In this document: positions 1 through 64,000 of the stretch, in pieces | Layout: each line of letters begins with the position of its first letter | How positions within the stretch are numbered: position 1 is the first letter of the stretch | NCBI RefSeq assembly: GCF_006345805.1 | Contig: NC_043019.1 | Coordinates: forward strand, 27,403,360 to 27,467,359 | From: Octopus sinensis | Taxonomy: Eukaryota | Direction: 5' to 3' | DNA: 64,000 bases | The notes under the pieces: model-generated | Databases searched by the model: none | Seen by the model: the letters and a program-made list of their open reading frames with translations, nothing else | Told to the model about the DNA's origin: nothing | Translations under genes and position numbers: made by a program

Positions 1-227
1 TTCATACGGCACAGAATGCTTTTTACCTCAATAGACGTCAGTGATTGGTTGAAAGTGCAGAAATTGAAGCAAAAAAACAACAAATATCTTACAAACTATA
101 GAATTTTCTCAATAAAGCCAAGAGAAAAAGATGTTTTATAAACACATTCTACCAGTATACGAAGTTTAAAAGTGTTTAGTTACGTGGAAATTATTTTAAA
201 AAACTGCCGTTCAAACCGAAAAGATCC
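1..227 (-). mobile_element. Merlin-type MITE, partial copy cut by the window edge
   Basis: Reverse complement of the 5' half of the elements at 33546-33959 and 61224-61637; ends in the TIR AAAAACTGCCGTTCAAACCGAAAAGATCC. Confidence 0.85.
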
Positions 228-229
228 AA

Positions 230-1330
230 AATCAATTCTATTTCTTGGTAGAAGATATTTAACATTATTATTGGAATTATCATGAATTTACAGTTAGATC
301 AAAGTCATTCCATCCATGACTGTCCTACCTTTTTTCCAGATGCACAGAATCCAGGACCACATTATCCAATGCCTCCTATTTTTACTTTAACCCTTTCACT
401 GCAAAAATCAGATATATCCACTCAAAATTTCATTACCCTTAACAGTGGAAAGCAGTTCCATACACCGATCTATCTTTCTGTTGAATGTCATGTTTGAAAC
501 TATTTTCTCTTAAGATATGGCAAATTTATTGATGCAACGTGACTTGCAGAAAATACCAATCCTGATTTTTTAAAAGATATTTAACATCATTACTGGCATA
601 AACATGTAATTTAATTTCATAGTGAAAGGGTTAAGGGACTTTGTCAAACCAGTGATCAAAGACACTTCAACCATGACTGTCCTACTTTTTTTTTACTAGT
701 TACACTAAATTCAAGACCACATGATCCAATGCCTCCTATTTTTACTTTAACCCTTTCACTGCAAAAATCAGATATATCCACTCAAAATTTCATTACCCTT
801 AACAGTGGAAAGCAGTTCCATACACCGATCTATCTTTCTGTTGAATGTCATGTTTGAAACTATTTTCTCTTAAGATATGGCAAATTTATTGATGCAACGT
901 GACTTGCAGAAAATACCAATCCTGATTTTTTAAAAAGATATTTAACATCATTACTGGCATAAACATGTAATTTAATTTCATAGTGAAAGGGTTAAGGGAC
1001 TTTGTCAAACCAGTGATCAAAGACACTTCAACCATGACTGTCCTACTTTTTTTTTTACTAGTTACACTAAATTCAAGACCACATGATCCAATGCCTCCTA
1101 TTTTTACTTTAACCCTTTTACTGCAGAAATCAGATGTATCCTATCAAAATTTCTTTACCCTTAACTGCGGAAAGCAGTTTCATACACCAATTTATCTTTT
1201 GTTGAGGAATGTCATTTTTGGAACTATTTTCTCTTAAGATATGACAAATTTATTGGGGCAACATAAATTGCAGAAAATATCAATTCTATTTTTTTGGTAG
1301 ATATTTAACATCATCACTGAAACAATTTAC
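230..1330. repeat. Tandem triplication of a ~360-bp unit in the BMP intron
   Basis: ATCCAATGCCTCCTATTTTTACTTTAACCC recurs near 364, 724 and 1086; the first two units are almost identical. Confidence 0.9.
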
Positions 1331-1357
1331 AGCTGAAGGGTCAAGGGACCCCATTAA

Positions 1358-1577
1358 CCCTTTTGTTACTAATCCGGCCAAAACCAGCTCTGGCTATGTG
1401 GTAAAATGTCTTGTTTTCATAAGTTTTGAATTAAAATATTCCACCAAGCTTTAGTCACAATTTACATTCCTAACACTAGCTTAATAATAACTAAGTTATT
1501 TTACTAAATTCTTTGTTATATTTAAAATAATTGAAAGAAACACAGAGCATCTCAAAATAAATACAGTAATGAAAGGG
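1358..1577. mobile_element. piggyBac-like MITE (TTAA target)
   Basis: TTAA|CCCTTTTGTTAC...GTAATGAAAGGG|TTAA; second copy at 48371-48590. Confidence 0.85.
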
Positions 1578-1889
1578 TTAAACCTGTGATCAAAGACATT
1601 TCAACCATGACTGTCCTATTTTTTCCCCAAATTTCAGCAGTTTCTTTATAATCTAGCATATAAAGATCACTATTGATTTTACAACCTCCGGATCAAACAT
1701 TTTTTTTTTTTTGTTTCACTAAGAAATGAACTCTTGTCCAACTCTCCTATCATAACAGAAGTGTTTTGCCAGCAGTGTAATACAAGCAAATCCAATGACC
1801 CAGTTTTCAGTGATTTAACTGGACTAAAACTAACATGTTTTTTAGTTCAATACTTCCCTTCAACTGCTTTCTGTTACACTTGCCTTTAC

Positions 1890-2493
1890 AGGTAAAACAA
1901 CAAAGTAAATTAACAGAATGTGAATAGGGGATAACAACAGGGTATTAATAGGGTAAAATTGGTGTGTTAATGGGGAAAATAATAGAATAAGACAGGATTT
2001 TAAAAGAGTAAAATAACAGGGTATTTACAGGGTAAAATAACAGGGTGTTAATAGGATAAAATAAGTATGTTAATGAGGAAAATAACAGGGTTTTGATAGG
2101 GTTTTAACATGATGTTAATTGGACAAAATAACAGAATATTAATAGGGTAAGATACCAGGGTGTTACTAAGGTAAAATAATAAGGGTATTAATGGAATAAA
2201 GTAACAGAACATTAATAGGGCAAAATAAGTGTGTTAATAGGGAAAGGTACATGGTTATAATAGGGTAAATTAGAGGGTTTTAATAGGATAAGTTGACAGG
2301 GTTTTGATAGGATAACTTGACAGGGTTTTGATAGGATAACTTGACAGGGTTTTGATAGGTTAAGTTGACAGGGTTTTGATAGGATAAGTTGACAGGGTTT
2401 TGATAGGATAAGTTGACAGGGTTTTGATAAAATAAATTGACAGGGTTTTGATAGGATAAGTTGACAGGGTTTTGATAGGATAAGTTGACAGGG
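1890..2493. repeat. 24-bp minisatellite (AGGATAAGTTGACAGGGTTTTGAT)n with a degenerate left flank
   Basis: About 9 near-perfect units at ~2275-2493; related decayed units at 1890-2275. Explains the spurious TLSTYPIK-repeat ORF. Confidence 0.9.
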
Positions 2494-2680
2494 TACTTAT
2501 TTTATCAACCCCAAAAGGATGAAAGGCAAAGTCAACCGCAGCAGAATTTGAACCCAGAAGCAAAGGAGAGCAAAATGCCACTAAGCATTTTGCCCGGCAT
2601 GCTAACAATTCTGCCAGATCGATACCTTAAATGATGATGATGATGATAATAATAATAATAATAATAAGTAAATTACTCAC

Positions 2681-3095
2681 CATGGTTGACAAAACTCATG
2701 ATAACATCAGAACTGTTGAGTTTAGGCATTTCATTTTCTAAAGTTCTGCTGAAGAAGTGGGGGTGTTCATCCTCATCGTCATCTTCAATGGATCCACTGG
2801 CACCTGAACCATGCAGCTTATTGTACAGATCAATCATGAAGCGGGGAGCAGAAGTCTCCTTACCGGGAGCTCGTGGTTTCGGTTTGTGGTGTAATCCCAT
2901 CAAGGTGAGTATTTCTTGTTGAAATTCCTTCTTCACACGATGTGGGATCCGGCTGACCATCACGGACTGTTCCAGGCCGTTGTCGGTGTAGAAACCAGTA
3001 CTGTCCATCCGAGTGGTCCACACACAAGGAGGCCGACACAACAAACACACCAGCAATACCAGACACAACAAATAGCTGGTCCATGCACCTGCCAT
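2681..3095 (-). CDS. BMP5-8/gbb(60A)-type TGF-beta ligand, first coding exon (signal peptide and prodomain start)
   Basis: MAGAWTSYLLCLVLLVCLL signal peptide; prodomain motifs EFQQEILTLMGLHHKPKP, SAPRFMIDLYN, SDVIMSFVN; phase-1 donor G|GTGAGT at 2680, the same intron position as BMP5/6/7; CAG acceptor at 3128-3130 implies an upstream UTR exon. Confidence 0.9.
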
Positions 3096-3552
3096 CTCTC
3101 CTTTTAAATCTCGTTTATGGAAGACACCTGCATTAACGAACAAACATTACAGATTTTAGAAAACTTGACAAGTTTAATAATTAATCTTATTGGATACAGA
3201 ATTTTAATTATATTGGTCCTAATTTTACCTATGTCTGAAATTGTTAAATTGTATTCTGTAATTTCTTTTCCGTTGTTACTTTTATCATGTGGTTAAGGAT
3301 ATGCTCTGTTTGACAACGTTCTGGTTCATATCACAGAAGGTATTTTGTATTTTTAAGTACATACATACATACACACACATATATATATGCATGCATATAT
3401 ATATGTATGTTTACACACACACACACATATACTCACTGCATGCGCATGTATGTATGTATGTATGTATGTACTGCATGTACAGTAACTTTCCAGTGGCAGA
3501 TTATGTTGTGTGATAAAAGTATTCTTTCATTTATTCATAAATAAATATAATA

Positions 3553-3957
3553 GGCGCAGGAGTGGCTGTGTGGTAAGTAGCTTGCTAACCAACCACATGG
3601 TTCCGGGTTCAGTCCCACTGCGTGGCATCTTGGGCAAGTGTCTTCTGCTATAGCCCCGGGCCGACCAATGCCTTGTGAGTGGATTTGGTAGACGGAAACT
3701 GAAAGAAGCCTGTCATATATATGTATATATATATATGTGTGTGTTTGTATGTCTGTGTTTGTCCCCCTAGCATTGCTTGACAACCGATGCTGGTGTGTTT
3801 ACGTCCCCGTCACTTAGCGGTTCGGCAAAAAAGAGACCGATAGAATAAGTACTGGGCTTACAAAGAATAAGTCCCGGGGTTGATTTGCTCGACTAAAGGC
3901 GGTGCTCCAGCATGGCCGCAGTCAAATGACTGAAACAAGTAAAAGAGTAAAAGAGTA
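3553..3957 (+). mobile_element. tRNA-derived SINE family A, full length
   Basis: tRNA-like head GGCGCAGGAGTGGCTGTGTGGTAAG...GGTTCAGTCCC, internal TA/TG tract, (GTAAAAGA)n tail. Other copies at about 6070-6435(-), 10134-10500(-), 17806-18170(+), 22020-22437(+), 23951-24575(+, interrupted), 40915-41286(-), 50469-50856(+). Confidence 0.85.
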
Positions 3958-4264
3958 ATATACACACACATACATCCATTTTTACATACGTATGTGCACA
4001 CACTGACACACACACACACATATATATATATACAAACAACCAGACATACACACATATGCATGCATAAATACAAACACACACACACATCAGCAAACAGGTA
4101 GAAAACATAAAAGAATGTAGTACATCATCTACAAAAAGACAGACAGAGGGCTTCCATCTCTCTCTTTCTCTCTCTCTCTCTATATATATATATTTTTTAT
4201 TTTTATTTTATTTTTATTTTATTTAGTTTCAGCTCACAAGCTGTGGCCATGCTGGGGCACCGCC

Positions 4265-4301
<37 letters not shown>

Positions 4302-4304
<3 letters not shown>

Positions 4305-4645
4305 GAAAGGAGACCCCCTTTGGTCATGAATGAGCATGGGATTGGACCTTGAAAGTTACCCTCCTAGGTACAAGTCTGGGCAAGGTTGCTTTTTATGGAA
4401 GACTAGCAGTCGCCCATGCATGCCGGCCTCCCCTCTCCATGCCACCAGTGTTATCCAAGGGAAAGGCAAAATCTGATACAGCTTGGCACCTGTGACGTCG
4501 CAACTCATTCTACAGCTGAGTGAACTGGAGCAACGTGAAGTAAAATGTCTTGCTCAAGAACACAACACACAGCCCGGTCCAGGATTCAAACTCACAACCT
4601 CACAATCGTAAGCTCAACGCTCTAACCACTGAGCCATGCACCTTC
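4302..4645 (-). mobile_element. tRNA-derived SINE family C
   Basis: Minus strand GGTGCATGGCTCAGTGGTTAGAGCG...GAGTTTGAATCC (A and B boxes), then GTGTTCTTGAGCAAGACA; decayed copies near 15210-15500 and 22440-22670. Confidence 0.75.
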
Positions 4646-5069
4646 ACACACACACATATATATTCTTTTCTTTATTTCTTTTACTTGTTTCAGTCATTTG
4701 ACTGCAGCCATGTTAGAGCACCACCTTAAAGGGATTTTTTTAGTCAAAGAAATTGACCCCAGGACTTGTTCTTCATAGACTTTTTTATGGCTGGATGGCC
4801 TTCCTGTTGCAAATCTTCACCAGTCTCCAGGCAAAGTAATACTTCCCCATGGCCAGACATGTTTCCACAGAAAACTTGAGAAAGGCACTCTAAGTGTCAA
4901 GTGTCAAGACAAAGGGACAGAAACACACACATACATACATACATACACAAATGATCAAACAGACTCCAAAGAAGCTGGTGTTGACCTGATTGGTAAGATT
5001 TATATTATGTAGCAAAATAGATAAAAAGAGCACAATAAACACTAAAAATGCAGACAATAGACTCCTTCA

Positions 5070-5955
5070 AATGCTGGGGGGGGGGGGGTAAGTAGAAATA
5101 GTAGATAGCTTCTGTTACCTAGGAGATCAAGTTAGCAGTGGTGAAGGGAGTTCTGTAAGTGTGGTTGCTAGAATAAGAACAGGCTGAGCAAAGTTCAGAG
5201 AGCTTCTACCTTTGTTGGTAACTAAGGGCTTCTTCCTCGGAGTGAAAGGCAGATTGTATGATGCCTGTGCACACACAGCTAAGTTACATGGTTAGTGAAA
5301 CATGGGCTTTGACTACAGAGGAAATGTGAAGGGTTGAAAGAAATGTAGCTAGCCTGCTCTGCTGGATGGATAATGTTGGTGTGCACGCACACAACAGAGT
5401 GTAAAGGATTCAAGAGGAAAACTGGATATAAGAGGCATCAGATATTGAGTGCCAGAGAGAAGACTGCACTGGTTTGGTCATGTGATGTGTATGGATGAGG
5501 ACAGCTGCATAAAGGAGTGCTGTGTTCTAATTGTGGAGGGTACCTGTGGAAGGGGTAGACCCAGGAAGACGGGGGATGAAGTGGGCCTCACTGAGGAATT
5601 GAAAGGGGACCAGGAGATGTGGCAATTTGCTGTACTTGATAAGACGCGTCAAGCTAAGTAAAATCTCTATCTCCCATACATCCAGGCTTATCCTTTTAGG
5701 TGCCAGTGCCACTTAAAAAGCGCCCATGGTGGTGCTGTGTTAATGCACCTGTGCCAGTGCTGCATAAACACATTCAAGCCAGTAGCAGGTAAAAAGCACA
5801 TTCTGTTAGGTGGTTGGCATTAGGAAAGGCATCCTGCCATAGAAACCATACCACAACAGACAGTTGGAGTCTGGACAGCACCCAGCTAGCCAGTGCCATG
5901 TCAAACTGTCCAACCCATGCCAGCATGGAAAGAGGATGTTAACCAATGACGATGA
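5070..5955 (+). mobile_element. RTE-clade LINE, 5'-truncated and degraded 3' portion with UTR tail
   Basis: Remnant peptide RRLHWFGHVMCMDEDSCIK...GTCGRGRPRKT; tail CCAACCCATGCCAGCATGGAA...(ATG)n; homologous to 55840-57015. Confidence 0.85.
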
Positions 5956-5979
5956 ACTCGTTGTGGGGGAATGGAAAAT

Positions 5980-6010
5980 CCAATGTTTCAGACAGAGCCC
6001 TTCGTCAGGG
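5980..6010 (-). ncRNA. Degenerate minimal hammerhead ribozyme (Penelope type)
   Basis: Minus strand CC-CTGACGA-A-GGGC-TCT-GTCT-GAAA-CATT-GG; catalytic core intact, stems II and III carry transitions. Confidence 0.55.
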
Positions 6011-6946
6011 AAAAGTTGAAAGAAGAGAAATTAATGAGATGCAACGGGGTTTTACATTTTATCTCTTTTATCTTTTCTTTACTTGTTCCATTCATTAGAC
6101 TGAGGCCATGCTGGAGCATCACCTTGAAGAGTTTCAATGGAATGAATTGACCCCAGTACTTTTTTTTCCTTAAACCTAGTACATATTCTATCAGTCTCTT
6201 TGCTGAACTGTGGGAATGTAAACAAACCAACACTGGTCATCAAGCAGTAGAGGGGACAAACAGGGAAAAAAGACACATGCATACATATAAAATACAGGAT
6301 TCTTTGAGTTTCTGTTTACCAAATCCATTTACAAGGCTTTAGTCGGCCTGAGGCTAGAGTAGAAGACACACTGAGATTGAACCCAGAACTATGTGATTGG
6401 GAAGCAAACTTCTTACCACACAGCCACACCTGCCTCCACAGGTTGGTGTTAGGAAGAGCATCCAGTCAAAGGAACCTTGCCAAAACACAACTGGAGCCTG
6501 GTGCAGCTCTCTGGCTAACCAGTTCCTATTAAACCATTCAACCAATGCCAGCATGGAAAAGCAGACATTAAATGATGATGATGAAGATGATAGATAAATA
6601 TATCAGTCACTGTAAAGTGGTTGGCATTTGGAAGGGCATCCAGCTGTAAAAAATCATGCCAAAACTGACCTCGCTTGTGCTGGTGCCATGTAAAAAGCAC
6701 TCAGTCCACTCTGCAGGATGGTTGGTGCTAGGAAGGACATCCAGCCATAAAAACTGTGCCAAAACAGACACAGAAGCCTAGTGCAGTCTTCAGCCTGGCC
6801 AGTGCCATGTCAAACTGTCCAACCCATTCCAGCATGGAAGGCGGATGTTAAACAATGATGATGGTGATGGCTTGCTTGTTTTCTTCAAATTATAAAATTG
6901 TTACAATATTATCATTATTACTATTATTATTATTATTATTATTATT

Positions 6947-7140
6947 GGCACCTGTGCGGGTGGCACGTAAAAAGCACCCACTACACTCACGGAGTGGTTG
7001 GCGTTAGGAAGGGCATCCAGCCGTAGAAACACTGCCAGATCAGACTGGGCCTGATGCAGCCTTCTGGCTTCACAGACCCCAGTTGAACCGTCCAACCCAT
7101 GCTAGCATGGAAAGCGGACGCTAAACGATGATGATGATTA
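6947..7140 (+). mobile_element. RTE 3'-tail short retroelement
   Basis: GGTGGCACGTAAAAAGCACCC...GCTAGCATGGAAAGCGGACGCTAAACG(ATG)n; near-identical copies at about 36900-37270(-), 49812-50255(-), 54246-54520(-). Confidence 0.85.
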
Positions 7141-8446
7141 TTATTATTATTATTATTAAGACAATGAGTTGGCAGAACCGTTAGCATGCCAGGCAAAATG
7201 CATAGAAGCATTTCTTCCATCTTTACGTTCTGAGTTCAAACTCCACCAAGGCCGACTTAGCCTTTCGTCCTTTTTCATCGATAAATTAAGTACCTGTGAA
7301 ACATTGGGGACAATGTAATCGATTAGTCCACTACCCCAAAATTTCAGGCCTTGTGCCTTTAGCAGAAATTATTATTATTATTATTGAGTGAGAGAGCAGT
7401 GCATGCCATCAAAGTGACACTGGGGTACAAATATATGAAGCCCAGTATACCCATCATGACTACCCGTCTGATAAGGGTACACCAGGCACATACATCACAA
7501 CCATATGTGCACGACATGGTGATCTCATAACAAGATAAACAGCGCATGACCTTGCGGGTGGGGCCAAGTTAGATTTTCTTCTGGTTGGGTAACCCATCCC
7601 ACTCAAAAGGTCCCTGATTAAGGGTTGTTTAAGGATGTTGAATGAAACACCCATGTTTCCAGAGGTGAATCATTCAAACCCCAAAGAATCCCTCTCAACA
7701 CATGGCTATGATGCTCCCCCACTACTTCTACTCGTGATCAGAGATGCACATATCGTCAGCCACTAAGGGACATGCTCAACTGGTTACGGTCAAACAACTG
7801 ACAAGCAAATCTGTGGTATTGAGCAGAATATTTGCTGTAGCCCATCTTTTATACCAAGACAAAACAATGTACATAACACTTCCAGTCAGTTAAGATCAGA
7901 AGCCATGAGAGCCGCTGCCTGGTATTATTATTATTATTATTACCACCACCTCTCACCCAATAAACCAACCACAGATTACGTTTCTCTGGTGTTTTTGATA
8001 TTAAATCTGTCTACCTCTATATATTCATTCATGTAATATTCAACACGTGTATATAATTTGACAATGCTCCGAGTGAACATGAAAAACATGTACTTCCTTG
8101 CTCTTATCTCTTACAACATTTTTAAAACCGTTTGTTTATTTCTATTCTTTACTCTTCCCATACTTAATCAAGATTCCTACAAACACATGCTTTGTTTGGG
8201 TCACAGACTTACAAGAGAAAGAGAGAGAGAGAACTCAGACCAACAACAGGATAATGTAGTGTTGAGGCTTACCCCCAACGTTTTTAGGAACAACACATGT
8301 GGGCATCATACCACTATTCATAGATATAATGTTTACTACCAGTGATGGATTAACCATTAGGCAAATAGGCATGTGCTTAAGGCATCAAGGGAAGGGGGCA
8401 TCACAGAAATGGTAAATGGTTAACAGCACAAAAGAAATCACTTTAA

Positions 8447-8890
8447 CCCTTTAGTATTTAAACCTTTAGTGTTTAAACCGGCCATACCAGGCCAAAATTG
8501 TCTTCCTGTTTTATGCTCAAACCAGCCAGCTCTGACCTCTCACACCTACCCTACAAAGTCATTCTAAAAATAAACAGGGACATCATCAAAATCTCAGAGT
8601 TACAAGATGCTGTACAATTAATTTAAAACAATGTGATTAAACAGGCTTTACATTTGACAGAGTAATCTGAATGCTAAAGGGTTAAACCAGCCATATCCGG
8701 CCAAAATAGCTAATCTGTTTTATGTTCAAACTGACCAGATCCAGGCTCTCACACCTACCCTACAATGTTATTCTACATTAAGTAATTACACCATCAAGAT
8801 CTTGAAGATATGAGATAATGCATGATTAATTCAAATCAATGGGAATCAATAAGCATTATGTTTGATAGAATAATCTGAATACTAAAGGGT
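8447..8890. mobile_element. Tandem dimer of a TTAA (piggyBac-like) MITE
   Basis: TTAACCCTTTAG...CTAAAGGGTTAA unit repeated head to tail; inverted copy at ~24980-25200. Confidence 0.75.
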
Positions 8891-9563
8891 TTGCTAAAAT
8901 AATATTCGAATCATAGCTGTGACCAATATCAGCGCCAGTTGACTGGCACCTGTGCTGGTGGCACATAAAAAGCACCACTCAAGCATGTGGCCGATGCCGG
9001 TGTCACATCAATGGCACCCATGCTGGTGTCATGTAAAAAGCACCTACTACATTCTTGGAATGGTTGGCATTAGGAAGGGCATCCAGCCATAGAAGCCATG
9101 CCAAACCAGATTGGAACCAGCTCACCAGTTTTCAGTCAAACTGTCCAACCCATACCAGCATAGAAAGCAGATGCTAAATGATGATGATGATTTGACTGGA
9201 AAAATTCATTTTCTGGTTTATTATTGGTTATATTTTGAATTACATAGAATTAGGGGTCCAACACCTTTTAAGGGCTTAGAGTTTCTATGGGTTTTAATTC
9301 AGCCCTGATTACTATACATGAGCTTCTAGCTAAATCCATACTATACATATGATTTTTTAAAATTAGGTCCAATCGTGGAACCATACAACGGTATATATGT
9401 ACTTCATTTGGGTTTCTAGCTGTGCTCATATGCTAGTTGTATGGCCATGGAATGTCAATAGATAACACTTGGTACTGAGATCTCACGGTGAATAATATCT
9501 GTGATAAAAGATATTAGTTATAATAAAGACAATTTCACATTAATCTAATGGGTTACTCTATAC

Positions 9564-9764
9564 CAGTGCTTTTCAAACTTTTTTCTAAAGCGGAACCCCA
9601 AGGAAACATTCCACTGGCTCGAGGAACCCTTGTGCAATAATTTAATTGTCTTATGCACACATATCTGCACAGGAGAATTAAAAATTACTGTCGATTTTAG
9701 CATTTTTGTAACTTCTTGCGGAACCCCTGGACTATACTGGCGGAACCCTGGTTGAAAACCACTG
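9564..9764. mobile_element. hAT (Charlie-like) MITE
   Basis: TIRs CAGTGCTTTTCAAAC / GTTGAAAACCACTG with a perfect 8-bp TSD CTCTATAC. Confidence 0.9.
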
Positions 9765-10986
9765 CTCTATACTTTTGTAGAATACAAATTTATTATTAAC
9801 GTAAGGGGTATCAGCCATCTGAATGTGGCTAGCCACTGGGGAGGTGTGTTACTGATGCTTTTAGCCCCAGGCGATCAACGCCACCAGAAGGACTTTAGAC
9901 ACCATCTCAGTGTCCTTGTGTTACTTGCAAAGGGAGGTCATCCTCCCTCGAAGACCCGAGTATTACATACGGACTATAGTTTCAAGGTAATTGCCTCTTG
10001 TCAACGCATGGTAAGCACTGGTCTTCGATGAAGGAGTCCCCTCGCAAGTAATATATAATGTTTTTCACAGTAACCACAAGAATGTTGTTGACAGTGACTT
10101 CAAAGTTTCAGCCAACTGAGCCACATTGTTTTACTCCTTTACTTGTTTCAGTCATTTGAATGTGGCCATGCTGGAGCACCGCCTTTAATCGTGCAAATCG
10201 ACCCCAGGACTTATTCTTTGTAAGCCCAGTACTTATTCTATCGGTCTCTTTTGCTGAACTGCTAAGTTACGGGGACGTAAACACACCAGCATCGGTTGTC
10301 ATGCAATGTTGGGGGGACAAACACAGGCACACAAACATACACACACACATACATACATATATATACAATGGGCTTCTTTCAGTTTCCGTCTACCAAATCC
10401 ACTCACAAGGCTTCGGTCAGCCCGAGGCTATAGTAGAAGACAATTGCCCAAGGTGCCATGCAGTGGGACTGAACCCGGAACCACACAACCACTCTTATGC
10501 CTATACATATATCATGATCATCATTTAACGTGCATTGTCCATGCTGGCATGGATTGGAAGGTTTGATCAAGTCTGGCAAGCTGGAAGGCTGCACCAGACT
10601 CCAGTCTGATTTGACATGGTTTCTATATATATATATGATCAACTCAAAGCATTTAGTACCAGACAAAAGTATGCAGGACATGAGCAGCACTCAAGTCTCA
10701 CTTTCCAAGCCACACTCAAGGCTTGCACCAAACAACTGTACACATTCTACAGAAATCGTGGCTTCATTGGTTTCTGCAAGAATATGTTGTCGTTATTACT
10801 TCTTACAACCATGAAAATATTTTAAAGACTAGACAAACACAATGAGATCGTTTTTTAAACGTTAGACAAAAAAACAAGATTGTCTTTTAAGCATTAGACA
10901 CACAAGTCTTTCGTCGTTTTGCTCTTCTTCCACTCTTAATCTTTTAGTCGCAATATCTATACACCACAACCAGTATATATAACAAA

Positions 10987-11136
10987 GTTGGCATTCCTTC
11001 GGTATTGGTACACAACGTCATTCACCCACACAACCTTCCCTCATGACATAGATAAAGAGGGTAAGTTGAATGAGTGTGAATGACGTCGTCTCCTCATACC
11101 AATACTCTGTAGACCAATATCGAAGGATCGCCAGTT
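10987..11136. mobile_element. Short palindromic MITE-like element
   Basis: GGCATTCCTTCGGTATTGGT / ACCAATATCGAAGGATCGCC plus inner arms ACGTCATTCAC / GTGAATGACGT. Confidence 0.65.
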
Positions 11137-11696
11137 AATCTATTTAGCAACCAGTGTATATAATATTTTTTTAGAAAACGCTTTTCACTAAAAAGTTTCG
11201 AGTTAAACAATAGAACGAGTGGAAACTAGTGGTGAAGACCTTCTGGAAGAATAAACATTCAGAGTGGAATGAAAATAGATTCATCTTAAATTCCTTTAAC
11301 AGCAGGGATATATATACATGTGGGTGTGTGTGGGTGTGTAGGGGGGTGCGTGCATGGTGATGGTGGATTTTGTTCCACGACGAGGATTCAGGTGTTCGAT
11401 CAAACGAAATACCTGCTCCTGAATTAACTTATGTGGCTGAGTATTCCATAGAAACGTGTACCCTTGAAGTAAGTGTTGGGTAGAATCATCGATTCCTATT
11501 CAGTTACAGGTACCGATCCACCCGACGGAGCTTCTGTGCAATTTCCGTCAACTAAATTTCACTTGCATGGAATGAGTGGAGCCGAGGCAGTGGTATTGAA
11601 CGAAAGGCATAATGGTTACGAAGCGAACTTCTTAACCATTTAGCCCATACAAAGGTCTGCAGTTGTGTACATGTGCATGTGAATATATAGATATAT

Positions 11697-11697
11697 C

Positions 11698-11758
<61 letters not shown>
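11697..11758. repeat. (GATA)n microsatellite
   Basis: About 15 perfect GATA units. Confidence 0.95.
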
Positions 11759-13883
11759 TATATATTATACTATTGTATTGTGTATAAACGGAAATCTCCG
11801 TTTTTGTGTTTTATTCATTAAAAAAAGGCAACAAGTAAGGTTTGTTTCGAGAATTTCCCGGTTCAATGTTTTTCTTTTCCAATGAAGTGTGTCGAATTTT
11901 CAACCAAAAAAACCAAAATCCGACGAAGTTGGAGAGCAATGATAAAAATAACAAACATGATGTGAAAGGGGACTGTCGTAATGAGAGAGATATTTTGTTG
12001 TTGTTTAGCTTCATAGCTTGGAATTAAAGACAGTCCAGCCGTGTCCATCGCGTCTTTTTTAAAGACTACATCATCAGATATGCCGTTGTCTTATTTGAAA
12101 CAATCAGATTTGATTTGAGGGCGATCTGGCTACTATATTTTAGATCGACGGACCACGAGGGTTGGTTCTGGCTGTTGTTGTCGTTCTTGTGAATGAAAAG
12201 ACACACATTTGCACAAAGTGTTGCACAAAGACATTTAAAAGATAAACAAATGTATTTAGTAAATATGTAGAAACTTCATACAGACCTACACATACATAAA
12301 GTTGTTGCTGTTGGAACACTTGTTATTGCAGCTGCACCTGTACCATCCACCAATGCGTCGTTATGTGATGCACCTTCGCACTTCTATATCAACAACTGAG
12401 CAGAACCAGCCTCGATTTCGACTCAGCTTTGATTGATCTGTTTGTTTTTTTTTTTTTATGGTGATGATGAGGGTGGTGGTGGCGGTATTGATACCTTTAC
12501 CTCTTTTATGACTTCTATACTCTTACTATTACCCCTACCATTAGCAACCCGCTACCTTGAGGTACGGCTGTTGACGTAGTCGTAGGAGGAGGAGGAGTAC
12601 GTTGGGAAAAGAAACGGCAGTACTATCGCTGATGGTGATGACGATGATGATGATGGTAGTGTGTGTGTGTGATAGAAGGTAACGTAGACGGAGTAAGGAA
12701 GGAGGAAGAGGAGAGGTAATGTAACTGGTGTTATTTGTTCAACATTGAGGAAGTGGGGTACAATGCTGAAAGGTAAAGGTAAGAGTAGTAATAAGAGTAG
12801 GAGTAGCGGTAGGAGAAGCGGTGCTGTTACATTTCTTTCGAGGTAGCAGTAACGAGTGCGGTACTTCTTGGGGTGGAGTAATAGTAAGAGTAGTGGGAGA
12901 AGTACTTACTCTGGTGGGAGATATTGGTGGTGGTGGAGGCGGGGGTAATAATAAGAATAAGGCAGTGGTGGAGTAGGAGGAGGAGGAGACCGACTGCTGT
13001 GAGTGTAAGGAAGAGTAGTGCTTAATGTAGAAGTAGTGGGGAATGGTATTAGTAGAAGTGGTTATTGTTTGGCTTCTGTATCATTCTTGGTTGGGAAAGT
13101 TTTAGGACCTTCTTGTCCTCTGCTATAGTATCCTCCAGTTTTTGGGGTTTTTTTTTTATTTTAGGCATCGGTAGTGTTTTGTAAGAATTTGGTTATTACT
13201 TCTAGCAAGTCGAGCGACATCGAAAACGTCCCTCGTCAGATTGAAATAAAGAATGATGACGGTGGAGGTGGTGTTGAGAATGCTGCAATAATTAGAAGTG
13301 GTGGCTACTGACCTAACGCGAGTACCTCCACTTTTGACCTGCAACAAACAGCAGCCAAATCTTCAAATTACACCTTTACTGTCTTAAGAAGGAATATATT
13401 TTATACTGTGGTTATAGATAAGAAGATTACGACAGGGTGGTCAGGAGGGGTTACAACTTTCATCATTAGATCTATTGGATAGACATTACCCACGGTAGCC
13501 GTGAGTTGGAGGAGGTGTGGTAGTGATAGCAATAGGTAGGAGTAATGGTAAACTCGTACATATGTTGTAAGAATTAGAAGGGGGCAAAAGAAGTGAGGGG
13601 AGCCGTAGAGGAGAGGATGAGGAATGAGAAAGAATGCTTTCCTCAAGTTTCGTCAAACTTTACCCTTTTCTTCCTCCACCTGTTTCCTCCGTTTCTCTCC
13701 TTTTCTTCCCCCCACCGCCACCGCCACGTTCTCTCTTCCTTCCTCCAACAATCTCCCACCCTTTGCTTTGTACGTTGTTACTCTTATTGGTATAATTGAA
13801 CAAAAGAGTTGTGGTTGAGTACCCTCCCTCTGCAATCTGCTACCCTGACATCTCGATTTCTATTCTCAGTCTTTCAGTATAAA

Positions 13884-14111
13884 TCAGTGATTCCCGATTG
13901 GGGTTCACATGACCCTTAGGTGAGGCGGGGTCCATATAAGATTTTATTGTTAAAATACACAAACAATTTTAAGAGTATTCCGATACAATTCCCAATAATA
14001 TTTAATCATAAAAATATAATAGGTATTTTTTAAACATTGAATTATAAGAGTCGCCTAAATAAAACTGGAATTAAAGGAGTTTGTAAGTGAAAGCTCGTTG
14101 AGAATCACTTG
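13884..14111. mobile_element. Degraded hAT MITE
   Basis: CAGTGATTCCC / GAGAATCACTTG termini; TSD-like GTATAAAT / GTGTAAAT. Confidence 0.6.
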
Positions 14112-15685
14112 GTGTAAATCAGTTTATGTTCTCAACAAAGTCGTGGACACACCCAACATAGCATTCACTCCTTTTGTACTAAGAATAACTTTTCTAATTA
14201 AAAACTGGGTATTTCTTCCTTGAAATCAACTTGTATGTTCCTGGGGTTGTTGTTTTTGCATCGCCCCAGACGAACCTTGATTAAGTTGATCTCCGATCAA
14301 AGGCATTCCAGCCGTAACAGTATCATTCTCTACAGAAGAAGAGGGCATAGTAAAGATGATGTTGCTGGTGGTGGTGGTGATGACATGCTGTTGTGTGACC
14401 CCAGGTCAATTCTGATTAAGCAGCCCTATGACAAACAAATAATTGGTCAAACAAAAAAGCGTGTCACCTGAATTCATCTTCCTTGATACACCATGTCATG
14501 TCTGTCAAACAGACGACCATCTTGCACACTCTGATATGCAATAATGAACAGTGTTGGCTTCAGTACGACAGTGCAGACATATTGCTCTGACAACACTGCC
14601 CTGTCTATTTTATTATATTCTAGCATTAGCCACCGCAGAGGTGGGCAAGGTGGACTCAGCCAGAACGTGACAGTTGCTCTTCAACTGCACCTGTATTACT
14701 GGTGGTGTTTCCCCTGGTAGCATAACTGGTGAGGGGGACAATAGTCACCGGCAATGCTTTTGTGGGGATGGCATTTTTGGATCTGCTGTATAAGCCTCTA
14801 CAGGGTCACAGCTAGCAGGGCTGACCAACTTAAGGGCTGTCTCAGGTGACACACACTCTAGCTATGTCACTGATGCTCTCCCATATGTAATTCATGGGTG
14901 TGGGGCAACTCAACAAAGCTGTTGATGTTGCAGCAGTTTCTATATGTCCCTTGTGTTTGTCCAGACTGAACTGGAGAAATATTGTTTTAAGAACATTGTT
15001 GTTTACAATACAATAGAGTATTTATTGAATCTGTGCTAAAGTGTTAGGAGCTGGTTTCCTATGTAGTAGCAGGGACTGCTCAGGGTTGAACAAAGGCACA
15101 AATGTTACTGTGTAGTAAGAAGCTTGCTTCCCAACCACGTGGTTCCTGGTTCGGTCCCACAGTGTGACACATTGGGTATGGGTCTTCTACTATAGCCTTG
15201 TGTGTGTGTGAAGGCATATGCCCCAGTGGTTAGGTGGTTAGAGGTGTTACATTCCTAATTGTCAGATTATGGTTTTAAATCTCAGAACAGCTGCACATTG
15301 TGTTCTTGAGCAAAACACTTCATTTTACATTGATCCCATCCACCCAGCTGTAAATGGATAACCCTGCATTGGACTAGCCTTCTGATCAGGAGGAATGTTG
15401 GCCTGCTCACCTAACCAGCAGGGTAGTATCATTCGAAAGCTAAGACAATGCAAAGTGCATTGTGACCAACAATGTATAACAACATCCAATAGTCTGGTCA
15501 AGAACTATATATATATATATATATAATATATGTTTATCAAGTACTAAAGGTTGTCGAGGTTATATAGGATCTGGTCCAAATGATAACATATATATCATTT
15601 CATTTGATACATATATAATATATATATATATATATTATATATATATATATATTATATATATATATGTATATACACACATATATAT

Positions 15686-16450
15686 ACAAGGTTTGATCAA
15701 TAAGTATCCAAACTGTTGCCATAGTAACGAAGCTAGACTACACTGAGTGAAGCCGCTTGGCAAAGAGTGACCTTAAACTCTGCTTTGCATGCACACTAAG
15801 TTTTAACATTCTAGCTCACTTCCGCTATTTACAGCACTGCTTGGAAGGAACATGTGTAGTGTGTGATCATTGCAGTGACCATGACAAAGTTGTCATGGCA
15901 ATAATTGCTCAGGGGCCTATGCAAAATTACAGAAAATGTATGGAGAGGAGTGTATGAGCCGCACACAAGTGTCCGAGTGGTTCAGACGTTTCTAAGATGA
16001 CCCCAAAAATCTTGATATTGACAAACGTTCTGGGAGACCTGCAACCAGCAGAACGGAGAAAAACATTGCAGATGTGCATGCAGCTGTGAGGGGAAATCAT
16101 TGAATCATTATCCATGAGTTATCAGAGGATGTACAGATTAGTTATGGTTCAGTTCAGTCCATTATCACTGAAGATTTGGGTATGAGACGTGTGTCTGCCA
16201 AGTTTGTGCTAAAACTGCTTTCAGCTAACCAAAAAGACACTCGGGATTTCAGTTACACAAGATCTTGATTGTGTCGAGAATGATGAAAACTTTTGAAAGT
16301 ATTGCATAGGCCTCTGAGTAGATATCACCAAGTTTTTGGCAAAATTTGATGCAGATTCTCTGCTCAACTTTCTCTGTAATGGTCAATGCCATGATCACAA
16401 CTACACACCTTACTTCCAAGCACTGCTGTAAACAGCAGAAGTGAGCTGTG
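15686..16450 (+). mobile_element. Mariner transposon relic (N-terminal HTH region) ending in an inverted second 5' end
   Basis: Plus strand KMYGEECMSRTQVSEWFRRF...DKRSGRPATS...EDLGMRRVSAKFV with stops; minus strand 16290-16450 EQRICIKFCQKLG..SEAY; begins in a TA tract. Confidence 0.85.
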
Positions 16451-16674
16451 CATTTGTGCATCTTTGTCCCTCCACCATCGCTTGACAACTGATGTTAGTG
16501 TGTTTGCATCCCCATAACTTAGCAGTTCGGCAAAAGAGACTGATCGAATACTACCAGGCTTACAAAGAATAAGTCTTGGGGTCAATTTTTTTCCACTAAA
16601 GGTGGTGCTCTAGCATGGCCACAGTCAAACAACTGAAACAAATAAAAGAATAAAAGTATATATATATATAAATA

Positions 16675-16721
<47 letters not shown>

Positions 16722-16902
16722 TTTCTCCTTGTTATTTACATCCATTTTCTTCTCGTATATAATCTAAACTACAGTTTATACCCACCAAACTACCTGCTAC
16801 CATACAACTTTACAAAGGACTGTACCTACTCAGGTAATCACCAGGAGCACCTTTGGATTTAATTATGCCTTAGAGATTTTAAACTCTCCTAACTGATACC
16901 TA

Positions 16903-16960
<58 letters not shown>

Positions 16961-17477
16961 CGGTAAAATATATTAAATAATTTATTACCAGTAGTCTCCA
17001 TGTGTAATAAAAGTCATAAGATGTAAATATTTGTTTATCAGAGTGTATTTATATTCTGATAAACAAATATATATACATACACACACGCACACATAACCGA
17101 CATCTTGTAATTGTCTATGTTAAACAATCTCCTGTTGTTGCATATTATTCAATGTGCTTAGCCAGAACCTGAATTATAGTAGAATGCTTGTAAGGTATCT
17201 GTCCTATCCCTTCATACAATATATATATATATATTGTATGAGTAGTTAACAGGAAATGGGAGTTGAAAGTTTTACTGATGACTGTAGCCATGACAAAGGT
17301 GTATGTGAGAAGCCGTTTTGTCTTCCCAGTCATCAAGTATTCTTTGTGTGTAATGTGGAGTAGTGCAATGGCTTTGTGTATGGGGAGGTGGGCCTGCAAT
17401 CCCTGTTGTGAGATTGGGAGAGGTTGTCATGGCATCAGTGAAGTGTGTTCAGGCAATAGGTATGCTGGGTAGTTCTA

Positions 17478-17714
17478 AGGCGGCGAGCTGGCAGAAACGT
17501 TAGCACGCCGGGCGAAATGCGTAGCCGTATTTCGTCTGCCATTACGTTCTGAGTTCAAATTCCGCCAAGGTAGACTTTGCCTTTCATCCTTTCGGGGTCG
17601 ATAAATTAAGTACCAGTTACGCACTGGGGTCGATGTAATCGACTTAATCCGTTTGCCTGTCCTTGTTTGTCCCCTCTGTGTTTAGCCCCTTGTGGGTAGT
17701 AAAGAAATAGGTAT
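17478..17714 (+). mobile_element. tRNA-related SINE family B with a Nin/Deu-like central domain
   Basis: AGGCGGCGAGCTGGCAGAA head and GCCTTTCATCCTTTCGGGGTCGATAAATTAAGTACCAG core. Copies at about 2493-2620(-), 7158-7360(+), 18487-18763(-), 35188-35420(+), 38774-39003(-), 46437-46667(-), 48955-49075(-), 49096-49450(+). Confidence 0.8.
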
Positions 17715-19133
17715 TCTCGGTAGTTGCTTGAGGCCTTGCAGTGTGTGTGTGTGTGGGATCTTGATCTATGCATGCTTTGACTTTTACTGTCAATAAATAT
17801 CTATAGGCACAGGCATGGCTGTATGGTAAGAAGCCTACTTACCAACTAACTACACAATTCTGGGTTCAGTCCCACTGCATGGCACCTTGGGTTAAATTTC
17901 ATCTTCTACAAACTCGGGCCAACCAAAGCATTCTGAGTAGATTTGGTAGACAGAAAATGAAAAGAAACCCATCATGTGTGTGTGTGTGTGTATCTGTGTT
18001 TGTCTTTATTCCCCATCATTGCTTGACAACCGGTGTTTGTGTGTTTACATCCTCATAACTTAGTGATTCAGCAAAGGAATCTGAAAAAATAATACTTAAA
18101 AAAATGGACAAAAAACAAGTCCAAAGTCAATTCATTCAACCAAAATATCCTTCAATAAGTAAAAGATACATGGCATAGGGCCCTGTGCAATGATTTGCCC
18201 TGGGACCTATAATGCTTTTAACATAATTCTGTGTGACATGGATTGGGGTGTGACAGTTAAAATCCTTGATGATGGTTATTAATCAAGACATAGTTTTGCT
18301 GTTTCAAGGTTTCTGTTTGACACCATTGTTCACTGGTTTTTTTGTTTAATGAGGTTTAATTTATTTATTTTTTTTTGTTTTTTACTTATTACTTGTTTCA
18401 GTCATTGGACTGCGGCCATGCTGGGGCACTACTTGAAGAATTTTTAGTCGAATGAATTGACCCCAGTACTATTTTAATAAAAAAAATTTGAACTCGGAAC
18501 GTAACAGCAGACGAAATACCGCTAAGCATTTCGCCCGGCGTGTTAGCGTTTCTTATTTCTTTATTGCCCACAAGGGGCTAAACATAGAGGGGACAAACAA
18601 GGACAGACAAAGGGATTTAGTCGATTACGTCGACCCCAGTGCGTAACTGGTACTTAATTTATCAACCCCGAAAGGATGAAAGGCAAAGTCGATCTCAGTG
18701 GAATTTGAACTCAGAACGTAACAGCGGACAAAATACCGATAAGCATTTTGCCCGGCATGCTAACACCTATGTAATCTACAAGTGTATTATGTGTGTGTGT
18801 GTGTGTATATATATACACACACACACACACACGCTCATACGGGGTGTTCTACTTATCCCAGACACACAATCATCAGACTCTTTACAATTTCTCCACTAAT
18901 ACATAACTAGCACTTTTACGTTTTTGTATAAATAAAACTTACTCTGACACATCATATATACACATTCAATACATTCATGCGTATATATTTATGCTAGTGT
19001 GCATGTGTCTGTACCCACACATATATAGTCACATATGTATATAGTTATATATGAATATATGTACACACACACACACCTATATAATCCACATATGTACATC
19101 TGTACACAAGTGTATTATGTGTGCATGTGTGTG

Positions 19134-19164
<31 letters not shown>

Positions 19165-19225
19165 TCATAGATATATGAATATACATACACATATATACAT
19201 GTAAAACAGATGTAAAATGATGATA

Positions 19226-19312
<87 letters not shown>

Positions 19313-22300
19313 ATATAGATATATATACACACATATATATGTGCACTTACCTGCACCTGCAATCTGAACACCATTAGATTTTAGCCACTCCAAGTTAATG
19401 GAGTCAATGAGTACGAATTAACAAACATCCCCACCCACACCTTCCAGAGGAATGTGGATTGCAATGCCTTCAGTACAACTGCCAAAGCCATGGAAATGTT
19501 GAAAACATTAACAAAAACTGTAAGCTGTTATGGAAAACCATTCTGTTTGCTGCCAATATCGCCTGTTCTTCTCCTTTACCGTGAACTGGTAACCAAATCT
19601 TGCCACTTCTGTAAGCAAGCTACTTATCACACACCCACTCTTTTGTTAATCATTTTAGTCAGAAAGGTGAGAGGAATACCTGTAACCCTTTTCTTTTAAG
19701 GGGCCTATAAAACTGGTTGGAAGTGGGGTGGGAAGAAAGCTATTGGTCAAACCAGACATCTTCTCCAAATTCTTGCAGTAAAGTAGAATCAGTTAAGAGT
19801 ACCCAAAACCTGGTGGTAGTGATGTTAAACTAGGAGATGGGAGAAGTCTACCCTTCAAGTACTCAGAATTCAATGGGTTGGACACAAACACCACAAGGTA
19901 GTAGGTCCTACTACACTAACCACTCTGTCAATCCACTACCATAGACCAATAATAAATCTTACAAACTCCGAAAAGATGAAAATCAAAGATAACTGTAGTG
20001 GGATTTGAACTCAGAATGCAGAGAGCAAGTACAAGGTATTTTGTGCTATGTTCTGATGGCTCTTCTGATCAATTTCCTTGTGTCCAGCAGTGATCAGACA
20101 TAATCAGTGATTGTCTTTGTTTAACCCTAGGTCAGCCCTGACCAAACAGATCTCTCACCAAGAAGCATCTAAACTGACCACTATATGATATTATAGGACC
20201 ACCTTAACTCATGCATCCTTCCTTTTTTTTTTAGTATGTCAGGGTGTGGGTTAAAGGTTTTTACTATTTCTAGCAGGTTGAACAACCACACAGAGGCCCA
20301 CCTGTTGGTTTGTATTCTCCCATATGCAGTAGGTGTTTAACCCCAAGTCAATAAATCTATGATCAACAGGCATTCTGGTTGTGACCATCCAATTCAATCA
20401 CTTTCAGCTACAGTGTTTCAACAACAACCACAATGTCCCAATATCATCATCATTGTCCTCATCATTTAGCATCCATTTTCCATGCTGGCATTGGCTGGGG
20501 GATTTGACAGGAGCTGGCAAGGCCAAGAGCTGCACCAGACTCCAGTCGTCTGTTTTGGCATGGTTTCTTCAACTGGCCACCAAGCACTGCACAGAGTGTA
20601 CTGGGTACTTTTTGCATAACACTACACAGGTGCTTTTTATGTGGCAGCAGCACCAGTGGGGTTACCAAGTAACCTGCAAGACAAAAACCTTTTACCTGAG
20701 AGAGGGAGTAGAACCGAGGAAAGAGGCTGAGTGCCAGGCAAGAGGTTAGAGTATGATAGAGGGACCGGGGTAGTTGTCGTCTGACAGAGGAGATACTTGG
20801 CCACCCCTGTAGGATAAAGAAGGTGGAAGAGGTTTAGAAAGAAAGATAAAGAGACAGAAACAGATGGTGTTGGAGATGTATTGGGGCCTACCCACGGTGA
20901 ACTGTGGGGGTGGATGGGGTATAAAGAGTACAGAGGGGATGTTCCATGAGAGTGTGAGAGGATATGTTTAGAGATGGGGAGGGAAGACACGATTGTAGCA
21001 AATGATGATGAGGGAAATTGGTGAGGCTAGGAGGGGTGTAAGGAAGAATGAGAGGACATGGAGAGTGTGCAAATAGGCACATGGAGGAGAGTGGGGGAGG
21101 GGCAGGGCCTGCAGCTGGTATTGGGAAGATGGGGGTGGGGGTTGACGAAGATCAGATAATGTGTATGGGGTGGGGGAGGCATGGCCATAAAGGACATACA
21201 AGTATGTATGGATGGTCACAATTTTCACTTTATTTGGTGTATCAGTAGGGTGTTATCCAAGAGAGACGTGGTTGCTGTTACTAGCAGATCAAACAACCAC
21301 ATAGTATTTCACTCGTTGGTTTGTATACTCCCATAATCATTGGTTATTTCTATTTAACCCTAGGTCAGCTTTGGTAAACCAAGCCTTGGGTAAAGGAGAC
21401 ATTTACTTACGTCCGACTGCTTGGTGTTTGCGACCTGCAAAGATCACCAGAGTTAAGGGTCTGACTTGGAAGATGGTCATGGTTAGCATCAGAAGCAGGA
21501 TCTGGTTGAAGAATTCTGCTTTCAAGAAATATCTGCCAACCACTGTCAGCATGGAGAGAAAAATGTGGAAGCGGAAAATGGAAAGGAAAGGAAAACTGGG
21601 GCAGGAGGGGATGCAAGACATTAAAGTTAACCATAAGAAGAGTAAATTAGGATTTTATCATTATTATTATATGGAAGGAAGGAAGAGAGGGGAGGGGGAA
21701 GGAAGGAAGGAAAGAAGAGAGAGAGAGAATGAAAGAAAGGGAAGAAAGAAGAGAGTAGAAAGAAAGAACGAAAGAAAGAGAAGTTGCCATAGGGTCTACT
21801 TCCTTCTTTGCTACATTCCAATATGTTTCAATTGTTTATTAATCCTCCCCAGTCTTAGGAGTGGTGGTCATGATGGTAGGAGGGAGTTTCTATTGTGTTT
21901 CCATGTCATTTCCCTTACAATTATTATTGAGACACTTCCACAGTTGGCTGCTAAACCTATAATTAATGTTTAGAATGAGAAACTCCACGTTATTACAATT
22001 GTTGTTGTTTGTGAAGATGAGTGGCTGTGTGGTAAGAAGCTTGCTTCCCAACCACATGGTTCTGGGTTCAGTCCCACCGTGTGGCACCTTGGGCAAGTGT
22101 CTTCTACTATAACGCCAGGACAACCAAAGCCTTGTGAGTGGATTTAGTAGACAGAAACGGAAAGAAGCCCATCGTGTATATATTTATATTATGTGTGTGT
22201 GTGTGTATGCATGTATGTGAGTGTGTGTGTGTGTGTATTTGTGTCTGTGCTCCCATCATCACTTGACAACCGATGCTGGTGTATTTACATCCCCTTAACC

Positions 22301-23057
22301 TAGCAGTTCAGCAAAAGAGTCCGATAGAATAAGTACCAAGCTTACAAAGAATAAGTGCTGGGGTCAATTGGTTCGACTAAAGGTGGTGCTCCAGCATGGC
22401 CACAGTCAAATGACTGAAACAAGTAAAAGAGTAAAAGTGAGTGGTTAGGATGTTTGCACTCATAACCTCTTGGTCATGGTTTCAATTCCTGGATTGATTG
22501 ATGCATCAGTGCTCTGAGATCACTTCAGTATTTGACATGGCACACTGTGCACCTGTACAGGTGATGTTTATTTGATGGAAGCAGTGAGCTAAAGGGCAGC
22601 AGAAACATTCAATCACCATAAACAAGTCATCAGTTCAGGTTGTGGGGCAAGAAATAGCAGAGCTGTCTTTCTCGGACTTGAGAGATTACAATTAAGTTGT
22701 CATTTTTGTTTAGCCCCAGGTCAGCCTAAACGAATAGATTTATGATCAAAGACATTTCAATTATGACTATCTGATCTTATTTAAAATGGGATCTTATTTC
22801 AAGCAGGTTGCATACCCTGAAGAACTTCTATAAACGACCACAACCATCAAGTACATAGACACACAGACAGTCAAGTTCAGTTTATCTCGGGGTATATTAT
22901 CCAATGTGTTCTTTTTTAAAAAGATATTATGGTATAGGCATAGGAGTGTATATATATATATATAGAGAGAGAGAGACGCAGGAGTGGCTGTGTAGTAAGA
23001 AGCTTGATTACGAACCACATGGTTCCAAGTTCAGTCCCACTGCGTGGCACCTTGGGC

Positions 23058-23565
23058 ACTGGTAGAATGTGTCATATAAAATATCTTTTACTGTTAGCGT
23101 TTTTAAGAAAAGCTTATATTTAGGAAGTTATTTCATGTTAAAGTTGTCCTATTTCGGTAATTTTAACCAATCAATGACGTGTATTCAAAAATTACTGCCG
23201 TTGTTTGTCAACAACTATTGGCAGTGTATTTTTCGTTTGTCACTGTTATTTATGACATTGTTCGTGCGTTTGTACTGGTTTTAGAGTTAGGGTTGTCATA
23301 AATAACAGTGACAAACGAAATATACAGTTCTAGTTGACAAACAACAGCAGTAATTTTATTCAGCTGAATACACGTCATTGATTGGTTGAAATTACCGAAA
23401 TACGACAACTTTAACGTGAAATAACTTCCTAAATATAAGCTTTTCTCAAAAACGCTAAGAGTAAAAGATATTATATATGACACATTCTACCAGTATCCGA
23501 AGTTTGAAAGTGTTTAGTTACAAAAAATTATTTTTCAAAACCTGTTGCTCAAAAGGTGAAGATCC
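23058..23565. mobile_element. Fold-back MITE related to the Merlin MITE family
   Basis: ~200-bp inverted arms (the ORF track gives near-identical peptides on both strands); right end ...GAAGATCC; shares CACATTCTACCAGTAT..GAAGTTT.AAAGTGTTTAGTTAC with the Merlin MITE; left end replaced by a SINE head. Confidence 0.8.
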
Positions 23566-24209
23566 GCCTTAAAAAAAATAAATACTGGGGTTGGTATGTT
23601 TGAGTAGACTTCTCAATGTGGTAACCCAGCAATCTGCAGTCCAATGACTAACACAAATCAAAGATAAAAGACGTGTGTGAGTGTACGCGTGCGTTCGACG
23701 GTTGTGGTCGTTTGTAGTTGTACCAAGCAAAGTCTAAGGGCGATAACTCTGTTCTTACATAACTATCAAAACTTCATCGGTTGATGAGCTATCGATCTTT
23801 TTTTTACCCCTCTCCACCTCCACCAAACCAGACCATTTCAAATTAGAAGTCCTCTCCACTGGTTTATTTTAATATTCTCGCTCCACATTATCTTTTAAAT
23901 ATTTAGTCTGAAATCTCAAAAGATGTTGGTATGTTTTCATAATAAGATATAGGCGCAGCTATTGGTATGTAGTAAGAAGATTGTTTCCCAACCACATGGA
24001 ACCGGGTTCAAATTCATTGTGTGGATTTGGTAGACAGAACCTGAAAGAAGACCGTCAATAAAAATAATATGTATGTGTGACTATGGGTGTCTTTGTGTCT
24101 ATGTTTGTCCCCCACCCCCGCTTGAAAACTGGCGTTGGTGTATTTATGTCCCTGTAACTTAGCAGTTCGGCAAAAAGTAACAATATAAGTACCAGGCTTA
24201 AAAAACAGC

Positions 24210-24398
24210 TATCTATCTATCTATCCACTCAGTTGAAGTCGACTCTCGGTTACTCAATGGATCAGTGTCCTCCAGTCAGTTCTATCCTGGGCCGCTTCTT
24301 TCAGATTGGCTATGTCCATTCCGGTATCACTCTTGATGGTATCGAGCCAGCGGGTTCTTGGTCGGCCTCTTTCTCTCTTGCCACTGACCATTCCGAGC
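24210..24398 (-). mobile_element. RTE/BovB-like LINE 3' fragment inserted in a SINE
   Basis: MLGMVSGKRERGRPRTRWLDTIK...DRTDWRTLIH*VTESR followed by a (GATA)n tail. Confidence 0.8.
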
Positions 24399-25419
24399 AT
24401 ATATAATATAATAAATATACATGATGTGTATATATACATACATATACAATATACATAATATACATATAATATATATATTCTCCAGGGATTTTCTCCGCAT
24501 AAGTCGACTAAAATTCTTCAAGGTGGTGTGACAGTACAGCCGCAGTCTATGCTTGACTGAAACATATAAAAGATATGAAGGGTGTGCTAAATTGGAAAGG
24601 GAACCATTACATGGCTACTTGACCTGTTATAAATAGCAACCAAATCTCACCTAAATTTTCTTTTAAATTTAAAAAAACCCAACAAAAAACACATTGCATA
24701 AATCTGAATTGGGTGACTTACTTTGACCCAATAAAATATATTGGCCTTTTGCTAACTGAAATATCTCATCTGCATTCGTTACAACTACAGCTGATTGCAG
24801 TCGCTCATTAACTAAACTGGTTTACCCTGGGAGTCGACAACTTGTCGTCTGTTGACTTGCTCTGCATCGAGTGATGTTCACTACAGCTTTGATAAGTTCA
24901 TCAGCTGAAATAGTTCACATCCATCATGCTGCATAAAGTAGCCATCGGTAGAGACACTTTACTATCACTAAAACATCTTTAACCCTTTAGTGTTCACATT
25001 ATTCTGCCAAAATTAATCCTTTTTTTATCCACATTGTTTTGAACTAATCATGCATTATCTTGTAGCTATGAGATTTTGATGAGATAGCTGTTAATTTTTT
25101 AAACGATATTGTAGGGTTGGTGTGAGAGACCAGATCTGGCCAGTTTGAACATAAAACAGGCAGAATACTTTTGGCCGGATATGGCCGGTTTAAATCTTAA
25201 ACGTACAAGATCAAAACTAATCTGAGGCTAGACAAACAATTCGGCTAAAATTGAAAATCCAAATGTTGAACGAAGATTAAACAACAACAACAACGATGAT
25301 TTATATATATATGTATATAGTTTATACAGAACATATGAAAAATAATATTTTCAAATGCACACCTACATACACTATGAGCAATATTATAAAAATGAGACAG
25401 AGAGAGATTCATAGATAAT

Positions 25420-26593
25420 ACAATCTTTATAACAACATACATACATGTATGGAATATATATAGTATGTATAACATATATGTGTGTAATATATATACTATA
25501 TATAATATATATATTACATAATACATATATATCATATATTATAAATAACCATAATATACACATATACATATATATTATATATACACACACACAATATATA
25601 TATATATTATAATAACCATAATATATATACATATATATATACATTTATATATACATATATATATACATTTATATATATATAACAATATATATAACAATAT
25701 ATATAGTGTGTTATAAATATATATATATATATATAATGTATTATATATATACACAATATATATAATGTATGTATTATATATATTATATCATATACATATA
25801 TAATATATAATCAATATACATGATGTGTATATATACATACATATACAATATACATAATATACATATAATATATATATTTATATGGGGAACAGTTTTTTGT
25901 TCAAACAAGTTTCATTAAATGCGCAACAATGTTTTATCCATTTTCTTTCAGATTTTTTTGTATTTCATAAGTTTCCACACCACCCACCCCACCCTCTTCT
26001 TTTATTTTTTTTCACAGTTAGTTTGGAACAATTATATTCCTAGATTTTATATTCGATGTCCTCAGACCTTTCACAATGGAGCTGTCGAACTCATTTCATT
26101 CTTGAAAACAAGATTGTGAGGTTCTGAAAAACGTCGAGTATGAATTTAGAAATTTTATTGTTCCAAACACATTATAAAAAAAACAAAAACAAAAAAAAAA
26201 CAATATAGAAAACAAAAAAATATGAAAATTTTAAAATAAAAATGATAAAATTTAAATACAGTTGCTTATGTAATGAATTACAAACATACACATATACACA
26301 CAATCAAGATGTGAGGAGGGGAGGTTTATAGTATGTTTGGAGACTGGATCTGGAGTGTGAAGAAAGAAATGTTTTTGTTTTTTAGTTCATTTTTCATTTG
26401 TTTTTTCCTTCGAAGGCATTGAAGCTTTGGCTTTCTCAAAGAATCAAGGAATGGGATGCTGCGATGGCCATTTCATTGTTCAAGTCAAAGGAAGCAATTA
26501 TCGCATGACAATTGAAGGCATATTGAAGGTTGTTCATATGTTCATATATATTATATATATATATATATTTGTGTGTGTTATATACATATAAAT

Positions 26594-26626
<33 letters not shown>

Positions 26627-26850
26627 TATTATATTTGGTGTGTTATATACATATATATATGTCATATATATATATATATTATATATATTTGTGTGTGTAT
26701 ATATATATATATATTGTATATATATATAATATATATATATATTATATATATTTGGTGTGTATATATACATATATGTCTATATATATATTATATATATTTG
26801 TGTGTATATATACATATATATATGTCATATATATTATATATATTTGTGTG

Positions 26851-26886
<36 letters not shown>

Positions 26887-26978
26887 TTACATATATGTCA
26901 TACATACATCATATATATATATATTTATATTTATATTTATATATGCCATATATTTATATCATATATATTATGTGTTTG

Positions 26979-27009
<31 letters not shown>

Positions 27010-27045
27010 GGGTGTGTTTGTGTGTGTGTGTATATATATGTTTGT
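25420..27045. repeat. Two long compound TA/CA/TG microsatellite tracts (about 25420-25880 and 26545-27040)
   Basis: Direct reading; source of the many Y/I-rich spurious ORFs. Confidence 0.95.
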
Positions 27046-27454
27046 CTCTGAGCCACAGCCCATAGTGCATAAACATGTAGTAATGTAACATATCTGCTGC
27101 ACATTGCCGCTAAAATACAAACACCTAGAAGAGAAGCTCATGCAATGCGCACTCTTACATGCTAGCTCACACACACACACATACACACACACACAGATAT
27201 GCATCTGCAAACATCATTTGCATACTCATTAGCATACACAATTACACAGCAGCTCTCTTTTAGTGTCTGTTTGTCTCTCACATGAATGCATGCGCGATTA
27301 TGCACACACTTAAACACAAACAAATTACAACAAAAACAACAAAAAAACTCACACATGCACGCACACACACATATGCAATGATACGCAATTACTGGCATAT
27401 ATATATACACTCGTGGTTATCCAGTGAAACACATATACAAACTGACCAGTCCCT

Positions 27455-30400
27455 TTAAATGACCTTGGTGGCCTCTGCAACTGCAGTTTCAACTTCCTGT
27501 CCGCATATCACCGTCTCCTCTTCGCCCTCCTCTGTCTGGTTCACAAACTGTAGTATGACAACTGTATGGCCATCCTCTTCGACAACGGTTGGATGTATTT
27601 CAGGCACCCGGATACTGTCTCCTTGTCCAGTGAAGACAGCATTGGACAAACTGTGAAGAGCTTCAGCAGCCATTCTTGGCAGAACACCATCAGTGGTGGA
27701 TACGGCGATGCTTGTGTCAGCTCCGAGGGTGATAATGGTTTCCTCTTCTTTATTACCGTTTTCGCTGTTGTCCTCTTCATTGTTGATGTCGGTGCTTTTC
27801 ACTGTGAGGTGCGATTCACTTTTCATACTGTTCTTCTGTGAGCGATCAACCTGTTTGCGGAGGTTACCCAGAAAGTTCAATTCCTTCAGTTTGTGCAGTC
27901 GTTCGGGATGTTTCTTCCGGTAGTGCCGGATCAGCGTATGACGGTGTCCGCATTTGGCATTGCAGCAATCACAGACGTACATCAAGCCACTGTGAAAAAT
28001 CTGCGTATGCTTTCGCAATTCGTAGCTCTTGACAAACTTCTTTCCGCAGTACTCACACATCAGCTTGTTGGTCATGGTGTGCTCAAGTCGGTGTCGATTC
28101 AGTTGATCTGGATACTTGAACTTCTTGTCGCAATACGAACAGGCAAAGTGTTTCTCCTGTGAGTGTGAGAACATGTGTGTTTTCATGTTGCCCTTCTGGC
28201 GGAATTCCTTGCCACATGTCTTGCATGTGTACTTTGGTGGTGCATCTGAATGAAACTGCCTCATGTGTGACACCAGACTGGTTTTGGTCTTCACTATTTT
28301 ACCGCACTCGGCACACTGGTGCTGGTACTTGTTCTCATGCACGGAGGCTTTGTGCTCTTTCAAGTAAGTGATATAATGGAAACGCTTTCCACAGATGTCA
28401 CACTCGCACGTCTTCTCACCATGGCACTTCAGGTGTTTGTTCAGGTTGCTGACGGTGACAAAAGACTTTCCACACAGGTGACAGATAAGATTGTCGTGGA
28501 TGTAGACCTGGTTGTGGCGTCGAACAACACGTACCAATGTACCGTCAGGCAGACGACAGCTGTGGTCATTGAGGTAGTCTTTGCGATAGAACATCTTGTT
28601 GCACACCTCACACTTAAACTGAGGTTCACCGTGGATGATTTGGTGCCGACTGAGATACTTGTCTGAGCGAAATGTCTTGAGACAAATCTCACAACGAGCC
28701 TCGTCTCCGTCTAACAACTTGTGGCAAGAATGGGTCTGCAGGCTTCCTCGTTTGACGAACCTTTTACCACAACGTGAACAATCAAATGGATGTGTATGCT
28801 TCTGGAAATGATCCCGGTACTCTTTAGCATCGGTGAATTTAGCTTCACACTGGCCACATGCAACAAAGCCTTCACGTTTGATGATCGCTTGGCTCATACA
28901 CAGCCTCTTGTGCCAGTTTAACTCTTCGTTCCTGTTGAATCCTTTCAGACAGATGTCACATTCATAGGTTGTCGTGTGTGTGGCCTCATGATTGTTCAGA
29001 TGTTGCAAGTTGGAAAATGTCTTCTTGCACACTCGACACATAAGCTTGTTGTCGTTCTCTTTGGAGGATTCCTCGGCCAAAGGTGTGCATTCGTGTTCTT
29101 TCAAAGCCTCCTCAACAGCAAATGACCGTCGGCATTTGAAGCAGTGCAACGAGAAACAGCGAAGCAGGTGGTTTTCAAGGCCAAGCTTTGTTGAGAAAGT
29201 GCGACCACAGTTGTGGCAGGAATGAATGTTTTCTGCAGCAGCCCTTGCTGGGTCACAACGCAGGATGTGTTTCTGCATAGAATCCTTGCGTGAGAAGCAG
29301 CGGCCACATTGCTCACACTTAAAAATATCTGTATGCATCGCTAAATGACGGAAAAGATATTTCACAGTGCGGAAACTTTGTTCACAGATATCACACTGGT
29401 GTAGGGCATTCTCATTTTCCTCCCCTTTGTTGCTACTACACGCATGGCTAACCAGTAGGTGGCGTTGTGAAAACTTCCTTTTGCATCGGTCACATTTCCA
29501 GTGATCAGCTGGTGCAGTGGCAGGCTTTTCTCCAGGTTCCAGCTGTGAAGTGGAGAGCTCAGAATCGTCTTGTGTAAAACTTACTCTGTCATCAGCGTTG
29601 TCACCAGTCTGGAGCACAGTTGAGTTGGCATTGCTGTCACACCGATGTTTCATTAGAGATTCCTTTCGTGTAAATCTCTTGCAACAGAGATCACAACGAA
29701 AGCGGTCAGTGTGTGCTGGTGCATGTAGTTTCAGATACTTTATGTTGGTGAATCTTTTGCCACAGACGCAGCAGGCATAGAGAATGACATCGTCCGTCTT
29801 ATCAATCAAAATATCTATGCCATTGTCTTTGGCAAGAATTTTACATTTCCTTCTGGATTCCGGTGAATCACTGGAATCATCTTGGTTATCCTCATTAGCT
29901 GTATCAGAGTCCTTGAAATCAGACTCTAGTACTTCTCCTTCTTCACATTCATCTTCACCTAAAATGTCATCAGTGTCGTCATCGGCCAAATTCTTGCTGC
30001 TTTCATCATCAGTGACAGGTGTTTTCTCACTGTCACTGTTCACCAAGTCAGCTTTCTGTGAAGTTTTGCTCTTTGATGGAGACTGCTCTTGAGAAGTTTT
30101 GGCTTTGATGGCTACTGATGTGGTGTTGCTTGTGTTCTTGCTGCTGACCAATGACACGGCTGTGTTGCTGTTGGCCGGTGTAGTTGCCTGCGTTTGCAAT
30201 GCTTTCGGTGGTCGCCCACGACGACGAGTTGCACCAGGCACTTTCACAGTTTCTTGCAAAACCTTTTTCTCCAATGGCTTTTCAGGTTTTGCTACTTTAC
30301 TCGGCTCTTCTTCATCAATTGCTTTGTTACCAGTTGTTCTAATACCCTTCAACCGTCGTGTGGGTAACACCCGTGCCAGGCTTTGCGAAGGCGAGGCAGC

Positions 30401-32826
30401 CTGGACAGGTGACTGACTAGTACTGGTTTTTACTTTCTTAGGTGTTGACAATTCTGATTGTGATTTGTCACTGTCAGAACTGGCTTTTGGTTTTCTCCCC
30501 AAATGAAGTGCCTGGCGTGTGCGCTTCCTAGGCCGACCTGGGCCACGTGTCTTTTTCAGGGGCTCTTCTTTTGTGGTGCTAGCTTCAGCGGCACCATTAC
30601 TTTTATCTGTAACATCACTGACAACTGTTGGCTGGCAACTCTCAGAACTCTTTGCAGTGACCTGTTCCGGTGTGGCTTTATTCTCTTCACTCTCACCTTC
30701 ACCTTCATCTTTATTCAGCCAAGCAACGTCAGCAACAACATAGTCAACAAACTCTACCAATTTGTTAACTTTGTTCTCAGTTGTCTCACTTGACCCATCA
30801 AGTTTTCCCAACTTCCCATCATCTCCATCTTCAATGGCACTGGTGCTCTTAGTCTCAGAATCATGACTGACATCTTCTTCAACCAGTTTTATTGTAACAG
30901 GTTCCTCTGACGTGCTTTCTTTGCAGTGAGTATCCATCTCCTCAGCTGCTGTTACACAACTTGTGTCATCGTCATTTTTCTCTTCTTTGGCCAGCACGCT
31001 GACAACATTAGCATCCAACTGAACAATCTCGAATGACTGACTTTCCATAACTAAGCTGTTCTCATTTGCTTTGGTGTCCACCTCATCTGTAACTACAGTG
31101 GTAGTATCATCAAGCATTGATTCATCAACAGGTGAATGCTGCACAGCTTTGTCAACCAGCAGACGTTCTTCAACCTCTTCACCGGTAATTTCTGCTTCCT
31201 TCACCACAAACTCTTGATTTACTACAGACTCCTGCAGACACTTTTCTGCGGAATTCTCTTCTACTACAGACACAGCTACTTCAAATTTCTCACCATCATT
31301 CGATTCCTCTACAACAGAGTTTTTGCTAACAACCGACTCTGTATTTACATCAATGACAGATTTATCACAAACCACGGTCTCTTCTATAATGGTCGGTATA
31401 ATAATGCTCTTATCGTCTTCGGTATGTGCAGACATGTCTATCTCTTTCACAGTCTCTACAAGGTAGTTCTCACACTTAATAGTATCGGCTATTTTCTCCT
31501 CCTGCGACTGAGACATTCCTATCATATTCTTATACATTTCAGATATGCTCTCATGAGTGTTTTCAACATGCACCACTTGAACTGTAGATGAACCGGCTGC
31601 TATATTCTGTTCATCGCTGCTGTTGTTACTGTTATTGTCACCACTGCCTTCAGGGATATAGTCAGTGTTGGAGACAGTTTTAACATACATACTGTCAAGA
31701 CGTTCGAAAGCTTCTGATACAGTCACTTCACTAACATGTTGATAACTTTCCTTATCTTTGTAGTCAAGGTCACTGTCTTCAAGCGATATCTTGGCTTCTA
31801 GAAGAGCAATTTTGGTGATATCTGGTTTCTTACACTGAGTTCCGATATCCTCGTTTTTACCGACATCCAAACTTTTCTCGACAAGTTCAGCAAGGTTCTT
31901 ATCTAAAATTAAGTTAGTAGACTCTGTAGAATTTCCAAAATTACAGAAATTTGCCTGACAGATGGCAACCTTATTCGAAGAATCAGCAACCTCGTTTACC
32001 TTGCTTTCTTCAACAGATTCAGATGAAATAACAATGGTTTCTTTGGCATCTTCAGTATTATTAATTTCATGAATGTTACTGTCATTATTATTATTATTAT
32101 TATTATCATCGTCATCATCATTATTATTATTATTACCGCTGCTATTACTGTTGTAGCTCTGAGTTTTCACTTCTGTCAATTCACTATACGACTCACCGCC
32201 ATCATTAGATCCAACGGCAGCAGCAACTTCTTCTTCTTCATCATTTTCGTGGTCATCACTGCTGCCTTTATCCAAAGAATTAGCTAAATCTTCACTAGTC
32301 TGGTCCTCATACTCAAACAGATTACCCTTTGAGCCTTGCAATTTCACCTTGCTGTGTTTTGAGAAGAGATGGTTCCACATGACATCCAATCGGTAACTAC
32401 GGTAACCGCACTCCACGCATCGCAGGATCTGGCCTTTGTGCTTCTTCATGTGTCGTTGGTAGTTGCTCCTGTTCACAAAACCAATGTTACAAACCGAACA
32501 GTGAAACTTAGATTTCCGACTCCGAGTTTTGCCTCCACGAGGGTTGCTGTTGGGGACAAGGTGGGCCCTCAAGTGCTTAGCAAGGTCCACCTGGCTGTTG
32601 AAAACATTTTCACATTTGCTGCACTTGTACTCTTTAATCTCCTCACTTTGGATTAATGACAAGATGTGGTTCCTGTAGAGTTTATCGCAGTCTGTTTGCA
32701 TCCTCTCCAGGGATTCCTCAGACACTGACACCACTTCCGTAGCCTGGTGCTGCAAAATTGCAACAGTTGCTTCCGAGGTAATTTCATCAGTGTTGCTATC
32801 TTTCTCAGTTAGCAACGACACCATCA
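27455..32826 (-). CDS. PRDM10/15-family protein, terminal coding exon (3 + 20 zinc fingers, acidic region, 2 AT-hooks)
   Basis: 5372-nt open frame; acceptor poly-T-CAG at 32827-32829, phase 1 (G|TG) matching the upstream exon; AT-hooks PGRPRKR and RRGRPPK; stop TAA at 27455-27457. Confidence 0.95.
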
Positions 32827-33545
32827 CTGAAAAAAAAAAAAAAAAAGATTTTATATGGTGGGAAAACATCGGAGATTAAAGGAGATTATTCACTTAGTAA
32901 TAGATGCTTGTGTATATGTGTGCATAACAAGTTAACCCTTTTGTTATCATATATCTGCTGAAAACATTCGAAATAATTTGAATATATAAACATTACATTT
33001 GGCAGAATAATCTGAAAGCTAAAGGGTTAAAATAGGAAGACTGTAACATAGGACCAGGGGATGTCCCAGGTGCGTTCATATGAAAAGGGTTAAACATGGA
33101 CTGATATGTCTCACACACACACACATGCCAGCGAAAGGTACCCATGCAGGTGACACATGAATGGCATCCATGCTGGTGACATGTAAAAGGACCCACCGCT
33201 TTCTTGGAGTGGTTGGTGTTAGGAAGGGCATTCAGCTGTAGAAACCGAGCCAATAAGAGCTTGATGCCGCTCTCCAGCTTACCATCTCCAGTCAAACTGT
33301 CCAACCCATGCCGGCACGGAAAACAGTCATTAAATGATGAGGATGATGATGATGATGATGATGACCATCACCCTCATAATTACTATAATTCTTGCCACCT
33401 CCAACTCAAATTCCTACAGTTACTACCACAACTACTACAACTTGAAAGATTACCACCACTACCCCCACCCCACCACCTTAACCATCAAATGCTACCACCA
33501 TGGTGTGAACAGTGTAAGGAAAATTTTGAACCTAAAACTTTACTC

Positions 33546-33959
33546 GGATCTTTTTGGTTTGAACAGCAGTTTTTAACATAATTTCCACATAACTAAACAC
33601 TTTTAAACTTCGTATACTGGTAGAATGTGTTTATAAAACATCTTTTTCTCTTGGTTTTATTGAGAAAATTCCATAGTTTGTAAGATATTTGTTGTTTTTT
33701 TTTCTCCAATTTCTGCAATTTCAACCAATCACTGACGTCCATTGAGGTAAAAAAAATCATTCTGTGCTGTATGAATATGTCCCTCGTTTAAGAAACAGAT
33801 TGGGTTTATTTATATTTGTGAAGAAAAAAAGATACCCTTCCCCCACCCCTAACCCTAAAACAGATTGAAATGCAATAGATCGATACTAGGGTCATAATTA
33901 TGGGTGACAATTTCATATGGCACCGCTAGTAAAAACTGCCATTCAAACCGAAAAGATCC
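33546..33959 (+). mobile_element. Merlin-type MITE, full length (414 bp)
   Basis: TIRs GGATCTTTTTGGTTTGAACAGCAGTTTTT / AAAAACTGCCATTCAAACCGAAAAGATCC; 8-bp TSD CTTTACTC / CTTTACAC. GG...CC ends with an 8-bp TSD fit the Merlin superfamily. Confidence 0.85.
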
Positions 33960-33971
33960 CTTTACACTTAC

Positions 33972-34218
33972 CCTTATAATCTTTGCATGGCTTCACTGGT
34001 TTGCCCAACTTTTTAGCATAATGTAAGGCATACCAGACTTTCAGTTGCTCCCCTTCTTGGATGGTTCGGATGCTGTTGTAGAAGATGTTTGTTCCTAACT
34101 GGTAGGCAATGCAGTTCTGTTCCTCCTCGTTCTGTGCACATTGCACCAAACACATCCAGTTGCAATCGTTTTCGTTAGAAGTGTCGAGAGAGACAACAGC
34201 ACCGTCTTTAGATAAGAT
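33972..34218 (-). CDS. PRDM10/15-family gene, PR/SET domain C-terminal exon
   Basis: ILSKDGAVVSLDTSNENDCNWMCLVQCAQNEEEQNCIAYQ...LKVWYALHYAKKLGKP, very PRDM15-like; CAG acceptor, G|GTAAGT donor; phases 0 to 1. Confidence 0.95.
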
Positions 34219-34611
34219 CTGTTACGGGAAGATTACAAGAGTCAGAAAAAAAAATACAAGCTTCATTTAATTATAACGAAAAACAAAGGAAAATAATTAA
34301 ATGATGTCACAGCGCAAGAGTTACCTCCCTTCAATTAGTCAACATAACTATAAACAATAAAATATAAACCTATTCAGATAATTACTAAACAGCATGAGAA
34401 GACCCCCCATGTACAGACAAGGTTTACAGCATGGTTAGAATTTCATTGACACACACGTGTGTATGTGTGTATAATAGCACTAAGCATTGAGGGTGATAGC
34501 AGATAAGTGAGGTCTTAATGATGTGGAATAACAGAGTCAAGATGGCATGGAAAAGTGGTGATTGGTGGAAACAGTGGGGGGAGGGGTCATGGGAATTGGA
34601 ATTGGATTAAG

Positions 34612-34646
<35 letters not shown>

Positions 34647-34739
34647 GGCAGGCTTCTTTCAGTTTCCATCTACCAAATCCACTCACAAAGCTTTGGTCAG
34701 CCTCAGGCTGTAGTAGAAGATACTTGCCCAATGTCATTC

Positions 34740-34774
<35 letters not shown>

Positions 34775-34799
34775 TATACATCCATACATACATATAATA

Positions 34800-35130
34800 T
34801 AGGGTAAGATTATTAATAATAATAATTTTACCAAGTAGTCAGCATGTTAAAAAACCTTTTAGATAAATTATACAAAATATTCTATAATTATATACACAGT
34901 TATAATGAGGGGTCAGCTAATTGCCTTGCCACGTACTGAATTAGAAATAGATGCTAATGTCTTTTCAACTACCATAAAAACTCCGAGAAAATAACACACA
35001 GTGTGTTATTTTTCTCAGAGTTTTTGTGGTAGTTGAAAAGATACTAGCATCTATTTCTAATTCAGTTCATGGCGAGGCAATTAGCTGACCCCTCGTTATA
35101 ATTGTGTATATAATTATAGAATAATTTATA
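34800..35130. repeat. Fold-back element, ~122-bp arms centred at 35000, embedded in (TA)n; possibly Penelope-like terminal repeat derived
   Basis: 34878-34999 is the reverse complement of 35001-35123 with about 10 differences; leader resembles the shorter hairpin element at 16960-17070. Confidence 0.85.
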
Positions 35131-35611
35131 TATATATATATATATACACACATACACACATATATAAATACATATAAGCTGACACTTAGGGTGACGAGCT
35201 GGCAGAATCGTTAGCACAATGGGGTGAAATGCTTAGCGGTATTTCGTCTACCATTATGTTCTGAGTTCAAATTCTGCTGAGATTGACTTTGCCTTTCATC
35301 TTTTCGGGGTCAATTAAATAAGTACCAGATACACACTGGGGTCGATGTAATTGACTTAATCCCTTTGTCTGTCCTTGTTTGTCCCCTCTGTGTTTAGCCC
35401 CCTGTGGGCAATAAAGAAATAAATAACTGACACTTGTCTAACCTGTTTGTGTATGGAATGAAAGACGATGTAAAGTGATAAGAATGAAACACATTTATAC
35501 ACAGATGCAAGTCTCCTTATTAAAAAAAGTAAAAAAAAGCATGAAAATAAAAAAGAAGAAAGGAATCTCTTAATTATTTCTGGAGGTAAAATTATCAATA
35601 ATTGGAATTAC

Positions 35612-35774
35612 CTTTAGAATGAAGATATTGTCAGTATCAAGGTCCTGAGTTGTTCTTCTGGCCTCAAATGGTCCAAACTGTGTCTTGGCTGGTATCACGT
35701 GTTGAGCCACCACAGTTAGAGAGGAATCTATGTGTTCTAACAACATCAAGTTGGACGGTAGTGTAAGGCGTGCC
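35612..35774 (-). CDS. PRDM10/15-family gene, PR/SET domain N-terminal exon
   Basis: ARLTLPSNL...IPAKTQFGPFEARR...FILK; CAG acceptor, AAG|GTAATT donor; phases 2 to 0. Confidence 0.95.
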
Positions 35775-36031
35775 CTGACAGGTGACAACACAAGAACAGA
35801 TTGACAAAGTTTAGAAGAAAGATTAAAAAAAGAAAAAAAAAATTTAAAAGGTTGTTGTAGTAGCAAAAATGATACAACATCGTGTGTGTGCATGTGCGCT
35901 TATCACCATTGAGATAAAGCACCTTACTTGAAGTGTGTATGTGTGTGTATGTGTGTATGCATGTGTGTGTGGAGAAGGTAACTCAGGTAACTGGGATAAC
36001 TCTGACATAAAACCTGCGGCTCAGTGGTTAC

Positions 36032-36202
36032 CGATGATGTTGACTTGTTCTTCTTTTCGGATTATGGCTGCTGTTGCTTAGTGAGTGGGATTGACTCAGT
36101 GCACAGTGGGATTGACTCTTCCTGCACAGGCATTGCATGATAACAACATTGTTCATGATTGTTGATGGTGCTGTGAGTCTCAACGGAATGGCTGGCTGTA
36201 GC
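36032..36202 (-). CDS. Candidate alternative cassette exon of the PRDM gene (171 nt, phase 2-2)
   Basis: TTTGCTTTTTAAG acceptor, CG|GTAACC donor, stop-free in the required frame (LQPAIPLRL...KRRTSQHHR). Confidence 0.5.
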
Positions 36203-36523
36203 CTTAAAAAGCAAATAAAATTCACATTCGATCACAGCACCAATAACAGTTAAGCCTCGTGCAATGGCCATACTCGATAACGAGGGGGTAGCCATCATAT
36301 ATATACAAATACACATAAAACATTATATGTTAATTAACCAATTAGATTCTAATGTTAATATTCAAAGATATAACACATTATCAACCCTATTTATGTTGTT
36401 TGAAAGAGACAGAGAGAGGGGAGACAAAGGAGAAAGCAATAAAGAGGGGTGAAGAAAGAGAAAGGAGAGAGAAAAAGGAAGGAATGAAGGAGAGATAGAC
36501 AGATAGCTAGAAATATTCCTTAC

Positions 36524-36794
36524 TTTGACATCACTTTGAACTCTCCAACTGGTGTGTTGAGTCCAAGTTCTGGACATTCTTCAGTGAGGTGGTCACCGCC
36601 ACATACATCACATCCAGCATAGAGGTCAAGGAAGAGTGTGGTTGCTGTTGCAGCATCGGATACTGTTGCAACTGTAACTGATTCGGCAGCTTCTGTGACG
36701 ACAGCTGTTGCAGTCGTAGCTCCGCCAAGGGCTGACACTGCGGCTGTGACTTCATCTTGGGACGCACAGATTATTGTAGGTTTCTCTTCTGGAG
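36524..36794 (-). CDS. PRDM10/15-family gene, zinc-knuckle exon
   Basis: PEEKPTII...GCDVCGGDHLTEECPELG...FKVMS; CAG acceptor, AA|GTAAGG donor; phases 1 to 2; joins as VMSK-ARLTLP. Confidence 0.9.
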
Positions 36795-37289
36795 CTGTTG
36801 AGACAGAATACGATAAACAAAACATTTTTGAAATTAAGGCTTGTTGTAAAGGCATTCAGACCACCACCACCACTATTGTTATTATCATTATTATTATTAT
36901 TCATCATCATCATCATCATCGTTTAACGTCCATTTTCCATGCTAGCATGGGTTGGACGGTTCAACTGGGGTCTGGGAAGCCAGAAGGATCCGCCAGGCCC
37001 AGTCTGATCTGGCAGTATTTCTACAGCTGGATGCCCTTCCTAATGCCAACCACTCCGTGAGTGTAGTGGGTGCTTTTTACGTGCCACCTGCACAGGTGCC
37101 AGACGATGCTGGCAAACGGCCACGATCGGATGGTGCTTTTTACGTGCCACCGACACGGGGGTCAGGCGAGGTTGGCAAACAGCCACGATCGGATGGTGCT
37201 TTTTACGTGCCACTAGCACGGGGGCCAGACGAGGCTGGCAAACGGCTACGATCGGATGGTGCTTTTTACACCCAACTGAAATATGAATT

Positions 37290-37680
37290 CAGTTTAATGG
37301 TGATACTGGTCTCATCTGGATGATAACATCCATTTTAATAGTGATAGTGATGACACAATTTAAGGGTGATAGTCATGATATTCAATTTAATGGTGAAAAT
37401 CATGACATTCAATTTAATGGTTTGAGTGAGGGCATTAAATCAATTTAAGGGCGATAGTCATGATATTCAATTTAATGGTGTGACAGATGACATTCTTTCA
37501 GTTTAATGGTGTGTGCGAGGGCATTAAATCAATTTAATGGTGAAAGTCATGACATTCAATTTAATGGTTTGAGTGAGGGAATTAAATCAATTTAAGGGTG
37601 ATAGTTATGATATTCAATTTGATGGTGTGACTGATGACATTCTTTCAATTTAATGGTGTGTAAGGGCATTAAATCAATTA
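37290..37680. repeat. Minisatellite of 27-32-bp subunits (core TCAATTTAATGGTG) with 147-bp higher-order period
   Basis: CATGACATTCAATTTAATGGTTTGAGTGAGG occurs at 37401 and 37548. Confidence 0.85.
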
Positions 37681-37818
37681 AAATGATATAAATAATAACA
37701 TTTGTCCACTATAGCTGTGGATGTATGTGGTGATATTTGTCCAACTTAATGAACTGAATATAATAGAATGCAAAAGGTTGTGAACTGAGTGAATGAAATA
37801 AAAATGGTTGCTACTTAC

Positions 37819-37834
37819 ATTCATTTTCTTCCAT
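37819..37834 (-). CDS. PRDM10/15-family gene, probable start-codon exon (exon 37878-37819; MEENE)
   Basis: TTTTACAG acceptor at 37879-37881, GAGATGG start context, T|GTAAGT phase-1 donor compatible with the next exon (T|CT, Ser). Confidence 0.75.
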
Positions 37835-38559
37835 CTCAATAGGATGGTGTGTGGCATGTGGTGCCCCACTTCAACCAGCTGTAAAATGAACAACAAAAGT
37901 CAAAGATAAAATTAGAAACAAATATATAAAAACATTGTTGTTTTACAACTGCAACAATCATATAAAGAAGATAAGGCACTTCATCTAAAATAAAAGACAA
38001 CAGGAAATGTGCTACTCTAGCGTATTTTAAAAGTTGAAATCTTGGTCTAAGGTGAATGAAGATTGATTAGGGACTAAACTGCCAAAACAATACAATTAAA
38101 GAGAACAGCATGATCATTGCCACCAACAAAAATATGCTACACTATCACCAACAACATCATCTTCTAAATAACCAACTGGCAACAACAATGATAGTATCAA
38201 CAGACTAGTAATGTCTGTAGCTACATATGTTGTATGTCAGCACAATGATGTGTGTGAGTGCATGCACGAGGAGAATGCAGAGTTTTTATGGTTTGAGTCA
38301 GAGGTACAAGGAGCAAAGTGCCCATGAATTTGGTAATCGTTCTATTAACTTTAATCATACAGCACTCCCACCCACTTCATTCCTTAATCCATTCATATTT
38401 TCATTTCCCTTTTTACAGCCATAGGGATAAGACAACAATTTTTTGCTCTCACAAAACAGCTCTTCCCCTTATGCTATATTTTTTATTACATATTTGTCAT
38501 GGATAACTATCGATTGCAATGCTGTAGGATTTCCCTACAAATCAAGATGTATGGAAAGA

Positions 38560-39750
38560 AGTCATCAACTGGAACTGGAGGCAGGAATATGTATAGGAAC
38601 CATAGAGATTACAATGGGTATCAAACTTAACGTTTTAAAACGTTTGATGTAGAAGATACAGAAATCAGCCACATCGACAAAACAAAGAATTGCAACATCT
38701 ACAGTAGGAGCAATATAAGTGTTTAAGAAGCTATTCCATTAACTAGTCGGATCTTATTTTTTCATAGATATATATTTCTTTATTGCCCACAAGGGGCTAA
38801 ACATAGAGAGGACAAACAAGGACAGACAAAGGGATTAAGTCGATTACATCGACCCCAGTGCGAAACTGGTACTTTTATTTATCGACCCCGAAAGGATGAA
38901 AGGCAAAGTCGACCTCGGCGGAATTTGAACTCAGAACGTAATGACAGACGAAATACCGCTAAGCATTCCGCCTGGCGCGCTAATGTGTCTGCCAGCTCGC
39001 CAATTTTTTCATAGATATAACATGATGCTTATAATGGGACAGCTATAATGGGGCTGAGAATCAGGCTTGAGTAATCTGCAGTTAAGCACAATGGTAATTA
39101 AAAAAACACAAAGTTCGTATGATGATTTCCTGAAAAGAGAAAGTGAAACTTGCTAAGTAGCAAGTTAGAAAATCTCTATAAGAGATGAAGTAGGAACTAG
39201 ACTGAGAAGTAATGATTATTGCCACTTCAACATGGCTGTTCCATTACTACTGTTTTTAACCCGAAGAGCATCTTCGTCCAGCTGATCATTGATGCAATCT
39301 GCATCAGGTGCAGATTGCATTGATAACCAGCTGGAGGAGGCAGCTCTTGGAGTTAGAAACAGTAGTAATGTCAGTTCCTATGGAAGTCATATTGAAGATG
39401 AAACTTCTAATGAAAAGCCTGTTCTGTCAAGTAAAGGCTGATTTGAAGCACAACATAAGAATGACTTGTAAAGCTGCTTGTGTGGATATAGAGGTTGCCA
39501 CTAATCCTGAGCAGCTGAAGGAAATTATAGCTGAATGGAGCCACACACCAGAACAAATAGATAATGTTGATGCAATTGAACTTTTCTGGAAGCACATGCC
39601 TGACAGAACTTTTAGTTCTCGAGAAGAAAAACAATCAATACCAAGATTTAGACCTTGAGTAAATTGTCTGATGTTTCTTTTAAGAGGAAATGCTGTTGTT
39701 AATATGAAATGAAAGCCCTTGCTTGTGTTTCATACAGAAAATCCATGCCT
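38560..39750 (+). mobile_element. pogo/Tigger-like transposase relic interrupted by a SINE
   Basis: ITMGIKLNVLKR (CENP-B-like start); EQIDNVDAIELFWKHMPDRTFSSREEK and GNAV..MK*KPLLVFHTENP, with stops. Confidence 0.75.
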
Positions 39751-41474
39751 CTGACTTGGTGTTCAAATAAGGCCACGATTATGGTCTTACTTGGATTGCC
39801 GGGTCACCTCAAGCATAGCATATCTCCACAGGTCTTTGGTGGTCACTGAGGAAACTAAGCATAGACAAATGGCTCGATAGGGCTGTATAAGCTGTGTACA
39901 AAGATGCAGTGGTGAGTTTAGTGTTAAATGTAGGAGTTCAAAGTTCAGTTCTCAGTTCGTTCCAATTCATCAAAGTCTGTCAAGCCATCAGAGATGAGTT
40001 TAAGACTGGTTGTCCATGGGAACTCCTACACGGTGATAATCTAGTTCTCATAGCTAAATCTTTAAAGGAATTAGAGAGGAAATTCCACATAAAAGCACCC
40101 AGCACACTCTGTAAAGTGGTTGGCATTAGGAAGGGCATCCAGACATAGAAAACTATGCCAAATCAGATTGGAACCTGGTGCACTTCCCCAGCTTGCCAAC
40201 TCTGATCGAACCATCCAACCCATGCCAGCATGGACAGCAGACATTAAATGATGGTGGTGATGATGAAAAGGAATCAGATGTAGTGTGTAAGGAAGGAAAC
40301 AGCACTGATATGGATATGTGATGTGAATGGATGGGGTCCACTGTATAAAGAAGTGCTGATTACCAAATGTGGATGGAGATTGCAGAAGAGGGAGACCCAG
40401 GAGAACATAAAACAATATGACAACAGAAATGATAAGAGACTTGGATGATTGACAATACACAGTTCTTGAGAAGACTTGCCCAACTCAGTGAAGCCAAGTT
40501 CTGGAAGAACTCTGTGTGTGTGTGTATGTATTTGTATGCATGTAAGCTTGTACATGTGCACGACTGGGCCCTTCATCCAATTTCTCCCTCAAGATAAATG
40601 CTACCAAAACAAGTGGAGTAAATTTTGAACCCCGCTTGTGTTCTTTTATCATGATACTTAATTGTTCCCTAACACCCTTTCTCTTCAAATATATATTGTA
40701 TTATGGATGTTTAACAATTTATTTCCATACATAAAATCAGTTGTCTTGTTTTGCTTTTCTTTCTGTTTTTTTTTTATAAACAATCTATCAGAAAATTTTG
40801 GGAAAATAAATTTTATGGACAGATTTTCAGGAATGCATCACTTCTGTAATGCAAGGGAATCCCCTGTGTTTGTGTGTGTGTATATATATCTATATCTATC
40901 TATATATATATATACTCTTTTACTTGTTTCAGTCATTTGAATGTGGCCATGCTGAAGCACCGCCTTCAGTCGAGCAGATCGGCCCCAGGACTTATTCTTT
41001 GTAAGCCTAGTACTTATTCTATCAGTCTCTTTTGCCGGGGACGTAAACACACCAGCATCGGTTGTCAAGCGATGTTGGGGGGACAAACACGGACACACAC
41101 ACACATACATACATATATATATACGACGAACGTCTTTCAGTTTCCGTCTACCAAATCCACTCACAAGGCTTTGGCCGGCCTGAGGCTATAGTAGAAGACA
41201 CTTGCCCAAGGTGCCATGCAGTGGTACTGAGCCCGGAACGGTGTGGTTCGTAAGCAAGCTACTTACTACACAGCCACTCTTGCGTCTATATATATATAAA
41301 TTGTATGTAGTCGTTGGTTATAGCCGGTCAGAAAGTTACCTAGCGGTTCGGCAAAAATAAACGATATAATAAGTATCATACTTTAAAAAACGAGTCCTGA
41401 GGTCAAGTTGTTCGACAAAACCTTTCAAAGCGGTGCTCCAGGATGACCGTAGATAAAAATGACTGAAGCAAGAT

Positions 41475-41521
<47 letters not shown>

Positions 41522-42539
41522 GGGCGCGGGCGGGAGGCGCAAGATTTACACATAATACATACATAAACACATAAAGCTAGGATGAAGGACTATGAAAGCT
41601 ACAGCTTATAAAGGGCAGTGTATTAAAATACTTATAATTTTCAACACACTATATAATTAACTAAAACAGTTAGCACCAATAGGGGTATACACACACATGT
41701 ATATATAAATATATATATCAATAATAAAGGTATATATATATATATATACACACGTGTGTGTGTGTGAAAATATTATGAGAAGCCTATACAACTCCTGCCC
41801 ACAAACATTAAATATATATACATATACATATATATATAAGTGCATGTGTTTGTTGGACCTCCGTTAGTTACTGGTAGATTCGTTTTACAGGAGGGAACTA
41901 AGTCCCACACTGATCAACGACATATGACAGGTGCACGCAGTTTGTTTGCAAGGGGAAAACTAAAAACAATTAACAAGATTTTATAAAAAGTATCACTGGC
42001 TACGACATTGAACCCGAAATATACTTACATGCATATATAAACGGCGATTAAAGAAACAACTGAATATATTATAAATTATTATGTTTTAAACCGAGTTAAT
42101 TACTACGACAAAAATTATACTTTCGGTGGGAACGGCAAACATAAAATACGATCGTGGTCTAAAATAATTTAATACATTTAAGACATGTACATTATAAAAT
42201 AAGGCGTATATGGCGGGATAAGAGTATATAGTCGGGATAAGAGTATATAGTCCATATGATTTTTCCCCACTTCGGTGTTTAGTTTAAAAATATAAATGAA
42301 ATTATTTAGGGTAGTATATGATTTGTTTAATACAAAAGGTTTTCAGAATGTTTAGAAAAAGAATCCAGGAAAAGAATCGAAGTCAAAAATGACGGAACGG
42401 AAATCTTCATCCCAGCGCCATTTTCTAGATGTGAACAAAATGTTTTGAGGAGAACTTCATCGTAAGAATTCGCTGTGGAAGGCTTCAGAATAAATTTGCA
42501 ACAATGTAAAAGCATTTATGAAAAATAGTAAAATCTTAC

Positions 42540-42730
42540 TTACAAATAAGAGAAATTCAGCTGAAAGCTTTATAGTGTAGAGTTGTATCAAAACATTCAA
42601 TACTCTTACTGAACCGAACCGAAGCTATTTTCAATTTTTTTTCCAGCGACCATAATCTATCAGCGACGCATGCGCAGTGAGTCGGTCGCATGGCGTCTAC
42701 ATTGGATGTCATGACGAAATTGCAGTTGAA
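42540..42730. promoter_or_regulatory. Probable promoter and first non-coding exon of the PRDM gene, possibly bidirectional
   Basis: Local CpG enrichment; NRF1-like ACGCATGCGCAG (~42666-42677); YY1-like ATGGCG on plus (~42690) and AAAATGGCG on minus (~42416-42424); minus-strand GTAAG donor at 42539. Confidence 0.5.
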
Positions 42731-43771
42731 TTGATTTAAATTGTAATCTATTACTGTATTTAGTGTCTTTTTGCGTTGTTTTATTAGCTTTTTGTCTTTG
42801 TGTTATTCGTTCATTTACATATAAATTATATTTATACAGAGAGAGGAAGAGATTTGATATTAAATTTTATTCATTCTCTGTGTTATATTTCAATATGTAA
42901 TACCAATTTATTCATCCCATCTGTAACCCATGTGCATTTGGGATGGCTTTTCTATGTTAAACATCCAGCTTTAAAGCATGTGAGATCTGCTTTTGTGGGG
43001 TCATGAAAATAATGTACCTTGCCTAACAACACAACACATTTACTGCTCTTCTAAGTTGGGTTTTGCCTACAGTAATCCAGAAAACTTAATCTCTTTTATA
43101 CATGTATATTGTGGAAGAATCTTACAAGTCATTAAAAATGACATATGTACTGCTTTATTAATTTTTTTTTTTTCCTTATTATATTGTAACGCCACATGTC
43201 AATAACTATTATTTGTTGAGTAATGACCACAAGGATACAATAGCAAGGCTGAAATGGGGTTCATCTGAAGGGTTTCTGGAATGCTATTACTCAGTAGTAT
43301 GTAACTCAGAGATCAGAAAGTTGGAGGAAAGAATCACAAGCCAAGGCAACCAGTAAGAGACATAGGGTTAGACCAAGAACAAGACAGCTGAATCATATCC
43401 AGTCTCAGTTTGTCATGCTTGGGAATCCTGCTGAAAAGTGTAATGACAGTAGCCTTAAATAAGACCCTATGGAGAAGGTGCAAAGGCCTCTATCCCCATG
43501 ACCCTTCCAGAAATAGAGGGCTGAGAAGATGGATATATGTCATACATCAAAATATTTACTATCTGATTAGTGATACTCCACTTATGATATATGTATGTGG
43601 TGGTGCCACATAAAACTCATGTTGGCACCACAAAAATACCCATGCTGGTGCCATGTAAAAAGCACCTGTGCTGGTGCCACATTTAAAGCCCTCATACAGG
43701 TGCCATGTATGAAGTCCTGGTGCCAGTACCATCTAAAATCCCCCAGTACATGTAAAGTGGTTGGTGTAAAC

Positions 43772-44040
43772 CAGTGGTTCCCAAAATGGGTGGTATCACC
43801 CTCCTAGTGGGGCAGCAGAAATTTCCAAGGGGGTGTTGAAGAAAAGTGGGACGATAATGGGGTAGCCAAAAGGGGACAATTGATGTAAGAATGACAATAG
43901 GTTAATTAGGTGATGTTTTATTTGTTTTGAATTTGCTTCAGAAATAGGTGTATAATTGTGGTGGTAAGTTGGTGGGGGGCACTAGGAATGTAGCCTGGGT
44001 GCCAAGGGGGCAGCAGCCCAAAAAAGTTTGGGAACCACTG
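43772..44040. mobile_element. hAT (Charlie-like) MITE
   Basis: TIR CAGTGGTTCCCAAA / TTTGGGAACCACTG; perfect 8-bp TSD GTGTAAAC. Confidence 0.9.
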
Positions 44041-44793
44041 GTGTAAACCATCCAACCTATGCCAGCTTGGATATTAAATGATGATAAAGATCTATAAGGT
44101 AGGATAGTCCTGAAGCTATTCTACCTTAAAGATGCACACCCTATTACTTTTCTTAATTACCCCTACCACTAATCCTTTCCTTTTCCACTGTTCTCTGCCA
44201 CACTCCTTTCCACGGGTGTGTCTACTGTCTTACTTTCTCCACTACATAAATCCCTATCATTATATAAATCTGTTCCTTTTTATTCTCCTTCTTCACCTTG
44301 CCTAGTATCATCACACTGTCTCTCTTTGGTTCTCCATCAGTTATTGGGTCCAGTTTAGAGATATGTGTGTGTTTGTTGGCTGGTCTGAGGTGATGAGTGG
44401 TTGAGTTGAGTAACGAAAACCTGTTCCTTGGGCAGCTTGAAGTAGTAACTCACAACACTTATGAACAATTAACAGAAGATTCTATTGTTGCACATAGGCT
44501 CAAGCTGTGTTGGTCTTTTGCAAATAACAACAGCAATAATTATTGGGAGAGACTGCTTGGAGTTCACAGCAAGCAACATTTGGTTGACCCAGCATCAGTG
44601 AAAACAATTGTGCTATATTCGTGGTGAGGGAAATTCCTATCATCCATCTGCTCTCTGTCTTAACTGTTTTCCTGGGTCATCTGGCTGTGGCAAGAATGGA
44701 GGCACATATTGCTCAGTTGCCTTAACATTCTGAAATTACAGCCAAAAGCTGTAATAGAGCACAGAGAAGATTGAACCATGCGATGGTTTACGC

Positions 44794-45481
44794 CAGGAGT
44801 TGGGGCACTTTTTTAACCAATTACCCCAAAATTTATTTATTTACACCAACATTACCCCCCTTTGATTTAAAAGGAAGAAAACCATAGATTCTTTGAATTC
44901 AACAAGTTTATTGATCCTACTTGTATGGAGAATACAGTTATAAATATAAAAAGTATAAAACAAATGTGATAAAATATATTAATATCCTCATTATGAAACA
45001 AAAGGACTTTTCTAGAAACTTTTCCACTTCAGGTTTCAGAGAAATGATGTTTCATTTTTTTTACAATTACATCAAAATTGGGGCAATTTAGTGCTAGAGC
45101 AATTTGGGTACAGTCTTTGGGGTCTGATCAATTTGGTTAAAAGGCTGAATGGAATAACTACTTAAATCTACTTAAACAAAGCAAAAACGCATGTGTCAAA
45201 AAATAAGGTTAAGGCAGGTAATAGACTGACAAATAACATCTATTTAGTCACTTGACAACACCTTAACAATTACATTGTTTGTAGTTCAAAATGACAAGAT
45301 GTCTCCCAAACATGTCCATTACATTAAACAGATGCAGTGTTGTTGCCAGAAGAAAAATTTCTGTCATAACAAGGAACACGTTTTTCATATAATTTTACTT
45401 ATGTCTAATAAGTCCTCATTATCCAAAAGAATTTCATTTTTACCCCACTCGGGGTAATTTACCCTGGTTCGCAAAACCCTG
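44794..45481. mobile_element. Older non-autonomous hAT element
   Basis: CAGGAGTT / AAACCCTG ends; TSD-like GTTTACGC / GCTTACAC; subterminal TTACCCC repeats. Confidence 0.55.
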
Positions 45482-46959
45482 GCTTACACTGATTGGTTGC
45501 TTAATAGACCGATCACGTCAAACTATTGTGGTTTAGTTGTGATGTATGACCGGTTGCCTAGAGGTTTGGTTTCAAATCATCATGATAGGCACTTGGACTT
45601 ACAAGTTTCGAGGCAATCTTCACTACTGCTGGTGCCACAGGAAAAAAAAAAAAGGCATCCCAGATGCCTGGCACCTTGCTGTACTCAAGAAGTCTCATAT
45701 TCCACAGCAGAAGTACTTGGCATTTGTTGACCTGGAGAAAGCATTTGACAGAGGGATATGGTGGTCCCTGAGAAAACCAGAATAGACAAATGGCAACTGA
45801 AAGTCATACAGGCCATGTGCAAGGATGCTGTCAGTAAGGTGAGAGTTAGCTGTGAGTACAGCAGTGAATTTAGAGTATAGGAAGGCATTCACTAGGGCTC
45901 AGTTCTCAGTCCCTCTGGTGGTGTAAAATACTTGTGTCAGTGCCATGTAAAAGCTCCCATGTGGTGCCACATAAAAGCAACTATGTGACACCATGTAAAA
46001 GCACCCATGTGGTGCCACAAAAAAGCACCCAGCCACACTCTGTAAAGTGGTTGGCATTAGAAAGGGCATCTAGCCATAGAAACCATGCCAAATCAGACTG
46101 GAGTCTGGTGCGGCCCCCTCACAGGCCAGCTCTGGTCACACCGTTCAGCACGGACAATGGATATATGTCCATCTAAGTGTGTGTCTCAGTCGCCAACCAC
46201 TGCTTGACAACTAGTGTTAGCGCACTTATATCCCTGGAACTTAGCAGTTCAGCAAAAGAGATCAGTAAAATAAAGTAGTAGGCTTTAAAAAAATAAGTCC
46301 TGGGATCGATTTGTTCCACTAAAAAATCTTCAAGGCAGTGCTCCAGCATGGCCACAGTCAGATGACTGAAACAAATAAAAGAAAAAGATGACTAAACACA
46401 TACACATATATATTTAGCTGTAAAGCTAAATATATATTTCTTTACTACCCACAAGGGGCTAAACATAGAGGGGACAAACAAGGACAGACAAAAGGAGTAA
46501 GTCGATTACATCGAACCCAGTGCGAAGCTGGTACTTTATTTATCGACCCAGAAAGGATGAAAGGCAAAGTCGACCTTGGCGGAATTTGAACTCAGAACGT
46601 AACGACAGATGAAATACCGCTAAGCATTTCGCCCAGCGCGCTAACATTTCTGCCAGCTCGCCGCCTTCAGAGCTGGTAGAAATTTAGCTGTAAAGCTAAA
46701 TATTGACTTAATGTGTAAGAGTTTCATACATGCATATGTGTAACACATATGAGTGTCTTGAATCTGGAATCACTTATATAGCTTTATAGTTAAATAGACA
46801 GATATGTTTATCAATCTTGAATAGTGAGTTCTATTTCTTATTTTGTACCACCAAATCACATGCATCTATATTTGTATAGCAGTATGATAGATAAGACAAG
46901 TAAGAATATAAAGACAGGAATAAACCCTTGGCCTATCAGGAATTGTCACTGAGAGGCTT

Positions 46960-48705
46960 AGAATATCTGGTGGAGTGGGATCTAGTCTAGTCACTTATAT
47001 AGTTAATCAGATTGTGCATGAAGGTGTCATACCCAATGACTGGTGTAGCAGCATTATAGTCAGCTGCTACCAGGGTAAAGAAGATACCTTAAATAGAAAT
47101 CATTAGAGAGGTACCAAATTGCTGGACCAGGTCATGAAAGTCACAAAGAGAGAGTGTTATAGCCCAATTAATTAGAAACAGAGTTAGACTAGATGAGATG
47201 CAGTTTGGGAGATGTACTACTAATGCTATCTCCTTAGACAATTACAGGAGAAGTATTTAACTAAAAGCAAACCATTGTACTTGGCATTTGTTGACCTGGA
47301 GAAAGCATTTGACAGAGGGATATGGTGGTCCCTGAGAAAGCCAGAATAGACAAGTGGCAACTGAAAGTCATACAGGCCATATGCAAGGATGCTGTCAGTA
47401 AGGTGAGAGTTAGCTGTGAGTACAGCAGTGAATTTAGAGTATAGGAAGGCATTCACTAGGGCTCAGTTCTCAGTCCTCTCCTATTAATCATAGATTCCAG
47501 GTCATAACAAAGGACTTTAAGACTGGCTGCCCTAAGGAACTACGGTATGGTGATGACCTTATTCTCATAGCAAAATGAGTAGTAGAATTAGAAAAGGAAT
47601 TCCAAGCATGGAAGCAAAACCTAGAATCAAAGGGACTTAAAGTTAACTTTGCAAAGTCCAATTCTCAAGAAAACAGGAAAGCTACCCTCACGTAAATGGC
47701 CCTGCTCAATATGTAGGAAAAGAGTAGGCAGGAATTCCATTTGGTGTACCCAGTGCAAACTCTTGACACACAGGAGGTGCAGTGGAATCACAGGAAGGTT
47801 AAGTTAACCCATTGCCTGCCATGAGCCCTATTTGGGGATCTACTAAAAACAGTCTCACTGCCGATTGTTCGCTGTATTTTTTAGTGAATTGTTTATATAT
47901 ATTGCATTTGCAGAGGTGTGTTTCACAATATTCAGTAGTTAAAGTTTGTCATTATTAGCTCTGGCCAATTCTAGAGGACATTCTATGTCATAAATCGGAA
48001 TCTTTGAAAATACAAAAATATTGACTGTTTTGAAAACGTTTTTTTCTTTATGCATTTCCCATCTCTATTATTCATTGATATTTCATACACATTTGCATTT
48101 GATATTATAGTTTAAAAAAACAAACTAAAATGTTTATTATTGCAATTGAATAAAAAAGGATAAATATGCTTTTTTTCAGTGATCTCCATTTGGGACTTTT
48201 CGGAAGATTTATAATTTCCAAAATAATTCACATATGAAGAAAATTTAAATACTATATATTATTTTAACTTCTAAGACACCTGGCAAAGCCAAAAAATATG
48301 AATAAAAAAATTTGGCAGTTAATGAGTTAAGAAAGTAGTTTTTCTATGTGAAATACATACCAGACATTAACCCTTTCGTTACCAACCTGGCTGAAACCAG
48401 CTCTGGCTCTGAGTACAAATGTCTTGTTTTCATAAGTTTTTAATTAAAATCTTCCACCAAACCTTAGTCACAATTTATGTTCCTAACACTAGCTTAATGA
48501 TAACCAAGTTATTTTATTAAATTTTTTGTTATATTTAAAGTAATTGAAAGAAACACAGAGCATCTCAAAATAAATACAGTAACGAAAGGGTTAAAGTCAC
48601 ATAAGAAATAGAGTTTTTCAAATGTTCTGGAGGCTTCCTAGAGGTAGCAGAGTTTCAGTTATCTAGGTGACCTAATTAGCAGTGGAGGAAGATGTTATCA
48701 AAGTA
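46960..48705 (+). mobile_element. RTE LINE reverse-transcriptase relic split by two TTAA MITEs
   Basis: KPLYLAFVDLEKAFD, ELRYGDDL, LESKGLKVN remnants; MITEs at 47808-48326 and 48371-48590, each flanked by TTAA. Confidence 0.8.
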
Positions 48706-49482
48706 AACCTTTTTTTTTTTTGTTTTTTGAGGACATTTCTTTCAAGAGCTCTAACTTTTTCCAACCTATTATTTACCTTACTTTCCAGATAAATAATTCC
48801 TTACAAAACCTTTTGTCCAAATTTTAAGCCCGAAAAATTAGGGGGTTCCTTATACACGTTAAAATACGGTATATCTCAGTGAGTTGCAAGGATGAAGTAC
48901 AAGCAAAATTAGAAGAAAGACGGAAGAGTTATTTCCCCTGGACTTGTATTAAAGACAAGGATGACAAAACAAAGTCGATCTCGGCGGAATTTGAACTCAG
49001 AACCATGAAGACAACCACAATGCCGCTAAGCATTTTGTTCGGCACGCTAACAATTCTGCCAGCACGCTGCCTTTCGTAATAATCCTTTTTACTAAAGCGG
49101 CGAGCTGGCAGAAACATTAGCACGCCGGGCGAAATGCGTAGCCGTATTTTGTCTGCCGTTACATTCTTAGTTCAAATTCCGCCGAGATCGACTTTGCCTT
49201 TCATCCTTTCGGGGTCGATTAAATAAGTACCAGTTACGTACTGGGTCGATATAATCGACTTAATCCGTTTGTCTGTCCTGTCTGTGTTTAGCCCCTTGTG
49301 GGTAGTAAATAAATAGGTATTTCGTCTGCCGTTACGTTTTGAGTTCAAATTCCACCGAGGCCGACTTTGCCTTTCATCCTTTCGGGGTCGATCTAATCGA
49401 CTGACCCCTCCCACAAAATTTCGGGTCTTGTGCCTAGAGTAGAAAAGAATAATCCTTTCTACTATGGGCACAAGTTCGAAGT

Positions 49483-49587
49483 TTATTGGATTCACACCTC
49501 ATTGAATTTATGTGGTGCTATGAATTCAAAGATAAAACATTCCAAAAATTGTTGGAACATATTCGTTGCAAATATCCTTACAATTGA
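49483..49587 (+). pseudogene. Merlin transposase C-terminal fragment
   Basis: Translates LLDSHLIEFMWCYEFKDKTFQKLLEHIRCKYPYN*, a typical Merlin C-terminus. Confidence 0.75.
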
Positions 49588-51289
49588 AGCAATTTACAAA
49601 CTACTGTTTCGAATGTTGTTCTATGAAAAGATAAAAATTGGCATCAAATTGTCTATTCATAACATACAATAATATATGTTCAAGTCTTTTCATATCAGAT
49701 AATAAAAAAAGTTATAAGCAATTTAGGTTAATGCTTACTTAAACACCCAGCCACCAAAACAAAACAAAAAAGTGTAATAGGTGTAAAAAAAAATGCATAT
49801 TAAATTAATATCATCATCGTCATCGTTTAACGTCCACTTTCCATGCTAGCATGGGTTGGATGATTTGACTGAGGACTGGCGAACCAGATGGCTGCACCTG
49901 GCTCCAATCTGATCTGGCAGAGTTTCTACAGCTGGATGCCATTCCTAATGCCAACCACACTGAGAGTGTAGTGGGTGCTTTTACGTGTCATTGGCATGAG
50001 GGCCAGTCAGGCAGTACTGGCAACAGCTATGCTCAAATGAAGTTTTTTATGTGCCACCTGCACAGGAGCCAGTCCAGCGGAACTGGCAATGACCTTGCTC
50101 AAATGTTTTTTCACGTGCCACCGACACAAGTGCCAGTAAGGCGACACTGGTAGCGATCACGCTTGAATGGTGCTTTTTACGTGCCACTGGCACGGAACCC
50201 AGTTAGCTGCTCTGGCAACAATCATGCTCGGATGGTGCTCTTAGCACTCCACATGCCAGAGAACAAGAATTTGCACCAACAAACTAATTATAAAGAAATT
50301 TGTGGGGAAAAACTTTTTCTGATGGGGTAGGAAGAGGACTTTCAAAGAGAAGGAAATTCATAAATTATTTTTCGTTTGAGTGTAATGGAAAAAAGTTTGA
50401 CAATAAAATTTTTGAATTCATTTATTTTTCATTTGAGTAATAGAAAAAGGTTTTACAAAAAAATCCCATGTGGCCGTGTGGTAAGTAGCTTGCTTACCAA
50501 CCACATGGTTCCGGGTTCAGTCCCACTGCATGGCATCTTGGGCAAGTGTCTTCCACAATAGCCTCAGGCCGACCAAAGCCTTGTGAGTGGATTTGGTAGA
50601 TGGAAACTGAAAGAAGCCTGTCGTATATATGTGTATGTGTGTATGTTTGTGTGTCTGTGTTTGTCCCCCTAGCATTGCTTGACAACCGATGCTGGTGTGT
50701 TTATGTTCTGGTCACTTAGCGGTTCGGCAAAAAGAGACCGATAGAATAAATACTAGGCTTGCAAAGAATAAGTCCCGGGGTCGATTTGCTCGACTAAAGG
50801 CAGTACTCCAGCATGGCCGCAGTCAAATGACTGAAACAAATAAAAGAGTAAAGAGTATCATGGTGAGAGAAACAAATTCATAAATGCAGTGTTGAGTATG
50901 GTTTCACTATGGAAAAAAAAGTTAAGGGCAATTTAGCTGTTCTTTTTAGTACATCTCATGACTATCAAATACGTTCCTTACTTGTTTAATATTTTCTCTC
51001 CATAAACACATTTGAGTAATGGAAAAAGGTTTACGAAAAAAAATGTGGTATATGCCTCCCCACCCCACCCCGGAACTTTGTTGCCTCATAACTTTCAACA
51101 AAATATATTTCATTAACGAAAATGAAAAAAGAATTTTGTATATTTGTCTAACAAAAAAATTACATTTACACCCTTGAATTTGTTTGAGTGTGGTTAGATT
51201 GTGCTGAATAGCCAATAGGATTGCTCGGTCTGGTTCACTCCTGAAACGTTTTACTTGCTACAACAGCATGGCTTTCTGCAACTCTTGAA

Positions 51290-51590
51290 AAATGTCAGTC
51301 TATATGAAGGTATTCTGCGATTCCACGCAAATGATCGACCTGCAATTCCCCGTGTCTTTCACATGACAGGACAAACATGGTGAGACGTCAGCAGTCTGGA
51401 AAGGAATGTGGATACTCCATGTCTACATTTCAGAACACCTTTCTGGAACACATCTACCTTCTGACTTGGAAGGTTTGGCTTTTTGTGAACCACTTTCTCG
51501 GGGCAGCTTGGTTGCACAAATCATTAAGGGAAAACCTAGGATTCTGCCATGAAACCTCCGTAGACTGGCGGTCTTTCTGCTTAGAGGTTA
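51290..51590 (+). pseudogene. Merlin transposase N-terminal fragment
   Basis: CGYSMSTFQNTFLEH...WKVWLFVNHFL...TSVDWRSFCLEV. Confidence 0.75.
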
Positions 51591-52287
51591 GCAAAGGTAA
51601 AGGAGGCAAACACCACCCATTTTCGGATATTTATCTTTTTGATACAGGAGAATATGATTTTGACCAAAAAACCACATTTTCAAAATGTTAATACCCCCCC
51701 CCCCCAATTTATTAATTTTAAACTTTTTTCTAATTTTTTTTTAACCCATATAGAAAAATATAGAGATTATGAATCTGGGAACATTTTTTTTTAACTTTTA
51801 ATTTTTCTTTAAGAAATACTAAATGCCCCTTCCACCCCCACCCCACCCCTGTTTTCAAAAAATAAAGACTCAGAATCTATCTCCACTTTATAGGCATGGC
51901 TGTGTGGTTGAGAAGCTTCAATTCCAACCATGTCACCTTGGGTTCAGTCCTACTGTGCAGCACATTGGGGTATTCTCTTTCATTACAGCTGCATGTTGAC
52001 CAAAGCCTTGTGTGTTATATAATTACCATTACATGTATTGATATATAAAATAACACATACAACTCACTTTTTATCATCATATAATAAACAAACAAAAGTT
52101 CATGTTACTTCAATTATTACATGTTTTCTCTTATAAAACATACACACACAGGAGGAGTACATCTACATATATAATAACACTTTGAATGTAGCTCCCGAGA
52201 AAGAGTAAAAGTAATTACCTGATCAACGATGGGCATTACTGCTAGTTATCTATATAACTGATAGCAAATTTTGTATGAAATTATATT

Positions 52288-54734
52288 AAATCCAGGTTTA
52301 GTCACAGATCAATCAAGATAGTAATGTTTTAACAATGTGAGGTATACTTGCCATCTCAATATGGCTAACCACTAAGGGTGGGTGTTACTGTAGCTTGTAG
52401 CCCAGGAGAACATCGTCTCCAGCTGGCTTTAGACACACTTACTGTGCCCTTAAGGTATTTGCAAAGTGAGGTCATCCTTCCCTCGTCAACCTAAGTGATA
52501 CACACGGAACAGTTTTGTGACAACATAGTGTCTCGATACATTCTAATGAAAATGTGATAGAAAGAGATAATGCCACTCTCTCTCTTTGGAAGAGAAATTA
52601 ATTTTGGTGTTGATAGAAAGGCAGAAAACACTGGAAGCAGTCAAGTGGAGCAGGAGACATAGCCTGCAAAATTAAGGAAAAACGTATTTAGACTTATTTA
52701 TCATGAAAAAATGGCATGCCTTCACAAGTAGCCCCTACCTGACTTTATTTTCATCCCCACCTCAATCAAGAGAAGCTGTGTGTGAGTAAGAAAAAATATT
52801 TCTAATAGAAAAGTATGCTATTAAAATGTATTCTCATTTACATTCATCTTTTCTGCCAGCAATGACCTTCTCAGGCTCTCCAATATTAACAATTTTAAAA
52901 ATATTTTTTACCAAAAAGCTTCTTCTATGGTTTTGAAGTGCAAAAAAAAAAAGAAAAAGGCCAAAACCGGTCTGGGGGAGAATGGTGATGAAGGGGTGGA
53001 AAAAAAAAAGAAGAAAATTTCGTTAAAAAGTATCCATTTTTCTGGAAGTTATGAGGCAACAAAGTTGACGCTGAAAGATGGATGTCTTTTAATGAAATTT
53101 CTGTGGTTGGGATGTACAATGCATATTCCATCATTTTCCATTTTTCAGACAGTTGTGAGGAAAGAAAAATTGAAGGAGTCACATTGTGTAGGTATGCCTG
53201 AAAAAGTACACAGAAATATGTTATAAGAATTATCATTTACATACCGTTCAAAAATCATTGTGGATAAATTTCTGCTATGTGTTTTAGGAAGGTCTTGTAA
53301 TTCTCCCATGCTCGGTCATACGTCATATTATAAAGGTCTCTGTACATGGCCTCGTTGACGTGTAACCATCGCATATCTCCACTCGACGTGAATTTGTATT
53401 TCAGTCTACTCTTAATTCGGTTCCAGTAGCCCTCCACTTGATTTCCACATACACCACTCTCTGGGTCCACAGTTCCATGTATGTATCCAAGGCTTTCTAG
53501 ATTCCGGTAACTAGCCCACTGGTCTGTAAACACTATAGACCCTGGTTCTACGTTGTTGATAATGAGTGACTCCAGTGTCTCTGTCTTTCTATCTTCAACA
53601 TGTTGCAGATGTCCTTTTTTCTGGGTGTTGTCGTAGAAACCAACAACCCAGTATGAATGCACCACACGCCCGGCTTCATTTTTTCTCTGAAACATTAAAC
53701 TTTCATCTATTTCTACAACATGATTTGAGCCACCTAATTTTTTTTTATCTCTTAATAATTTCTGCAAACAGATTTCACGGCAATATTCATACCACTGTAT
53801 TGCAGTGACTTTACTGACATTGTTTGCTGACATGGAACTGGTTACCGGCATTTCAAAAATAAAATCGAAAATTAGATTGAAAATTTTGTACACAGAAAGC
53901 TTACTCTTCTCCAAGAAAGTCTTGGTACGGATTGACACTGCATTCTTGCACTTGTGGCATCTCCATACCACCCCATCTATGGCACGCTGAGAAGGCCTTA
54001 TGCTCATTTCCTTTCCACAACTACATGTCTTCTGATTCGAAATGATTCCATTGTCTTTCAGATATTGTATGAAATTCTCTTCCGATAAATTTTGGGCCAT
54101 TTCATATCTTGGACAATCCATCTTGAAAATCAAATTCTAAAAAAATTAGGAAAGAAAGTTCAAATAGTCAAAGAAACAAAATCAAAGTTAAAAAATTAAG
54201 AAAAAAGTCCAAACAGTCAAAAAATTATCAAAAAACAGTCAGAATTCATCATCATCATCATCATTTAGCGTCCGTTTTCCATGCTAGCATGGGTTGGACG
54301 GTTTAACTGAGGTCTGTGAAGCTGGGAGGCTTCATCAGGCCAGCCAGATTTGGCAGTGTTTCTACAGCTGGATGCCCTTCCTAACGCCAACCACTCCGTG
54401 AGTGTAGTGGGTGCTTTTTACGTGCCACCTGCACAGGTGCCAGACAAAGCTGGCAAACGGCCACGAACGGATGGTGCTTTTACGTGCTACCGGCACGGGG
54501 GCCAGGCGAGGCTGGCAACTAGCAAAACAATTAATTACAGGCGGAAGCTGTGGAGATTGTGATAATAAAACAAATGTTTCCCTCACCACCACCAAAAATT
54601 AATTTCTCTTCCAAAGAGAGAGTGGTAATTATTTCTTTCTCTCACATTTTCATTAGAATGTATTGAGACACTATGTTGTTACAAAGCTGTTAAAACTTTA
54701 CAAACCTGATCAACCTGTGACTAAACCTGGATCC
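52288..54734 (-). mobile_element. Merlin (IS1016/ISXO2-like) element with ~145-bp imperfect TIRs
   Basis: 54591-54734 (ending GGATCC) is the reverse complement of 52288-52334 plus 52512-52608; the left TIR is split by a 177-bp insertion; no matching TSD. Confidence 0.85.
53255..54121 (-). CDS. Merlin/ISXO2-like DDE transposase, uninterrupted 288-aa ORF (possibly domesticated)
   Basis: Zn ribbon CSCG...WRCHKC; SIRTKTFLEKSKL; LGG..HVVEIDES; PGSIVFTDQWASY; NQVEGYW; C-terminal HIAEIYP. First ATG at 54121 (the ORF track starts at an upstream TTG). Confidence 0.92.
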   Translation of the reverse strand: MDCPRYEMAQNLSEENFIQYLKDNGIISNQKTCSCGKEMSIRPSQRAIDGVVWRCHKCKNAVSIRTKTFLEKSKLSVYKIFNLIFDFIFEMPVTSSMSANNVSKVTAIQWYEYCREICLQKLLRDKKKLGGSNHVVEIDESLMFQRKNEAGRVVHSYWVVGFYDNTQKKGHLQHVEDRKTETLESLIINNVEPGSIVFTDQWASYRNLESLGYIHGTVDPESGVCGNQVEGYWNRIKSRLKYKFTSSGDMRWLHVNEAMYRDLYNMTYDRAWENYKTFLKHIAEIYPQ

Positions 54735-54796
54735 ACTTAACCCATCTACTTACACATAAAATATTGAGTATTTATGGGGAAGCCTCAAGAAGTGCA

Positions 54797-55000
54797 TTAT
54801 TCAACCCGCAACGAGGCCTGACTATCTGAAGTACTTCGTTTAGTTACTTTTCTCACCATCAACCCAGCAACTTCATAAGTTTCTTTTGGAGGCTGCAAGA
54901 CTATACCCAGGTTCCTGAGGACACCGAAAACTGTATACCGGTTCTTGATGTCGTTCTCCGATAACTCCTTAACGGTGCATTTTTTAATACTGTAAAACAT
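54797..55000 (-). pseudogene. Possible degraded Merlin N-terminal fragment
   Basis: FGVLRNLGIVLQPP...KRSTSDSQA resembles the Merlin N-terminal region, but the cysteines are lost. Confidence 0.35.
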
Positions 55001-55488
55001 TCAATACAGCTCTTCCTACCCCCATTAGGTTTGTTAACTTGCTTATTGGTGACCAAGAGAACTTGTAGTAATTAACTGAAAATATTAAACAAACAAGGTC
55101 GTGAAATGTGCTAAAAACAAAAGCTAAATTACCCTTAAATTTTTTCTATAGTGAAATCATATTCAACACTGCATTTATGAATTTTTCATCTCACCATGAT
55201 AGGATCTTTTTTTTAAAACCTTTTTCTATTACTCAAATGAAAAATAAATGAATTAAAAAATTTTATTTCAATCTTTTTTTCGATTACACTAAAACAAAAA
55301 AATAATTTATGAATTTCTTTCCCTTGAAAAGTTCTCTTCCCACTCCCTCTGAAAAATTTTTTCCCCACAAATTTCTTTATAATCGGTCTGTTAGTGCAAA
55401 TTTTTGTTCTCATATTTGTTTAATACACATTTTTTACACCTATTTCACTTTTTGTTTTGGTGGCTGGTTGTTAAAGTAAATATTAACC

Positions 55489-55790
55489 CATGAATCACTA
55501 TAAATAACTGAGCCAGGTATGATATATACCTGGATGAGAGGAACCAGTGTTGCTTTGTCAGGCTTCTTATTTATTAGCGGCACAACAAAAAGATGCTTAC
55601 TGGTTCACTCTATTCCACTAAACAACCAAACTTGGCTCAGAATTCAACTCCTTCTTTATTTCTGGCGGACAATCAAGGTCTCATCAATTTCGACCTCAAT
55701 TGATTTTCTGATAATTCATTCCACTTTTCTGTTACTTCACAACAGAACCTCCAATCTACAGAAGATCTTGGACACAATTCCATCACTGTG
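55489..55790 (-). pseudogene. Merlin transposase catalytic-core fragment
   Basis: SVDWRFC...EVEIDETLIVRQK*...QVWLFSGIE*TSK...KATLVPLIQVYIIPGSVIYSDSW, with stops. Confidence 0.85.
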
Positions 55791-55839
55791 ATATGACTCC
55801 AAGAACAATGTAGAAATTTGTCTATAAAAAAAAAAACGA

Positions 55840-57015
55840 TTTTCTACAGAGGATTCAGGGTGTGGAAGCAAGGTCTAGAATTAAAGGGCCTTAGGTTTAA
55901 CCTAGCAAAAACCAAAGTCTTAGTAAGTAAGGTTCACAAATCACAAACACTTTCAGGTAGATGGCTCTACTCAATCTGTAGAAAAGGCGGGTAGAAACTC
56001 CATATGATGTACCCGGTGTAGGCTATGGACACATAAAAGGTGCAGCAATATCAAAGGAAGGTTAATCAAGAAGGTAGTTTTTGTGTGTGGCAGATGCACT
56101 GGGGCAATAAACACTGAAGATGTACAGAAATCAGATTCCATCATATGCCAGGGGGAAAACCTTGAAGTAGTTGATAGCTTCTGCTACCTAGGCGACCAAG
56201 TCTGTGTGGGGGTGGATGCTCTGAGAGTGTAGCGGCTAGAGTAAGAATAATCTGGGCAAAGTTCAGAGAGTTCCTACATCTGCTGGATGTGTAATGTTAG
56301 TGTGGATACATGACAGAGTGTGAGTGCCCCGAGAGAAAAGTTGGACATAAGAAGCATCAAATGCAGAGTGCAAGAGAGACAACTGCGCTGGTATGGTCAT
56401 GAGCTCTGTATGGATGAGGAGAGCTGTGTGAGGAAGTGCCACACCCTAACTGTGGAAGGAACCTGTGGAAGAGGTAGACCCAGGAAGGCATGGGATGAGG
56501 TGGTGAAACACGACCTTCGAACGTTGGGCTTCACTGAGGCAACAGCAGGAGACCGAGACCTTTGGAGATATGTTGTGATTGAGAAGACCTAGCAACTAAA
56601 GTGAGATCGCAGACATGGCCGATGCTAGTGTTGCATGTCCGGCCCTTGATGCGTCGGGCGATATGATATGCTTGAGAAGACCTGTTAAGTCAAGTAAAAC
56701 CAAGATCGTAGCTGTGGCCAGTGTTCCCTGACTGGCTCCCGTGGAAAATGCACCATCTGAATGTGGTCGATGCCAGTGCCTCTTGACTGGCTCCTGTGCC
56801 GGTGGCACGTAAAAAGCACGTGATCGATGCCAGAACTACCTGATTGGCTTCTGTGCTGGTGGCACGTAAAAAGTACCCACTACACTCTCGGAGTGGTTGG
56901 CGTTAGAAAGGGCATCCAGCTGTAGAAACATTGCCAGATCAGATTGGAGCCTGGTGCAGCCTTCTGACTTGTTAGTCCTCAGTCAAACTGTCCAACCCAT
57001 GCCAGCGTGGAAAAC
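55840..57015 (+). mobile_element. RTE-clade LINE 3' portion with UTR
   Basis: LEVVDSFCYLGD, QERQLRWYGH...GTCGRGRPRKAWDEVV, and the standard tail. Confidence 0.85.
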
Positions 57016-57223
57016 AAGGCCCTTGAAACTCCGATGCAGAAAAACGACACTGCTGCAGTTTTTTTTTAGATTTAGCGACAGTATAACTCCTTCTGGATCG
57101 CCAGAAATGTTGGTCCTTTCTTTACACGCATTCACCCCGAAATTGTGGAAATATCACAATAGTTGGCAGAACACCACGATTCCGGAAGAATCCAATAGAT
57201 TTTTGGTCGTCCTCATGGATAAG

Positions 57224-57733
57224 AAAAGTAAATAAACATTAAGAGGGAGACAACTAGATTCTCGTCCTTTACTTACACGGAAATATGTCCTCAAACGTGA
57301 ATCAATCTTGGAAGAATCTTGGAATATCACTCAGTTAATCGAATCAGGAGCCAATATTCTTCAGTGGTTGGCACGGCGTCGACGAATATGTACACTTGTG
57401 AAAATTGTAATTCACCATGTGGCCTCACTACACGTGGTGACGCTACAGATGGGAAAATGTGAGTCTGTAAAAGGAGTAAGTTAGTTCGTTCTTCGAAAGA
57501 AACCATATTTTATTGTACAATATCGTTTTGATCATTTATGATCACGCGATATGTTCCATATGTGCATGAGTGTTTCATAAACAGTCGGACTACAGTCGTA
57601 GATTGGTGTAATTTCTGCCGCGAAGTACGCGACGTTTGACAACAAAACCCAATGGAAATCGGCGGTGTTGATGGTAACGGGTGACCACAAGTTGTGGACT
57701 AGTTATCTCCCTCTTAATTTTTATCTACTTTTT
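57224..57733 (+). pseudogene. Internally deleted Merlin transposase bracketed by 34-bp inverted repeats
   Basis: ILQWLARRR...CENCNSPC...DGKM*VC...TVVDWCNFCREV...EIGG; IR AAAAGTAAATAAACATTAAGAGGGAGACAACTAG / CTAGTTATCTCCCTCTTAATTTTTATCTACTTTT. Confidence 0.75.
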
Positions 57734-58329
57734 AAAAATCCCTATACTGAACAATTGCCGAATATATTTCTTTTCTCACACAACATTTAAGATATATTTA
57801 TTCTAAATCACTTTTTTGTAGACAGAAAACGGTATTTATTCGCGAGCCCCACACACCTCACCCTATAACTTTTGAACCAGTAATTTTAATTTTTTTTTTT
57901 CAGAAACCTGTTTTCGATATCGGAGATTAAGATTTAGGAAAACATTTTTTTTTAATTTCAGTACCCCAACCCCAATTTATTTGCTTCGTTTACTGTTGAC
58001 AAGACGTGCTGTCACACGCAAAAGGACAATTTCCAAATCCTGTTTCCTGATTGGGTGAAAATTATCAAACTTTAAACCTCTATAACTTTTTTAAAACATT
58101 TTTCTGGGAAAAAGTGAAACAAGCAATTTAGATTGGAAAAGTACATTATTGTGCCAAATTAAACAATTTTCGATAAACTTCAGTTTTTGAAATGCTGGTA
58201 GCCAAACCAACTTGATCCATTATAGAACCATTGGAACCTGGTGTCGATCATACAGCAAAGTTGGTTTAAAAGGTACATAAGCACAATTTAACTTCATTAT
58301 TTAATTATGAACTTTATTGATATCGGCAC

Positions 58330-58980
58330 CTGTAATATCCGTCAATTGTTTGACTCCGCAGCAACAGTTAAATTGACAATATTGGACTGTTACATCATGC
58401 GAGAATTTGTTACACGTGTAACCGAAAAGGAAATTGACGAAAGAAAGGAAAGTTCTGAGATGGACGTGTAGAAAGGAGAAAGGTTTGAGAGTCGGTCCCT
58501 TCTTTGCCAATAGTAATTTGGACTTGAGAGAAATTTTAATGTTCATTTACTGCTGGGCATGTGAAGAAGCATCTCAAAGAAAATGTCAACGGGAGCTGGA
58601 ATGGAATAGTGAGGCTATTTGTAATTGGAAGAATTTCCTCCGTGACATATGCGCAGAGAAATTATCAATGAATCCAATATTACTTGGTGACCTTGGACGA
58701 AAGGTTCAGATTGACGAGTCTGTACTTAAATGGAGAAAGGGGTATGTTGGCAGATTGACACGACAACTGGGCTTTTGGTGGCATTGATACAACAAGTAAG
58801 GAGTGTTTCCTTGGGACAGTGGCAAAAAGGGATGCCAACACTCTTTTACCTGTGTTGGGCAAATACGTGAGACCAGGAACCACTGTGGTGTCAGATCTGA
58901 GGCGATAGTGAATCATCAAATTTCGTTGATCCTATGACAGGAAACCACAGTAATACAACCGAAAATCTGTGGACGAGGGC
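58330..58980 (+). pseudogene. Merlin transposase pseudogene
   Basis: GLRVGPFFANSNL...NWKNFLRDIC...KVQIDES; after a frameshift RDANTLLP...VRPGTTVVSD; then FVDPMTGNHSNTTENLW. Confidence 0.88.
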
Positions 58981-59297
58981 AGTTACCCAATTTGAGTTTC
59001 GACGGGAAAACTTGCAAAGGGAAAGGGATTTCTTTTTAAACACTCTATATTATTTCAATCTATTCTGCAGTCTGGGATTAATATATCCAATGATTTTAAG
59101 AGGTATGAGAAAGGTATTGTGGTTGGTATTGGCGCAGTTTGTCTCCTGCTGTATTACGCGCCAATATGCAACCCAACCAATCGCAACCTTCATTTAGTCT
59201 TCTAAATGTTCCGTTTGAGCCTATAATTTGCTATAAAAGTTTCACTGATTCTCCGTAATGTGTCTTTGGTTCTCACCACTGACCACAGAGCCCTCCA

Positions 59298-59773
59298 GTC
59301 GGGGTCACCTCTTGTAGGGCGACCAGAAGGCTGCGTGTTCGAATCACGTCAGGGTCAACACTTGTTGAACGACCGTGCGAAAGAAGAGGTGATGAATGAA
59401 TGACTCCTTCAAACACCACACGGTCGCCTTACAATAAAAGCCAAAGTATGGATAAATGAATTCAAATGCCAGAAGTGAAAAGAGAAGATGACACAACCGT
59501 AATATTTTAAGAGAAAGGTTTATTTAGATATTAGCAGAGTGTGTCCGTATGTGCGACATAATTACATATATAATAAAAACAATAATAGACAGGCCGTCAT
59601 GCATACAATATGTGAATGTGTGTTAGCTGAGTGTATCTGTGTGTGTGCCATAGGTACATATATAATAAGAACAATAATAGACAGGCCGTCAAGCATACAT
59701 AATGTGTATGTGTGTACAAACAAGGGTGTATGCGTGTCAGATAAAATACAGAGCATAGAAAGATGTCTATAAC
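59298..59773 (-). mobile_element. LTR retrotransposon 5' LTR with tRNA-Trp primer-binding site(s)
   Basis: Minus strand TGTTATAGAC start (59773), internal tandem repeat, AATAAA near 59520, ...CA ends at 59363 and 59313, each followed by AG and a TGGTGACCCCGAC-like PBS. Confidence 0.6.
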
Positions 59774-59859
59774 AGGACGCTAGATGAATGTTCAGACACA
59801 AGATGAAGATAAATATCAGTTCGTAGTAAAGTACACAATAGATTTTGGTAATTTTAGGC

Positions 59860-60527
59860 AATCGTAAACCACAGACAAATTCATGCCTGTTTTGATAGTA
59901 AGAAGCTGAACATGAGAACTTTTTTGTCTGCGAGAAAGTACGTGCCTGTTGCCTTAGTTACAAGCGAAACCGTGCAGTCTTTGAAGTCTTTTATCTGTGA
60001 GGAAGCACGTGTTCTGTGTGATTATGGGAGCAAGCTCCAGTGACTTCGCTTCTATTATGGGAACATTGAAAACAGAGGGTGGTCCTGGGAAGATTTTTAA
60101 AATCGATGAAACAGTCTTCTGAAGACGTAAATACAAATGAGGAAGACTCGTACTTGAGCAGTAAGTTTACGGAGGAATGTGTCGCGAGACCAGACAGGTT
60201 ATTCTATATGCAGTGCCATGTCGGAATCGTGACACACTGGAAGAATGCATACGTTTTCAGCGATTTGTGAGGGACGAACTCTCACATTCCTGAAATTGAT
60301 GGTTATAATTTTGAGAATAGAACAGTGAATGACAGCGTTGGGTTTGTTAACTCGAAAGATGGTACACACACTCACCAAGTGGGCCTCTGTGAACTAAGGT
60401 AATAAACGACGCCGTGGCACTCACCGTTCTATGGTAGGTTCATATCTCTGTGAATTTATGTGGAGGATATGAAAATTGTAATTTGTTTGAAAAATTGATT
60501 GAATGTATTTCTAACTTCCAGTTTTAA
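59860..60527 (+). pseudogene. Merlin transposase pseudogene
   Basis: KIDETVF*RRKYK*GR...YGGMCRET...TVNDSVGFVNSKDGTHTHQV...GSYLCEFMWR..NLFEKLIECIS. Confidence 0.85.
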
Positions 60528-61223
60528 CTTTGAAAATATTTCGTATTGTGTTGCTTATTGCATGCTTAAATGTTTGGCTTTTAAGCATATTTTGTTCACT
60601 CTTAATTTCATATATAACATATAAACATGTACTTGGAACATTGTCCTTTTATAAGATTTTGCCGGCAAATTTTAAAATTAACATAAACAGTTATTTATAT
60701 GAAAGAAAATTGCCGGAGAACTTCCATTTAATTCTTCCAAATCTTTCTGTAAAAAATTGTAATGTGTTTATCGCATGTAACGTGTTGTTTATCGCATTTG
60801 CATTAAATGCATATTGAATGCGTAAATGTTTGCTCGTTTCTTTTTGTCATTGGGCATTGAGGCGGTTGTATTGTGTGCTAAAAATAACAGCTAAATAAGA
60901 TTTGTTGGATAAATCTTTTAAATTAATCGGTGGATTTATTTCACTAGAATTCTTATATGTTTACAAGAGCTAGATAGGCATCTCCAACTAGCAGGCCATA
61001 CTACTCCAGACTTATGACGAGCAAAAACTCAGAAACTAGACTTTGGATGCAGGCTTAGCCTGGTGGTGATGCTTATCTCCCCCTTGTAAACATAAGGACA
61101 CAGGAAAAGTGTCAAGGCCGACAGGAAGCGTTGCTGCTTCCTAGGGCTAAGTAGCAGTAGTGTGAGTCCCTTCATTGGACTGTCACATTAAGTTGACAGT
61201 ATACAACTATTCTATCGTCCCAC

Positions 61224-61637
61224 GGATCTTTTCGGTTTGAACGGCAGATTTTTAAAATAATTCCCACGTAACTAAACACTTTTAAACTTCGTATACTGGT
61301 AGAATGTGTTTATATAACATCTTTTTCTCTTGACTTTATTGAGAAAATTCTATAGTTTGTAAGATATTTGTTGTTTTTCTTCAATTTCTGCAATTTCAAC
61401 CAATCAATGACGTCTATTGAGATGAAAACATTCTGTGTCGTATGAAATTGTCCCTCGTTTAAGAAACAGATTGGGTTTATTTACATTTCTGAAGAAAAAA
61501 AGATATTCTTCCCCTACCCCTAATCCTAACCCTAAAATAGATTGAAATGCAATAGATCGATACTAGGGTCATAATTATGGGTGACAATTTCATAAGACAC
61601 CGCTATAAAAAAACTGCTGTTCAAACCGAAAAGATCC
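61224..61637 (+). mobile_element. Merlin-type MITE, full length
   Basis: Same family as 33546-33959; 8-bp TSD CGTCCCAC / CGTACCAC. Confidence 0.88.
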
Positions 61638-61996
61638 CGTACCACTACTGCATATATCTCTCTGAGATATTTAGAAATTTAATATTTCTATTAACATAGA
61701 CATTTATTTACATAAAAGAAAATTACCGGATTGTTATGCCAAATTAAAAATTTTCGGTAAACTTTAATTTTTGAAATGCTGGCAGCCAAACCGACTAGAT
61801 CCCTTGGCGTAATTAAAACTCAGAACATAAAGCCGGAAGACATGCTGCTAAGCATTTTGTTCGACACACTAACGGTTCTGTAAGCTCACCGTCCAATTTC
61901 GCTAAACAACCCTGCAGCTTATTCACCAGAGAAAAAATAATAAAAAATATAGTTATAGTTATCTCCCCTGTAGTTGCTTAGGAATTTATTTTCTCG

Positions 61997-63349
61997 ATGC
62001 CACCTGCAGAGGGCGTCACTAATCATAACACGAATATGGCTTCCGATGTCAGTAAGTCACGGTTGGATTTCACGGAAGAAGAAATAAGAAAGGAGCTCTT
62101 TCGGTATGGCATCAAAGATATCAACCGAAGTAGTTTACGTCAATTTCGAGAAGAACTTCGGAATTTGGTGAAAAAAATATCCTCAAGTTCTCTTCGTAAT
62201 GTTGGTAAATCCACCTCGATTTCGTCTTCTTTCAACAACGTAACTGACACTTGTTTGAAAATCTCTCCTCCAGAACCCTTTTCTAAAACTCCTCCAACTG
62301 CCAAGAACGTTGACGATAAGTCATGCCTGCCTCATACAGACGATCGTCGTCCTGCTAATTCCATGGAGCCGTCGATTGTTACCGTTTCTCACAATCGGCC
62401 CCAGAAAACAGCTGAATGTTCCAAACACGTTGCTTGCAGAAGAAGCTGTCAATTGTTCAACAGTGCCAATAAGGTGGATGGTCACTCGGGTATGACACCC
62501 AACCATCAATACACACACACTCAACAGCCACTGACTAATCGATCGGAAACGGAACATGAAAAGCAGGAGAATCTCCTTCAAACTTTCACCAGTAAAAACG
62601 TTCCGCAGCCAAACCAGGTAAATAGATTTGATCATCCCAAGAACAAAGAAAACGCTTGGTCTCGTCATATCGCACCTTCGTCATCTTCCTCATCTCTCTC
62701 ATCACAAGTATCGATCCCCAAACCATCACAAATCGCCTCCAACGACACCGAAAGCAATGCCATGAAAGATTATTTACTAAAGACGTTGAACAAACCTCCA
62801 CGACTAAACACTTATGTTACCAAGAGGAAGATCTCTCGCAAAGGCTCCGATGGTAAACGTTACATCGACAGAAGTGAATCTGTGTGTAGTATCAGTAGCA
62901 CTAGTTGTATATATGGCAGTTGCTGTAGCAGTATCGCTGACCCCGCTGAGTGCCAGAATCGTCTGAGAGAGATAACAAACAGAGGCGGCCAGTTCTGTCA
63001 AAGATCCCTGAGTTCTTGTGATAACCGGTTCAGGTCCTCAACTATAGTTACTCCATCACAGCCGAGGTTGAAGAAAAACAGAAAGACAGACCCCGTGAGT
63101 AGGTTCCATGAATTCCAAAGCTACTGGAAATTGCACAAGCCTCCCGGTGAAAATAATCACAACGCCCTTCGGTGGAGCATTAAAGAGAAAATTGCCAAAC
63201 ACGACGTCATAGGAAGCCGTCCACGGAAAACTTTCGTGCCCAATAATTATGTGATACCCTCACAAAACCCGAGACATTCTCTTCGATGGCAGGTGCGGAC
63301 TGATCTGGCTCACGGCGCGATGCCAACCACCAAATATAACGACTATTAA
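61997..63349 (+). CDS. HYLS1: Hydrolethalus syndrome protein 1 homolog (centriole/ciliogenesis), single coding exon
   Basis: HYLS1 box KTDPVSRFHEFQSYW...PGENNHNALRWSIKE...FVPNNYVIPSQNPRHSLRWQVRTDLA; N-terminal FTEEEIRKEL motif; 450-aa open frame; possible acceptor CCCCTGTAG about 24 nt upstream. Confidence 0.9.
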   Translation: MPPAEGVTNHNTNMASDVSKSRLDFTEEEIRKELFRYGIKDINRSSLRQFREELRNLVKKISSSSLRNVGKSTSISSSFNNVTDTCLKISPPEPFSKTPPTAKNVDDKSCLPHTDDRRPANSMEPSIVTVSHNRPQKTAECSKHVACRRSCQLFNSANKVDGHSGMTPNHQYTHTQQPLTNRSETEHEKQENLLQTFTSKNVPQPNQVNRFDHPKNKENAWSRHIAPSSSSSSLSSQVSIPKPSQIASNDTESNAMKDYLLKTLNKPPRLNTYVTKRKISRKGSDGKRYIDRSESVCSISSTSCIYGSCCSSIADPAECQNRLREITNRGGQFCQRSLSSCDNRFRSSTIVTPSQPRLKKNRKTDPVSRFHEFQSYWKLHKPPGENNHNALRWSIKEKIAKHDVIGSRPRKTFVPNNYVIPSQNPRHSLRWQVRTDLAHGAMPTTKYNDY

Positions 63350-63659
63350 GGACGTTTTTCTCTATGTGTGTGATTTTCGTTTGAATCAGTTCATTCTTCG
63401 TATACTTAGTTTTACAGATTAAGTTGATATATATATATATAAATCAAGTTGTTGTACATATGTTGATTTGTTCAAATTAAGTTGTATATATTTTGATGTG
63501 TGTCCAAACTTTGTAAATATCTCTAAATGTAAAAACAGTTTTTCACCAGAATGAATGCATTTAATAGAAACAACAAAAATTGTACAATATACAATGTATT
63601 TATATTTCTACCACGTGTATAGTTTTTCTTTCCTGTATTTTTAAGATGAGGAATTATGT

Positions 63660-64000
63660 ACGTTAATTACAATGGGAAGATAGGTGTCCTGACTGTGTTT
63701 GTTATCACAACGTTTCGTCTGATGTACTCTCCAGCCTTCATCGGGTGGAATTTCGAACCCAGCCCTTTATTTGACCAATGGGGTACACTGTTCTCATTCC
63801 TAAGATATGTTGCTTAGGAGGTTGTTGTGTCCTAGCATACGTGCAACCTCTCTTAATTTTCGTATTTTCCAGCGGTGTTCTCTGTTGATTATTTTAGCTT
63901 CATCCCACAGGGGCAGGTGGTGTCCGTTTTTCCACATCCCCTCATGTCACAGCTTTATGATGTTCCTCTACCCTTACTTTAAAAGGGCAGCTTGTTTCAC
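63660..64000 (-). mobile_element. Penelope-like element 3' end (endonuclease C-terminus and terminal repeat with minimal hammerhead)
   Basis: Minus strand MWKNGHHLPLWDEAKIINREHRWKIRKLREVARML; hammerhead-like CAC-CCGATGA-AGGCTG...CAGAC-GAAA-CGTT-GTG at 63706-63747. Confidence 0.7.

Follow-up and report, generated by a model that had tools for sequence, protein, structure and literature searches.

Merlin elements and other transposon piles

Local piles of related elements are known from the inversion-breakpoint hotspots of Drosophila buzzatii and from P-element and hobo homing, and flamenco, a unistrand piRNA cluster, carries dense transposon fragments that lie mostly on one strand. piRNA clusters capture many transposon classes rather than one superfamily. 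Nesting of plant LTR retrotransposons and MITEs likewise generates piles by insertion in or near relatives (in part, PMC6911290). The nesting and homing cases mostly involve one family or mixed classes, whereas the locus described here, in 64,000 nucleotides of Octopus sinensis DNA (the window), holds at least five families of one rare superfamily, Merlin. It is like flamenco in its dense fragments, mostly on one strand, and unlike it in consisting of old DNA transposons of a single superfamily, with a strand bias that is not significant.

Elements of the Merlin superfamily (IS1595 family) encode a transposase of ~300 aa with a DDE_Tnp_IS1595 domain (Feschotte 2004, via Lopes et al. 2021, PMC8101967). 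Their ends are described there as inverted repeats of 24–462 bp that start with GG, with an 8–9 bp target duplication. At the octopus locus, the domain is found in one intact ORF by Pfam (E = 3e-12) and in six relics by custom profiles, and there are inverted ends on two elements, B1 (~390 bp) and A (~140 bp), and on a MITE (30 bp). A target duplication matches at 7/8 positions at two copies of the MITE and at 6/8 for A under one reading of its ends, and none was found for B1. The main text of the survey contains no multi-family nested cluster that we could find (“nested” occurs 0 times), and searches of the open-access literature turned up no account of Merlins that cluster or nest, or of their co-option in octopus. 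Target choice by Merlin/IS1595 transposases is little studied. Piling across families, if true, would mean that one targeting signal is common to a whole eukaryotic cut-and-paste superfamily despite deep divergence and, should the homing reading be correct, that superfamily-wide Merlin homing occurs in an animal.

Seven Merlin elements within 12 kb

Merlin profile HMMs and tblastn, run over all six frames of the window, identified Merlin (IS1595-type) coding sequence of seven elements in 49.5–60.5 kb (six relics plus the intact-ORF element A, after joining collinear pieces). This confirms the clustering within ~12 kb claimed by an earlier sequence-only reading, which had also seen no Merlin coding in the first 49 kb. 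There, at positions 1–49,400, the profile HMM search gave no Merlin match better than E = 0.25, and thus nothing above noise (in the reversed-window control, the best match had E = 0.012 in one profile search and 0.34 in the subfamily-profile search). The features, in order, are as follows:

49474..49611 (+): relic F1, C-terminus of a Merlin transposase; HMM E = 1.4e-5, 0/40 shuffles; 14/34 residues identical to reference P0108
49726..50962 (+): left terminal inverted repeat of B1; inverted match to 55098–55488, GG start
51290..51595 (+): relic F2, N-terminal third of B1 transposase; subfamily HMM E = 1e-21 (match 51332–51595); 42/84 identical to P0290
52288..52612 (+): element A, left inverted end, interrupted at ~52335–52522 by an insertion
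53255..54121 (−): ORF A, intact Merlin ORF of 288 aa; Pfam DDE_Tnp_IS1595
54587..54734 (−): element A, right (5′) inverted end, pairing with the left end
54727..54921 (+): relic F3, C-terminal third of B1 transposase; subfamily HMM E = 1.4e-11; 30/62 identical to P0290
55098..55488 (−): right terminal inverted repeat of B1, interrupting the B2 reading frame
55488..55837 (−): relic F4b, middle of B2 transposase with first and second catalytic motifs; HMM E = 4e-29 and 2e-7; 60/113 identical to P0302
55863..57016 (no strand): non-Merlin repeats inserted in B2, with copies elsewhere in the window
57017..57238 (−): relic F4a, N-terminus of B2 transposase; HMM E = 1.2e-12, 0/40 shuffles
57254..57699 (+): relic F5, N-terminal half, another Merlin family; HMM E = 2e-6; 56/149 identical to P0135
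58136..58218 (+): orphan right end terminating in GATCC, resembling 61718–61802
58365..59008 (+): relic F6, transposase preserved over roughly three quarters of its length, with 3 frameshifts; HMM E = 1e-25; 104/208 identical to P0063
60048..60518 (+): relic F7, transposase fragment with the catalytic and C-terminal regions; HMM E = 9e-16; 58/139 identical to P0169
61224..61637 (no strand): Merlin-type MITE; GGATC ends, 8-bp target duplication matching 7/8
61718..61802 (+): orphan right end terminating in GATCC, resembling 58136–58218
61997..63349 (+): HYLS1-like host gene, a synteny anchor outside the cluster; Pfam HYLS1_C E = 9e-26, ortholog LOC106875489

Under a uniform model, the probability of seven elements falling within 11–12 kb of 64 kb is 2–3e-4, for a span that was picked post hoc. 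Coding pieces make up 3,637 of the 12,326 bp around 49480..61802. In the O. vulgaris annotation, by comparison, Merlin accounts for 0.078% of DNA and for 1.1% of the TIR-transposon portion, a background derived from DNA libraries that are blind to decayed relics. This coverage, and a phylogeny of the fragments that places the relics beside different reference clades, support superfamily-specific clustering of independent families, as had been suggested.

Pairwise identity in coding overlaps is 12–44% in 19 of 20 pairs (F1 and F7 share 53% over 15 residues), so they cannot be the rearranged remains of just one or two copies, an outcome named beforehand among those that would refute the proposal. 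Nor is there the high identity between copies expected of a tandem or local-hop array of one family. The proposal of five or six mutually unrelated relics holds in that most are divergent, but two pairs of pieces collapse into single elements.

The peptides first recognized at 49483(+), 51290(+), 55489(−), 57310(+) and 58330(+) are all significant in profile searches. Another, at 59860(+), is significant over ~60048–60518 but at shuffle level over 59400–60045. The tentative peptide at 54797(−) was not sustained (15/30 shuffles reach its score); it is instead the + strand, at 54727–54921, that is clear. One piece had been overlooked, at 57017–57238(−). A possible eighth relic at 60939–61013(−) beat 12/12 shuffles once, yet 28/40 and 38/40 shuffles reach it with both profiles, and it was rejected.

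Nesting of three elements

F2 and F3 are collinear parts of one element, B1 (the tree groups F3 with F2, support 0.94), and F4a and F4b are collinear parts of another, B2. The inverted ends of B1 are ~390 bp, with arms that differ at 10.6% of 387 aligned bases; the left repeat is ~400 bp once two repeat insertions (~49812–50258 and ~50470–50858) are removed. The right repeat breaks the B2 frame immediately after the second catalytic Asp motif. B2 is further interrupted by the insert at 55863..57016, which we take to be an RTE-like LINE piece plus a SINE, with profile positions 17–85 on one flank and 97–225 on the other. Element A separates the N-terminal third of B1 from the C-terminal third and is enclosed by the inverted ends of B1, and F3 begins at D-P codons that abut the end of A. 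A has inverted ends of ~140 bp, whose arms show 10.4% difference over 135 aligned bases. Its left terminus is 52288, or 52295 if an 8-bp duplication is assumed; with ends at 52295 and 54727 the flanks agree at 6/8 positions, a possible 8-bp duplication.

The insertion order is B2, then B1, then A. This nesting rests on collinearity and inverted ends, because no target duplication was found for B1 and the profiles do not recognize B1 coding sequence to the left of A (52016–52294, considered as decayed B1 coding running into the duplication, is unsupported, with 1/30 and 19/40 shuffles reaching the score). A continuation of B2 left of 49726 is likewise unsupported (8/30 shuffles). B1 and A have in common a 50-bp subterminal stretch at 84%, and their proteins are only 21% identical.

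Standalone relics, orphan ends and the MITE

F1, F5, F6, F7 and B2 have no paired terminal ends. F5 is flanked by a 34-bp inverted repeat (57224–57257 and 57699–57732). The orphan GATCC termini reported at 58218 and 61802 are real, and the two ends are 89% alike over 82 aligned bases. The MITE at 61224 is also real, but not specific to the cluster: further copies occur at 1–227, 33546–33959 (target duplication also 7/8) and, degraded, at 23058–23566. Because of these three copies elsewhere in the window, we regard it as a background family. It does not home, with 3/4 copies outside the cluster, which counts against a landing-site preference of Merlins for this interval.

Merlin elsewhere in octopus

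Among 164 O. bimaculoides gene models with a Merlin domain, 6 pairs lie within three locus tags of each other and are near in accession, against a random mean of 2.0 (P = 0.017), although locus-tag neighbors in that assembly may sit on different small scaffolds. By eye, four of the six are pairs of different families, and one model joins two families. These pairs favor a habit of the whole superfamily. Against it, the accession-confirmed excess vanishes at 10 tags (8 vs. 6.7 expected), and 152/164 models are without a close Merlin neighbor.

Origin of the cluster

Seven Merlins of at least five divergent families lie here, partly nested. We consider it probable, by a modest degree, that a landing-site preference common to Merlin transposases brought them together and that selection in the host later preserved the one intact gene. 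Each element would have arrived through a separate insertion, A and B1 perhaps roughly 16–32 My ago, and neighboring deletions and later SINE and LINE insertions may then have broken them. Merlin DNA itself could be the attractant, by way of subterminal motifs common to the families, or all Merlins may respond alike to some chromatin feature of the interval; self-targeted homing is plausible, and is not separated from such a common chromatin-site preference. Element A would be a late by-product of the hotspot, not its cause. A bolder version, which we hold to be doubtful, is that Merlin transposases insert into distantly related Merlin DNA and that the octopus keeps the eroded ORF A as a regulator binding Merlin ends; the homing cue would be the shared subterminal motifs or a conserved V-D-P coding palindrome hit by A.

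It is unlikely, in our judgment, that the interval is a general transposon sink, weakly constrained and gathering all insertions, with its Merlin-specific look an artefact of the search. SINE-like and LINE-like repeats do interrupt B1, A and B2, 288 TE hotspots are reported for O. vulgaris (PMC13282606), and octopus is unusually rich in Merlin, with 191 protein hits for O. bimaculoides (PMC8101967). However, the first 48 kb, in which no Merlin coding relic was found, carry these SINE-like repeats just as often, and no other DNA-transposase relic was recognized in the cluster even though Tc1-mariner DNA is ~55 times as abundant as Merlin DNA in O. vulgaris. This specificity to Merlin depends on reading by eye and an insensitive Pfam control: in 36 six-frame chunks of 48–62 kb, Pfam returned only ORF A and a weak PHD match, and because it missed all six Merlin relics, it cannot serve to judge how many relics of other transposons are present. 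Were the locus a plain sink, it would be an ordinary nest with only ORF A of interest. The control locus that had been envisaged is quite improbable; we frame it as a trap akin to a piRNA cluster, transcribed leftwards from the vicinity of the HYLS1-like gene, in which the conserved ORF would repress Merlins. ORF A is indeed conserved with an eroded catalytic core (see below), and 5/6 relics are antisense to its coding strand, but the bias is not significant (P = 0.11 for a given strand; range 0.11–0.22). Age probably keeps the relics from directing the silencing of young families, because they carry stops and frameshifts and are only ~38–55% identical to their best known relatives. Moreover, piRNA clusters mix transposon classes and this locus holds one superfamily, and the close pairs of different families at other O. 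bimaculoides loci weaken the case for a unique control locus.

Two other explanations fare worse against the nesting and the divergence of the pieces. Recruitment by a resident TIR-binding protein had been offered as an origin. If that protein is the product of ORF A, sitting on its own ends, the subterminal motif common to A and B1 would suit it. But A sits inside B1, and B1 in turn interrupts B2, which means that A came late, after at least two other elements, and did not seed the cluster; in addition, the arm divergences of A and B1 (10.4% and 10.6%) are equal within error and the remaining relics are not visibly younger, which makes recruitment highly improbable. Least credible, if by little, is that all the pieces come from just one or two elements that hopped locally or were rearranged. 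The collapse of two pairs of pieces, the similarity of the orphan ends and the absent target duplications point that way, the last suggesting rearrangement; for the coding pieces, judged by their sequences, it is contradicted by the low overlap identity and the placement beside different reference clades, and it could account only for the two orphan ends. The locus is thus best read as a hotspot arising from a superfamily-wide habit plus one later-preserved gene, not as a unique control locus.

The intact gene

ORF A keeps D139, D200 and E230, and a tract resembling a splice acceptor lies before 54121. A 7-residue deletion removes the V-N-H..F motif (present in 261/286 references) and the invariant T226 (96/97 references) is replaced, so that it lacks the combination of intact D-D-E and flanking conserved blocks of an active Merlin transposase; both features are also missing in all three of its close relatives. 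The predicted fold is of integrase type, with the best Foldseek matches at 7–14% identity and no close solved structure among them. What keeps element A in place is likely a DNA-binding role of its protein, whose catalytic core is decaying.

The ortholog of ORF A in O. bimaculoides (P0022) is LOC106875490, which adjoins the HYLS1-like LOC106875489. The two have consecutive accessions on a 37,682,611-bp sequence, and it is from this numbering that adjacency, and hence the same-locus position expected of a domesticated gene, is deduced. (An exact sequence look-up of the HYLS1-like protein, from two start codons, gave no match.) ORF A and its ortholog differ at 21/288 residues (7.3%), with 6/125 in the N-terminal part; the middle regions of the HYLS1-like protein differ from its ortholog at 11.7–15.6%, one of them at 39/250. 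In neutral simulations with d of 0.05–0.07, 31–42 differences are expected and the frame stays stop-free in 6–12% of runs. As a protein-level proxy for selection, 21 differences have P = 0.04 at d = 0.05 and <0.0005 at d = 0.07, and are unremarkable at d = 0.04 (P = 0.25). The intact gene has likely been kept by selection. Conservation beside the same host gene, despite the loss of two near-invariant core motifs, fits co-option, which makes ORF A a candidate for a Merlin-derived gene taken over by the octopus.

In the supplement of the Merlin survey, the O. bimaculoides protein XP_014779146 appears as a hit only, without orthology or selection (PMC8101967). Merlin ORFs that are putatively domesticated are described by the same source from Stentor, Perkinsus, Symbiodinium and Perkinsela. 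Those ORFs are, like ORF A, preserved and syntenic with no sign of mobility; unlike them, ORF A has both inverted ends recognizable, an animal host and a position amid dead relatives (PMC8101967). A second candidate co-opted octopus Merlin gene lies elsewhere: LOC106875185, in which the first catalytic Asp is replaced by Lys.

The Merlin cluster and its members

Profiles of Merlin/IS1595 proteins, built from 21, 162, and 85 gathered sequences, were searched against the window in six-frame translation. Significant Merlin matches are confined to 49474-60518; on the reversed window, the best E values for the three profiles were 0.81, 0.012, and 0.34. No significant coding match occurs in 1-49,400 (best E 0.25), as a sequence-only reading had claimed for the first 49 kb. 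A marginal plus-strand signal at 48600-48990 (E 0.25; reached by none of 40 shuffles, although worth only 2.8 bits) is possibly the far end of the element to which F1, the leftmost relic, belongs, past SINEs.

That reading proposed six firm relics. Five are where it placed them, and the one put at 59860 becomes significant only from 60048. Its doubtful piece at 54797 scores as noise on the minus strand, but the plus strand there holds a clear C-terminal third. It did not mention an N-terminal piece at 57017-57238 (minus). Both orphan GATCC ends (58218 and 61802) are real, as is the Merlin-type MITE at 61224-61637, although the latter is not specific to the cluster, its family having three further copies in the first 34 kb.

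Merlin coding pieces account for 3,637 of the 12,326 bp of the cluster. Twenty overlaps of at least 15 columns between pieces are 12-44% identical (the exception being F1 and F7, 53% over 15 residues), which indicates at least five Merlin families and bears out the view that the relics are too divergent to be tandem duplicates. The accompanying tree used 101 reference rows from a larger set, 70 of those chosen at random. Rather than collapsing into one or two rearranged elements, the fragments amount to six relics plus element A, which carries the intact ORF.

Nesting of elements

Comparison of the window with itself identified two nested inverted pairs within the cluster.

Nested features of the cluster
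49726-50962 / 55098-55488, outer inverted pair (element B1), ~390 bp after discounting two repeats that interrupt its left arm
51290-51595, plus strand, F2, N-terminal third of a B1-subfamily transposase
52288-52612 / 54587-54734, arms of element A, flanking the intact ORF, between F2 and F3
54727-54921, plus strand, F3, C-terminal third of the same subfamily as F2

The B1 arms start with GG at both ends and differ at 10.6% of 387 sites. F2 and F3 have the same top-scoring reference protein (P0290) and group in the tree with support 0.94, through shared relatives because the two do not overlap; given their position within the outer pair, we read them as one element, B1. The arms of A are 10.4% apart. 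At the rate of 0.0036 per My quoted in PMC13282606, the arm divergences of A and B1 correspond to 16-32 My, a range set by how the rate is applied.

If A ends at 52295 and 54727, its flanks match at six of eight positions, and the right flank consists of the D-P codons where F3 starts. On A's left side, profile and shuffle comparisons give no B1 coding signal, so this target duplication is suggestive only. The right end of B1 interrupts a minus-strand element, B2, directly after its second catalytic motif, and the B2 N-terminus sits past a 1.2-kb block of other repeats. No target duplication was found at the ends of B1, and a shuffle-tested profile search found no continuation of B2 past the left end of B1, which points to a later deletion. 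Paired ends were not found for F1, F5, F6, or F7. The elements are Merlin by domain and ends; only the MITE shows a clear target duplication.

F5 is bracketed by a 34-bp inverted repeat (57224-57257 / 57699-57732) whose arms, with F5 removed, would make a single palindrome centered on CTAG; a related TTATCTCCC motif repeats at 61073 and near 61960. The non-Merlin insertion between F6 and F7 contains a 92-bp tandem duplication (59531-59715).

Density against background

In the O. vulgaris annotation, 18 Merlin families together occupy 2,185,638 bp, which is 0.078% of the genome and makes up 1.1% of its TIR DNA (PMC13282606 Table S1), a background that understates decayed relics and probably omits the MITE family. 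That family has copies in the window at 1-227, 23058-23566, 33546-33959, and 61224-61637, about one per 16 kb; were this density typical genome-wide, the published Merlin total would be far exceeded. Random placement of even 30,000 copies would yield 3e-5 windows with seven.

For O. bimaculoides, the matches in the PMC8101967 supplement gave 164 KOF gene models (166 table rows, minus three repeats, and one more taken from FASTA text; the count covers KOF entries, not KOG or XP). Seven model pairs lie within three locus tags, and six of these are also near in accession number, where random placement gives 2.0 (P 0.017), with the caveat that neighboring tags may sit on separate small scaffolds. 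At 10 tags, accession-confirmed pairs show no excess over random. Examined by eye, four of the six pairs represent different families over the same domain and two are near-identical duplicates; KOF62814 is a single model that joins two Merlin families. Judged from these model sequences, tight different-family pairs recur in this sample, despite 152 of the 164 models standing alone. Relics in the advanced decay typical of this window escape gene models. Two Merlin-search matches from Elysia chlorotica (P0081 and P0247), two locus tags apart and each on a 134,971-bp contig, hint at local clumps outside octopus.

Origin of the cluster

The families are independent, so local hopping cannot explain the cluster. 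Nor can A have seeded the pile, being the innermost of three nested elements, and the suggestion that its resident protein recruited the others is not supported, for the same reason. A landing preference common to Merlin families would account for the cluster, read either from Merlin DNA or from chromatin near the adjoining HYLS1-like gene. In line with the first of these, A and B1 have a 50-bp subterminal stretch that is 84% alike, with proteins only 21% identical. The dispersed MITE copies indicate that such homing would not extend to every Merlin-type family. Less probable rivals are a plain transposon sink and a piRNA trap; the strand bias that a trap would predict is not significant (five of the six relics on one strand, P 0.11-0.22). 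The hotspot itself is real, with several Merlin families nested in it, and one of its genes is probably co-opted. As its explanation we slightly favor the shared landing preference, with host selection retaining that gene afterwards.

Both a preference for nested insertion and the domestication of transposases have precedents. Searches of an open-access library turned up no description of Merlin nests built from several families, nor any mention that this ORF is conserved. Two crustacean Merlin-domain proteins (P0240 and P0297) carry the NCBI name "mab-31-like," and a search for literature on mab-31 with transposase returned nothing relevant.

The intact ORF of element A

The 288-aa ORF (53255-54121, minus) falls in a 90% cluster with O. 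bimaculoides LOC106875490 (XP_014779146) and a full-length relative, P0001. LOC106875490 and the ortholog of the HYLS1-like neighbor, LOC106875489 (XP_014779145), lie on sequences equal in length, which makes it very likely that the two species share the locus. Compared with its ortholog, the ORF has changed at 21 of 288 residues (in the N-terminal part, at 6 of 125), and the HYLS1-like neighbor at 60 of 425, including 39 of 250 in its middle region; for a second HYLS1 paralog the middle-region count is 24 of 205. In simulations, the middle-region values correspond to a neutral distance of ~0.055-0.075, at which 31-42 differences would be expected in the ORF and both frames stay stop-free in 6%-12% of runs; at 0.04, the 21 differences are unremarkable. 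Published dates put the species split in the O. vulgaris group at 13-34 My, and we take the window species as near that group.

D139, D200, and E230 are retained in all three close relatives. All three have lost, differently in each case, the V-N-H..F motif, which 261 of 286 references carry, and a Thr that precedes the third block in 96 of 97. The predicted structure is confident (pLDDT 87) and integrase-like. This pattern fits selection on a predicted DNA-binding role, with catalysis relaxed.

Directly before the ATG, a long run of pyrimidines closing on two AG sites (54122-54240, minus) resembles a splice acceptor and overlaps a 49-bp tandem repeat. Another full-length relative, the 295-aa P0002 (O. 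bimaculoides LOC106875185; 64% identical, on a separate 147.8-Mb sequence), has K-K in place of the first catalytic D-E and is a candidate second co-opted Merlin.

Gene neighborhood and other repeats

The nearest named proteins to those encoded in the window come from Octopus species, as expected for octopus DNA. Inverted ends flanked by TTAA mark a 231-bp repeat at 48365-48595 and 1352-1582 (copies 90% identical); we take it to be a piggyBac-like MITE. By eye, 39200-39760 holds a Tigger/pogo-like transposase relic, with no Pfam match on its 121-aa frame. The SINE, RTE, and Tigger labels are likewise presumptive.

Host genes in the window
~2.7-3.1 kb, TGF-beta propeptide exon
minus strand, PR-domain zinc-finger gene
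61997-63349, plus strand, HYLS1-like ORF

A promoter-like GC patch near 42660 (42540-42720) and an acceptor-like site ahead of the HYLS1-like ATG (61960-61990), both recognized by eye, suggest that the entire cluster may lie inside a HYLS1-like 5' intron, head-to-head with the PR-domain zinc-finger gene. HYLS1 is duplicated, and a single O. bimaculoides sequence carries both paralogs (P0187-P0194). The cluster-side copy has a coding region that is a single unbroken ORF, and its C-terminal domain has changed faster (12 of 105 residues versus 3 of 100).

What the first reader, a model, noticed from the sequence alone, without database searches (positions are those of the whole stretch)
52288..54734. 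Intact Merlin transposase ORF inside a visibly decayed element: candidate domesticated gene
Seen: the two ~145-bp TIRs differ at roughly 17-18 positions (hand count, about 12%), the left TIR has lost its terminal GG and carries a 177-bp insertion, no TSD survives, and an RTE tail sits at 54246-54520. Yet the 867-nt ORF has no stop or frameshift and keeps the Zn ribbon and D-D-E triad. A pyrimidine tract plus TAG (AG at 54137-54138) lies 15 nt before the ATG. All neighbouring Merlin copies are fragmentary or disrupted. Established: the TIRs of a fresh insertion are normally near-identical. Inference: neutral decay of that size should have broken the ORF, so it may be under purifying selection as a spliced host gene (transposase repressor, DNA-binding factor or nuclease).
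Basis: partly seen in the sequence, partly recalled or inferred. Interest (0 to 1): 0.85.

Follow-up and report, generated by a model that had tools for sequence, protein, structure and literature searches.

The report
Tamed Merlin transposase gene in octopus
An open gene that descends from a Merlin "jumping gene" sits next to the same neighbour gene in two octopus species and has changed far less than a simulated neutral copy, so it is likely a host-kept gene, predicted to bind DNA but no longer to jump.

Summary
The 288-aa ORF (53255-54121, minus strand) has an open orthologue in Octopus bimaculoides (XP_014779146.1, LOC106875490). It lies next to the orthologue of the window's HYLS1 gene (LOC106875489, consecutive accessions, same chromosome). 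The two proteins differ at 21 of 288 sites; neutral decay at the published dS of 0.123 predicts 70±7, so dN/dS is about 0.3 (inferred from protein only). A third, unnamed protein is 88% identical. No near-identical copy was found in the genome.

Three details were wrong. The ORF is not intact: an in-frame 21-nt deletion removes most of a family motif that is also degenerate in both orthologues. The "TIRs" are inner remnants of much longer arms, so the missing GG and TSD say nothing. The pyrimidine tract is inherited transposon sequence.

The Cys4 motif and D-D-E are kept. Most likely this is a transposition-dead DNA-binding protein. Expression, splicing and function are untested. The scan noted similar Merlin cases on other DNA (unchecked). 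I found no paper singling this gene out.

The parts
53255..54121 (-). Merlin/IS1595-derived ORF, 288 aa: Cys4 motif (C33, C35, C55, C58), helical region, RNase H-like DDE core (D139, D200, E230)
   Evidence: orthologues
53468..53473 (-). Junction of an in-frame 21-nt deletion that removes 7 residues of the VNHSxNFVDP motif; a 3-nt microhomology is seen against a paralogue
52246..52612 (+). Left (3'-side) remnant of the element's long inverted arm, interrupted by an insert; not the true element end
52335..52511 (.). 177-nt insert (young high-copy repeat fragment with a 4-nt duplication) in the left arm
52747..53073 (.). A further dispersed repeat between the stop codon and the left arm (limits approximate)
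54122..54240 (-). T-rich 5' leader inherited from the element, with AG at 54137-54138; use as a splice acceptor untested
54246..54518 (.).
54587..54732 (-). Right (5'-side) remnant of the long inverted arm, broken off at 54732
61997..63349 (+). Neighbouring HYLS1-family ORF used as synteny anchor; its O. bimaculoides orthologue is LOC106875489

Best explanation
This Merlin transposase copy is open at the same place in two Octopus species and is likely a domesticated host gene, whose product is predicted to bind DNA but likely can no longer transpose. Shown: open ORF, adjacent-gene synteny, 93% protein identity, decayed and truncated arms, kept Cys4 and D-D-E, loss of one motif. Inferred: the element inserted at about or before the O. 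bimaculoides/O. sinensis split. The His of VNHS and the Thr of the (H/C)TN motif were lost before the three lineages parted. Selection (dN/dS about 0.3) then kept the fold and the N-terminal DNA-binding half, while the freed segment drifted and was partly deleted in this lineage. Predicted, untested: the protein binds remnants of its own long terminal arms, which are scattered through the genome, and acts as a site-specific chromatin or transcription factor. Domestication alone: about 0.85. The transposition-dead binder mechanism, given domestication: about 0.65.
For: Orthology: the window protein clusters at 90% with XP_014779146.1/LOC106875490 on a 37,682,611-bp contig. The closest O. bimaculoides match to the window's HYLS1 ORF is XP_014779145/LOC106875489 on a contig of the same length. 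Constraint: 21 of 288 aa differ. Neutral simulation gives 69.5±7.2 at dS 0.123 (PMC10925132) and 42.4±6.1 even at 0.07; 0 of 3000 runs reached 21 or fewer at any of four distances; omega 0.3 gives 22. Each branch is short (13 and 7 changes against 38 expected). It is more conserved than HYLS1 (353 of 412, 86%). Pattern: of 28 columns where at least 85% of 94 family representatives agree, 23 of 24 outside residues 218-233 are kept in all three proteins, and 0 of 4 inside are (Fisher p 0.0002, segment chosen after looking). His220 (94% conserved) is Leu in both undeleted orthologues, and Thr233 (95%) is lost in all three. Residues 33-118 carry 4 of 41 changes (p 0.0015, bounds post hoc). Immobility: the best other DNA matches to the ORF are 77-78% over long stretches, and the arms are truncated and interrupted. 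Arm relatives are dispersed (39 other matches at 72-90%, 40 of 82 candidates scored). The model keeps an integrase-like RNase H core (Z 11.2, rmsd 3.8, 127 aligned).
Against: No orthologue DNA was in hand, so dN/dS is inferred from a genome-wide dS and a simple model, not measured. Transcription, splicing, DNA binding and activity are all untested. D-D-E and the W/K after the Glu are kept in all three proteins, which fits a live nuclease as well. The role of the lost motif is inferred from conservation only. The a-priori split into N- and C-half shows no significant difference (13 of 121 vs 28 of 160, p 0.13). Variable sites are not depleted at moderately conserved columns (p 0.71); 0 of 24 vs 37 of 248 gives p 0.055. 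The window lineage has more changes (13 vs 7, p 0.26) plus the deletion. The N-terminal model is low-confidence (pLDDT mostly under 60 to residue 70). The source of P0001 is unnamed, so its orthology rests on similarity and shared motif loss.
Confidence: 0.58

Rival explanations
1. A domesticated gene whose product is still a nuclease. The D-D-E centre still cuts or processes DNA (repair, or rearrangement at Merlin arm remnants), and the lost motif only removes a step needed for transposition.
For: D139, E140, D200, E230, W233, K237, R178 and H215 are kept in all three proteins. The RNase H core is predicted intact. The related O. bimaculoides protein P0002 lost its first Asp, so such loss can be tolerated in an open copy, yet did not happen here.
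Against: All four highly conserved columns between D200 and E230 that lie in segment 218-233 depart from the family. At omega about 0.3, keeping three residues over this distance is not surprising by itself (inference).
Confidence: 0.2
2. A once-domesticated gene that has lately lost its function in the window's lineage and is now decaying; the deletion is an early lesion that happened to keep the frame.
For: The window branch has 13 changes plus a 7-aa deletion, against 7 in O. bimaculoides. Several move away from residues shared by the other two proteins (P132S, R145Q, R238S, S253L).
Against: 13 changes is far below the 38 expected on a neutral branch (0 of 3000 runs at 13 or fewer). The asymmetry is not significant (p 0.26). 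The deletion falls in the one segment already degenerate in both orthologues.
Confidence: 0.12
3. A dead transposon copy that stayed open by chance or lies in slowly mutating DNA, with no selection on the protein.
For: The genome holds many Merlin remnants (1142 candidates, 135 scored), so one survivor is picked from many. The frameshift calibration rests on only 2 events (P of none 0.007 at the point estimate, 0.55 at the lower bound).
Against: Both frames stayed open in 16 of 3000 neutral runs by substitutions alone, and no run reached so few amino-acid differences. The arms diverged at an ordinary rate (JC 0.12, interval 0.07-0.20). A third protein is open too. Decayed copies L032-L037 and L037-L035 give omega 1.13 and 0.96.
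Confidence: 0.07
4. A member of a young, still mobile Merlin family with asymmetric ends.
For: Other Merlin families with open frames exist in this genome (33-36% identity), and Merlin TIRs can be highly imperfect (PMC8101967 passages).
Against: No near-identical copy was found by protein or DNA search (lower-bound searches). The copy sits at the same site in another species. The arms are truncated and carry inserts.
Confidence: 0.03

Closest known systems
Merlin superfamily / IS1595 (ISXO2-like) transposases, Pfam PF12762
   Same: Domain match, DDE triad, conserved Cys4 motif, flanking inverted arms shared with genomic relatives.
   Different: Single found copy at a fixed syntenic site; arms truncated; no terminal GG or TSD identified; VNHS...FVDP...TN motif degenerate or deleted.
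Putatively domesticated Merlin ORFs of Stentor, Symbiodinium and Perkinsus (PMC8101967, passages read)
   Same: Conserved ORF without mobilisation signs; syntenic between two species in Stentor.
   Different: This case is in an animal, keeps arm remnants and the DDE triad, and has a quantitative estimate of constraint. That paper's supplement lists XP_014779146.1 only as one of its Merlin hits; its main text names Octopus once, for the count of 191 sequences.
Domesticated DDE transposases such as THAP9, SETMAR, PGBD5 and the pogo-derived CENP-B/TIGD genes (recalled; THAP9 seen as a search listing; pogo-derived CENPB in Octopus in PMC10027918 passages)
   Same: An immobile transposase gene kept by the host as a DNA-binding factor or nuclease.
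   Different: Different superfamily; young and so far seen only in Octopus; no fused host domain found (one longer hit, an unrelated 30% protein, weak evidence).

Membership tests
Merlin/IS1595 transposase (protein) | DDE_Tnp_IS1595 domain | tested here: met
   PF12762, 47.3 bits against cut-off 27
Merlin/IS1595 transposase (protein) | D-D-E residues in the conserved blocks | tested here: met
   D139, D200 and E230 at columns 95, 95 and 93% conserved among 94 representatives; their catalytic role is by alignment and recall
Merlin/IS1595 transposase (protein) | Conserved VNHS-x-x-FVDP...TN motif between the second Asp and the Glu (defined here from the family alignment) | tested here: not met
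   Partly deleted in the window, degenerate in both orthologues
Merlin/IS1595 transposase (protein) | N-terminal zinc ribbon | tested here: inconclusive
   Four Cys at columns 85-99% conserved, but no Pfam Zn-ribbon hit and low model confidence there
Active Merlin element | TIRs beginning 5'-GG and an 8-9 bp TSD (PMC8101967) | tested here: not met
   Both arms stop inside the longer family arm; the true family termini were not located
Active Merlin element | Multiple near-identical copies | tested here: not met
   Best other ORF matches 77-78% over long stretches, 84-85% over short ones; the searches give lower bounds
Domesticated transposase gene | Open orthologue at a syntenic site in another species | tested here: met
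Domesticated transposase gene | Single or low copy, immobile | tested here: met
Domesticated transposase gene | Purifying selection (dN/dS well below 1) | tested here: inconclusive
   Strongly implied from protein distance (omega about 0.2-0.4), but no orthologue DNA for a direct estimate
Domesticated transposase gene | Transcribed (and spliced) in the host | not tested
   No reads were laid on the locus
Domesticated transposase gene | Demonstrated host function | not testable with these tools
   Needs binding, knock-down or activity assays

The most novel reading that the evidence does not exclude
An Octopus-specific gene born from a Merlin transposase, disarmed not at D-D-E but by losing the His/Thr motif before the catalytic Glu. 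It uses the dispersed arm remnants of its extinct subfamily as a ready-made set of binding sites. The same segment is missing in another open, Asp-less Merlin relative (P0046 cluster), so this may be a repeated route to taming Merlin transposases.
Probability: 0.25. Interest if true: 0.78.

Novelty: new member of a known kind. Interest (0 to 1): 0.55.

Why it matters
Domesticated transposases are well known from pogo, hAT, P, piggyBac and Harbinger elements. For Merlin, the papers I could search offer only suggested cases in protists. This is an animal case with adjacent-gene synteny and a clear deficit of amino-acid change, young enough that the arms of the parent element are still readable. 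It gives a testable lineage-specific gene in octopus. It also points to a motif (VNHS...FVDP...TN) that a transposase family with no close match among the solved structures searched likely needs for mobility but not for its host role.

Tried and rejected
Expression: no RNA holder listed. 20 of 24 listed runs, in 8 studies and three organism labels, hold 66-84% of the stretch's words. One study may be the assembly's source. None was laid, so neither intactness nor expression was read from them. 17 of these 20 contig sets are only 14-106 million letters, which would suit transcriptomes, but that is a lead, not evidence.

Within-genome dN/dS: the ORF against its five nearest copies gives omega 0.19-0.27 at dS 0.66-0.94, and 0.15 against a majority of the others. 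Not used as support, because those paths include the time when the family was mobile and decayed copies also give low values (0.20-0.40 for three of them).

Neutral calibrator from another species pair: P0003 is 81% identical over 135 aa to the decayed C18 copy; orthology not shown, so not relied on.

First synteny anchor: P0023 proved to be the paralogue of the window's HYLS1; replaced by P0021/P0027.

Fusion to PRDM or another host domain: only one longer hit, 30% identical; weak evidence, since long proteins crowd that search.

An orthologue of P0002 or P0190 in this genome: not found, best hit is this ORF (only 133 of 1160 and 134 of 832 candidates scored); L040 holds only the first 10 codons.

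True element termini: not located.

A CpG scan gave no promoter assignment.

Fold searches gave only generic integrase and transposase cores, with no IS1595 or Merlin entry among the rows shown.

Literature: 'ISXO2'+'octopus' 0 papers; 'LOC106875490' 0; searches listed no paper on this gene; PMC10027918 has 0 occurrences of Merlin, IS1595 or ISXO2 in its main text.

Full report
Observation. The ORF is there as described: 53255-54121 on the minus strand, 288 aa, no stop, Pfam DDE_Tnp_IS1595 above cut-off. The flanking inverted arms differ at 16 of 145 aligned sites (JC 0.12, interval 0.07-0.20). The left arm holds a 177-nt insert from a young repeat. A dispersed repeat lies at 54246-54518 and another at about 52747-53073. 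The four other Merlin remnants in the window are fragments, stopped or split over frames.

Corrections. (1) The ORF lacks 7 residues. Of 25 other genomic loci whose alignment spans this point, 24 carry the V-N-H-S-x-N-F-V-D-P segment. The DNA shows a clean 21-nt gap near 53470. (2) The 145-bp 'TIRs' are inner parts of longer arms. Homology among family copies runs more than 400 bases further out. Missing GG and TSD are therefore uninformative; the element is more decayed than stated. (3) The T-rich tract before the ATG is shared with paralogous copies, so it is transposon heritage. Whether the AG is used is untested.

Copy number. A protein search of the genome scored 135 of 1142 candidates; the best other match was 70% over 148 aa, with stops. 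A DNA search gave 18 matches, the best others 77-78% over long stretches. These are lower-bound searches. The arm itself is dispersed (39 other matches at 72-90%). Other Merlin families with open frames exist at 33-36% identity.

Orthology. The window protein falls in a 3-member 90% cluster with O. bimaculoides XP_014779146.1 (LOC106875490, 295 aa, contig of 37,682,611 bp) and an unnamed Logan protein, P0001. The window's HYLS1 ORF is closest to O. bimaculoides XP_014779145 (LOC106875489), on a contig of the same length. The accessions and locus numbers are consecutive, which I read as adjacent genes, as in the window. My first anchor (P0023) was a HYLS1 paralogue; its counterpart lies about 125 kb from the ORF on the same contig. 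The window protein's contig has the same length as that of an O. sinensis record (32,879,656 bp), so the genome is most likely O. sinensis; the calibration below depends on this.

Constraint. The window and O. bimaculoides proteins differ at 21 of 288 sites; P0001 differs from them at 34 of 281 and 33 of 288. [quoted passage not shown] Simulated neutral change of this ORF predicts 69.5±7.2 differences at that distance and 42.4±6.1 at 0.07; none of 3000 runs at any of four distances gave 21 or fewer. Omega 0.2, 0.3 and 0.4 give means of 15, 22 and 29. Both frames stayed open in 16 of 3000 runs at 0.123 by substitutions alone. By parsimony, 13 changes fall on the window branch, 7 on O. bimaculoides and 20 on P0001, with 1 ambiguous, against 38 expected per neutral branch. 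HYLS1 is less conserved (353 of 412) and its paralogue pair similar (335 of 365). Limits: the model is simple (kappa 2, no rate variation), dS is genome-wide, and no orthologue DNA was available. The frameshift calibration rests on 2 events. Within-genome dN/dS mixes in the mobile phase and was not used.

What was kept and lost. I aligned 94 of the 146 new representatives (those of 270-345 aa). Of 28 columns conserved at 85% or more, the 24 outside residues 218-233 (O. bimaculoides numbering) are invariant among the three proteins, and 23 of them match the family. These include the four Cys, D139, E140, K147, R178, D200, H215, the Glu (E230 in the window) and the following W and K. All 4 inside depart (p 0.0002, post hoc). 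His220 is Leu in both undeleted proteins and Thr233 is Gly, Gly or Lys, so the loss likely predates their split. Residues 33-118 hold 4 of 41 changes (p 0.0015, post hoc). The planned N-half/C-half split is not significant (p 0.13), nor is depletion at moderately conserved columns (p 0.71). The AlphaFold2 model (11 sequences, mean pLDDT 74.8) is confident from about residue 70 and poor before it. It matches integrase-type RNase H cores (best Z 11.2, rmsd 3.8, 127 aligned). A shared fold shows no function.

How it most likely works. Arm divergence (0.12) equals the species divergence (0.123), so the element likely inserted at about or shortly before the split. The larger distance to P0001 needs an older date or a faster branch, which the interval just allows. 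The copy lost a motif that mobile relatives keep, its arms decayed, and selection kept the rest. The simplest reading is a transposition-dead protein that still folds and binds DNA, probably at remnants of its own arms. Repressing its own subfamily today is less likely, because no young member was found and the open families are only about 35% identical. A nuclease role stays open because D-D-E is kept. Recent decay in this lineage and chance survival are less likely, for the reasons given under rivals. Transcription and splicing remain untested: no reads were laid on the locus.

Prior knowledge. PMC8101967 (passages; supplements searched) defines Merlin by GG-ended TIRs and 8-9 bp TSDs, suggests domestication for some protist ORFs, and counts 191 Merlin sequences in O. 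bimaculoides. XP_014779146.1 is in its supplementary hit list without comment in the passages seen. PMC10027918 (passages) covers transposon-derived factors in Octopus with no mention of Merlin, IS1595 or ISXO2. PMC13282606 (passages) lists 2 recently active Merlin families in O. vulgaris and has no occurrence of 'domesticat'. PMC13669787 and PMC5753468 (passages) added nothing on this gene. Searches found no paper on it. Subscription journals are not covered, and only the supplements of PMC8101967 were searched; those of the other papers may hold per-gene dN/dS. The scan holds no note on this genome or sequence, but has unchecked notes on Merlin-derived genes in other genomes.

Verdict. A real, probably domesticated Merlin transposase gene of Octopus: a new member of a known kind. 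Domestication about 0.85, best mechanism 0.58, interest 0.55.

Noticed in passing
P0002 = O. bimaculoides XP_014778708.1 / LOC106875185: A second open 295-aa Merlin protein, 64% identical to this one, has lost the first Asp (VEVKK) and several other conserved residues but keeps the HS..FVDP motif. It is a second candidate domesticated gene; no orthologue was found in this genome.
   Followed up: partly
P0046/P0190/P0192/P0194 cluster, unnamed Logan contigs of 1.1-1.2 kb: An open Merlin relative (43% identical) lacks the second Asp and also the NHS..FVDP segment; P0005/P0020 and locus L012 have deletions in the same segment. This could be a repeated route to disarming, or a deletion-prone spot.
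   Followed up: partly
L002, L003, L005, L023, L026: Several Merlin loci carry two transposase copies in inverted orientation within about 1-2 kb, which suggests foldback-like elements with very long arms.
   Followed up: no
window 61997-63349 and G000:C23:27330664-27331944: Two HYLS1 paralogues lie about 134 kb apart in opposite orientation on this contig; both have counterparts on one O. bimaculoides chromosome.
   Followed up: partly
window 49468-49578, 55485-55703, 58398-58990, 60078-60466: Four more Merlin remnants lie within 12 kb, an apparently high local density; no genome background was computed.
   Followed up: partly
window 27455-36770 (-): PRDM-like gene by recalled motifs: a 1806-aa zinc-finger exon, PR-domain exons at about 33943-34221 and 35570-35899, and a zinc-knuckle exon at about 36531-36770. 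Its 5' end was not located, so a shared transcript with the Merlin ORF on the same strand is not excluded.
   Followed up: partly
P0044, P0045 (Cordylochernes scorpioides): Predicted proteins of 1611 and 1750 aa with 14 and 11 Merlin-like stretches; tandem arrays or gene-model artefacts.
   Followed up: no
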